Origin: Mobula hypostoma | Lineage: Eukaryota | NCBI RefSeq assembly: GCF_963921235.1 | Contig: NC_086097.1 | Span: 116,500,001 to 116,564,000, forward strand | Length of the DNA stretch: 64,000 nt | Direction: 5' to 3' | In this document: piece by piece, positions 1 to 64,000 of the stretch | How the letters are laid out: each line of letters starts with the position of its first letter | How positions within the stretch are numbered: position 1 is the stretch's first letter | The notes under the pieces: model-generated | Databases searched by the model: none | Told to the model about the DNA's origin: nothing | Seen by the model: only the letters and a program-made list of their open reading frames with translations | Program-made: the position numbers and the translations under genes

Positions 1-228
1 GTCAGAAGTTGTTGTTATGGCACCATTCAGCCAGGTTTTCAATCTCCCTCCTGAATGCTGATTCATCACCTCCTTTGATTCAGCCTATTACAGTAGTGTC
101 ATCAGCAAACTTGAATACAGCATTGGAGCTGCGGTTAGCTTCACAGTCATGAGTGTAAAGTGAAAAGAGCACGGGACTAAGCACACAGCCTTGTGGTGTA
201 CTTGTGCTGATGGAGATTGTGGATAGGA
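1..228 (-). mobile_element. Rex1/Babar-type non-LTR retrotransposon RT fragment
   Basis: Minus translation ISISTSTPQGCVLSPVLFSLYTHDC...FKFADDTTVIG carries the PQG and FADD RT motifs. Confidence 0.85.
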
Positions 229-239
229 TTTTGTCCTCT

Positions 240-787
240 TTACCTTGGAAAAGAAAATACCTGAAAAACTTACAAAAGAGGACGCACCTCTTGAAGTGTT
301 CACCCAAATGCAAATTAAAAGTCTCCCTATTATGGCAGAAGTGATCCAAACGGAAACCAGAAATGACCCCACACTGTTTCAGATCCACATAGAAACTCAA
401 AATTTGCAGCAGAAGTTCCAGTTTCCCCATTTTTACCCTTCCTTATCATTTTGACTTTGACAGGGGTTGCCTTATGAGGGGATTGAGACAATATATACAC
501 ATACACACACACACATATATCTCTAGATAGAGTATATATATGTTGAAATGCATTCTATAATTTGTTGGAGTTTCTAACTAAGCAAAGAGGAGTATTGTGT
601 TTTGTAAATATATTGTTTAATTAAGCATTTTTTGTTTACATAGTTCATTACAGGTTATATATAAAACTACGTGAATGGCTTACGTCACCATCAGTACTTG
701 CTTTACTGAAGTAAAACAAAACTAAGACATACATCTCCAGGCTTTTCTTTCAATTAGTTTTATATTTTGGAGTTACAAAACATAGCA
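240..787 (+). mobile_element. Degenerate Gypsy remnant: RNaseH-integrase linker, PPT-like tract and 3' LTR (~593-787)
   Basis: EKKIPEKLTKEDAPLEVFTQMQIKSLPI resembles 24950-25030; 600-787 aligns by eye with 21715-21908 (ends ggagttacaaaacatagca vs ggagttacaaaacataaca). Confidence 0.75.
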
Positions 788-2004
788 GTTTCCTCTGGGT
801 GCTTTGGTTTTGCTCCCACGTTCCAGAGATGTACAGTTAAAGTTAGCGAGTTGTGGGCTTGTTATGTTGGTGCTGGAAGCATTATGACTCTTGTGGGACG
901 CCTTGCACAATCGTCAGTGATTTGGTTTGACGCAAATGGCATTTCACAGTACGTCTTGATGTACATGTGACAAATAAAGCTAATCTTTCTCTTTCTCTTG
1001 ATTTGTGTCACCATTTAAATAATCTGCCTTTCTACGTTTCCAACCTAAGTAGATAATTTCATATTTAGCCACATTATATTCCATTTGCTATTCACTAAAT
1101 GTAAGTCTAAATCCTTTTGAATCCTCTTTGCAACTTCCTCACAATCCATAAAACCATTCAGTTTTATACAGATGAAGTTTCACAACATTTTACATTTAAT
1201 TCTCTCATCCAGATCATTGATATTTATTGCAAATAGCTGAATCCCCTCGACAGTCACTTCCCACCACCACATGAAAGACAATTTATTCCTTCTCTCTGTT
1301 TCCTATCTGACCAAGATTTGCAATTCATAGCTGTACATATTTACCAATCATGATGCTTTAATTTTGCACATTGCTCTCTTATGAGTGATGTTATCAAAGA
1401 ACTTCTAAAACCCAAGTACACCACATCCTCTGGTTTCCCCCATTTAGTTTATAATTACATCGTCAGAAAGCTTGACTAGCTTAGTCCAACATGACATTTT
1501 TCTTTGTAAATTCACACTCATCTTTTCTACTCCACACTCATCTTTTCCACTCCTGTGTTATTTTCTAAGTGTCCTGTTTTCTACATCATACATTGTCACA
1601 ACTTGCCTCGACTGATACTAGGCTAACTGCTGTGTTCCATTGTCTCTCCCAAAATATTTTTGAAATAGTGGACTTAAGTTTTCCATTCTGCGGACAGCAG
1701 GAGCTGTTCCAGAATGAAATAATTTTAGAAAATGGCTGTAAATGCACCTACTATTTCTACTCTTTCAATGCTCTTGAGGTATAGATTTCAGTCTCATTAA
1801 TTCTTTCAGCTCTACTTCTTGTTGTTAAATCTAATTTCCACCATTTTTTTTTCCGTTTCATTAGACTTTCGGTTCCTTTGCCTTTCTGGGATGTTGCTTA
1901 TGCGCTTATCCTTGAAGACTGAGCAAAAGTTATTATTTAGTTATTCTGCCATTTCTCCGAACCCCATTATAAATTCTCCTATCTCTGACTCTCTGATTGT
2001 TTTC

Positions 2005-2265
2005 ATTTATTGATTGATTGAGACACAGCGCAGAATCGGCCCTTCCGGCCCTTTGATTCACGCCGCCCAGCAAATCTCGATTTAATCCCAGCCTAAACAT
2101 GGGACAATTTACAACGACCAATTAACCTTTGGACTGTGGGAGGAAACCAGAGCACCCGGAGGAAAGCTATGCAGTCACGGGGAGATCATACAATCTCCTT
2201 ACAGGCAGCGGTGGGAATTGAACCCAGGTTGTCTGTACTGGGAAGTGTTGTGCTAACCCACCACG
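2005..2265 (-). repeat. SINE-like repeat
   Basis: Shares gggaggaaaccagagcac/gaacccagg blocks with copies at 27640-27900, 61660-61990 and 63075-63240. Confidence 0.6.
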
Positions 2266-2769
2266 ATCAAGCTGTTCCTTCATCTATTATTTTACTTATG
2301 TCCTTAGGTTCATTACATTTTTTTGGCAAATTTATATGCTTCTTCTTTGGATCTAATCGTCAGAGAGTCATAGAACGATACCGTACAGGAACAGACCCTT
2401 TAGGCCATCTAGTCCTAGTCCATATCAAACTATTATTCTGCCTAGTCCCATTGACCTGCACCCAGACCTTAGCCTTCCATACCCCTCCAAGCTGGCAGCT
2501 CCTTCCACACTCTCATCACTCTCTGAGTGAAGAAGTTTCCCCCTCATTTTACCCTTGACCTCTATTTCTAGCCTCATCCAACCTCGGTGGAAAAAGCCTG
2601 TTTGTTTCAATGCTTAATTCTCAATACTATTCATAATTTTTCACAGGATCCATGATTTGGTCATTGCTCAGCTTGTGCACCAGAAGTAATGTCTAACAGC
2701 TGAAGTTCCTGAATCCATCAGCATTGTCTATGTACTGTCATATGTCTGGGTACCTTGGTAGGAAAAATA

Positions 2770-4075
2770 AGAGTGTGGAAAGGACATTTTAGAATAGACC
2801 CTCCATGGCCAGAGCACCTCTCCACTGCTATCGGCCTCCTCCATTAACAGCTGTCAGAGAACAAAAGCAACCACCATCCTCCTCTGTCTGGTGGAAATGG
2901 TCCTGACCCTCAACAATTTCTCTTTCAGCTATTCCCACTTTCTGCAATGCAAAGGTATAGCTATGGGCACTTGCTTAGACTCTGGCTATGCCTGCCTTTT
3001 TGTTGGCTACAGGGAACAGTCCTGTGGAATTTGTTGCCATGAGTCATTGGGTGCATTAAGGCAGAGATAGATCGGCTCTTTATTAACCAGGGCATCAAAG
3101 GTTATGGGGAGAAGGCAGGGGAGTGGGGATGACTGGAAGAATTGGATCAGCCCATGATTGAATGGTGGAGCAGACTCGATGGGCCAAATGGCCAACTTCT
3201 GCTCCTATATCTTATGGTCTCATGTTCCAATCTTACACTGGTAATGCTCCCCAACTCTTCCTCCACTACATTGACAACGGTATTGGTGCTGCTTCATGCA
3301 CACATACTGAGCTCATCAATTCCATCAGTTTGCCTCCAACATCCACCCTGTCCGTGTAAAAATGCCATTCCTTTCTCATTTCTTTAACCTCCACTGCTTC
3401 TGTTCTCAGGATGAGGACTCCCTTTCCAGAACATCTGTAATGTCCTCCTTTTTCAAACAACACTGTTTCCCTCCCACCACTATCTCACTTGCATCTCCTC
3501 GATTTCCCGCACATCTGACCTCACCCCATCCTCCCACCTTCATAACAGGGATAAGGTTCCTCTACTGCCATGATAGAGCAATGGATACATTATTGATCCC
3601 AAAGGAAATTACGATCTCACAATAGCATTACAAGTGCACAAATATACAAATTTACAAATATTAGAAGAGAACTAAGAAAAAACATGAGGCCAAGCTCAAG
3701 ATGGAGAAACAACATCTCATATTGCATCTACGTAGGTTCCAACCTAATGGCATTAATTTCTCCAACTTCCAGTAACCTCTCCCCTCTCACCCCTCTCCTT
3801 TTCTCTTTCCCATTTTGACTTCCCTCTCAGACTCTTCTCTTCTCCTCACCTTCCCATCACCTCCATCTGGTTTCTCTCTTTCTTCCTTTCCTTCCACAGT
3901 ACACAGTCTTCTCTTATCAGATTCCTTCTTCTTCTGCCCTTTTTCTTGTCCACATATCCGCCACTAGCCTCTTACTTCATTTCCCCTCCCCACATAGCCA
4001 GCTTTTCCCTCAACTGGTTTCACCAACAACACTGCCAGCTTCTACTCCTCCCCCACTCCCCTTCCCATTCTACAG
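2770..4075 (+). mobile_element. Degenerate Penelope-like element (RT remnant and pyrimidine-rich tail), interrupted by a CR1 3' fragment (~3020-3222)
   Basis: Translation LVEMVLTLNNFSF..HFLQCKGIAMGT..GYACLFVGY and QLFLHYIDNGIG match PLE RT motifs; 3680-3770 resembles 49760-49850. Confidence 0.75.
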
Positions 4076-4551
4076 TGACTCTGGCAATACAACAAATGTC
4101 TGTTCTACAAGCCAAACTTGCTGCCATGCATGCACAGAATGCTCCCGTCACAGATTTGTACTCAGAGGAATCTCCAGAGAGCCGCAGCACACAGGCACCC
4201 TGTGTAGTACTCTGGGCAGCCTTCATGGATTGACCCCACCATTGCTTTGCAAATTACATTTACACAATCCCATTGTATGCAGAAACACACAACTGAATTT
4301 GATTCGTAGCCCAAGTACTCTGAAACATGATGATTTAGCACAAGGCACACTATGATATTGTCATGGTGTGCTCTTGCAGGATGGGCCAAGTGCGGAGGAG
4401 AGGCAGGCTTTCAGTTACAGGAAGTGCTGGTAACAGCTTGACCCCAGGAGCAGAGGGTGGCAGATTCCCCACGAAGAGAAGGAAACAAGGGTTTGGACAT
4501 GAGAATGTCAACAGAGCCTCGAAGGAGCGACTGAGCAACACCATGAAACCA

Positions 4552-4654
4552 TGACGAAATTCTGACGAAGGGTCTCGGCCTGAAACGTCGACTGCGCCTC
4601 TTCCTATAGATGGTGCTTGGCCTGCTGCGTTCACCAGCAACTTTGATGTATGTT
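4552..4654 (+). mobile_element. ~100-bp Penelope-terminus insertion carrying a minimal hammerhead core
   Basis: Flanked by a perfect 12-bp duplication accatgaaacca (4540-4551, 4655-4666); contains ctgacga-a-gggtctcggcct-gaaacgtcgact. Confidence 0.8.
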
Positions 4655-5061
4655 ACCATGAAACCAATCATTGTCTCCAACACAATGACTCCGCTAAAGC
4701 ACTAAACGAGAGTCCTCTTTATATAAACATGGGATACGGGAAACATGTGCCAGTCATAATTAACTTGACAAGATTAAACCGAAAGCACATGGACTTAACG
4801 GCTCTAGTTAAGATAGTTTGCAAATACAGGGGCTTGAGGAAGCTAGAAAATCAATGTTCCGTAGCAAGCTGCAGGGGTCCACAGGGCTTATTACGGATAT
4901 GGTAAAATGTCGCAGGAGGAACAATGTAATATGTGGATCACAAATCATGAGAAAAATCCTGCTCAAATCAGGATTTGTAATGTCAGAACATATAATCAAC
5001 ATGATCCAATTTTTAAGCCAGAAAATCCTTATGATTACAGAATGGAAATATATTCACATAG

Positions 5062-5573
5062 ACTGTTTGGCCACTTTGTTTGATACAGCTGTGCACCTGC
5101 TTGTTAATGCAAATATCTAATCAGACAATCTCATGGCAGCAACTCAATGCTTACAAGCATGTAGGCATGGTCAAGAAGTTCAGTCATTGTTCAAATCAAA
5201 TACCAGAATGGGGAAGAAATGTGATCTCAGTGACTTTGACTGTGGAATGATTGTTGGTGCCAGATGGGGTTGCTTGAGTATCTCAGAAACTTCTGACCTG
5301 GGATTTTCACACCCTGCTGTCTCTAGAGTTCACAGAGAATGGTGCAAAGAACAAAAAATATCCAGTGAGCGACGGTTCTGTAGGTGAAAATGCCTTGTTA
5401 ACGAGTGAGGTCAGAGGAAATCTGGCAGGAAGGCGACAATAACTCAAATAACCACACATTACAACAGTGGCGTGCAGAAGAGAAACTCTGAATGCACAAC
5501 ATATTGAACTTTCAAGTGGATGGCAATCAGCAACAGAAGCCCATGAAATGTCTAATAAAATGGCCACTGAATG
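5062..5573 (+). mobile_element. Non-autonomous Tc1-like DNA transposon with N-terminal HTH remnant
   Basis: MGKKCDLSDFDCGMIVGARWGCLSISET peptide; terminal ggccacttt.../aatggccactgaatgta. Confidence 0.8.
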
Positions 5574-6879
5574 TAAATAACAGATTGCATAGTTACAGAA
5601 TGCTCACAGCAGGAAAGGAGGTTATTTGGCCTATTGAGTCCATGCTGGCATTATTTTAGACCAATCCCTATCATCATGTGAACTCACCTCTTTCAAGAGA
5701 AATTCATGATCATTCCAGTGAACCTGTCAGTGGTTAGCCAATAGAGTTGCATTGATTTTGTTGGAAGTTTAAACATACAGCATATTCACCTTTGTGCAAA
5801 ATGCATAATTGAAAGTTTTTGCGCTCACAGTCTAAAATTATTTGATAAAATAAATCTTGAAACAAGATTAAACTCCATAAAGTTTACTTCTATAATTACT
5901 ATATTCATGTTTTGACCATTATTCTTTATATTTTGTTCAACATGGTTTTCAATGTTTGAGTCTTCTTGATCTCATATTGTTTGTTACATTAAAATGCAAG
6001 GCTTCAATGTGAAGAACAGTGAGGACATTTTTGCTGTCACTACACATTTAAAGTATTATCAATGAGCCTAATATTGAGATCAGATGAGGAATATATTAAC
6101 AATTCTCCTCCTTAATTTCATGGAAATGATGACACAATTCCATCAACTGAATAAATTGCTGCACTTTTATTAATGTTGCTGGTTAATAAAACTCTGGAGC
6201 TGCTCTGCATTCGTGCTTTCTTCCATTCCTTTCAATTGAAGTGCATAAAAATTCAGGAAAACCATCTGTCAGTTACAGTCATGCTAGAATGGGTAAGCAT
6301 GATTATTTGTGACTAAGTGACTTTCCATAACCTTATCATAACACTGAATGAAATTAGAAAACTCGGGCTACTGACGTCAATTTTGCTTTGCTCCTCATTT
6401 TGAAAGGGAAGGTTTTGAAGAAAAGTAATGAACCTAAATTAAATGTTTCATCTTCCCCTTTAAATGTGTAAACAAGCCGTCCTTTCCTATTTGAGTTTTT
6501 CAATATAGGCTTAAACATTCTCGAAACAATTACAAATTGGAATCCAAAGCACGTTCTGATCTATTGGCTCTGCAGTCAATTTCATAATAGAATTAATAAT
6601 ATGTCCCGTATCTTCAAGTAAATTGCAGGTTGTTTTTAGGTTATTAAATTAATTATTAACTGTGGATATTCACAATGCCAAAAATGAATTTATAACCTTC
6701 ATACAGGAAGGTTGGAAGAGGCAAGAACAGACTATCTAATTGTTTTCACAAAGTTGTTGTGTGGTTACATTACAGTTAGTTTGAGCATTTTCTCATCTCT
6801 CTGAACATTACAGTTTACCACCTTAATGGGTATTTAGTCATTGTGAAGTATGACGATCCCATGCAAGTTCTGCTAACAA

Positions 6880-7520
6880 CCACCTCTCACTCAATGTAAG
6901 CAAAACTTAAGAGCTGATTATTGACTACAGGAAGAGGAAACCAGAGGTCTGTGAACCAGTCCCCTTTAAGTGATTGGAGGTGGAGAGGGTCAGTAACATT
7001 AAATTGATCAACATTTTCATTTCAGAGTATCTGTCCTGGGAATAGCGCAAAAGAGCCACTACAAAGAATACATGGCAACACATCTACTGTCTTAGAAGTT
7101 TGCATAGAATTATCATGTCATCTATAACTAAACAAACTTCGAGAGGTGCAGAGTGACCAGTAACTTGACTGGTGGCATCACAGCCTCATATGGAAACACC
7201 AATGCCCATGAACAGAAAAGTCTGCTAGAATTAATGGATGCAACCAGTCCATCACAGGAAACATCTTCCCCACCACTGAGCAGACCTACAAGGAGAACTG
7301 CCACAAGAAAGCAACATTCATCATCAAGGACCCCCACTATCCAGGCCGTGCTCTCGTCTCACAACTACCATTAAGAAAGAGGTACAGGAGCCTTAGGTCC
7401 CACACCACCAGTTTTAGGCAGTTATTACCCTTCAAACACCAGGCTCATGAACCAGTGTGGATAACTTCATTCACCTCAACTCTGAACTGATTCCATAACC
7501 TGTGGATTCACTTTCAAGAA
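6880..7520 (+). mobile_element. Rex1/Babar-type LINE 3' fragment
   Basis: Similar to 13150-13960 (gagctgattattgactacaggaa; gactggtggcatcacagcc); AT-rich tail follows. Confidence 0.65.
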
Positions 7521-7794
7521 ATCTACAACTCATGTTTTCAGTATTATTTTATTATTTATATATTTGTTTGTGTATTTATTTATTCATTTGTTTATTTATG
7601 TATTTATTCATTTGCCTACCTATTTATTTATTCAACTGTTAGTTTATTTATTATTTGTTGTTCTATTACTATTATTTGTATTTGTAGTTTGCCTTCTTTG
7701 ATTATCAGTTTTTGTTTGCAGTTTTCCATTGATTCTGGACTTCTCTGTTCCACAATGAGTGCTTGCAAGAAAATGAATCCCAGGGTAGTATAAG

Positions 7795-8090
7795 ATGCCA
7801 CAGTAGTGTACTGGTTAGTGTGACAACATTACAGCTGAGGGAATCTGAGTCTGAAGTTGAAATCCAGCATCGTTTTGTCTGTACGTCCTCCTTGTGGAAT
7901 GCTTGGGTTTGCCCTGGGTGCTCCAGTTTCCTCCCACAATCCAAAGACATACCGGGTCAGTTAAATGGTTATTGTAAATTGTCCTGTGGTTAGGTTAGGG
8001 TTAAATCAGGATTGCAAACGTTTGCTGGGGCAGTGCAGCTCAAAGGGCCAGAAGAGCCTAATCCATGCTGTATCAGTAAATAAATAAACT
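7795..8090 (+). repeat. SINE-like repeat
   Basis: tRNA-like head (agtgtactggttag), central gggtgctccagtttcctcccacaatccaaagac, (TAAA)n tail; related copy at 28765-29045. Confidence 0.65.
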
Positions 8091-8218
8091 AAATATATAA
8101 AATAAATACTTCCTGTACATCCTTTGACAATAAATTTACTTTGAACTTTGAACTTTTGGGTTCAGAGCATGTGGCTATGCGCGGTTCCAAAGCGATCAAT
8201 GCTGGGCCCCAGATGCTC

Positions 8219-8765
8219 TGTAAAGGAAGTGTTAAATTTGATTCCTCCTTGGAATATGCCAAAATGTATAACACAAAATGAAATTTTGAAGACAAAGTGT
8301 TGTTAGTCTGGGAGTGAGAATGTTTTGAGAATAAACAAGAGAACCAGTCCACAGCCATGTTTTGAGAAATTAAGTGTAGGTACCAGTCTACAGCCTTGAG
8401 AGTAGAATGGTGAAAAGCAAGTTTGTCTGGACAAGTACTGGGGATCTTGAAGGGTATAAAAGGAGGCAATTTCTTTGCACAAGGATGAATCTTCTGTCAG
8501 GCTGACTGCCATCTAGGGCTAAGAGTCTGAGATATGGACAAGGAGAGGGAGAGACAGAGAGAGTGGAAAAGTTGTATGCATATGGTTCCCTCCAGCACTA
8601 TATTGTATGGCTTGGCTTAATGATTGGTTGAAAAGTATTCTTTTTCTCTTTTGCTACCTTATTAATGATTTCCCTTTCTTTCTGTATTTATCCTTTACAT
8701 AACTCTAATAAAGTAATTTTATATAAACTTTGACATGTGTACAGTGCCTCCTTTATTTGTGGATA
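8219..8765 (+). mobile_element. Possible old solo LTR
   Basis: Begins TGTAA, has TATA (gggtataaaagg, 8452-8463) and AATAAA (8707-8712) in LTR order; 3' end and TSD unclear. Confidence 0.35.
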
Positions 8766-9678
8766 CCTCTTGCTGCTGAATCAGAAAAGAACAAGAAAAT
8801 ATGTTTAAAAATATTTTTAAAATACATCCAATGACCTGTGGATCCATATCAATATTAATTGCTAAATTGAAAAATCTGAACGCTAAGTGTGAGAAATAGC
8901 ACCTCATCTTCTTCCTTGGCACATTAGAGCTCTCAGAACTTAGCAATTTCAGATAACCATCCTTGTGTCAGAACTGTGCAGTTCTGATGGTCCATACTTC
9001 TCTCTCACAGCAGTTCTGCACCACTTCTTCTGTCATTCAGTCATTCTTGTTCTCCACTCTACCATTAAGAATCCCCTTTTCCTCTATCTTTCTTTTCCCT
9101 TTCTCTGATCTTAAATATGTTTGATTTTTTACCTTTTTTTCTATTCTGATTGTGGATTTTCTCTGCTTCTCTCAACAAAAAATTGCCTGACCTTCTGAGT
9201 AGTTCCAGTGGTTTTTCTTTAGTTTCAAAGTTTCAGCATACGTGTAGTTTGTAGCTTTGAGGTAAGCTATGGAAATGACACAAGTTACAGGGATCGGATA
9301 AACAAGCAGACGGCTCTGAGCTAAATGAAAGGCAGACCAGGCATATCACAAAGATGGACCAGTCCTGTTCCGATTTCTTATGTTCTTTTGTTGCCGTATC
9401 TATTTATAAATTGGCCTAAGCACCTTCAAGGATTTGTGGTCCTGGGTTTGGAGGAGTGCCTGTGTGTGTGTGAGTGGGCAGCTGGGTGGATGGGAGGGAG
9501 GAAAGGTCTTGTTTTGTTGTTGCTGTTCTACTGAACATTGTAGGCTTGCTATGTTGACGCCACTTGCAGGCTGCCTCAAACACATCCATAGGTTGTGTTG
9601 TCTGTTAAATGATACATTTTGCTATATGTTTCCACGGACAGCTGATAAATAAATAAACCTATACCTGAATATGACATA

Positions 9679-10394
9679 CACTCAGTGGCCACTTTATTAG
9701 GTACAACTGCACCGGCTCGGTAATGCAAATATCTAATCAGCCATTCGTGGGGCAGCAACTCAATGCATAAAAGCATGCAGACATGGTCAAGAGGTTCAGT
9801 TGTTGTTCAGGCCAAACATCAGAAAGGGGAAGAAATGTGATCTAAGTGATTTTGATCATTGAATAATTGTTGGTGCCAGACGGGGTAGTTTGAGTATCTC
9901 AGAAACTGCTGAACTCCTGGGATTTTCATGCACAACAGTCTCTAGAGTTTACAGGGAATGGTGTAAAAGACAAACACGTATCTAGTGAGTGACAGCTCCG
10001 TAGGTGCCATGTTAAAGAGACAGGTCAGAAGAGAACGGCCACAAACACGAGGAAATGTGCAGATGCTGGAAATTCAAGCAACACACATAAGAAATGCTGA
10101 TGAACGCAGCAGGCCAGGCAGCATCAATAGGAAAAGGCACAGTCGACGTTTCAGACCAAGATCCTTCATCAGGACTAACTGAAAGAAGAGATAGTAAGCT
10201 GACAGAAAGGCAACAGTAACTCAAATAACCATGCATTACAACAGCGGTGTGCAAAATAGCATCTCTGAGTTCACAAAACAGTGAAACTTGAAGTAGAAGG
10301 TAGCAGAAGTGGTACAGCAGAAGACCACAATGTGTTCCCCTCCTGTACCATTTTATTAGTTACTCTGTTGTATCTATAAAGTGATCAGTGGGTG
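9679..10394 (+). mobile_element. Non-autonomous Tc1-like element with a nested Penelope-terminus fragment
   Basis: TA + cactcagtggccactttattaggtaca terminus; HTH remnant; foreign segment at ~10041-10195. Confidence 0.8.
10141..10176 (-). ncRNA. Minimal type I hammerhead ribozyme motif (Penelope terminus)
   Basis: Reverse complement AGUC CUGAUGA A GGA UCUUGG UCU GAAAC GUC GACU has the core boxes, stems I/II and a GUC cleavage triplet. Confidence 0.65.
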
Positions 10395-11319
10395 CATATA
10401 CTCATGTCACACTATTACTGCATAACCTTTAAAACATTGTTGCTCCTTATGCTTACTGCCAAAGCATATTATTTCATACCTACAAGCTGCAGGAGGATCT
10501 GCTGCAAGTCCCTCTGGCAGATTTCCACTCCACTTTCCAACATCTGCAGTCTCTTGTTTCATGCCTTAATGAGGTTTCTGTTGCTGTCCTGCTCTTCAGC
10601 CGCATTCTTATCAAGCCTGGCTACTACTGTCATGCACCTTTCTTCAATCCTGTTAAGTTGCTCCAAATTCCAACATTTTCTGTCTCTCGTAACTTCATTT
10701 CATTCCTAAGGAGGCTGGAATTTTTCTCCCCTGGTTAGAACGATGAGAGCTGATCACATTGAAACAAGCAAAATTCTTATGGTCTCACACATAATACCGT
10801 GGTTTGGAGTCATTACAGCATACAGTGATATGCTTTGACTGTAAGCGGTTATTTGGGCCTCATTGGTGTTATGTTTGTTCTCGATAAAAGACAAACTTAG
10901 TGTGGGTAAAAGTAATTTATTTGCAGATGTCGCCAGTCATGGCTTCAGCTCGACACGAGCATGTTCAACCAAATCACCAATGTCACTTTCGGTTCCAGGT
11001 GAACCACCTGCATTGCACACAGGTAACTGATGTTCTTTATTAAGCACATACATAATAACACACCTTCACCCTTAAAGACAATTGAAATACAATACTATGT
11101 CCTCATAAACCTGCAAGAAACAATAATTGTCTCCAACAAAGAAATTTATGTTAACTTCAATTGTAATGAACAAATACAGCCCCCGATTCACTCAACAACT
11201 CTCAATCAGTCTCTGAGGTGGTTTGATTATCCTTTTTGGTCTGTTTTTTATCTCCACAGATGTATTGCTTTCACTTGCTGTGATCCTAGTTCTTTATTAT
11301 GTACACACATGATAACACA

Positions 11320-11687
11320 TTTGGGACCAGTACATTTTGGCCCAGTTAAATGGCTGACCCAAACGGCAGAAGTTTAATAGAAATCATTGAAAGGAAAAAA
11401 AGACAAACTACTGTTTAGCTGAGTAACATGTATTAAACTGAAAGACAGAATAAATTAGATTGCTACTAATACCTCCAGAGTGCTATAAAACTGTGTATTA
11501 GTTCCTAATATTTATCCATGAAGAAGTTCATCTGCAGTGTTCTTTCAACTGACCTTAAACTTACCAAATCAGCGCAGGTGCAAGATGCTGGAGGATCTCG
11601 GCCCAAAACTTTGACTGTACTTTTTTCCATTATTGCTGCCTAGCCTGCTGAGTTCCTCCAATGGCCCAATTATCCAGAATTCACTGT
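11320..11687. mobile_element. Tigger/pogo-like MITE fragment
   Basis: Same family as 50993-51806 (ggaccagtacattttggc; end ccaattatccagaattcactg TA). Confidence 0.6.
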
Positions 11688-13139
11688 ATATGTACTCCGT
11701 TCTGTGACTCAGGGAACCATGTTTGAATTACGCACTCTAACTAATTTCCAAGATATATCTGTACCATTCAGTAAGTTGTATTAACAAGATAGCTTGCTTC
11801 ATCATGTAGCAATTTCTATAACCTGCATAAAATACTGTGACTCCAAAGAGAAGCCCAAGTAAAAATAATGCAGGTAATATTTATTTAAATACTCAAAAAA
11901 GGTTTTATGCCTATTTGGTTAATTTTGATGTTCGGGATTTACCTGTACAGATAGAGTGATGAATATCACAAATCAACAGTAACATCAATGCTAAGCTGTT
12001 GCATTAGCTTTATAATATTCTGATTATCTTAGGAAAACTTTATAAAATACATGTTTGGATATTGCCGGAATATAGTATCAACTTTAGGGGACCACACATC
12101 AAGAAAGATGTAAATGCTTCAGAGGAAGTTTATATTTGATTTTCTAAAATGAAAATTAAATCACCTAGGACATGCCCTTTTCTCATTGTTACCATCAGGA
12201 AGGAGGTACAGAAGCTTGAAGGCACCCACTCAGTGATTCAGGAACAGCTTCTTTCTTTCTGCTATCCGATTTCTAAATGGACATTGAACCCATGAACACT
12301 ACCTCACTTTTTAATGTATATTATTTTTGCTTTTGCACCATTTTTAATCTATTCAATATACATATACTGTGATTTATTTATTTTTCTTCTATATTATGTA
12401 TTGCATTGAACTGCTGCTGTTAAGCTAACAAATTTCATGACACATGCCAGTGATAATAAACCTGATATAGATTCTGATTCTGATTCCAGAGATGAAGAAC
12501 TCTAGTCGTGTGGATAAATTGAAGATTTAATTCATTAAGTTCAATGGGAAGTTGGTGTTGTGGTCCATGATGCCACTTAACTTTGTTTTGTAGCCTGTTA
12601 TGGCACAATGGAAGACTAGTCTCTGAATCATCTTTTAGTACCCCACATCTTTATGGTGAGCCTATCTCGATTTCTTCAGTAAAGAGTGGATCTCCCAGTT
12701 CATACATGTTTCCAGTTTGGGAACAACCCAAATTGCCACTCTATCCTCCGTCATTTGCATGTCATTTCTCTACACCTCGATCCACCTATCATCTGCCAAC
12801 TGTTGCTCCATTCCTTCCCCCCAACATTTTACATTGACTATCTTCCCTCTTTCTTTCTGTCCAGAGAAGGGGCCTCATTCCAAAACATGAATGTCCATTT
12901 CCCTTCTCAGCTGCTTCCTGAGCCATTGAGATCTTCCAGCTCTGAAGTCCAGAATCATGTCTCCAGGTAGAATGAAGGTAATAGACAAAAGACCCACAAA
13001 GATTCACAATGACATGCCGAAATTGGATGACTGGAGTGTGGGAAGATGAGATGTTACATTCCAGATCTACATAAAATCATGAGGGGCATAGCTAGAGTGA
13101 ATAGTCACCATCTCAGAATCAGAATCAGATTTACTAACA

Positions 13140-13955
13140 TCGACTGTAAACAATAACGAGGTGGCCTACAAGGAAGAAGTCATCTGTCTGATACAGTGGT
13201 GTCAAGAAAACAACCTCCCCTCAATGCCACAAAAACAAAGGAGTTGGTTGTGGATTGCAGGAGGAATGGGGGTGGGCTAACCCCTATTGAGGTCAATGGA
13301 TATGGGGTTGAGAGGGTGAGCAGTTTTAAGTTCCTCAGCATCCACTCACCGAGGACCTCATGTGAAATGTACACACCAGTTGTGTGGTGAAAAAGGCACA
13401 ACAGCGCCTCTTTCACCTCAGGCAGTTGAGGAAGTTTGGTTTGGGCCCCCAATTCCTAAGAACTTTCTACAGGGGCACAATTGAGAGCATCCTGACTGGC
13501 TACATCACCGCCTAGTATGGGAAATGTACTTCCCTTAATTGCAGGACTCTGCAGAGAGTAGTGTGGACAGCCCAGCGCATCTGTAGTTGTCAACTTCCCA
13601 TGATTCAGACAATTTACAAAGACAGGTGTGAAAAAAGGCCCGAAGGATCATTGGAGACCTGAGTCACCCCAACCACAATCTATTCTAGCTGCTACCATCC
13701 GGGAAACAGTACTGCAGCATAAAGGCCAGGACCAACAGGCTCCAGGACAACTTCTTCCACCAGGCCATCAGACTGATTAACTCAAGCTGATTTAAGTGTA
13801 TTTCTATGTTGTATGGACGGTTCTATTTTTTACAAATTATTATAAATTACTATGATTGCACATTGCACGTTTAGACAGAGACATAACATAAAGAATTTTA
13901 TTCCTCGTGTACATGAAGGATGTAAGAAATAAAGTCAATTCAATTCAATTCAATA
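13140..13955 (+). mobile_element. Rex1/Babar-type LINE 3' fragment
   Basis: LNATKTKELVVDCRR...VERVSSFKFLSIH peptide; ends aataaagt(caatt)n. Confidence 0.8.
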
Positions 13956-13968
13956 TTATATATACATA

Positions 13969-14510
13969 CATTCAGTTGTCACTTTATTTAGTGCACCTGA
14001 ACACATGCTCTTTAATGCAAATATTTAATTAGACCATCATGTGGCAGTGACTCAATGCATAAAAGCTTGCAAACATGGGCAAGTTGTTGTTCAGACCAAA
14101 TATCAGAAGAGCGAAAAATGTGACCTAAGTGATTTTGACTGTGGAATAATTGTTAGTGCCAGACAGGGTGGTTTGAGTATTTCAGAAACTGTTGCTTTTC
14201 TGGGATTTTCATACACAACCATCTCCAGAGGTTACAGAGAATTGTGTGTAAAGCAAAAAAAAAACATCCAGTGAGAAACAGTTCTGTTGGTGAAAACGCA
14301 TTTTTAATTTGAGAAGGCAGAGGAGAATGGCCAGATTGGTTCAAGCTGAACTGGAAGGCAACATTAACTCATATAACCACGCATCACAACAGTGGTGTGC
14401 AGAAGAGCATCTCTGAATGCACAACACATAAAACCTTGAAGTGGATGGGCCATAAACATACACTCAGTGGCCACTTTATCAAGTTGTGGAGGTAAATAAT
14501 AAAGTGGCAT
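13969..14510 (+). mobile_element. Non-autonomous Tc1-like element
   Basis: KCDLSDFDCGIIVSARQGGLSISET peptide; same family as 5062 and 9679. Confidence 0.8.
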
Positions 14511-16859
14511 ATATAGAGCTTCCAAGGTAGGAAAATACCTTTTCCTAAATGTAGAAAGTGGTTTGTGCCAGCTATGTCAGAGATATTCAATTTTATCATT
14601 CAAAAGGAAACTGGATCAGTAACTGAAAGAAAGTAATTTGCCAAGAGATGGGGAGAGGCTCGGGGAGAGGCTCAGGGAGTGGGTCAAGGTGAATTCTTAT
14701 TGGATCTATGCAACAATAAGGGTCAGATGGGAGGTATAATAAATCAGCCATGATGGAATGGCGGAGCAGACTCGGTGGGTCAAGTGACCTAATTTTGCTC
14801 CTATGTCTTATGGTCTTATGGTCGGTTTCCATGTTGCAACCTTTGTCAGGATACAACTTAAATGAGTATTTGTTTTTCATGTTAATTCCCTTTCCAAAAC
14901 CCAGCAGATGAAATACTGATGAAAGGCAGCTGATTCGAGTGCTGTGTACCTCTGCGAAAATGAGGTCCACTTAGCTTTTATCACTGAATGAGAGCTGCTG
15001 CAAATCTTCTGTCAGTTTGAGATTTCATTGATTCTCTTTCTCATTGTTGAAGAAATATGAATGACTGGAGGTGCGGTGAGAAGGAACAAGTCAAGGACCC
15101 TATTTCCCAAATGAAGCCTGTAGGTGCAAGTGTCTTCTTCCATACCATAGCATCCACGTTTAACTAAAGAGGAGAGAATGACAGAGGGAGAAGCGGAATG
15201 ATCTACCTTGGAGAAGCAGGCAGCAGAAATGGAGATAGAAAGATAGACAGAGGAAAACAGCAACACAAAGGGATAGGTGTCAAGTAGGGGAGTGATGTTA
15301 TTATCCAACTAAACAGTAAAATGCTGTATCAGATGAGCCAATATTAAGTTAGATATTTACATATGCCCTTTTCAATCACATCACAAAGATTAGACATTTA
15401 TTCAGAAATAGAGTTTTCACCTCATATTAATTCAGTTCATTGAAATTCTGCCACAGATTTTTTTACACAGCCTATACTTCTTGCTTGGATCAAGCATGTT
15501 TTTTTTTAAATTTTCCCAGAGACTCTTTGCTTCTGTTAATTACCACTCTTTTCATGCCATGTCAGATTCACATTTCCCTGGAGTTACATTCAACTGCCCA
15601 TCAGCTCCCTCCAGTGTGCAGTTTCTGATTGATTTGTGTCATTTCCAAAGATCTGTAGCTGTCTCGGCCATTATCAGTTTTCCTAATGGATTCTGAGAGT
15701 CTCAGCTTCCCTTATTTTCTTCTTTCCCTGTGTCAAAATTCATTTTCCGATCAGTTCTACTGGTTAGTTAGACGGTCAATGTCTTTCCTTTAGTCTTTCA
15801 AGTACTTAAAGATGGTGATATTAAAGGGATAATTTTGGACAGCCATAAACATTTTACTGTGAAACATTCATAGTTTATCAGGAACTCAGGGTGTTTAATA
15901 ATTTTTAAATGTTTAAAATGAGTTTCGATCTGCACATCTGAATGGAAGTTCCTATTGCCTGTTGACTTTAAATGTTGAAATGAGAGAAATATTTTCAAAA
16001 CCGTGTTGAGCCAACATTTAAAGAGTATGTTATGAAAAGAAGAGAGCTATGGAAGATGTGTTATATTGAACCTCTTGGCCTGACAACCTTTACAAATTTT
16101 TAACGTGAAATATCAACGTGGTTTTGCTTTGATAACAGACTTGGTGCTTGAATCAAGAGCCACAGCTACACTGCTTAAGAGACAGAGCAATTCTATTCAG
16201 TGTGACCTCCTACCCAGTACGACCGACTGTACGTTTGAGTGCAGAAGCAGTTAGGCAGTTGACTCAGTGTCTGGTTGACAGTGACAGGCAATAAATTCTG
16301 CCATATCTAACCCATGGTTCAGAGAAAATAAAGTAAATGAACAAAGAACTCCGTTTCATTTCATTTGTGTTGCTTGACTAATTGGTAATTGGTTTATTAT
16401 TGTCATATGTCCTGAGATATACAGAAAAGATTTGTTCTGCATGACATCTATACAGATCTCTCTCAAAGTAATTTTGGGTTGTACAAAGAGAAAGGTTAAA
16501 TTTATTTGTCACATGTACATCGAAGCACAAAGTAAAATCTGTTGTTTGAGTCAACATTTTGCAATGTGCCGGGGGCAGCCCAGAATTGTCATTCCGTTTC
16601 CAGCACCAACATACTATGCCCAAAAGTCATTAACACTAACTGTACACTAATGGGATGCGGGTGGAAACTGGAGCACGTGATCACGGGGAGAATCTGCAAG
16701 CTCCTCACAGACAGCTGCTCCAGTCAGTGATCGCTGGAACTGTGAAGCAATTGTACGAACGCTACAGTATTAGAACAACGGAATGCAAAATATTGTGTTA
16801 CAGTTACCGTTACAGTAAAGAGAGCAGTGAAGCTAGACAAGTAAGGTGTAAGGCCACGA

Positions 16860-17290
16860 TGATGTAGATTGAGAGATGAAGATTTCAACTAAATTTTACA
16901 AGAGGTTTGTTCAAGATTCCTATAGCAGAGGGATAGAAGCTATCCTCGAGTCTGGTGATGCATACTTTCAAGCTTTTGTATCTTCTGCCTGATGGAAATG
17001 GGAAGAAGATAGCATCATCAGGCTGGGAGAAGCGTCTGATTGTTCAGCTATTTTCTCAAAGCACCAGGCAATGTAGATAGAGTCAGTGGAGGGGAGGCAG
17101 TTTTTGTGATGGACAGAGCAGTTGCCTTACTAAGCTGTGATGCATCTGGAAAGAATGTCTTTTATAGTGTAGCTATAAAATTGGTGCAAGACAATAGAGG
17201 ACATAAAGAATTTCCTTAACTTTCTGAAAACATACATGGCATCTACATGATCGGACCAGGACAAGCTATTGGTGCTATTTACTGTATTAT
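16860..17290 (-). mobile_element. Degenerate Rex1-type LINE fragment
   Basis: Minus peptide LSWSDHVDAMYVFRKLRKF...FYSYTIKDILSRCITA. Confidence 0.6.
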
Positions 17291-19929
17291 TAAAAAAAAG
17301 ATTTTCTGTACTTTTGAAACGAATAGTTGGCAATATTATATTTTTCAAGAGTAGAATTGCATTTCTAATATTACTCTGCTGTACATCACATTTTATTAGT
17401 GAATGAAATTACAGAAATTTGATGCTTAGATTATCTAACCAGCACAGTAAAAATCACCATAATTGGATTATAATGGATGAATTACTTACCAGAAAACCAG
17501 CTCGAGACCCAAGGATAACTTTCCAAGATGTGCAGAGAGCAAAGTGGTTGAAAGTGCTGGCTTTGGATCTATTGGCATTCTTCCATTCACAGTACATGGA
17601 CCTCTGTATGACAGTGTGGTGTATTTAAAATGTTAGTAATATAGTAATAATAATAATAATAATAAGTATTTTATTGATCCCAAGTGGGAAATTATTTTGT
17701 TACAGCAGCAACATTTAAAGACACACAGCAATAATAATAATAAATATAATAATAATATTAACTAATGAAGTATAGAATAATAATATGCACAATAATAATT
17801 TACCAATGTGCAATAATAATGCAGCAATAATAAACAGAGACTATTGTACTACAATGTGTGTTCTCTTGTCACACAGAGATGAACTGTTGTATATGCTTAT
17901 TGCATTCGGTAGGGCAGATTTTCTGTAACGAACCTTGTGACAGTGGAGCTGAGTGAGCTTGTTCGAAAGGGTGCTCCGCTGTTTATTCAGTAGGTCATGG
18001 AGAGGATGTGCCTGATTCTTCATGATGGATAACAGTTGGTTTAGTGACCTCCTCTGCACCATTAACTCAAAAGAGTCTGGGTTGTAGCCAAGGATGGATC
18101 CAGCCTTTTTGATGAGTTTATTTAGTCTTTTTGCAGCACAAGCACCAATGCTGTTCCCCTAACAAAAAGACACTAAGAAGACTGCATTCACTACAGCAGA
18201 CTGGTAAAAGATCTCCACCATCCTACTGCACACATCGAAGGATCTCAGCTTCCTTTGAAAATAGAGCCTGCTCATCCCCTTCTTATAAACAGCCCTGGTG
18301 TTTGGTTTTCCAGTCAAGTCTGTTGTTGAGGTGAACACCCAAGCATTTGTACTCCTCCACCATCGCAACTTTTCCTAAAATATATACAGGACTCGTCAGG
18401 ATGCTCGTCCTCCGAAGATCAGTCACCATCTCCCTGGTTTTGGCCACATTCAGGAGCAGATGATTCCTCCCACACCACTCCACAAACTTGTCCACCAGTC
18501 CTCTGTACTCCAACTCCTGCCCACCTCTGATACACCCAACTACCGCAGAGTCATCAGAGAACTTCTGCAAGTGACTAGACTCAGATTTGTACTGAAGATC
18601 TGAGGTGTGCAGTGTGAACAGAAACAGAGACAGGAGAGTCCCTTGTGGGGCTCCAGTGTCACTCACCACCACCTCAGACAGAGAACTACCCAGCTGTACA
18701 AACTGAGGTCTGTCTGTCAGGTAGTCAGTAATCCAGGAGATGGTGGATTTGTCTAGGCCCATCCTTTGCAGCTTCTCATTCAGAAGAAGTGGCTGGATGG
18801 TATTGAAGACACTAGAGAAATGAAATATGTGATTCTCACAATTCCACCAGCATCATCCAGGTATGAAAGAGCTCTCTGCAACAGGTAGATGATGGCATCA
18901 TCCACTCCCACATGAGGTTGGTAGGCAAACTGTAGAGGGTCCAATGAAGATCTCACCTGCAGCCCAAGGTAAGTCAGGACCAGCCTCTCCAGCAGCTTCA
19001 TCACAGGAGCCAAGCTGGAAGCCTTCCATAGCACCGGTATCTTTTCCTGACTCGGACCCAGATTGTAAGGGTGCTGCAAAATATCAGAAAGCTGGTTCGC
19101 ACAGGCCTACAGTCCCTGGGCCTGATACAGTCTGGTGCAGCAGCCTTCCCTCGATTTAGTCTCCTCAGCCGTCTCTTAACCTGACCTGCAGTCACAGTCA
19201 AGCGGGGGAAGTTGGTCATCTTATGGAGGCAGGATATTCCAAAGTTGGGGGGCTTGGAACACAAGCACTCACCAGAGAGGGGGAAGTGGGGGGGAAGGAG
19301 AAGGCTTTGGGGGCAAGGAAGGTGTACGGTTTGGCCAAGCAGGGGAGGGGACGGCAGGAGGTCCCATGCTGAACCTGTCGAAAAACAAGTTCAATCATTG
19401 GCCCTATCCAAGCAGTCCTCGATCTTCCTTTCTTTAACCTTGAAGTCAGTAATCTGACCACACATCCCTTATGCTATTCTGCAGGAGCTTGTACTCCAGC
19501 TTTCTCATGTAGGAGTCTTTGCACTCCCTCAGTTCACTCTGTACTCGCTTCAGTACTTGGCTATCTCCAGAGCTGAAGGCTTCCTACTTTGTATTCAAAA
19601 GTTCTTTCAGGTCACTGCTGATCTAGGGCTTGTTGTTGGGGAAGCAGCATGCAGTCCTGGCTGGCAAGGTGGTGTTCTCAGAGAATTTGATATAATCTGT
19701 GATACAATCAGTCATTTTGTTAACGTCCTCCTTGTGTGGTTCTCATAACACATCCCAGTCCATCCTCTTGAAGCATTCCTGCAGTGCCTCATTAGCATCC
19801 TGAGTCCAGCTCCTTACAATCCTTGTTGACCCAGGCTGCCACTGGGCAAGAGGCACATACCTGGGTGTCAGCAGGACCGGGTTGTGATCAGATCTGCCAA
19901 GTGGGGGGAGGGCAATAGTACTGTATGTG

Positions 19930-20190
19930 TCCTTTACATTCCCATACAGAAGGTCCAATGTTTTATTGTCTTGTGTAGGACAATGGCACTGCCTGCATCA
20001 TTTACATTCGCATACAGAAGGTCCAGTGTTTTGTTGTCTTGTGTAGGACAACGGGACCGTCTGCAATCTTTACATTCACATACAGAAGGTCCAGTGTTTT
20101 GTTGTCTTGTGTAGGACAACGGGACCGTCTGCATCCTTTACATTCTCATACAGAAGATCTAGTGTTCTATTGTCCTCTGTAGGGCAGCAG
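19930..20190. repeat. 68-bp tandem repeat, ~4 copies, inside the LINE endonuclease region
   Basis: catacagaag recurs at 19943, 20011, 20079, 20147. Confidence 0.9.
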
Positions 20191-20219
20191 CCATATTGAT
20201 AAAAAGTAGGTATTGTTGC

Positions 20220-21078
20220 TGTTACGTACCCCGTAACTGGGTTGCCAAACCAGCAGAACTGGATCACTCAGTTGGAGTCTGGAGTACTAGAACTAAGAAA
20301 GTTTTATTAAAGAAACAAGCAACACAGTAATCGAAAGGATAATAAATGCAACAGTTCAGCAATGATAGTCACACATGTGCACAGAATTAAGATCACAGCA
20401 TCAATCAAGCTCTATCGTTGTCTAGGGGTAAATGACCAAATTTCAAAGTGACTCGAAGTTCAGTCCAGTTTAGTAGCTCAGTTCGCAGTAATCGTTGCCA
20501 TGGCGATGGACAACGTGGGGGAAGAGAGAGATAGAACAGGAACAACTGATCATTCAGACACTGCTTCACTCACAGACCGGCGAGATGGCTCACAAGCAGC
20601 TTTTGGGCGGGTCCTTGGTGATGTCACCTGAGGTCACCGACTGTGACCCCTCCTCCAGATGCGGTCGATCCTCTGCAGTGAACCCGGCACCCAGGCAAAG
20701 GCGGACACACACCGGGTTCCCGCTGATCGTACCTTTCCACCCTGTGCGTTGTCCGGTACTTCTCACCACTCGTGAGAGGCGTACCGCTTCCAGTGTCTCG
20801 TTACCTCGGGTGGCGTGTGTGCTGCCTTAGCGAACTGGTCCCTTTTTATCCCCCTGCTGGGGTATCGCCTGTCCATCACTTCAAACAGTTCAGGGTTCAA
20901 AGGGGGAGCCGCTCCAGACAGCTCTCTCTCCCACGTCCCTTCATTACACATCTCCAGACGCTGCTCCATTGTTCCTTATCTCTCCTTCCCCTGAGGGCAG
21001 GTGGCAGACCACTTGCTGATGTCACTGATGCTAACCCAGGCCAGCAAACATCTTAATTTTATGTGTATTCTCGTCACA
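20220..21078 (-). mobile_element. Solo LTR (859 bp) inserted in the Rex1 LINE
   Basis: Termini TGTTACG...CGTCACA, perfect 4-bp TSD TTGC (20216-20219, 21079-21082), minus-strand AATAAA near 20305; the LINE resumes on both sides. Confidence 0.85.
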
Positions 21079-21694
21079 TTGCCTAGAGAGAAACATGATT
21101 AAAATCCCCAATAGCAGCCACAGAAGCACTGGGATATTGAGTTGGTATTCTAGCGATGGTCGAAAGAATAGCATCACATACTACATTCATATCAGCCCAT
21201 GGTTAAATGTAAACAACAACTAAAACAGCAGTTGAGAATTCCCGAGACAAATAATATGGTTGTATCCCAATGGCTAAGAGCTCGATGTCCGGGCGACATA
21301 AACGTTCCTTTACAGCAACATGCCTGGGATAATCACCTTTCATTCACAAACACTGCAATCCCTCCTCCCTTCTTCTTACCGCTCACTGTACCTGCCCACT
21401 TGGACGGTCTTGAAGCCAGGTATGGTGGGACAATGGTCCAGAAAATGTGCAGGTAGCCAGGTCTCAGTTAAGCACAAAACATTGCACTCCTGGTATTCCC
21501 TTTGGGTCTTAATCAGTGCACCAAGCTCGTCCATCTTATTTCCCAAGCACCTCACGTATCCCATGATAATCGCAGGGACAGAAGGTTTATACTTCCTCCA
21601 CTTAGCCTTAATCTTCACTCCAGCCCTGCAGCCTCATTGTCACCTCCTAAGCTCCTGCGGGATCTCGGGCCACTCTCTGGGCAGTAGGATTGGT

Positions 21695-24600
21695 TTATAC
21701 AATATTTGAGTAATATTGTAAATATATTGTTTGATTAAGCATTTTTGTTGGTTTACATGATTCATTATGGATTATATGTATAAAGTGTGATATTCTCACC
21801 CCACACATTATATACGGTATGAGTGCTTCACTAAAGTAAAACTAAGTAGATATGTTATCCCAAGCTCCAGGGTTTTTTTATTAGTTTCTGGAGTTACAAA
21901 ACATAACAGTGGCAATGAGGAACTTTGAATGTGAACCCAAGCTGATTATCTACCTGTTGAGGTCCAGCACATTTTTTTCTTCAGAAGAGGAAGAGAGACA
22001 TCTAAGTTCTTAAACCAAAAAGCACAGCATGTCTTTATTTGGAAGGGAAAGAGAGAGACAGATATGTTAAAAACAAAGTTTTTAACAAACTGATGAAGTT
22101 AACAAGCAATGAGTATGGCCATAGGTTCATAGACCATGAATAACGAGTGGCAATAATAATAAATCAATAAAAGAAACAGAAATAGCTGGTTACATCAGAA
22201 AAATAGGTGCATTCATTTTCATGCCAGATAACTGGATGATGAACATTGAATAATTTGAGCAGTATTTTAAATAGCTAATGAAAAGCGAGTGGCAGTATTA
22301 CTGAGTGCAATCGGTGGAAAAGCATACACTTTGCTTAGAAGCTTAAATACTCCAGCCAAACCAGCTGAAAGGAGTTTTACTGATATTGGGAATGTAATGC
22401 AGGAACATGTAGAAGTGCTTTAGATTTATTAACCAGAATAAAAAAGAAGGGGAGTCCTTTTCAGCATAAGTTGTTGAACTAAAGAAATCGTCTGAGTATT
22501 GCCACTTCAGAGATGGGCTTAAGTATGCACTGAGAGACTGCTTAATTTGTGGAATCTTGCAAGAAAACATTCTAAAATGGCTCCTATTTGATGCACATTT
22601 AAAACAGCTGTTGAGATCACTGTTGGAGCGGAGTTAACGACATTATCGAACATGTCCGATATAAGCTGTTGGTCTAGCCCTGTTTTGTTTTTTGTTTGGT
22701 ATTTTTTTTCTTTTGGGTTTTTTTTTGTTTATATATATATTTTTATTTCTTTTTTAATGTTTAATCTCATTATGAGTTTGGAAGTCTTTTATATCTATGT
22801 TACTTAAAATTCATTTTATATATGTTGATGAACATTTTTCCAATCTCTTTGTACCAACTTTGTTATTGAGTTTGTAATTTTGAAAAATTAATTAAAAAAA
22901 TTTAAAAAGAAAAGAAAGAGGTCGCTGTATCAATGGAAAATGCAGACAAAGATGCAATTGAGTTGTAGTCAGAAATGAAGCTGAGCATGAACAAAATTAC
23001 AAACTCAGAACAGAAACCTGTCTGGCCAATCGAATTGTGTTACCATTGTGGCAGGGCCTCAGGTACACCAGACCAATGCAGGTTAAAAGGTGAAACTTAT
23101 AGAAAATGCAACAAATATACAAAGAGCATGTCAGGCAGATAAAAATAAATGGACTGCACAGGAATGAGAAGAATATAAAAAGTCAAGTTGTAGTTTCATA
23201 AGGAGCATTAATCTGCATGTTGTTGTTGAAAAATCATCATAATAATGAGAGTGGCACAGGACTGAGTAGCTTAGAGATTTAAAATGTGAAAACTAACAAA
23301 AGACAAGCAATATGGCTTACACCTGAAGTGAATAGCAATTTTTTTTAAAAATGGAATTAGACACTGGCTCAGTTGTTTCAGTCATTCCACAAAATGAGTA
23401 CGAATGGCATTTCAAAGATACCAAACTGAGGCCTGCAGATATCCAACTAAGAACTTATACTGAAGAAAAGATAACTCCGGTGGGAATGACATTCATGACA
23501 GTGAAATACAACCACCAACAAGCCATGTAGGGCTTGTATGTGGTAAAATCAAGAGGGGCAGCATTGTGGGACTCTGATAGGCTGAGACCACTAAAACTTG
23601 ATTGGAAATCAATCTACAATTTGCATGCCATATTTCCTGCAATATTGTAAAATGAAAGTGAATTACGAAAGATACTGGATGATGCAGCATTCAAGGATGG
23701 TACTGGAAAATTCAAACATATCAAAGCTAAAATAATGCTAAATAAAAATGCCATAGCCAATTAATCAAAAGCCCATCCATAGGGGATGAAGCAGTCAGCG
23801 AGCTGGACTGCATGGAGGCTGAAGTAATTCTTTCCAAGGTTGAGTGGAGCCCATAGTAGTAGCCAAGTGGAATGAGATTGTCACGATCTGCAGTGATTTT
23901 AAGATTACCATTAACTCAGTACTGAAAGTAGGTCAATATCCTCTGCCCAGGATAGTGGGTATCTTTTCTGGAAGAAAACACTTCAGCAAAGTGGAATCAG
24001 CTGAGGCCCACCTGCAGCTGGAGATGGAAGATGATTCCAAACTGTTTCTCACCATATACACTCAGAAAGGGCTTAATCACGAAAATAGGCTTATTTTTTG
24101 GAGTAGCATCTGCACCTGCACTCTGGCAGAAAGCTATGGACCAGGCTGCCCAGGCACCCAGTGTTACCTAGATGATATCATTGTTACCGATAAGGCTGAC
24201 AAGAAACATCTCTAAAATTTCAAGACACTTTAAATATATTAGAAGGTCATGAGCTCAGAGCACGACATGGCAAATGTGAATTCTTTAAACTAAGCATCAC
24301 TTACTGTGATCACACCATTAATATACAAGGATTACACAAGTATGCTGAGAAAATTCAAGCAGTGGTGGATGCCCCAAGGCCAAAGGATGTGTCATAGTTG
24401 CAGTCCTTTTTAGGAATTTTCAATTACTATAGCCGGTTCCTGCCAAACCTGGCTACTGTGCTGTACTCCTTGAACTCATTACTACAGCATGGAAAGAAAT
24501 AGCAATGGAGAAAGCAGTGTGAGGTGGCCTTCCAACAGCCAGAGGAAATGGTGACGGTAGACAGTGAACACACACATTATGATCTACATCATCCAGTGAA

Positions 24601-25190
24601 ACTTGCCTGTGTAGAAGCGCTGTAATGTCACATGTTATGAGTGGTGAAAGTGAATGCCCCATAGCCTTTGCATCATGTTTTCTTACCGCTGCAGAGAAAA
24701 ATCATGCACAGTTTGATAGAGTGGCCTTGAGTCTGGTCTAGGGTGTAATATGTTTCAATCAGGACCCACATGTGGGAGAGAATTTACCCTCATTACTGAT
24801 CCTCAACCATTTTCAATCCACAGAAAGATGTTCCATGAACAGCAGCAGCACAAATGCAGCAATGGGCTCTCTTTCTTGAAGGACACAGTTACGAGATCGA
24901 ACTCAAGAGAACAACCAATCATGAAAATGGTGTTGGATTGCCCTGGTTACCCCTGGAAAAGGAGATAGCTGGAAAAATTTACAAAAAAGGACTCTCCTCT
25001 TGTCGTATTTTCCCTAATGCAAATCAAAATATATACAGATGACGAACACAAGTTGATTTTCATTCTATATTGAATTGGAGTTTAGAGCAAAGCATTAGTG
25101 CTGTGTATTTAATATTTCAGTAATACTGGAGTAATAATTTAAAGATACCTTGTTTGATTAAGCATTCTTCCTTTGTTTACGCAATTCACT
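21695..25190 (+). mobile_element. Decayed Gypsy-type LTR retrotransposon (gag, protease, RT, RNaseH remnants; integrase core missing)
   Basis: 5' LTR ends at 21908, followed by gtggcaatgagg (TGG-type PBS); zinc-knuckle remnant CYHCGR; protease MELDTGS; RT ICSDFKITIN..QYPLPRI and CYLDDII; partial 3' LTR from ~25099. Confidence 0.85.
22624..22917 (+). mobile_element. 5'-truncated LINE (L1/Tx1-like) 3' end inserted in Gypsy gag
   Basis: T-rich body, A-rich tail, diverged 11-bp TSD gagatcactgt (22613-22623) / gaggtcgctgt (22918-22928). Confidence 0.65.
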
Positions 25191-25257
25191 GTGCCATGTC
25201 AGTCAATACATTCTGTTGCTACACTCCATATGAAACCCAGTGGTACAGTCCAGTCTT

Positions 25258-25590
25258 AGAAACACAGAAAAACCTACAGCACAATACACGCCCTTCAGTT
25301 CACAAAGTTGTGCCGAACATGTCCCTACCTTAGAAATTACTAGGGTTACCCATAGTCCTCTATTTTTCTAAGCTCCGTGTGCCTATCCAAAAGTCTCTTT
25401 AAAGACCCTATTGTATCCGCCTCCACCACCGTTGCTGGCAGCCCATTCCACGCACTCACCACTCTCTGAGTAAAAAACTTACCCCTGACATCTCCTCTGT
25501 ACCTATTCCCAAGCACCTTAAACCCGTGTCCTCTTGTGGCAGACTTTTCAGCCCTGGGAAAAAGCCTCTGACTATCCACACGATCAATGT
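25258..25590 (-). mobile_element. CR1 LINE 3' fragment
   Basis: TRGHGFKV...RGKFFTQRVVSAWNGLP, the CR1 ORF2 C-terminus. Confidence 0.85.
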
Positions 25591-25770
25591 CATCTTGTTG
25601 GGCTCCCCTATTATGTTAAGGAATGACTTCCCTCCCAACCCCCACCCACCTCCTAAGGCAGGCCAGGCTTACTTCTGAAATGTTTTCATAAAAATGGAAG
25701 GTGTTAAAAGGTTGATTGTTCATTTCCTTCCATAGATGCTGCCTGATCTTTTGAGTTCCTCCAGAGCTTT

Positions 25771-25783
25771 GTGTGTGAGTGTG

Positions 25784-25824
<41 letters not shown>
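25771..25824. repeat. (GTGAGT)n/(GT)n microsatellite
   Basis: Direct reading. Confidence 0.95.
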
Positions 25825-25827
<3 letters not shown>

Positions 25828-26535
25828 CACGTTGTTCCTAATTACTTCACTGTAAAGTTGTTCATGATTTAAAAGAAATTAGCTTTTTAAAACTCCTTTT
25901 TCAAATTTTAATTGCGAATAAGTGGTCCAAACAACAGACAAACCTCCAGCCAATCTGCATTGCCTTCACGACAGTTTGAGGACAAGCACTGGCCTTAGAA
26001 AGCATGGGCCTATTTGTCCCTGAAGCCTGATTGGTCAGCCTCTAGCCTTGTTCAGAACCCCAGACCTTCTCCCAGAAAGCCTCAGGAGAATATTTGTCAA
26101 CCCACATATTTTTTGCTATCAGCTGATTGTCAACCATTTTGGAATCACCTTGATAAGGAGCGCAGAGACAACAGAGAGTTGTGGCCACAGCTCAGCAGAT
26201 CATGAAAACCAATCTCCCCTCAAGGATTCTATGTTTCTTGTTTCCTCTCTGCCTTGGTGAAGCAATCAACATAGTCAAAAACTCCTCCTATTGGGCAGTA
26301 GACACAAAAGTCTGAAAATACGTACCACCAGGATCAAACACAGTTTCTATCTTCTTGCTATAAGACTGCTAAATGGTCCCCTAGTATGACAAGGTGGACT
26401 CTTGACCTTACAAACAGCCTCATTATGTTCAGGCACCTTATTGTCTGCCCACACTGCACGTCCTGTCTAAGTAGAACACCTTATTCTGCGTTCCGTTGTT
26501 GCTTTTCCCTTGTCCTAGCTCAATGCGCTGCTGTA

Positions 26536-27607
26536 ATAGAAACATAGAAACATAGAAAATAGGTGCAGGAGTAGGCCATTTGGCCCTTCGAGCCTGCACC
26601 GCCATTTATTATGATCATGGCTGATCATCCAACTCAGAACCCCGCCCCAGCCTTCCCTCCATACCCCCTGACCCCCGTAGCCACAAGGGCCATATCTAAC
26701 TCCCTCTTAAATATAGCCAATGAACTGGCCTCAACTGTTTCCTGTGGCAGAGAATTCCACAGATTCACCACTCTCTGTGTGAAGAAATTTTTCCTAATCT
26801 CGGTCCTAAAAGGCTTCCCCTCTATCCTCAAACTGTGGCCCCTCGTACTGGACTTCCCCAACATCGGGAACAATCTTCCTGCATCTAGCCTGTCCAATCC
26901 CTTTAGGATCTTATACGTTTCAATCAGATCCCCCCTCAATCTTCTAAATTCCAACGAGTACAAGCCCAGTTCATCCAGTCTTTCTTCATATGAAAGTCCT
27001 GCCATCCCAGGAATCAATCTGGTGAACCTTCTTTGTACTCCCTCTAAGGCAAGGATGTCTTTCCTCAGATTAGGGGACCAAAACTGCACACAATACTCCA
27101 GGTGTGGTCTCACCAAGGCCTTGTACAACTGCAGTAGTACCTCCCTGCTCATGTACTCAAATCCTCTCGCTATAAATGCCAGCATACCATTCGCCTTTTT
27201 CACCGCCTGCTGTACCTGCATGCCCACTTTCAATGACTGGTGTATAATGACACCCAGGTCTAGTTGCACCTCCCCTTTTCCTAATCGGCCACTATTCAGA
27301 TAATAATCTGTTTTCCTATTTTTGCCACCAAAGTGGATAACTTCACATTTATCCACATTAAATTGCATCTGCCATGAATTTGCCCACTCACCCAACCTAT
27401 CCAAGTCACCCTGCATCCTCTTAGCATCCTCCTCACAGCTAACACTGCCACCCAGCTTCATGTCATCCGCAAACTTGGAGATGCTGCATTTAATTCCCTC
27501 ATCCAAGTCATTAATATATATTGTAAACAACTGGGGTCCCAGCACTGAGCCTTGCGGTACCCCACTAGTCACCGCCTGCCATTCTGAAAAGGTCCCGTTT
27601 ATTCCCA
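26536..27607 (-). mobile_element. Young 5'-truncated CR1 LINE with uninterrupted RT C-terminal reading frame (26634-27607)
   Basis: SGVPQGSVLGPQLF, KFADD, LVRPHLEYCVQFW, RGHSL, FFTQRVVNLWNSLP without stops; (TTTCTATG)n octamer tail at 26536-26558. Confidence 0.95.
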
Positions 27608-29202
27608 TGGATAACATGCAAAACCAAGATTTTCCCTGTATTTATTTACTTTATTTAGAGATAGAGCACAGAACAGGCTCCTCTGATCTATCGAGTTACT
27701 ACGCAGAGCAACCCACACGTTTAACCCTAGTCTAATCACGGAACAATTTACAATGACCACTGAACCTACTGTGGGAGGAAACCGCAGCACCGGAGGAAAC
27801 CCATGTGCTCACGGGAAGGATGTACAAACTTCTTACAGAGGGTACGACAATGGAACATCAAACGCCAATGCCCCAAGCTGTAATAACATTGTGTAAGTAC
27901 CATGATGCCTTTATTAGTACGTGTGACAATAATGAACCAATTAATCAATTTAAATTAAAGACTGGCAATCAGCTAATTAGTGTTATCCAATTCATAGTGT
28001 GGCTCATTGACCCTGGTCCAAAACCCATGGACATGTGAACAATAGGCCATTGAACAACAGTGTAGAGCAATCCACACAGAAAACACTGGAAATACTCTCC
28101 AGGTCAGGCAGCATCTGTGAAAAAGAGAAACAGTTGATGCTTCAGATCAAAGACCATTCACCAAAACTGGGAGAGGAAGCAAGTTAGTCAGTTTGGTAGA
28201 GAAAGTGGAGGAGGGAAACGAGTGGAACAAAGGGGATGCGTGTAATAGGGTGAAATGGTGGGCAGCCATTAAATGGGCAGTTTAGCTCTTTGGCCTGTGT
28301 GTTGTGAAGCTGACGCCGTGAAGTCTGGCCACTATGATGAATCCTTACCCCTTTCCATCCCCTCAGTTCCTGCTCATCGCCTCAAGAGCTCAAGAGCTCT
28401 TTGCAATGCTGTTCTCAAAAACATAAGAGTGTCATTTTCTGTGTTGGCCGACACAAGTATGACAGTTTATCAATTCCTTCTTTGTCCACAGATTGCGACT
28501 ATCCCAATTCTGTGATATTGAGCTGAAAATGGATCAGGCCTTGTGCTCTGATGTGGGGAGGGGAGAAAGTAGAAATAAATCTCACATTCCCCATGTGCAG
28601 GTGTAATTGAGAAGACATTGTGGAATGGGGGAGAATTTGGATGGGAGAAAATAAAGTCTGTTTAATCTCACCAGTACACATTTTCACTGATGATCTAAAT
28701 AGACACCAAGACATTGTCAAATTGCTTTTATATTCTCTCTGTCACATACTTACAACTTAAAATGATAGCATAGCTGTTAGTGCAACACTCTTACAGCTCC
28801 ATGCTTTCTCTGGAGTTCAGAGATCACCACCTGTAGTGAGTCTGTGAGTTCTCACCCTGAACGGTGCAGGTTTTCTCCGGCTGCTCCAATTTCCACCCAC
28901 AGCCCAAAGATGTACAAGTCAGTATTTTAATTGGTCATTGTAAACTGTCCTGTGATTAGTCTAGGGTCAAATAGGTTGGTTGCTGAGCTGTAGAGCTTGA
29001 TGGGCTGGAAAGAGCCTGTTCCGCTCTGCATCACCAAACAAATGAATAATATCACATGCCCGATTGTAAAACTTATCTCTTGCAACACTTTAAGAGTTCA
29101 ATAGGTATGTTTAATGTCAGAGAAATGTATACAATATACATCCTGAAATTCTTTTTCTTCGCAAACAACCATGATAACAGAGTACTGCCCCAAAGAATAA
29201 CG

Positions 29203-29895
29203 ATTAGATTAGATTAGATTAGATTATGAGGACACTCAGTCCTCATTTATTGTCATTTAGAAATGCATGCAAGCATTAGGAAATAGTACAATGTTCCTCC
29301 AGAGTGAGAGCACAAAAAAAACTCGACAAACCAAAGACTAACACTGACAAGACCACATAATTATAACATATAGTTACAGCAGTGCAAAACAGTACCATAA
29401 TTTGATAAAGAGCAGACCATGGGAATGGTAAAAAAAAAGTCTCAAAGTTCCGAATGACTCCCGATAGTCACAATAGCAGGTGGCAGAAGGGAGAAACTCT
29501 CTCTGCCATAAACCTCCAGGCACCAACAACTGTCGATGCATTGGAAGCACCCGACCACAGCCGACACTGAGTCCGTCCAAAAACTACGAGTCTCCGACCA
29601 GCCCTTCGACACCGAGCACCGAGCGCCATCTCTGCTGAGCGCTTCGAATCCGTCCCGGCCACCGAGCAACAAGCAAAGCCGAGGACTTGGTGCCTTCCCC
29701 TCCGAACATTCAGGATCACACAGTAACAAAGGTAGTGAAATAGGCATTTCAGAAGTTTGTGCAGATGTTCCTCCATTCTCTCACATCTGTCTCCATCAAA
29801 TCAGGATTGTGCACGGCACCCTGCTTAACAGATAACAGATATCATTCACCGGAGTGGCCGTGCAAGCTGCGTCGCGCCACCATCTTCTCCTCCTC
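29203..29895 (-). mobile_element. ORF-less non-LTR-like retroelement with (AATCT)n tail and AAGATGG head
   Basis: (gatta)n at 29202-29226; reverse complement starts ggaggagaagatggtggcg; homologous to 47462-48150 and 58989-59607. Confidence 0.8.
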
Positions 29896-30062
29896 CTGAA
29901 TGACAGCTAAATTTAGAACTCCAAAGCTCCCCCAGCTCCCCCCACCCATGCACAAGCAGCAGTATGGCAATGACACCCCCACCCCAAGCACTCAAGCGTG
30001 CCGCAAAGCATCAATAAAGACACAGATTTATAGTACCCCAAAGACTACTCATTTACCCAATA

Positions 30063-31609
30063 CACGTTTCCCCTGCCATCTGAAGGTAGAGCATTCCTAT
30101 GAAACGGTTCATAAGCCAAAATGTCGTAAAGCGAAGAAGCAATTACTATTTATTTATACGGGAAAATTTTGTGAGTGTTCGCAGACCCAAAAATATCCTA
30201 CCAAATCATGCCAAATAACACATAAAACCTAAAATAACAGTAACATATAGTAAAAGCAGGAATGATATGATAAATACACAACCTATATAAAGTAGAAATA
30301 CTTTTCCACAATCATTACTGAACCATTCTCCGTAGCGAAAATCTCACGCAAGCGCTGTTGGCAAGAACACTCTCTCCAGTAACCTTTAAGCTATGAAGCT
30401 GCTAAATCATACCAAATAACACATAAAAATACACAGCCTATATAAAGTAGAAATAATGTATGTACAGTGTAGTATCACTTACCGGAATCGGGACAGCGCC
30501 AAGCAGACTGATGATGGTGTGTTAGACTGAGTTGTCGCAGGCTGTCTGGTGCAGTGGCCCCCACCTTCCAGGCCACCAACCGATACCGATCTGCGAAGCA
30601 TGCTGGGGTCCAGCGGTAGCCGGGAGGTACACAGCACATCTTTAAGAAAAAAGCTGAAACAAACATGCTAATTAATTAGGTGCCACCGACACGTAATTGT
30701 CGACCCAGATCAGAGACGACGCAATTGGAAATCGGCACTGATCTGGGCCGACAATTACGTTTCGGCGGCACCTAATTAATTAGCATGTTAATTTCGGCTT
30801 TTTTCTTAACGATGTGCTGTGTGCCTCTTGGCTACTTTTGCATTCTCCGCGAATCAGTATCTGTCCGCGGCCTGAGGGTTGAGGTGGTGGGACACTGGGG
30901 TGTCATCTCGTCATCTGTTTCCATTAGGGCAGGCAGCTCATCTTCTTCTATCTCTGCCCGCCTCGATGTCGCAGGTAGAGGTTCGTCGTCTGATGTGGCT
31001 GATGTGGAAGGCTTGCTTGACTGCTGAGCCTCGCGCATTTTTCTATCACACAGTTCTTCAACAAGGACTCAAACCATCCTGAAAATATCTCCTAAACTGA
31101 TGTACTCTTTCAAAATTAAAGTCATACTTTATCATTACTTATTGGGTTTCGATTATTATCCTTTTTTCTTCCAATTGCATCAGCTCTTCATCTGTCAGTT
31201 CTTGGTGAGGGGATGCCAAAACCTCTTCAACATCATGTTCGTCAGCTTCCACAAGCCAAACTCACATTGTCCTTACGTCGTTCACCACGTTCAAAATGTT
31301 TAATTATGTCTAGTTTTACCATAAGTGTAACATCCTTACGCGCTCTTTCAGGCTTTTCCGATACCATAGAACTCATCTTGCAAATGGCTGCTCACAGGCA
31401 CGTGTTAAGGCAATGCCGTTCCGAATCCGGAGGTGAGTGGCTGCTCGGGGCGCGCTGCCTTTTATCGCGCGCTAATTTTTTATCACACGCTGAATTTTTG
31501 TTTCGTAACAGTGAAAACACCTTCTGAGAGTGAAAACAGGGTACTAATGTAGGTCTTTCGTAACAGTGAAGTTTCGTAAAGTGAACGTTCGAAAAGCGGG
31601 GGACACCTG
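30063..31609 (-). mobile_element. Internally deleted Tigger/pogo-type DNA transposon
   Basis: TA at both sides (30061-62, 31610-11); imperfect TIRs CACGTTTCCCC / CAGGTGTCCCC; minus-strand MVSEKPERARKDVTLMVKLDIIKHFERGERRKD (CENP-B/psq HTH) near 31367-31265 and acidic C-terminal remnant; no DDD core. Confidence 0.85.
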
Positions 31610-32549
31610 TATTCGACATACCACAGGCTTTCTTTCTCTCCCTAATAAGGGAAAAAGAGGTGTCCCTGTTTCAGAGTGAAAGGGGAGATATAATAAAACA
31701 ACTCACTGATTTATGGTGTTAAAAGTCCGTTGCGTCGCTTTTTCCAAACTCTGTGATTCTGGGCACACAGCTAACAGCAAGCCCACTGCCTCTGATCTTT
31801 CTTACTCTCCTGTGACGCATCAGTTGGTGGCACCAGCCTTGAATCAGCCCACCTCCAGAGCCATGAAAATCTTGCACGTTGAAGTTGCGCTAGCCTTCCA
31901 GGCCACGTGCTTGACATATCGAAAAGTGGCCGCTCATGAGGCCCTGAGAGCAGGTCCCATTCCCGCAAAGAACTGAAGTCGGAGTGTAATGCCAAATCAG
32001 GGTTATCAAAGGAACCTTGGAAAGGAAAAAAATAGGTATCAAAGATAAAAATAAAGCTGTTTCCAAAGATGGTAGCAAAGGAGTAGCCATTGAGAGCCAT
32101 CATCACTAAGTTGGAAGTTGACTTTAAGTTACACTAAACAGACACAACATCAGGACCATCACTTAAGTATACAATCAATGAACAGGTTGGGAAAAGCTGG
32201 CAGCGCTCTCCATTCATTGAAATCAGCAGCTGCTACCAGTTTAATATCTTGACTGCAATGCAATGAATGGGCATGTCATAATCATGTACTAGAACCCTCA
32301 AAGCCATTCAGTCCTGACAGTACATTCAATCCAGACCAGATGGGCTGAAGGGCCTGTTTCTGTGCTGCCATGGTATATGACTCTGGTATCTGATGAATTA
32401 AAACCACATTAATTATTTTAAATGCTAATTCAGAAACAGTTCAGAATCAAAATCAAATTTATCATTATAGACATATCTAGTGAAATCCGGTGTTTTGTGG
32501 CAGCAGTGCAATACGTAAAAAGGGACTTAACTTAAAAGGAAATAAAAAT

Positions 32550-33102
32550 AAATACTTAGTAGGAACCTTCAATCAGTGGCCTCTTCAGTAGCTACAATGG
32601 CCACTGAGTATATCTTCGTGATCTTCTGTTGCTGTAGCCTATCCACTTCAAGGTTTGACATCTGTATTCAGAAATGCTCTTCTGCACATCGCTGTTGTAA
32701 CATATGGTTATTGGGTTACTGATGCTTTCCCGTCAGCTTTAACCTGTCTAACCACTCTCCTAACTTTTCCCATTAACAAGGTATTTTCACCCACTGAACT
32801 GCAGCTCACTGGAAGTTTTTTTTTATTTCTCACACTATTCTCTGTAAACTCTACAGATGGTTGTGTGTGAAAATCCAAAGACATCCACAGTTTCTGAAAT
32901 GCTCACACTACCCTGTCTGGCACCAAAAATCACTCCATTGTCAATTTCACTTAGATCACATTTCTTTCACTTTCTAATATTTGGTCTAAAGAATGACTGA
33001 ATCTCTTGATCATGTCTGCATCACTTTATGCATTGAGTTGCTGCCACAGAATTGGCTGATTAGAGAATTGCATCAATAAGCAGGTATGAAGTGACCACTG
33101 AG
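32550..33102 (-). mobile_element. Non-autonomous Tc1-like element
   Basis: Reverse complement of the 5062/9679 family; ends aagtgaccactgag. Confidence 0.75.
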
Positions 33103-33399
33103 CTGGGGGAGGCCCTGGTGGCTCTGAGCAAATACCACATTTGGCATAAGTTCCCATTGCTGCATTCTATCTGGAATGGCAAGAGGATGACATGTCTCTC
33201 AAAGTCCAACCCTACGTCCCCACCATGAAAGGTGGAAATTGGTAAGGCCGGCTAGCAGGGATCTGGTGAAGCTGTACAGGCCAGTCTCCTGTACAGTGGA
33301 TAGAATGGATTTCAGAAACGTTGATGAACTCCAACCATACCATCGACTTTGTGAGTAGAGTCTAATCATTGAGAAGGCATGTGATACAGCACAGGGAAA

Positions 33400-36090
33400 G
33401 TCATCGGGATCCTTCACAGTCACCAAAGTCCATTTCTACCTTGGGTACTTGGACCGTGAAAACCACGTACCAGGCAGGAAAATCCACCATCATTGGAAAT
33501 GAGATAAAAAAGTATAAACTGTCAATTCTTGAAGTGAGTGACACAAGACGGACATCATCTGGAGAAACTCGACTGACAGGCAGGACAAGTATCGTCTGCT
33601 CAGGCTACCAGAGCAATGATGCACTACATAGAGAGGGAGCAGCCTTCATGATGACACCAGAAGCACGTAGAGCCATCATCTCATGGGAAGCCATCAGTTG
33701 CAGAATCATTGCTGCTAGCTTTAAAACCAAGTACTAGAAGGTAACAGCTCAAGTTATCCCACGTTACGCACCAAAAGATGGCACTAATGAAGAAGACAAA
33801 GATGAGTTCTGCAATGCATTCAGTGGAAAAAGACCTGATTTTTATCATGGGAGATTTTACTGCCAAAATAGACATGGATAATACAGGATCTGTACGAGTC
33901 ATGAGGAAAATGTGTCTCAGAGAAATGAATGAAAATGAGGAACGATTTGCTTAAACTTATGCTAACTTCAATCTAGTTATTGGAGGAAGTTTATTCCCAC
34001 ACAAGGCAACATGGTTGTCACCAAACAAGATAACAGAGAACCAGATCAAGAATGTATGCATCTCAAAGAAGTTTCAAAAATCACCATTTCTGATCACCAA
34101 AGTACAGATGCAGCTAAAAAGAAGCTACACACCACCCAATCAGTGACTAAAACACAATGTGAACTACCTGAAAGACAAAGGAACAGCTTGGAGATTTGCC
34201 CTCACAATTTCCGACAAGTTCAACACACTTGAGGAACTTGATATTGAAGATACATGGACTGCTTTCAAAGAGGCGATAAATGAAACTTGTAAGGAAGTGC
34301 TGGGAAAAAGGGCAATGAGCATAAGGAGTGGATTACAACAGGAGTGAGGGGAACAATTACCAAGAGGCAAAACTAAAAGAAAAATGCAACAAAAGCAGAA
34401 CTAGGAATGAGAAAATAGAGGCACATGAAGGGTGTGCAAGGAAGTAAGAAGAAACATCAAGAGGGACAGGAGAGAATACATCTGCATTCCAAGCAGAAGT
34501 GCCAGCAAATGGACATATGAAAGAACTATACGATACTATCAAGAAACTAGCCAGCAAATTCAACAAGATCAACATCCAAGAGGAGGTTAAAGATGGAAAT
34601 GTCCGAACTAAAGAAGATAAACAGCTCCAACACTGGACACAGCCCTTCAATGAACTTCTGAACAGACCACCTCCTCCAGAATCTCCGTTAATTCCAGAAG
34701 CACCATCAGACTTGGATGTCAACTGTTTCAAGCCAACGAAGAAGAACATCAATGAAGTTAAAGACAGGAAAAGCAGCCGGCCCAGACAGCTTACCACCGG
34801 AGGCATTGAAGGCAGATCCTAAACTTTCAGCAGATATCCTATACACTTTCTTCTACAACACCTGGGACAAAGAAGAGATGCCACAAGAGTGGAAGGAAAG
34901 TCACATAATCAAGCTGCCAAAGAAACTGTAAAAAACTACAGAGCTATATCCTTAACGTCTGTGGTTGGAAAAGTGCTAAATAGAATTATTCTGTGTTGCC
35001 TTCAACAAGCTGTTGAATCAATATTAATGGATCAACAAGCAGGTAGATCCCTTAAGAATAATCATAGAGCAGTCAGTCGAATGGAATATTTCTCTCTATG
35101 TCAACTTCATCAACTATGGGAAAGCCTTCAATAGCTTCAACAGAAACTAATGAAACATTATGGAACACCACAGAAATTTGTCAATATCATCAGAAACTCC
35201 TACAACAACATTTCCTGCAAAGTCATACATGTGGGAAACTGTCAGAAAGCTTGCATGTCAACACTGGGGTGAAGCAGGGATGTCTGATGGCTCCTTTCCT
35301 GTTCCTGTTGGCAACAGACTGGATTATGAAACAGACAACAAGTGAAAAATGAAATGGAAGCCAGTGGACTATGTGGCAGCAACTAGAGTTTGCAGGTGTC
35401 TAGCTCTAACCCTCTCGACCGCTAACTCCATCATGCTAGGTCTATGACCAAATGTAGGTAGAATGAAAGTGACGAAGATAAACTGCACCAGCAATAGACA
35501 CACAGTGATTATACAACCCTGGAAGAAGTGACTTCCTTTGTCTATCTTGGAAGCATTTTTAGTGTATATGGTGGACTGGATAAGGAGGCCAAAGCCAGGA
35601 TCAACAATGCCAGAATAGGTTTCAACATCTTGAAGAAAACGTGGACAGACAGAGTCATATCAAAGAAAACCAAAATCAGAATCTTCAACTCAAATGTTAA
35701 AACAGTGCTCCTATATGGCTCTGAAACCTGGAGAACAACAAAAAAAAAACTGCAGGCTATCATCGACCAGTGCCTGAGATCGATCTTCAAGATCAGATGG
35801 ACTGACAAAGTAACCAACCAGACTCTGTGGGAAAACACCAAAAATCCAATGAAATCCATGAATACACAACCAGAAATGGAGGTGGATTGGCCACACTTTG
35901 AGGAAACCAACCAAAAACATCACCAGGCAGGCATTAAAATGGAATCTCCAAGAAAAGAGGTAAAAGTCAGGTCCAAAGAACACATGGAGGAGGTATGCTG
36001 AGGTTGAAATTAAATGATTGGGACACTCCTGGTCCACCCTCGAGAAACTGGCTCAGAACAGGGGATGATGGAGGCGAGAGGCTTGTGCTC
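33400..36090 (+). mobile_element. Decayed RTE-clade LINE (APE + RT)
   Basis: LGTWTVKT..YKLSILEVSDTR, GKAAGPDSLPPEALK, GVKQGCLMAPFLF, KTKIRIFNSNVKTVLLYGSETW. Confidence 0.9.
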
Positions 36091-36415
36091 CAGATTTCAG
36101 CAAGGCATTTGATAAGGTACCCCATGCCAGGCTTATTGAGAAAGTAAGGAGGCATGGGATCCAAGGGGACATTGCTTTGTGGATCCAGAACTAGCTTGCC
36201 CACAGAAGGCAAAGAGTGGTTGTAGACGGGTCATATTCTGTATGGGGGTCGGTGACCAGTGGTGTGCCTCTGGGATCTGTTCTGGGACCCTTACCCTTCA
36301 TGATGTTTATTAGTACCTGTATGAGGAAGTGGAGGGATGGGTTAGTAAATTTGCTGATGACACAAAGGTTGGAGGTGTTGTGGATAATGAGGAGAGCCGT
36401 CAGAGGTTACAGCGA
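36090..36415 (+). mobile_element. CR1 RT fragment
   Basis: VVDGSYSVWGSVTSGVPLGSVLGP and aaatttgctgatgacacaaag (KFADDTK). Confidence 0.8.
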
Positions 36416-38839
36416 GGTTACAGATGTTTTCCTGCATTTGCTTATTTAATGCCTTTTTCATTAACAAGTCCTTTCAAACCACAACCTATGTTTCTTAGTT
36501 GCTGACATAAACAAGTTGATGAAGCTCTTAATTAATAACTGTTTTCCATCTGGATTCAATCACTTACCAATGAATGTGTAGAACCTCCTGCTGCCTTCTC
36601 AGGATGTGGAAAATAGCATTCTACAGGTCAGTAAGCTCTGGTCAAATTTACCTTGAAATAAATTGCAATGAGTACAATGAGTGTTAGAGATCACAAAAAA
36701 AGCACAATAAACCAGGCAATGCAAAAGTAAGAATCAATCTATTTTTATACCAATTCTATAGGCAATTAAAATCTCCCTTGGATAGAACAGCTGGAGCTCC
36801 ACTGCTGTTGGCTTTCAAGACAGGCTGCTTTGTACAAATGATACGAATTCCAGGTCACCCATGGAGCTAATTTAGAATGGTAAGAGCTAATTGTCAGAAC
36901 TTGTGTGTTATTCCACAGGATTTCTCTCAACTTGGCTTTTGAAAGTAAACATCAAAACATGGTCTAACCTCTATTATGCTTAGTGTAATAATGAAGGCTG
37001 ACACATCTCCCTTTCAGAAGAAAGTTCCTCAGGTGAAACAAAATATATTAAGCATGTGCATTAATAGAAAGACTTTTCAAACACCTAACAACTTAATTGT
37101 AATTGATTCTCATTACAGTGCATTGCATCCTCATTGTATTGCAGCCTGACAATCTGCTGTTTACTATCTTAAATCTTAATGAATCTCCTATTTTACACTA
37201 ACCACTAAAAAATCTCTTGATTTGACACTGAGAGCTACGATCAAATACATTCAGGCACTCAGGAGAGCACAGAACGTGAGACAGAAGTGAACAAAATCAC
37301 CAGTCTAATAGAGGATTTCCAAACTAATATGTTGTCACTGTTTCTCTTTCATGTCTGACTTGTTGAATATTCACAGCACTTCTTTTTTGCTTTAATTCAG
37401 ATTTATAGCATCTGCAATTTTTTAATTTCAACAGCAGCCAACATTTTTATACCATCAGGTGCACAAGAGACTAGAAACACAAGAGATTCTGCAGATGCTG
37501 GAAATCCAGAGCAATGAACACTTAAGTGCTGGAGGAACTCAGCAGGTCAAGCAGATCCTGATAAGCAATTTTGGCCCAAATCGCTGATCATTTATTCCTC
37601 TCCAGAGATGCTGCCTGACCTACCGAGTTACTCCAGTATTTTGTATTTCTGGCTTAAAAAAGCAAGCTGGCTCAGAAAGAAATCAAACTTATCCAGCTTT
37701 GGCTGTTGTGTTCTTTGCAGCAGTAAATCTGATGTTCATGTTTGGACGATGATTTAAGCACTGGACCAAATTTTAAAAAGGTCAAGGTGTCGGGGCTGAG
37801 GTGAGGGATGGTCTGACTCATCTCGCTGCTCTGTGATATTTTACTCAGTTCTGTGCTGAACTGAGAGCCTGTGGATGGACTCTCTATCGTGGCCTTCAGT
37901 TCTGAATTCTGTTTACTTGCTTTTATTATTTGCACGATCTGCTTTTCTCCCACTTTGCACATTGGATATTTGACGGTCTTCTTTTTTAAAATGTTTTTCT
38001 TTTGGGTTTCTTTGTTTAGTGGCTGCCTGTAAGAAGATGAATCTCAAGTTTGTATAACGTATACATACATTGACAATAAATGTTGTTCGAACTTTGAACT
38101 TCTATTGATAACCTTCTAAGTTTATAACATCCACCATACTAGTTGAAATATTGTCCCTAGTCATCAGCAAGTTAGCTACACCGTAACATGATGAGGCATG
38201 ATACATGTCAGGAATAGAAATTTAAACATGGTAATGAAATTATGTTTACTTCAATGTTACATTCTAATCCCACTCAATCAATGAAGCTATTACATCAATA
38301 AATTAAATGGATCTGGTTAACGGAAGAGTTCCCACCTTCTTTATAATAACTGTGATGCTGGTAGAGTTGCTGTTACTCAAAACTTCAAAAGAAGGTGTGA
38401 TAACACCTCTGCTTTTGTCAATATTAGCAAAGATTCAGCATGACAACGAAAACTTTGACAAACGTTTAGAGATGTACAGTAGAGAGTATTCTGATTGGTT
38501 GTATCATGTCCTCGTATGGAAACACTAATGCTATTGAATGGAAAAAGCCTACAAAAAGCAGTGGATACTGCCGAGGCCATCCTGGATAAAGCTCTCCTGA
38601 CCATTGGGCAATCTCATGAGGAGTTTTTCATGATTATATTGTATTTCATTGTTCTGCTCTGAATGCCCACAAGAACATGAATCTCTGGTTAGTACATGGT
38701 GACACAGATGTATTTTAATAATAAACTTACGTTGAATTTTGTACTTTTGAACTTTGATATTGCAGCGCTACCTGGCTAGACAGCACAGCAAGAGTAATTA
38801 CAGCCAGCCATTAACTCAAATTTACAACTTCTGTGTTCA

Positions 38840-39190
38840 TTTGAGGGTGGCAAGGTGGAGATACGTCTCTACCAAAAGAGATGTAAGGTGCTTCTTTCCT
38901 CTGCTAGCCTGCAGGTCACTCTTGGGCAAGATGTAGCACCTGCTTAGCCCCCGATCAGGGTCATGTGAAGCCATAGCAGCAGGTGGTGGATATCACAAGT
39001 CCTGATTATGTGACCACTGACGCCAAGCATACAGTTTCTGAAGAGTATTAATAATGGCTGGGGTCACCTGTCTTGTAAAGACACTGCCCTGAAGGAGACA
39101 ATGGGTAAAAAACTTCTGAAGAAAAATTTGCCAAGAACAATCATGGTTATTGGAAAGACCATGGTCACCCATGTCATATGAAACTGCACA
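38840..39190 (+). repeat. ~350-bp interspersed repeat (probably RTE-related non-autonomous element)
   Basis: Second copy at 43755-44100 (ggtggcaag.tggagatac.tctctaccaaa ... aagaacaatcatgg). Confidence 0.65.
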
Positions 39191-41449
39191 TAGTTGTAGT
39201 AGTCAGACATCAATCCCAGAGGATCATAGGCTTACGCCTCTGGTAGACTGTGTCTACAGGGCGCAAAGATTTGAAGAACCGGCTGTTGTCCATGCGGTGG
39301 GTTCCACACCTCCACGTCACTGACGTAGTCCAAGGGAAGGGCAAGTGCTGATACAGCGCGGCACCGCAGAGGTTGCCAGAGTGAAGTTATAAACAACATC
39401 AAACTGCCTTAGGGACCTCAGCTCCGGAATTCTTCCTCGGGATTTACTCTCGAAGCCTTTCCCTTGGGTCGGTATGGGTGGGTATGGCTGGAAGGCAGCA
39501 GAGGTTTAAAATCAGAGTTTTCCTTCTGACAAGCCCCACCTGCCCAGCATTGCACATAATAATAATGATAATGTTTTCATTTGAGCACATGTGTATGTCC
39601 AGAGGATAAAATCCAGATTTGGCATACCTGATATAATAATACAATATAATTTTAAAAGAACATTGCAAATACTGTTTTGAAAGATTCTGCTTTTCAGATT
39701 TATTAATCACATGTGTCACAAGTGACGATATTGAAGTTGTTTTGCCTGAGCAGACGGACCTGAACTCCAAAAGCAATTAATTGTATGCAAGGAGCTTTGG
39801 AAACCACGCAGGCAATATGATGTGATGCAATTAAAAGGCTTCTTCCAGAGTGATTAGTTATTTTTTTTTTCTCTTCTCCTTTAGTCTGTTCAGAAATTGG
39901 CTTTGGGCCTATATTCTCTGGAGTTCAGAAGAACGAGAGGGAAACTCATTTAAACCTATCAAATATTGAAAGGCCTGGATAGAGAGGATATGGAGAGAAT
40001 GTTTCCTATAGTGGCAGAGCCTAGGACTAGAGGGCACAGCGTCAGAGTACAAGCATGTTCCTTTCGAACAGAGATAAGAAATAAGTTCTTTAACCACAGG
40101 CTGATGATAACATCCAGTGATGAGATGCCAAACAGTCTCACTGGACTGCTGGCCTGATATCTGACCATATACACATTGCTGGCCTTCAAACACGGAGTGG
40201 AGACTGAGACTCCGGCCTGTTCTCTAATTTCCCAGACATTCCTGTCCCTAAACTCTAATATGACACCTAACTCCCCTGTCTGCCATCCAAACCATCTTTA
40301 CAAATCTAAAAAAAAGCAAAAAAGCAACGAAAACTGAGTTGCAACCTCAACTTGATTATGCAGCTTGGTGCTATTTCGTTGGCTTTTGATTGTATTGCAG
40401 AGTGAAGACAACAAGTGGAATGCAGCAAACTAAGGCTGTTGATCAGTTTATGGGTTCATTACTTAAAGTTGTCTAATAAGCCTGAGGGATTCTATCGTTC
40501 AACAGTAGAGCAAAGATTGTGCCAGCAAAGGGACTTCTCCAGCAGGACTGTGGTCTTCAGATACTGGATTTAGTTCTGCAGCCATTTTAATGCTCTCAGC
40601 GAACCAAGAAAGGTGAACACACCCACATAGTCACCCACTTCAGAGGTTATCATTAGCTTTCTTTTGTTATCCTCACAATGCCAAGAGACTTTGTTATTAC
40701 GGATGAGGTTGAAAAACATGTAAAACATTTGGACAGTCAGTTAAGGGGCTAAGGACTACAGGAAGCCTGAAGAGGAGATAAGGCCTGAGGTAGATTAGCT
40801 AGGATAAGACTAATGGGGCTGAATAGTCTAATCCTGCTCTTGTTTGTGTTTTAAAGTTCTTTTCTCCTTAAACCTGCAAACCTATTTTAATGTTGCTTTA
40901 ACTGAGTGACTGACATATCAAAATTTGTAAACTGCCTCTCTCAGAGGAATTACTTAGTTATAGCCTGACAATTCTGGTTAAATATTTGTCAATCAATGGT
41001 TCACAGGTGGCTTCTAACAATGACATATCATCACCGCTGATTCATTTTATTATTCATTGGATCTTAAAAGCCATCTGCTCACACAATGTAAAATTAAGAT
41101 TGTTAAGGGAAATCAAATGATTAAAGAATCACATGAGACAGACTCAGGTACATTACAAATGTCAAAGGTTTATTGTTAACACCAACGCTTGTATGAGTGC
41201 CCCAGACAAATTCTTTGAAGAACAAAGGAATATCATATTTTTAATATATATATACATACATAAACATATAAAATATAATATGCAGAAAAATAATATTAAC
41301 AATTGACTCTGTACATTGCATGAACCAACCAGATATCTAATGAGGTACACAGAATGGCTGAACCATCTAATAGGCAGATAATAGATAGGTCCGTGTCATC
41401 CTAATCCTATGATTTTTGTTTTCTAAGCAGGGAGCAAATTCAGAATTCA

Positions 41450-43012
41450 GAAGGGTCTTGGGAGTTTTTGTGCGGCATTCCCTAAAGGTTAACTTGCAGG
41501 TTGACTCAGTGATGAGGAAGGCAAATGCAATGTTGGCATTCATTTCAAGAAGAGTAGAATATAAAAGCAAGGATGTAATGATGAAGCTTAATAGGGCATT
41601 GGTCAGATTGCGCTTGGTGTATTGTGAGCAGTTTTATGATCCTTATCTGAGGCTATGTCCACACTAGACCCGATAATTTTGAAAACGCCGGTTTCGAGTA
41701 AAAATGACAGGCGTCCACACTAGACGTTTTTCAAAATATCGCTATCCACATTAAAACAGATATTTGGGCGAATCTACTCCTACTGGGCATGTGCAGATAC
41801 ATCTACAGAAAACAAGCGAAGAGGAAACGGTATAATATTTACGTTTCCGCGGCGGCATTGTGCTATTTCCATTGATCAAAAATTAGACTACCAACAACAA
41901 CAGCGAAAGAAAGTTTTCAACAATGTTTTCGAGGAATACAAAGACAAGCTCCGCTGGAAAAAGCTGACCGGACTTCTTCGTTTAGACGGACAATGAAGTC
42001 GAGCTGTTTCTGCGAGTTACAAATGACTACAAAGTCAGCAAAGCAGTGGAGATGTTTAATTCCAAACAAGCTATTAACATAGACAATGACGTAAACATCA
42101 CACACATGAAGCCGTCCTCTACCCAAGATCAACAAGAGAGTGGAATCTTCTGCTGCCAGACCTGTGCAGTATTTCTGACATTAATATTTTTAAAGATAGA
42201 CTCAATCAAATCAATTTAGGGGATCTATTCAAAAAAGCTCACTTTACAATTTAACTCTCACGCCGTTCACACCGACTGCATGTTATAACAGCCGTCCGGC
42301 AGCACTTGTGCAGTACCAAGCAGAAGCAGAAAAAGCATTGTTGTTGTGGTGTTGTCATGACAGCATTTTTCAATATTCCCGTTTACCCCGTACACACTAC
42401 AATGTGCAACAATCGTTATCAAATTTACACATTCTGGAGAGTGTTTTAGAAAAGCTCCGTTTTCGGGGGATGAAAAAGCCATTTCAATGTGCACGGAGGG
42501 TCAAAACGAAGAGCAAAAGCTTCATTTTCAAAATTATCCGGCGTAGTGTGGATGTAGCGTAAGAAAGATTGTGCTGGCATTGGAGAGGGTCCAGAGGAGA
42601 TCCTGGGAATGTAAGGGTTAACATATGATGAGGATTTGAAGAGTGAGGGGGGATCTCATCGAAACCGTCCTAGACAGAGTGGATGTGCAGAGGACATTTC
42701 CCGGAGTGAAGGATTCTTGGAACAAAGAACACAGTATCAGAATGAAAGGAGGTCCCTTTAGAACCAAGATGAAGAGATTTCACCAGAGGGAGTCTCCATT
42801 GCCACAGATGGCTGTGGAGAACAGGTCATTGGATAATACTATGTTTAAAGTGGAAATTGACAGGTTCTTGATTAGGAAGGGTGTCAAAGGTTACAGGAAG
42901 AAGGCAGGAAAATGAGGTTGAGAGGGATAATAAATCAACCATGATGGAATAGCAGAGCAGACCCGATGGGCCAAATGGCCTAATTCTGCTCCAATGTCTT
43001 ATGCTCTTATGA
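41450..43012 (+). mobile_element. CR1 3' fragment interrupted by a Harbinger element
   Basis: RKANAMLAFISR..EYKSK before and RGDLIET..FKVEIDRFL after; the CR1 text rejoins across 41651-42559. Confidence 0.85.
41651..42559 (+). mobile_element. Non-autonomous PIF/Harbinger DNA transposon
   Basis: TIRs GGCTATGTCCACACTA..GATAATTTTGAAAA / TTTTCAAAATTATC..TAGTGTGGATGTAGCG; 3-bp flanks TGA/TAA; Myb/SANT-like remnant FFV*TDNEVELFLRVTNDYKVSKA near 41974. Confidence 0.85.
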
Positions 43013-44624
43013 TGTTTACCCAACACACTGTTCAAAGCCTCCGAGCTAGAACATTTTTATTTATTCAGTGAATGTTATATCCAACTTGAATTGGTTAAAA
43101 GCCCAATTACTCAGTTTGGTCCCTGAGACTACAGAAATGAAATATGGTCAAGTCCCTCATACTGGTTAGTTCTTTTGGTGATATAATACACAAATATTCA
43201 CCGTTTTGTAAATTATCTGTTTCTGCATTTCTGCCTATCTACTGTTGTGATACTGCTTTGTCCTGACAACTTCAAACAAAAGCCATTCATAACAGCAAAT
43301 GTAAAGCTGGTTCATTAATGTTCAAAGTTCAAAGTACATTTATTATCAAAGTATGTATACATTATACAACCTTGAGATTCATCTCGTTACAGGCGGCCAC
43401 GAAACAAAGAAACCCGAAAGAACCCATTAAAAAAAAGACCTACAAACACCCAATGAACAGAGACAGAACAAACACAAATCATGCAAACAGTAGAAACAGA
43501 TCCACAGACACAAAGCTCGGAGTAGCTGGAGAAGGCCCACAGCCCCAGCCTTAGTGCAGCAAAGAGCTGAATTGGGACTGTGTGCAAAAAGCAGAGCTCC
43601 TTCACTAGGTCCAGGTTACTTTAAAAGTATGAATGAAGTATAAATTAATTAACTATGCCAAATAAATATTTATTATATCTATTAATGCTGTACATTTCTG
43701 AAAAGAACTTATTGTATACCTTCGAAAGAAAAGAATTGTGTGCTTCATCTCCTAGGTGGCAAGATGGAGATACATCTCTACCAAAGGAGATCCTTTCCTC
43801 CGCTAACCTGCAGGACACCCTTAGGCAAGGTGTAGCACCTGCTTAGCCCCCTATCAGAGTAACGTGATGCCATAGGAGTAGGAGGTGGATGTTTGTATGA
43901 ACACCTTGTGCATATCACAAGTCCTGGTTGCGTGGTCACTGACTCCAAGCAGACAATCTTTGAAGAGTATTGGTCACCCATCCTGGAAAGACACTGCCCA
44001 GAGGAAGGCAATGGCAAACCACATCTGCAGAAAAATTCACCAAGAACAATCATGGTCATGGAAAGACCCATGATCACTCACAATATACAACACAGCACAT
44101 AACAAGCAAAGAAATTTATCTCTAATAAAGAGCTATGCTGGTAAAGATTTGGCTGAATGAAAGGGGACATATTTTGCATCAGGAAATGAATGTCATTATG
44201 TTTTGAAGAATTTTGTTGATTCTAAATACTTTTACTTCTGTAAAAGTCTCCCAAATATTATAAACAGCAGTGCCACATGTAGAATATGTTTATCTGCAGT
44301 CAGGATTTCAATATTACTCCTTTGAGAAAAGATGGTCCTTGTTTTTCACAGAAGCAACACAGGTTCTTTGGCCAGTTGTTTACATGTGATCAAAAACAAC
44401 TTTAATAACATAGAAGAACATCATCCTGAATATTTTAAAACAATTTTTCACTAATTTTTACGAACTGAAAATAAACCACTGGATTCAAGAAAATGTGATG
44501 AATACACGTTGGAAACACAAAGCAGAATTCAGAAAAAGAGAGGAGTGGGATAAACTTCACAGCTGTTTTATGGACTGAGTGGACTTTTTGGTGACCTTAT
44601 CAGTACCTGCAACTGTTAAATAGG

Positions 44625-44955
44625 TATACAAAATTATGAGAGACATAGACAAGGTTAATGCAAGCAGGATTCTTTCCCGCTGTGGTTGGATGTAACTCGA
44701 GGTCATAGATTAAGGGTGAAAGGTGAAATGTCTAAGGGGAGGGAGCCTGAGATGGATCTTCTTCACTCAGAGGGTGGTGCAAATGTGGAATGAGCTGCTG
44801 ATGGAAGTGATGGATGCAGTTTCAATTTTAACATCTAAGAGAAGCTTGGTGGGGTATACAGCTCTATAGTGCAGGTGTGGGTCAAAGGGACGAGGTAGAA
44901 TAACAGTTCAGCATGGTCTCTTTCTGTGCAGTTGTGCTCCTTGACTCTGTGACTA
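44625..44955 (+). mobile_element. CR1 3' fragment
   Basis: ttcttcactcagagggtggtg...tggaatgagctg (FFTQRVV..WNEL). Confidence 0.75.
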
Positions 44956-47461
44956 TTAATCACTCCTACTCCCTAACTGCACTGAGACCAAAGGTGCAAT
45001 GTAATTCAGTGTGCAATACCGAGAATTGCCTCATGTTTTTATGCTTTTAGACATGACTTGAAGCAGAAGAGGGAAAGCAGCCTTATAGCATCTCTTACAC
45101 AGCACTGGCAAAAACAATCTCTTATATTTAAAGGTTCAAATGTTCACTTATTATCAAACTATGCATCCATATACAACTTTGAAATGTGTGTTTCTCCAGA
45201 TAGCCAGGATACAAAGAAATAACATGAAAGTTATTCAGAGAGAAAGATCAAACCTACCCCACCCTCCTGTACAGAAAAGAACGGTATCCCGATCATCAAC
45301 CCCCACCCCCAATCCCCCTCCCCCACCCAAAACTAAACAGGAACATCGACCCACCCCCAAAAAACAACCCCTTTCCCGCACAAAAAGCTAACAGAACATC
45401 AACCCCTAAACATCCTCTCCTCACACAATAAAACAGAAAAGGAACAGACGATTAAAAAAAACGCAGAATATAAAAACCATCGGTCTGAAAAAGTCCACAG
45501 TCCATAAACATAATAGTCCAATCCATAATGCAGACTATGATACCATCCTCTGAAATCATCAACATTCATCAAAAGCGATAGACGCCACACGAGGCCAACC
45601 TGCCTGCCACAGCAGGCCACACAGCAATAAACTGTGTGGTACTTTCATATTTTTGTTGTTGTTTGAAAATGAAAGGCAGCGAATGCAAGACAGTCACCTC
45701 ATTCAAGGAAATTCAATCGGGATGAATTATTATGAGGAAGGACAAATACATTCAAGCCCCTGTAATGGTGCAGCAATTTGCCTTTTCAAAGATAGTACAA
45801 GACGTTACAGGAGCATCAGAACTCACACCACTAGGTTCAGGAACAGTTATTATCTCTCTGCAACCTGGCTCTTGAATCAAAGGGGATAACTTCACTCAGC
45901 ATCAGCCAACCCATCATTGAAATATTCCCACAACCAATAGACTCACTTTCAAGGACTCTTCATTTCATCTTCTAGGTATTTGTTGCTTATTTATTTATTA
46001 TTATTATTTCTTCTTTTTGTACTTGCACAGTTTGCTGTCTGCTGCACTCTGGTTGAATGCCTTAGTTGGGCGATCTTTCATTGATTCTGTTATGGTTATT
46101 CTATAGATTTTTTGAGTATGCCCACAAGAAAATGAATATCAGGGTTTTATATGGTGACATACATGTACTTTGAAAATTAAGTGTACTTTTGACCGTCTCA
46201 GAGACAGGCACTATGCCCCACCGTATCCATATCACAGTTTTTTTCCCATCTATACTAATCTCACTTACCTGCTTTCTTGCAACCTCCTGGGTAATTCACG
46301 GCACTTTGGAATATGCGCTTTTGACTGTGATAGTATCACTGAGAATCTTACTGGAGTCAAATTCTTCATCTGTTCCTGTTTAGTAATTTGATAAACTGTG
46401 GGCTTCATGGTTCAGCTTTCATTAGGTAATAGGATTGCTACCAACTCCGAGGGGAAAATAAACTTGTAAGCATGACATTTCCCTTCCTTATGGAAGTTAT
46501 CTAAAGCACTGTTTGAAAACAGAGCCAAACAAAATCCACTCTGTTCTGATAATACCTTTGCACTCTTCTGAGAAGGAATAAATTAAAAATGCAATTTGTG
46601 GAATTGTTAGTGAGATGCATCAGACAAAGTTATGTTAAAAAAAAGAATGGAGCGAACATCAATTTAGTAATGAAACCAAGGAGTGCAGAAAGATAAAAGC
46701 ATTTTCCGTTAACTGACTATATTTTAGGACTGTTTTGACAAGGAAGATATTCAAACTTGAATGTGGCAGCAAGTAATTTGGAATGTACCTTCAATGTTTA
46801 TGGGCTTTACCCTTTTCTTCGTGCAATTGCTCCATGTACAGCCTAAATTTGTCAACGTCCTTCAATAACTCATTGTCAAAGTGCTAATTTTGCTCTTCAG
46901 AGTGCCAATTTCTGGGCAGTTAGCATGGAAAAAGAAAAAAGGTCAAAATCGATTTCATTGCCATATGCACAAGTGCATGCATGCGCAGGTGCAAATGAAA
47001 AGCTGACTTGCAACAGCATTTCAGGCACACAGATCTCGGTACATAACATTCATAAAAGAGAACATACAATATTAAAAATTCATACAAATCTATACAAGAA
47101 AGTACATAATTAAAACAAAAAAAAACAAAGTTTATTGTAGTGCAAAGTTCAAGGTTGTGCAGGGCAATTCAAGAACCAGATGATTGAAGGGAAGTAGCTG
47201 TTCTTGAACCTGGTGGTGTAGGTCTTCAGGCTTCTGGACCTTGCACCTGATGGTAGACATAAATAACATTTGTGTTTAAGACCTCTGGTCATTCTAATGT
47301 TCTTGACAGTTATTGAAATTTCAAAAGTAGTTACTGTTGTAATGGAGTGGCCAAGTTACCTACTTTATGATATGAATCAGAATCATGTTTTAATATTAAA
47401 AGGCATACGTCATGAAATTTGTTGTTTTGAAGCAGCCATACAACGCCATATATATTAGAAG

Positions 47462-48150
47462 ACGGAGAAGGAGAAGATGGCCGCGTGATGGCAGTACGCG
47501 TGGCCACTTCGGTGGTGATGTCTGTTATCTGTCAAGGAGGGGACCGTGCACAATCCTGATTTGATGGAGACAGACGTTAGAGTGCGGAGGAACATCTGGA
47601 AAACTTCTCAAATGCCCGCTTCGCTGCTGCTGCTACCGTGTGGTAACCAGAATCTCCAGAGCAGAAGGCCCCGAAATCCTCAGCTTTGTGTGTTTCAGCA
47701 GCCGGGGCAAGGTCGAAGGCGCTCGGCAGAGGATGGCACTCAGGAGGCTGTATCGGCAGGGCTGGTCGAAGCTCGAATTTTTCAGACGGATGGACTTAGT
47801 GTCGGTTGTGGTCGGCTGCTTCCAAGGCATTGGCAAGTTGATGGTGCCTGGAGATTTATGGCAGGGAGTTTCTCCCTTTTGCTGCCGCTATCGGGGACTT
47901 GGGAGTCGATCGACTCGGGGACTTTTGAGACTTTATTTACCGTGCCCATGGTTTGTTCTTCATCAAATTATGGTATTGCTTTGCGCTGCTGTAACTATAT
48001 GTTATAATTATGTGGTTCTGTCAGTGTTAGTCTTTTGTTTGTCCTGTTTTCTGTGATATCACTCCGGAGAAACATTGTATCATTTCTTAATGCATGTATG
48101 CATTTCTAAATGGCAATAAAAGAGGACTGAGTGTTCTCATAATCTAATCT
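47462..48150 (+). mobile_element. ORF-less non-LTR-like retroelement, (AATCT)n tail
   Basis: Starts ggagaagatggccgcg, ends aataaaagaggactgagtgttctcataatctaatct. Confidence 0.8.
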
Positions 48151-48697
48151 AATAATAATAAACTCCATAAATTACAATTAGAAGTATACAAAAAGATAAA
48201 TTAAATAAGTAGTGCAGAAAGAGAAATAAATAGTGAGGTAGTGCTCATGGGTTCATTGTCCATTCAGAAATATGATGGCGGAGGAGAAGAAGCCATTCCT
48301 GAAAGATTGAGTGTGTGTCTTTCGGCTCCTGTGGGCTCTTTGATTGGTAGCCATGAGAAGGGGGCATGCCCTGGGTGATGAGGGTCCTTAAAGATAAATG
48401 CCACCTTTTTGACGCATTGCTCATTGAAGATATCCTTGATGCAGGGGAGGCTAGTGTCCATGATGGAGCTGGATGAGTTTACATCTTCCTGCAGCTTTTT
48501 CCAATCCTGTGCAGTGGCCCCTCCATATCAGACGGTGATGTGACCAGTTAGAATGCTCTCCACAGTACATCTGTAGAGATTTGCGAGAGACTTTGGCTAC
48601 ATAAAAAGACTCCTGAAACTCTTAATAAAATATAGCAACACACGTAAAAGCTGCTGGTGAACGCAGCAGGCCAGGCAGCATCTCTAGGAAGAGGTAC

Positions 48698-48733
48698 AGT
48701 CGACGTTTCGGGCTGAGACCCTTCGTCAGGACT
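48698..48733 (-). ncRNA. Minimal type I hammerhead ribozyme motif
   Basis: AGUC CUGACGA A GGG UCUCAG CCC GAAAC GUC GACU: intact core, stem I AGUC/GACU, stem II GGG/CCC, palindromic ACGU in place of stem III. Confidence 0.75.
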
Positions 48734-50136
48734 AACTGAACGAAGAGCTAGCAAGAGATTTGAAAGTGGGAGGGGGAGATCCAAAATAATAGGAGAAGAC
48801 AGGAGGGGGAGGGATGGAGCCAAGAGCTGGACAGTTGATTGACAAAAGGGATATGAGAGGATCATGGGACAGGAAGCCTAAGGAGAAACAAAAGGGGGAG
48901 GGGGGGGAAACCAGAGGATGGGCAAAGGGTATAGTGAGGGAGACAGGGGGAGAAAAAGAATGTGTGTATATAAATAAATAACGGATGGGGTACAAGGGGG
49001 AGGTGGGGCATTAGTGGAAGTTTGAGAAGTCAATGTTCATGCCATTAGGTTGGAGGCTACCCAGACGGAATATAAGGTGTTGTTCCTCCAACCTGAGTGT
49101 GGCTTCATCTTGACAGTAGAGGAGGCCGTGGATAGACATATCACAATGGAAATGGGACGTGGAATTAAAATGTGTGGCCACTGGGAGATCCCGCTTTCTC
49201 TGGCGGACAGAGCGTAGGTGTTCAGCGAAACGATCTCCCAGTCTGCGTCGGGTCTCACCAATATATAAAAGGCAACATCAGGAGCACCAGACGCAGTATA
49301 TCACCCCAGCCGACTCACAGGTGAAGTGTCGCCTCACCTGGAAGGACTGTCTGGGGCCCTGAATGGTAGTGATCGCTCCCTACGCGACTTCTTTGTCCAT
49401 TTGTCCCCCCCATCCCTCCCCACCGATCTTCCTCGTGGGACTTATCCTTAGAAGCGGAACAAATGCTACACATGTCCTTACACTTCCACTCTCACAACCA
49501 TTCAGGGCCCCAAACAGTCCTTCCAGGTGAGGCAATACTTCACCTGTGAGTCGGCAGGGGTGATATACTGCGTCCGATGCTCCCGATGTGGCCTTCTATA
49601 TATTGACGAGACCTGACGCAGACTGGGAGATCTTTTCGCTGAACACCTACGCTCTGTCCGCCAGAGAAAGCAGGATCTCCCAGTGGCCACACATTTTAAT
49701 TCCACGTGCCATTCCTATTCTGATATGTCTATGCATGGCCTCCTCTGCTGTAACGATGAAGCCACACTCAGGTTGGAGGAACAACACCTTATATTCCGTC
49801 TGGGTAGCCTCCAACCTGATGGCATGAACATTGACTTCTCAAACTTCCGTTAATGCCCCACCTCCCCCTCGTACCCCATCTGTTATTTATTTGTATACAC
49901 ACCTTCTTTTTCTCCCTCTGCCCCCCCTCACTATACACCTTGTCCATCCTCTGTTTCTCCCCCCTCCCCCTTTTCCTTCTCTCTAGGCCTCCTGTCCCAT
50001 GATCCTCTCATATCCCCTTTACCTATCACCTGTCCAGCTCCTGGCTCCATCCCTCTCCCTCCTGTCTTCTCATATCATTTCAAATCTTCCCCTCCCCCTC
50101 CCACTTTCAAATCTCTTGCTAGCTCTCCCTTCAGTT

Positions 50137-50172
50137 AGTCCTGACGAAGGGTCTCGGCCCAAAACGTCGACT
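50137..50172 (+). ncRNA. Hammerhead motif, core-mutated copy (GAAA to AAAA)
   Basis: agtc ctgacga a gggtctcggccc aaaacgtc gact. Confidence 0.6.
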
Positions 50173-50992
50173 GTACCTCTTCCTAGAGATGCTGCCTGAC
50201 CCGCTGCGTTCACCAGCAACTTTTATGTGTGTTGCTTGAAATTCCAGCATCTGCAGATTTCCTCGTGTTTGTGGTAATAAAATATAGCCACTGCTGTGCC
50301 TTTATTTGTAATTACATCAATACGTGGGCTCAGGGTAGATCTCCAGAGATGTTGACACCAAGGAACTTGAAACTGTTCGCCCTTTCCACTTCTGATCCCT
50401 CTATAAAGACTGCTGTGTTTTCCCTCAAAGTCCCTTTGCTGAAATCCACAATCAATTCCTTGGTCTTACCAATGCTGAGTGCAAGGTTGTTGTGTAACAA
50501 CAAAGCATCAGTGTGAGGTTAGTCAGCTGTTCTGTTTCCATGCTTTTAATTCAGGACCAACAATCTCCCAGGACATCAGATATAATATTAATTATGCAAA
50601 ATGAAGTAAATGGGATGATTTATACCTGCCCTTGGTATAATGGCTCACCTAAAAACCTCATTCCACAAAGGGTGGTATTGCACCATACACCAATCCCTTG
50701 GCAGTCAGGGATTTTGTTACAATGCCTTGAAATGGGCCTGGAAGCTATGTCTTTCACTTCAGACAGAATGGAGTTACAAATGAGCCTTGCTGACAACCAT
50801 TAAATACAATGGATAAGCTCCATTGATGAATATTTCTCAAGGCACTCAACAGGGAGGGATCCCATGTGACCAATTAACCTACCTATCTGTCTGTCTTTGA
50901 AAAATGGGAGGAAAGCAGAGCACCTGGAGGAAACCCACGTGGTCATGGGAAGAATGTACAAACTTATTGGTTTATTTAAGATACGGTGAATT

Positions 50993-51806
50993 CCGGACAC
51001 AGAAGGACCAGTACATTTTGGCTCAGTTAAACAGCTGCCCTAATTAACCGAAGTTTCATGAAAATAGTTAAAAATGTATAAAAAAGATAAACTACCATTT
51101 AACTGAGTAAAAAATATGTATTTAACTGAAATACAGAACAAATTAGAACACTACCAATATTACTGCAGTATTACAAAACTGTGTATCAATTCCTAATCAT
51201 TATCGACGAAGGAATACATCCAGTGTACACTATGTGTTCTTTTGGTTGACTGTAAATGAACAAAGTCAGCACAGATACCTGGTGCAGATAGTGAAGTAAC
51301 TTCATCTAATGCCTTCAACGACTCCAACTTCCAAATCTTCGTTTTCATTGCAACATTCAAGATAACTGTCAATGTCTTCAAATTATTTGCAGTTCCAAAC
51401 TGGTTAAAGTAGTGAAACAGTTTAATTTTCATTCCCTTCTGTTTCTCACATCTCCAAGTCTGAATCCTTCAAAACGCAGTGAGCTGAATAGTTCCAAATT
51501 TTCTTACTGCTTATTTCTCTGCAGCGATCAGTGACAAGAACCACTGTTTTTGGAATACAGGCTCACACAACTGACACTGTTCACTCTGAGCACCAGTGTA
51601 GAGTCAACAGCAGCACAACTCCACGTGACTGACACCAGTCTGAAACTTTGCATCAACAGTGCCCTGTCCCAATTAAGCAGCATAGTGCCCTAAATAAACA
51701 AAGAGAGTCCTGACTATTTTCTCAATTCATTTTTGTTCTTTAAGAGTTGTCTCAGATAAGTGGCTTCCCCGATTAATTGATAGCCAATTAACCAGAATCC
51801 CCTGTA
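50993..51806. mobile_element. Tigger/pogo-like non-autonomous DNA transposon
   Basis: TA-cggtgaattccgg ... ccagaatcccctg-TA termini; shared with 11320-11687. Confidence 0.65.
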
Positions 51807-52130
51807 TTTATTTATCAAATATATGTGTCAAGGCTTGAATTTACTGCATATTCCCAATTGTCTTCGAACAATTTTAGACTTTTTCTTAACAGTGACTCTG
51901 AGCAGACATTGTGGTGGCTGTCTCCAGCAAAGATCTCTCTGGTTCAGGGATACTGAGATAAGTATTGATAAAATCTGATTTACGATAAAGGGAAGGAGTT
52001 TGTGGATATTTTGTTTCAGATGTTAGTCACAACTCATAGAGAACAAATAAACAGAATGTGATTGGTTGTTGTGGTCCATGAATAAAGACATAGAAACAAT
52101 CATTGTACATAGAATGAACAATACTATATA

Positions 52131-52682
52131 CACTCAGTGGCCTCTTTATTAGGTAGATCTATGCACCTGCTTGTTAATGCAAATATTTAATCAGCCTATC
52201 TTATGACAACAATTCAGTGCATAAAAGCATGCAGACATGGTCTAGAGGCTCAGTTGCTGTTCAGACCCAAAAAATTCAGAATGATGAAGAATTGTGATCT
52301 AAACAACTTAGACTGTGGAGTGGTTGTTGGTGGATGAGTATTTCTGAAATTGTTGATCTCTTGGGATTTTTGCACACAACATTCTTCAGATTTTACAAAG
52401 AGTGGTGCAAAAGCAAAAAAAAACGTCCAGTGAGTGGCAGTTCTATGGGTGAAAATGCTTTGTTAATGAGAGTGGTGACAGAGGAATGACCAGAACTGGT
52501 TCAAGCTGACAGAAAGTTGACAGTAACTCAATTAACCATGTTTTACAACAGTAGTGTGCAGAAAAGCATCTCTGGATGCACATGTCGAAGCTTGAAATTG
52601 ATGGGCTACAGCAGCAGAAGACCATAATCATACATCCAGCGGCCACTTTACCCCCTGTACCTAGTAAAGTGGCCACTGAGAG
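52131..52682 (+). mobile_element. Non-autonomous Tc1-like element
   Basis: TA + cactcagtggcctctttattagg ... aaagtggccactgagag + TA. Confidence 0.85.
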
Positions 52683-52804
52683 TAGCATGCTACCTTCCAG
52701 TAACAAGATAAAGGACATCATGAAGAGAGACAGTGGCTAGACAGAGACTAGATTGGAGATCTAGTCAGTGGTATGTGCTGCAAATGAAATTATAGAATGG
52801 GATT

Positions 52805-53033
52805 TGTGGTAAACCATGTATATATGTTGTAACTCGGTTACCCGCCTGGACACACACCTCTGCTGACTGCCCCTGTGGCTCCTCCCACAGAGTCCTGTAT
52901 AAAGGTATTCGCCTTGCCCCTCCCCCTCAGTCCGGGGGCAGACACTTACTGTGGAGGTCGTATTGTACAGCGAATAAAAGTCTTTCAGTATTTTACCAGA
53001 TCTCAGTCTTTTGGAGTAATTGAAGGTGCTTCA
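52805..53033 (+). repeat. 5' LTR
   Basis: TATA-like gtataaag ~52897, AATAAA 52973-52978, direct repeat of 57084-57312. Confidence 0.97.
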
Positions 53034-53059
53034 ATTTTATTTGCTGTACATTTTAAAAC

Positions 53060-54857
53060 ATGGAACAGGTCCCTGAGACCAGACAAATTAGACCTCGATC
53101 CACAAATGCCTGACGCTGGAAACGCTTTCGAACTCTGGCTGGCCTGCTTCGAAGCGTATCTAGAGGAGATTAAAGCGACCGACCCCATAGCGAAGCGCAG
53201 AGTTCTACTCTCCAGGGTCAGTCCACGGGTCTATTCGCTGATCAGAGACCAGCCGAACTACGACGGCGCGATGAACGCACTCAAAAGACAATACCTGCAG
53301 CCGATAAACAGCGTCTATGCTCGGCATCGCTTAGCAACACGGCAACAACGGTCTGGGGAATCGAGTGCTGAGTTTGTCCGGGCCCTACAGACACTTGTGC
53401 GGGCCTACAATTGCCAGGAGCTGACAGCGGCGCAGCATGCAGAACTCCTAGTGAGAGACGCCTTCGTTATGGGGACCAGGTCAGTGTACGTGCGCCAGCG
53501 GGAGCTGGAAAAAGCCGATCTTACCCTAAGTTCGTCGATTGAGCTGGCTGATACGTTGGAGGCCACTCTGCATAACTTCAAGGCTCTCCAGGCACGCGAT
53601 CCCCCGATGGCCTCGTGAGTGTCGCAGACCCCGCAACCCGCCGGCGAATTGACCTCGGATGCAGCCAGTCGTGAGTCCGCGAAGTGCTACTTCTGCGGAC
53701 TGGAGAAGCACCCCCGGAAACGCTGTGCGGCCCGACAAGCTACCTGTTCCAGTTGCGGAAAGAAGAGCCACTTCGCCAAGGTCTGTAAGTCAAAACCGGG
53801 AGCGGGATTGAGCAGCACCGTGTGCGAGACGTGGGGGTCGCCATCTTCCCTGCACACTGCCACCACGTGGGAGACATGGGGGCCACCTTCTTCCCTGCCG
53901 CCATCTTCCCTGCACGCCGCCACCACGTGCGAGACGTGGGGGTCGCCATCTTCCCTGCATGCCACCACCACGTGCGAGACATGGGGGCGGCCATCTTGGT
54001 CGGCGCCACCTCCCACTGCCTACGACCAACGGGTGCTCACGGGGCACCCCATCACGCCGGACCAAGACAGCGACCCCACCCTGGCTTCCGTGACCCTCGA
54101 CCAAAGCGCTCGCCACCAGTTCGCAAGGTCAATGATGGACATCCTGGTGGAGGGGCACAGGACAAGCTGCCTGCAGCATGGAGAGTTTTATCCACCCGGC
54201 CACGGTGCAGCATTGTGGACTCATGATACGGCCGGTAAGTCGGAGGGTCACCATGGCCTCCAGGTCGCATACAACAGACATCCGGGGGGGTTGTGTAGCG
54301 ACACTAGTGGTGCAGGGCACAGAATATCGGGACTTCATGTTACTGGTCTTGCCTCAACTGTGTGCCCCTGTGTTGTTGGGGTTGGACTTCCAGAGCCACC
54401 TGAAAAGCGTGACAATGAAGTATGATGGGCCCCTCCCACCAATTACTGTCATAAATCCCCTGTTTTGTAGAGCTATGTCATGTACCCCGCTACTGACCAC
54501 ACACCCACACCGACCCGCGTATCCCACCCAACATCATGCCAACTGCCACACTACCGACACCACTTGCGGCCTCTCCACCCTCAGGATCCCTCTCCCACCG
54601 CTGTTCACCAACCTGACCCCCGACTGTAAACCCGTGGCAACTAAAAGCAGGAGGTACAGCGCGGGGGACAGAGCTTTCATTAAGTCAGAGGTGCACTGGC
54701 TGCTTAGGGAGGGGATCATTGAAGCAAGCACAAGTCCTTGGAGGGCGCAGGTGGTCGTTGTTCGGAACAGGGAGAAGAATAGATGGTCGTGGACTATAGC
54801 CAGACCATCAATAGGTTCACGCAGCTCGACGCGTAACCTCTACCCCGCATCGCGGAT
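53060..54857 (+). pseudogene. gag: Disrupted gag-protease-RT N-terminus
   Basis: ATG 53060 is out of frame with LRPDKLDLDPQ; stop at 53616; two CCHC knuckles CYFCGLEKHPRKRC and CSSCGKKSHFAKVC; protease D(T/S)G triad absent at TSCL|..ESFIHP; frameshift ~54783 and TAA ~54834. Confidence 0.9.
53822..53997 (+). repeat. In-frame 45-bp tandem repeat (CETWGSPSSLHxxTT) in the gag-protease linker
   Basis: gtg(c/g)gagac at 53822, 53867, 53927, 53972. Confidence 0.9.
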
Positions 54858-57014
54858 ATGGTCAATCAGAAAGCACAGTACAAGGTGTACTCGACCATAG
54901 ACCTAAAATCCGCTTATCACCAGCTCCTCATCCGCCGGGAGGACCGCCCTTACACTGCCTTCGAGGTGGACGGCAGGCTTTATCAATTCCTGCGCGTCCC
55001 CTTTGGTGTCACGAATGGTGTATCTGTCTTCCAGAGGGCAATGGACCAGATGGTGGACCAGTGCCAACTGAAGGCCACGTTCCCATATCTGGATAACATC
55101 ACCATCTGCGGTCACGACCAGCAGGATCATGACAACAACCTCCAAAAATTTCTCCAAGCGGCCAAATCTTTCAACCTCACTTATAACAAGGACAAGTGTG
55201 TATTTGGGACCACCCGACTTGCTATCCTTGGGTGTGTCGTGGAGAATGGAGTCACTGGCCCTGATTCCGACCGTATGCGCCCCTTGTTGGAACTCCCTCT
55301 TCCCAATACCCTCAGAGCCCTCAAAAGGTGCCTGGGCTTCTTTTCATATTACGCCCAATGGGTCTCTAACTATGCAGACAAGGCCCGCCCCCTGGTCAAG
55401 TCCACCACATTCCCCCTCTCTGCCGAGGCCCACATGGCCTTCAGCCGCATAAAAGGGGACATTGCCAAAGCAGCAATGCAGGCGGCGGATGAGGCCATTC
55501 CCTTCCAAGTAGAGAGTGACACCTCCGACTTTGCGCTGGCTGCTACCCTCAACCAGGCAGGAAGACCAGTGGCGTTCTTCTCCCGTACCCTTCAAGGCCC
55601 TGAAATTCGGCACTCTGCAGTAGAGAAAGAGGCCCAGGCCATAGTGGAAGCTATAAGGCACTGGAGGCACTATCTTGCCGGCAAAAGGTTCACCCTGCTA
55701 ACTGACCAGCGCTCAGTTGCGTTCATGTTTAATAATCAGCAGCGGAGCAAAATCAAAAATGATAAAATTCTGAGGTGGAGAATCGAACTCTCCACCTACA
55801 ACAATGATATCATGTACAGGCCTGGGAAGCTCAACGAGCCCTCCGATGTCCTATCCCGGGAAACGCGCGCCAGCGCGCAGATCGACCAGTTATACGCCCT
55901 ACATGTAGACCTTTGCCACCCGGGAGTCACCCGGCTTTTCCACTTCGTGAAAGCCCGGAACCTGCCTTACTCCCTTGAGGAGATCAGGACGATGACCAGG
56001 GACTGCCAAGTCTGCGCAGAGTGCAAACCGCACTTCTACCGACCCGAAAAGGCACCACTCATCAAGGCCACCCGCCCCTTTGAGCGACTGAGTGTTGACT
56101 CTAAGGGCCCCCTTTCCTCCACCGACCGCAATGTGTACTTTCTTAACGTAATTGACGAGTACTCGCGGTTCCCCTTCGCCATCCTCTGCCCCGACACCAC
56201 TACCACGTCAGTTATAAAAGCCCTGCGCAAGCTCTTCACTCTGTTCGGATACCCATGCTATATCCACAGTGACAGAGGGACCTCGTTTATGAGTGACGAG
56301 CTGCGCCAATATCTACTGGCGAGGGGAATTGCAACCAGTAGGACCACAATCTATAATCCCCGGGGGAATGGACAGGTGGAGAAGGAGAATGCCACGGTGT
56401 GGAAAGCCACACTCTTAGCCCTCAGGTCAAAGGGACTGCCGGTCTCCCGCTGGCAGGAGGTCCTACCCGAGGCACTCCACTCCATCCGCTCTCTGTTATG
56501 CACGTCCACCAATGCCACCCCTCATGAGCGGCTCTTTTCTTTTCCCCGAAAATCGACCACTGGAACCACCCTACCAACTTGGCTGACGTCCCCGGGGCCA
56601 GTGCTGCTTCGGAAACATGTGAGGAGCAATAAATACTCCCCGATAGTCGAGATGGTTCACTTACTTCATGCGAACCCCCAGTATGCCTATGTGGCTTTAC
56701 CTGATGGGCGGGAGGACACGGTCTCCATCCGCGACCTGGCGCCCGCAGGAGCTCCGGGCCCTTACCCTGAACACTCCGTGGTGACTATTGACCCCATACC
56801 CACCAATGTATGTACCTACAAGACACCATGCACCCCAAACCCTATACAGACACCACACAAAACTCCCATACCGGGCGTGACGCACACGCAAGAGGGATTA
56901 CCGACGCCTAACGTGCTGGCACCTGAAGTCAGGCCGGAGCCAACACAACCGCCATCGCCGGTGCTACGTAGATCACAGCGACGGACTCGACCGCCTGATA
57001 GATTTAACCTGTAA
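54858..57014 (+). CDS. pol: Pol remainder: RT, RNase H, integrase (open 718 aa; native N-terminus lost by upstream lesions)
   Basis: IDLKSAYHQ, VPFGVTNG, YLDN, SDTSDFA..EKEAQAI..TDQ, HVDLCH..CQVC, SVD..HSDRG..GNGQVEKEN. Confidence 0.9.
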   Translation: MVNQKAQYKVYSTIDLKSAYHQLLIRREDRPYTAFEVDGRLYQFLRVPFGVTNGVSVFQRAMDQMVDQCQLKATFPYLDNITICGHDQQDHDNNLQKFLQAAKSFNLTYNKDKCVFGTTRLAILGCVVENGVTGPDSDRMRPLLELPLPNTLRALKRCLGFFSYYAQWVSNYADKARPLVKSTTFPLSAEAHMAFSRIKGDIAKAAMQAADEAIPFQVESDTSDFALAATLNQAGRPVAFFSRTLQGPEIRHSAVEKEAQAIVEAIRHWRHYLAGKRFTLLTDQRSVAFMFNNQQRSKIKNDKILRWRIELSTYNNDIMYRPGKLNEPSDVLSRETRASAQIDQLYALHVDLCHPGVTRLFHFVKARNLPYSLEEIRTMTRDCQVCAECKPHFYRPEKAPLIKATRPFERLSVDSKGPLSSTDRNVYFLNVIDEYSRFPFAILCPDTTTTSVIKALRKLFTLFGYPCYIHSDRGTSFMSDELRQYLLARGIATSRTTIYNPRGNGQVEKENATVWKATLLALRSKGLPVSRWQEVLPEALHSIRSLLCTSTNATPHERLFSFPRKSTTGTTLPTWLTSPGPVLLRKHVRSNKYSPIVEMVHLLHANPQYAYVALPDGREDTVSIRDLAPAGAPGPYPEHSVVTIDPIPTNVCTYKTPCTPNPIQTPHKTPIPGVTHTQEGLPTPNVLAPEVRPEPTQPPSPVLRRSQRRTRPPDRFNL

Positions 57015-57083
57015 ATATACTTCTTGTAAATATTGTCAGTCACTTCACCCCACGGGACTCTTTTTAAAAAAAGGAGGAGTGAA

Positions 57084-57312
57084 TGTGGTAAACCATGTAT
57101 ATATGTTGTAACTCGTTTACCTGTCTGGACACACACCTCTGCTGACTGCCCCTGTGGCTCCTCCCACAGAGTCCTGTATAAAGGTGTTCGCCTTGCCCCT
57201 CCCCCTCAGTCCGGGGGCAGACACTCACTGTGGAGGTCGTATTGTACAGCGAATAAAAGCCTTTCAGTATTTTACCAAACCTCAGTCTTTTGGAGTAATT
57301 GAAGGTGCTTCA
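57084..57312 (+). repeat. 3' LTR
   Basis: Direct repeat of the 5' LTR, preceded by PPT. Confidence 0.97.
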
Positions 57313-57374
57313 GGATATCTGTTGTTATAATCCCTGCAGAACTGTCTGAAATGGGCAAGATAATTGGACTCCTT

Positions 57375-57660
57375 AATTAGATTATGAGGACACGCAGTCC
57401 TCCTTTATTGTCATTTAGTAATGTATGCATTAAGAAATGATACTATATTCCTCCGGTGTGATATCACAGAAACACAGGACAGACCAAGACTGAAGAACTA
57501 ACAAAAAACACATAATTATAACATATAGCTACAACAGCGCAACAATACCATAACTTGATGAAGAACAGGCCGTGAGCACGGTAAAAAAAGTTCAAAGTCT
57601 CTCGAAAGTCCCACATCTCACGCAGACGGGAGAAGGAAGAAAACTCTCCCTGCCATGCCC
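57375..57660 (-). mobile_element. 5'-truncated copy of the (AATCT)n-tailed element
   Basis: attagattatgaggacacgcagtcctc matches 29220-29245. Confidence 0.75.
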
Positions 57661-58631
57661 GACCACAGTCCGATTTGCCATCCAACACACATGTACACCG
57701 TCTCTGAATGCCCTGCTGCCACACTACTCTGCCATTTATCAACTCACGGACACACTCTCATCCTGCACTGGTCACTTTTCATCCTTTACTGCTGCTGTTT
57801 CAAATATTTATGCGACTACCTGCTTTATTATAATAATGCCTGTAACATTATACTGTCTCACATAAAGATGCACCTCGCTCTTCATGTCAAACTTTAGGCT
57901 ACACCACTTTGGGATTTGTGCTGATTTTTTTTCTGACTGTATGTGCTGGATTGTAACTACTGTATATGTGCTGAGTGTAACTATATGTATTGTGGTCTAC
58001 ACCTTGTCCCCTGAGGAACAATGTTTCATTTAGCTGTATACATATGAATGACAAGGAACTTGAACTTGAATTAGAAGCTGGGGCAGGCATAGAATGAACT
58101 CAGTGATGAGAACAGTTTTAAGTAAAGATAAGGCAAAATAGAATGTATGATGTCAAATAAAAAGTAAAGTCAGATTAATAATCTAACGGGGGATATGTTT
58201 AGTCTCACCGGTGCAGCTATGACATAATATATAAATAGACAAGCATGTTACAAGGATAGCATAGTCTCAATAAAGAACGTTAAATCCCTCCCACTCTGGA
58301 GAAGCATGGCTGAAAAACAGTGTGTTTATGCACTGTGTTTAAATTATTTTTTTTATGGAATTATTCATCCTGGACTCAACAATGCGACTATATTAAAGTA
58401 GTGAGCCAGATGAAATTTATGGCCCAATGGCCCATGAACATTTATCTAAAATCAATCACAGTATGATTCAGTCGAAAGTCGTGTTTGAAAGAAAGAAAAA
58501 CAATACAGCTGTGAAAACGTTAGCTTTTGATAAGGTTGCCTTGCGTGCAGTGATACAGAGACTGTCATTGGCAAACTGGACAAATCCTCCAAAAGAGGAA
58601 ATAGCAGAGTCCAAAAGGCTGTGTTTGAACT

Positions 58632-59810
58632 AACACATACAAAATTCTGGAGGAACTCAGCAGGTCAGTTAGCATCTATGGAAATAAAGAAACAGTCATC
58701 GTTTCAGGTCGAGATCCTACTTCAGGACTGAGAAGTAAGGGTGGAGATGCCAGAATAAAACATTGGAGGGAGAAGAAAGAGGCTGGCTGGAAGGTGATAG
58801 GTGACGCTAAGAGGGTGGGGAAGTTCAAGGGCTGGAGAAGAAGGAATCTGAGAGGAGAGGAGAGAGGACCATAGGAGAAAGGGAAGATGGAGGGGATCCA
58901 GGGGGAAGTGAAAGTCCGGTGAGAAGACATACAATATCAGAGTGGGGAATAAAGAATGGCTGAGGGGAGGGAAATTTTTTACTGGAAGGAGAGAGGAGAA
59001 GATGGCAGCGCGATGCAGCACGCGCGGCCGTTCTGAATGAATATCATATGTGTAACTAGGGGGCTGTGCACAATCCGGATTTGATGGAGACAGCCATGAG
59101 AAGCACGGAGGAACGCCTGTAGTAACTTCTGAAATGCCTGCTTCGCAGCCGCTGCTACTGTGCGATCGAAAATCTCCGGAGACGAAGGCCCCAAGTCCTC
59201 GGCTTTGTCTATTGCCTCTTGCTGGGGCCGGGGTCGAAGCGCTCGGTAGAGATGGTGCTCGGTGCTCGGTTTCGGAGAGCTGGTCGGAGGCTCGGAGTTT
59301 CGGACGAACTTGGAGTCAGACTGTGGTCGGATGCTTCCAGTATGCTTCATTGACAAGTTGGCGGCGCTGGAGGTTTACCGTCTGCGTGAGATCATGGGAC
59401 TTTCGAGAGACTTTGAGACTTTTACCGTGCCATGGTCTGTTCTTATCAGATTAAAGTATTGCTTTGCACAGTTGTAACTATATGTTATAATTATGTGTTT
59501 TTTTGTTAGTTTTTAAGTCAGTTTGTCATGTGTTTTTGTGATATCATTCTGCATGCATTACTAAATGACAATAAAAGGGGACTGCGTGTCCTCATAATCT
59601 AATCTAAAAAAAAATCAATATTCATGCCATGAAGTTGGAGACTACCCAGACAGAATACAAAGTGTTACTCCCTCATGCAGAGGGTCGCAGCCCAAAACAT
59701 CAACTGCTTGTTCAATTCCATCGATATTGCCTGTCCTGCTGAGTTCCTCCAGCATTTTGTGTACGTTGCTTTGGATTTCCAGCATCTGCAGATCTACTCG
59801 TGTGTTTGAA
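58632..59810. mobile_element. Degenerate Penelope-like terminus remnant interrupted by the (AATCT)n-tailed element
   Basis: ctggaggaactcagcagg left end and inverted cctgctgagttcctccagc right end; purine-rich tract; aatcaatattcatgcc continues after the insertion. Confidence 0.6.
58989..59607 (+). mobile_element. ORF-less non-LTR-like retroelement, (AATCT)n tail
   Basis: gaggagaagatggcagcgcg ... cctcataatctaatct. Confidence 0.8.
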
Positions 59811-62299
59811 TTAAAACTAGTTTCCAACCCAATGGAGCAAGTGATCTATTTACTATAAAATATGTTATAACTGACGAAAATGGAAAGAAGAAATGAAAAA
59901 CAATAATTTCAAAGGAGCTGTGAGGGCACACTTTTTGACACAGAGAGTGGGAAGTTCACTGGTTTAATGGTTCAATGGTTTAAGAGAACGGGAGGAAAAA
60001 GATGAGCAAAATGAGAATCATTTCGCTAAGGGTCCCCAACCTGGAGTGCATGGATCTCTCGGTTAACAATAGGGGTTCATGGCTTACAAATGATTGGGAA
60101 CCCCTGAGCTAGCTTAACAACTACAGTAAGAGAAAGACTAAAGCTTGTAACTAAGGGTGGAATGGCTAACTACGTTGTCACCGATAATAAAATAAATTAA
60201 CTAAAATAACTAAATTAACCGGCCCAAAACCCATGCACTCTTTTGACTCAAACATTCCTTTTATCTTACTTGTGCATGTGGAAAGCAGCATGGCCCCTGT
60301 CACTCGCACTGTTCTGAAGGCTGGATAGAAAACTGCGATTGCTATACAGAATTGGCTTATCAGTTACCTATATTGATCATTGTAATTTGTATGTTTCAGT
60401 TTCTTAATCACAAAATCAATCTCCATCACAATAGTGATGGTAATGTCAATCGAAACTTCAATTGGACAGCCAGTGATATTTTGAAGTTAGTCAAGAGAAT
60501 AGATCCTTTACGGTTCGGTATGCTTCACATCCTTCCGTTAATCTTATCTCAGCTGTCTCCGGCACCCCCTATTGTTTAAAGATATACATCATGTTTTTGG
60601 AAGACCTTTCTGGGAAAGTCTTAACGACAGGGGCCTCACGCATTCACCTTGAGTACACGTGGCCACATCTACCACAACTTTTCTCATCTGTAGTAACCAT
60701 ATGGGCACTTGGCAGTCTCACTTGACTACACCAGCCCCAAGCTATTCTTTCCATAATGCAACTTCCATAATTACTGTGGAAATTTTCTGTAAACATAGAT
60801 TTACTGTACAAAGGACAGATTATGTTTAATAACATCAATTTTTAAGAGTTGGATATATTTATGTTTAGAGAAATGGTAAAGGACGTTGTTCATATTTATT
60901 ACAGAGGACATTGCATATTTGTTCTTTGAAGAAATTGATAGGTTATAATCCCATGAACATTATTCTATGAATTATTAAATTGGTTAAGAAATTAGTTTAG
61001 AAACAAAAGGCAGTGAATATAAATATTGTTTGGGCACTCAAATTGGTAAGATGTGTCTAACGGTATCAGAGACAGATCTCTATTGAAGTACTATTTGTTT
61101 TATTTATGACATGTTGAGAATGGAAAAGTAATAAATAAGGATACTTTTTCAATTTGGTCATTGATACAAAGATAAACGGTTAGGCTGATGCATTAAATAA
61201 TGAAGTTTAATTGAAATAATTCATATTTGAAGGGTGCTCATTCCATCATTTCCAGGACTAACGTAGATGGCCTCACAGATCCACAAATTAGAAGCCTTTC
61301 CCTGTAAATTTGTACAATCAGTTAATCTATTAATGGACTGTGTTATCCTTAATCTAGCCTGTTTCTCACATAACTTTCTTCCATCAGCAACTCCAGAATA
61401 AATCACCAGCTGACATTGCACTGGTATTCATGTTCTTGACATTCATGGATGCATGTTGCACTGCAGAAGGATCAAACACACTGGAGGTCCAAAATCATTG
61501 AATGCAATCACCAATGTGGAGTAAATACAAAAATGCAGATAAATAATTAGTTTTTATTTCACTTCATTTTAACATATTTAATTGTTTTTCAAGTTTTTAA
61601 AATAACTTTACAACATTTTTATATTTGCTAAAATTATTTGAAGATTATAGATTAGCTTCAGATGTCACATGTATTGTCAAAACATTGAAACATACAGTGA
61701 AATGAACCGTTTGCTTCACCGACCAACATAGTCCAAGAATGTGCTGGGGCAGTCCACAAATGTCACCAAGCTTCTGGTACTAATATAACATGCCCACAAT
61801 TTACTAACCCCAATCAGTACATCTTTGATATGTGGGAAGAAACTGGAGCACACAGGGGAAACCTATATAGTCACAGGATGAACGTACAAACTCCTTACAG
61901 TGGTGGGAGTTCAATCTTGATTGCTGGCACTGTAAAGCATTACACCAGCACTATATTACAATGTCTCCTATACACTACCATGCCACCCGCTTGAACTGTT
62001 TTCGATTTTTTCCAACTATCAACCAGTCTGAGAGGTTAGTAAAAAGATCTCATGGTGATTCACCTCATGAGGTGACGGTGGTAGTGAGACCTACAGTGTA
62101 ATCTGTTCATGGCAGTGCAGAAGTTAAATATGGCTTTGGGATGCCATAATGTTGGTAAAGTGGTTTTAGGGCTGTTAGAACAGCATTCATCCGACTATTC
62201 CATCACACTCCTGATGTGTACCCTGTGTGTGATGGAAAGGTTGCAGAGCATCAAGACATGATGTATATCATTTGCCACAGCTCCGACTAAATTCAGAAA

Positions 62300-63020
62300 G
62301 CATAATATCCTTCAGCACTGAAACATAATCCACCAGTTTACATCCGCCACCTTTGGTGCACTGTAACTGCAGAATTTGCCTTTTACAAAATATGTTGTAG
62401 GTGCTTGCATCAGCTGCAGTAACAGCACTCCCGTGCAAAATATGAACTGTTCTTGCAAGTATAATATGTATGTATGGTGTAAATGTTGCAAACACTGTAT
62501 CAGCCAAGCACTGAATGTTGTCTAGGTCTTATTGCATGTGGTAGTGAACTGTTTCCTTTACTGAAGGGTTGAGAATAGATTTCAACACTATGCCAACATC
62601 AGTGACTGTCTCCATTTCTGATCTTACGAACAAAGGAAGGTCTTTGATAATGGAACTGAAGATGCTTGGGCTTTGAAGATTGCCCTAAAAAAAATTTGTC
62701 AGTGATTTCTTAGGGCTGGGATGATTAACCTTCAGCAGCCACAACTATTTTCTTTCATTGCAGCCATTATTCCAAATACTGTATTTTTTTCCTTGATGTC
62801 CACTGACTTCAGCTTACCAGGATTCTTTGATGGTGCTTTCAGTCACATAAAATGAGTCCAGTTGCTGATGACTGACTTCTGTAACGGCAGTCTTAGAAAA
62901 AAGCCAAGTTGGATCATCTAATTGGTATTTTTGACAAATACTTTGGTCTTTTTTAGCCCTCAGACTGTTTGCTGCACCATTGTCAAGGATGGGGTTGCTT
63001 ATTGAAGCTTCTCCTGCCAA
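62300..63020 (-). mobile_element. Highly decayed CR1/L2-group LINE RT remnant
   Basis: Minus translation PSIFSSIIKDLPLFVRSEMETVTDV resembles the GP..F...INDLP...FADD block. Confidence 0.5.
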
Positions 63021-63074
63021 TTAGTTTTCACTGTTTTTTCCTAATTTAGCAATAGAGCACAGTAACAGGCTCTT

Positions 63075-63240
63075 CCTGCCCAATGAGCCTTTGGAATTTG
63101 GGAGGAAACCAGAGCAACTGGAGGAAATCCTTGAGGTCATGGGAAGCATGTACAAACTCCGTACAGTGGCAGATGAGAGTTGAACCCAGGACGCTAGCAC
63201 CATGAAGCGCTATGCTAACCGCTACGCTACCACGCCACCC
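63075..63240 (-). repeat. tRNA-derived SINE head
   Basis: Reverse complement ggtggcgtggtagcgtagcggttagc (A-box-like) ... gggttcaactc (B-box-like). Confidence 0.7.
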
Positions 63241-64000
63241 AGAATTCAGTGTTGTCCACCAGCATTCAGTTAGATATGGCTGGAGTGCAGAGCTTTGAGC
63301 TGATTCATGTGAGAACACATGTAAGAATCCAGTTATTCAACTGACATTGACTGCAGCCAAAGAGAAAATCCTTCTTATCATATATTCAACATCATTGTTT
63401 CCTTGACATGCTGCTAGAACAGTAATAGTTCAGCACAGAATCATTTTAGAAAGATACATGACAGCAAATTATCTCTTATTTCACATTGGAAGTAAACTGG
63501 AAACTTAACCAATGGTAGAACTTCCTATTATTCATTCTCTAGTTAGCAGCAAAATTAGAATTTGCTTTCTGCTTCAACAATTTTTTTTTAAATTTCTGTT
63601 CCCGACGATTAAGACTGTCAATTATACTTTATGTACAATTGAGACTCTATTGGTGATGGGAGAAAGAATAAAATTCATAAAATGTAAGCATATTATAATT
63701 AATATGTAAAAGTCTATTTGAAGGAATTTAGTTCCAGCTAGGAAATCCCAGAGTATCCACTAGGAAAGAGTTTTGTTTTAAGATTTTTTTTTAAATTCTA
63801 GATATGTGGGTGTCAACATGTAGCATATTAGATCTTGTAAAAAATCGACTGAATGTCTTTCAGGTCAATTAACTCTTCCTGAATTCTTAGCATGTGGGGT
63901 CTGTATGTCTATTAGTGAGTAAACACTGAGAATGTACACCTGGATTTCGGATAATTGCTTATATGTGTCAACCTTAATGTACTTTTGTAAGCCCAACAGA

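Follow-up and report, generated by a model that had tools for sequence, protein, structure and literature searches.

Tf1 is the only element for which priming of reverse transcription by the element's own RNA has been resolved, and in the literature consulted this mode of priming counts as a mark of the Tf1/sushi chromoviruses (PMC7175516, bioRxiv 10.1101/2022.12.06.519325). [quoted passage not shown] Self-priming has also been predicted from sequence for a plant copia lineage, TAR (PMC6317226); both the mechanism itself and its prediction outside chromoviruses are thus already known.

The window analyzed here, a 64,000-nt stretch of the Mobula hypostoma genome, contains a Gypsy element of ~4.5 kb (52805-57312) that is multicopy in this genome. 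Like Tf1 and Tf2 of Schizosaccharomyces pombe, Tj1 of S. japonicus and the Tf1/sushi group, it has no tRNA site, and the PBS beside its 5' LTR can pair with its own LTR RNA; the likeness extends to an 11-pair core and to a U5 helix beside the primer end (PMC7175516, PMC4600332, bioRxiv 10.1101/2022.12.06.519325, PMC6317226). The plant Ty1/copia elements TAR, Houba and Osr-1 likewise display a self-priming signature outside chromoviruses, deduced from LTR complementarity (PMC6317226), although they belong to another superfamily and another kingdom. The features of the element are as follows (window coordinates; R is the purine of the AAA/RCC junction, the slash marking the predicted cut).

52800..52804 GGATT (left) and 57313-57317 GGATA (right), no strand: target-site duplication of 5 bp
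52805..53033, + strand: 5' LTR, 229 nt, TG...CA, 96.5% identical to the 3' LTR
52898..52904, + strand: TATA-like box TATAAAG, putative in function; A as first base in subfamily B
52926..52932, + strand: initiator-like CTCAGTC, start A predicted at 52929, 31 nt from the TATA box
52964..52979, + strand: self-primer candidate, the LTR strand of helix P1; 3' end predicted at 52979
52973..52978, + strand: AATAAA, the LTR's last such hexamer, within the primer strand; putative poly(A) signal
52980..53028, + strand: U5 stem-loop P2, a predicted fold that begins at the AAA/RCC junction
53035..53050, + strand: primer-binding site, complementary to its own LTR; begins TTT, not TGG
53061..53800, + strand: gag, with twin CCHC knuckles at 53685-53786 and an in-frame stop at 53616-53618 (gag codon 186)
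54136..57014, + strand: protease, RT (YLDN motif), RNase H and integrase by Pfam; no SH3_Tf2-1, no chromodomain
57066..57079, + strand: polypurine tract
57084..57312, + strand: 3' LTR, 229 nt; the partner is duplicated identically at 57243-57258

This organization, with TG...CA LTRs, a target duplication, the order gag-PR-RT-RNaseH-IN and a polypurine tract, is that of a Ty3/Gypsy element, and the best PDB match of a relative (P0008) is Ty3 Gag-Pol (E 6e-63). The two LTRs carry 8 differences, the pol region is disrupted between about 54130 and 54840, and the window copy is dead, with a gag stop at codon 186 and more breaks before 54840. Three GC-rich tandem repeats of 45-60 nt occupy 53816-54014, coding sequence that separates the CCHC knuckles from the protease; relatives such as P0008 carry different repeats at this place. 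The RT motif reads YLDN instead of YxDD in 32 of 50 clade rows and YLDD in 10 (window ~55085-55096, relatives L031-L110); the literature we searched yielded no paper combining YLDN with gypsy and reverse transcriptase, and a conserved Asn in place of the motif's second Asp may be of biochemical interest.

The clade to which the element belongs stands apart from the known self-priming Gypsy elements. The twin CCHC knuckles of the window element, described by an earlier sequence-only reading, are present at 53685-53786; Pfam reports no chromodomain, and scanning gave the same answer for all 6 clade proteins (the window Pol and 5 relatives) while detecting the domain in both comparators. Its RT is 31% identical to nine local SH3_Tf2-1 elements and falls on a separate long branch, against 56% identity within the clade, in a FastTree phylogeny built with no outgroup and with Tf1 and other named references absent. 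The missing chromodomain and the 31% RT identity to local chromoviruses are the reason why we do not file the clade under Tf1/sushi, in agreement with that reading; membership is not assigned, and on this tree the clade may still be a sister of the chromoviruses. The lack of named references and of an outgroup is also why the clade is left unnamed. The Mag lineage has a twin CCHC gag and no chromodomain, and Mag membership was our first guess. The window element shares both traits but differs in its RT motif blocks: compared by eye, they do not match the rows published for Mag, Jule, SURL and Gulliver (PMC2871265 supplement 3). Against two partial RTs from the twin-CCHC TGG family of the window, the clade RT reaches 29% identity, and we dropped the assignment on both counts. 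The motifs PFGVT, YLDN and SAYHQ were absent from those PMC2871265 supplements that we searched, and motif searches of published supplements gave no name for the clade among the files covered. The Cigr-1 clade of Ciona, of similar size and LTR length, may be a relative.

The evidence for an unusual primer begins at the 5' LTR boundary. One base past the LTR, TTTTATTTGCTGTACA (53035-53050) is complementary to TGTACAGCGAATAAAA (52964-52979) within the LTR, a partner that includes the AATAAA at 52973-52978. The helix comprises 15 Watson-Crick pairs and one G:U and is mismatched at either end; the G:U deviates from the usual G-C, as most copies have C at 53042. Stems of at least 16 appeared in 1 of 2000 dinucleotide shuffles of the LTR, control stem lengths were 8 for the flank after the 3' LTR and 7 for the other Gypsy's site, and the fold had a z of -5.9, with equal stability in 0 of 200 shuffles. 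Sequence and shuffle tests therefore bear out the 16-nt complementarity (one G:U) in place of a TGG-type site from which the sequence-only reading set out, and the partner, placed there about 60 nt downstream of the TATA box, lies 61 nt from TATAAA (52898-52903). The further claim that the duplex can form only at the 5' LTR was overstated: the partner copy of the 3' LTR, identical in sequence, is also in the RNA, and 5'-specificity applies to the local hairpin only, not to the duplex in principle. Folding of the window copy predicted only P1 and one U5 helix, unlike Tf1, with no third helix of the pretzel type.

We then asked whether the two strands change together, the check that had been proposed for the pairing. 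An initial genome search returned 1639 candidates, and two main helix forms occur at ~577 and ~130 loci (1155 and 261 strand matches; control matches 0). Three gag queries from other families also recovered copies of the window family and its subfamilies. The copy alignment holds 186 distinct copies from 245 loci, after removal of 39 duplicates and 20 partial copies; the sample is non-random, as 126 of the 245 loci were collected with two search patterns in which parts of AATAAAA and TTTTATT are held constant. Among these 186 copies, the bases of three pairs have changed on either strand. Pair 52969/53045 is A-T in 101 copies, T-A in 77 and mismatched in 4; pair 52972/53042 is G-C in 96, T-A in 42, T-C in 5 and G-A in 2, the remainder being mainly CpG-type decay; and pair 52971/53043, scored in the T lineage in non-CpG context (n=46), is C-G in 26, T-A in 15 and other in 5. 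These two-sided switches amount to three nested events, copies of one lineage not being independent. The generic pattern TAAARCC...CAATTTA gave 2535 matches in the same genome, below the 5596 of its control. In a recombination-breakpoint test on LTR haplotypes, with the breakpoint predicted after the cut, partial correlations were opposite in sign between the 186 copies and 79 subfamily-B copies.

Related families extend the comparison, with close protein relatives in rays and sharks (73-94%) and in corals, Trichuris and Trichinella (about 60%). We fetched 90 outside loci, 43 of which had a gag start and enough upstream DNA to be judged and which, together with the window, make up 25 families; the remaining 47 had no gag start or too little upstream DNA and were left out of the count, among them L046 and L048, where the 92 and 118 nt available upstream of the gag start contain no partner, and L078, with only about 7 bp of pairing. 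All 25 judged families have an 11-20-bp stem, a PBS starting 2 nt after CA and a partner in their own LTR. The register was chosen by maximal pairing beside a CA (L071 was shifted 2 nt by hand), and the CA in 25/25 families is not independent because the search required it; in 8 families, the point where the 3' LTR meets unrelated flank independently sets the LTR end to within 2 nt. Taking the first-listed member of each family, pairs 1-11 contain 273 Watson-Crick pairs, 2 G:U and 0 mismatches among 275, Watson-Crick pairing continues at pair 12 in 24 families and at pair 13 in 23, and it declines beyond. When the PBS of one family was matched to the LTR of another, the mean stem fell to 5.5 bp and reached at least 11 in 6 of 702 combinations. 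Parsimony on the RT tree requires the LTR strand of pairs 1-11 to have changed 48 times and the PBS strand 49 times; ~48 changes are matched on both strands across the 25 families, and the cross-family form of the covariation check also came out positive. It is the pairing rather than the sequence that is conserved, which makes a fixed host primer very unlikely. In L037, L040, L049 and L051 the helix reaches or enters the gag AUG, where an effect on translation is possible.

The end of the helix is conserved as well. The last three bases of its LTR strand are AAA in 24 of the 25 families; RCC, which usually opens the U5 hairpin, comes next in 22, and the triplet after the junction is GTC in the window copy and GCC in most copies. 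An AG stands exactly 11 nt before the AAA/RCC junction in 18 families, against at most 4 at other offsets. Compared with Tf1/sushi, the clade's helix is usually longer, at 13-18 bp, ends at AAA/RCC and often does so on a poly(A) hexamer. G:U pairs are scarce in P1 (2/275) compared with U5 pairs (41/256), the latter being predicted pairs. A near-pure Watson-Crick helix would be explained by a PBS re-copied from the primer in each cycle, and strict selection by a cutting enzyme would fit the scarcity of G:U as well. The shared junction predicts exactly where the cut would fall, a position against which RNA ends could be compared. All 6 clade rows inspected carry the catalytic motifs of RNase H, the candidate enzyme for this cut.

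Taken together, we consider it probable, at roughly 80%, that minus-strand DNA synthesis starts from the element's own RNA in a Tf1-like manner. This was the proposal of the sequence-only reading, and it is now backed by covariation within the family and across 25 families, with cleavage and priming modeled on Tf1. Inside the particle, the helix would lose its continuity with U5 through a cut at the 3' end of its LTR strand, at AAA/RCC next to the U5 hairpin, with the element's RNase H as the most likely enzyme. The released 3'-OH would be extended across U5 into a short cDNA of about 55 nt, which could jump to the 3' LTR via the ~20 nt that separate the cut from the expected poly(A) site, and plus-strand synthesis would probably re-copy the primer into the PBS. 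Under such re-copying, changes in the LTR would be followed closely by changes in the PBS. As a positive control, chromodomain elements of the same genome with the same layout gave 10-11 bp in 4 of 10 LTR pairs, and judged by sequence the genome appears to house two unrelated self-priming systems. Four elements of this genome with SH3_Tf2-1 or a chromodomain (L259, L260, L264, L267) carry a 10-11-nt self-complementary PBS ~170-220 nt from its partner.

Several other explanations of the helix deserve weight. A one-off inverted duplication without function could owe something to the palindrome TGTACA and the A-run of the partner, which raise chance pairing, but at least 3 pairs with matched changes within the family, ~48 matched changes across families and the 1 in 2000 shuffles make such an accident scarcely credible. 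Priming by a host tRNA, a tRNA half or another small RNA, with the LTR match being secondary, finds a parallel in the half-tRNA priming of some copia lineages (PMC6317226). A mature tRNA, though, ends in CCA and needs TGG, whereas the first three bases of the site are TTT in 24 of the 25 families and TCT in the other, and the ~49 PBS changes, three of them within one genome, follow the LTR and not a fixed host RNA. The best tRNA-Lys match to the PBS has 3 Watson-Crick pairs, from a search of the host for tRNAs that scored 60 matches, retrieved 30 loci and covered 5 distinct genes, all tRNA-Lys, with fragments outside its reach; we regard a host primer as highly improbable. Splice-junction priming was also considered and ruled out, since the PBS pairs with the unspliced LTR. 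A primer drawn from elsewhere in the element's own RNA is harder to distinguish by covariation. The partner copy of the 3' LTR, or a short RNA from a solo LTR, might act over a long range or in trans after being trimmed or cut to the AAA end: the 3' copy is identical and lies within the RNA ahead of the poly(A) site, it would yield equal covariation and Watson-Crick purity, and its use would keep the 35 nt between predicted start and partner as strand-transfer overlap. Folding models nevertheless give the local helix a probability near 1 once the PBS is made, so that it would outcompete a distant copy; should the RNA end ~20 nt past AAUAAA, the 5' copy alone would have the full RCC hairpin; and the literature consulted, as far as accessible, held no precedent for 3'-copy or trans priming. 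We therefore consider this route improbable.

The helix might also serve solely to hide the 5' poly(A) signal or to control gag translation, with another primer being used. HIV-1, which is primed by a tRNA, has a polyA hairpin within its LTR. The window element likewise places AAUAAA of the 5' copy in a helix, and a stem-loop over the HIV-1 5' signal is on record (PMC12789967), with the difference that the second strand in the window element is the PBS itself. Predicted folding leaves AAUAAA open until the PBS is transcribed and closes it thereafter, to an unpaired probability of at most 0.01 once 53052 is made, so the 5' signal would be exposed until about 60 further bases are transcribed; with a 3' end cut 20 nt downstream, the hexamer is predicted to be unpaired at 0.93-0.99, and with the 3' flank attached its accessibility is mixed. 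The hexamer is altered in 4 of 90 copies found via gag or LTR similarity, and the junction carries a canonical AATAAA or ATTAAA in 16 of the 25 families, while the helix extends to the gag AUG in several relatives. Against a masking-only role, 3 families have GATAAA or TTTAAA at the junction and 6 have none, leaving 9 of 25 without a canonical hexamer (L032 has AATAAA 26 nt downstream); a masking stem would tolerate G:U and need no exact start 2 nt past the LTR end; and the element would be left without any primer site. Such an exclusive role is quite improbable. The dual-function RNA switch suggested by the sequence-only reading stays a candidate: the predicted fold does hide AAUAAA after PBS transcription, but 9 families have no canonical hexamer for it to hide. 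Retroviruses silence the 5' poly(A) signal in several ways (PMC12789967), and masking is therefore not required. Alongside self-priming, hiding of the 5' AAUAAA is likely a by-product, and the folding models make a functional role for it a tentative suggestion. In subfamily B the TATA box (52898) reads AATAAA, giving each LTR two AATAAA hexamers ~80 nt apart.

If the element self-primes, the position of the primer within the RNA depends on where transcription begins. Among the 186 copies, conservation is 0.98-0.99 for ATAAAG (52899-52904) and averages 0.96 for CTCAGTC, versus 0.83 for the 21 nt following the TATA box; the spacing between the TATA box and the initiator is 30-33 nt in 75 of 76 copies scored for both motifs, and in most copies 51-54 nt separate the initiator A from the junction. 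The start is accordingly predicted at 52929, which would place the primer strand 35 nt inside the RNA and not at its 5' end as in Tf1. Contigs from four runs that are probably RNA yielded no starts, ends or poly(A) sites. Given self-priming, we lean slightly towards such an internal primer for the window family, a capped 51-54-nt fragment with its last 15-16 nt paired. In the relatives, the AG at -11 resembles an initiator at the Tf1 primer length, and in many of them the RNA's first 11-18 nt may serve as primer, like in Tf1; since pairs 12 and 13 also covary, these RNAs would have to start slightly upstream of the AG. The earlier view of the partner as internal to the RNA is thus plausible for the window family, with its conserved TATA box and initiator, but for relatives a Tf1-like primer at the 5' end is hinted at by the AG that 18 of the 25 families have at -11. 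The 5' end of the helix was tried as the start site and rejected, with a purine there in only ~8 of 24 families by a by-eye count. In one relative, L052 (LTR 2687-2988), a donor-like GT stands 220 nt ahead of the junction and a strong acceptor-like polypyrimidine-AG 42 nt ahead of it; if L052 RNA is spliced, it would start far upstream and the partner would be internal. L051 and L086 have weaker splice-like signals.

The most complete form of the preferred reading has a widespread animal Gypsy clade outside chromoviruses that self-primes, with the window family using an internal capped 51-54-nt leader cut exactly where its own poly(A) hexamer ends, and with one helix that would hide the 5' signal, set the primer end, leave a ~20-nt transfer overlap and be re-templated into the PBS each cycle. 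This form is unlikely to hold in full. Should self-priming itself be true, it would add a second, unrelated Gypsy clade, with protein relatives in rays, sharks, corals and nematodes, and would imply that tRNA-free priming either evolved a second time or has a greater age and frequency than supposed; elements annotated 'no PBS' would find an explanation as well. We found no description of priming in this clade in the open literature, the search having covered neither subscription papers nor Repbase nor some supplements, and scans of viral contigs returned nothing. Clade elements also occur in contigs filed as bacterial MAGs in GTDB (L246-L255), which are probably eukaryotic contamination.

The surroundings of the element hold further repeats. 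The second Gypsy of the window was described from the sequence as having an ordinary TGG-type PBS, and this was upheld: downstream of the TGG at 21910 lie a decayed twin-CCHC gag and a protease (21910-23500), with 6754 candidates in the genome, and neither an LTR partner nor an RT was found within 16000-34000. A long nested inverted repeat with 435-nt arms of 92% identity occupies 48634-50274, and four related fragments, which we take to be Tc1-like, lie near 5.1, 9.7, 14.0 and 52.1 kb of the window.
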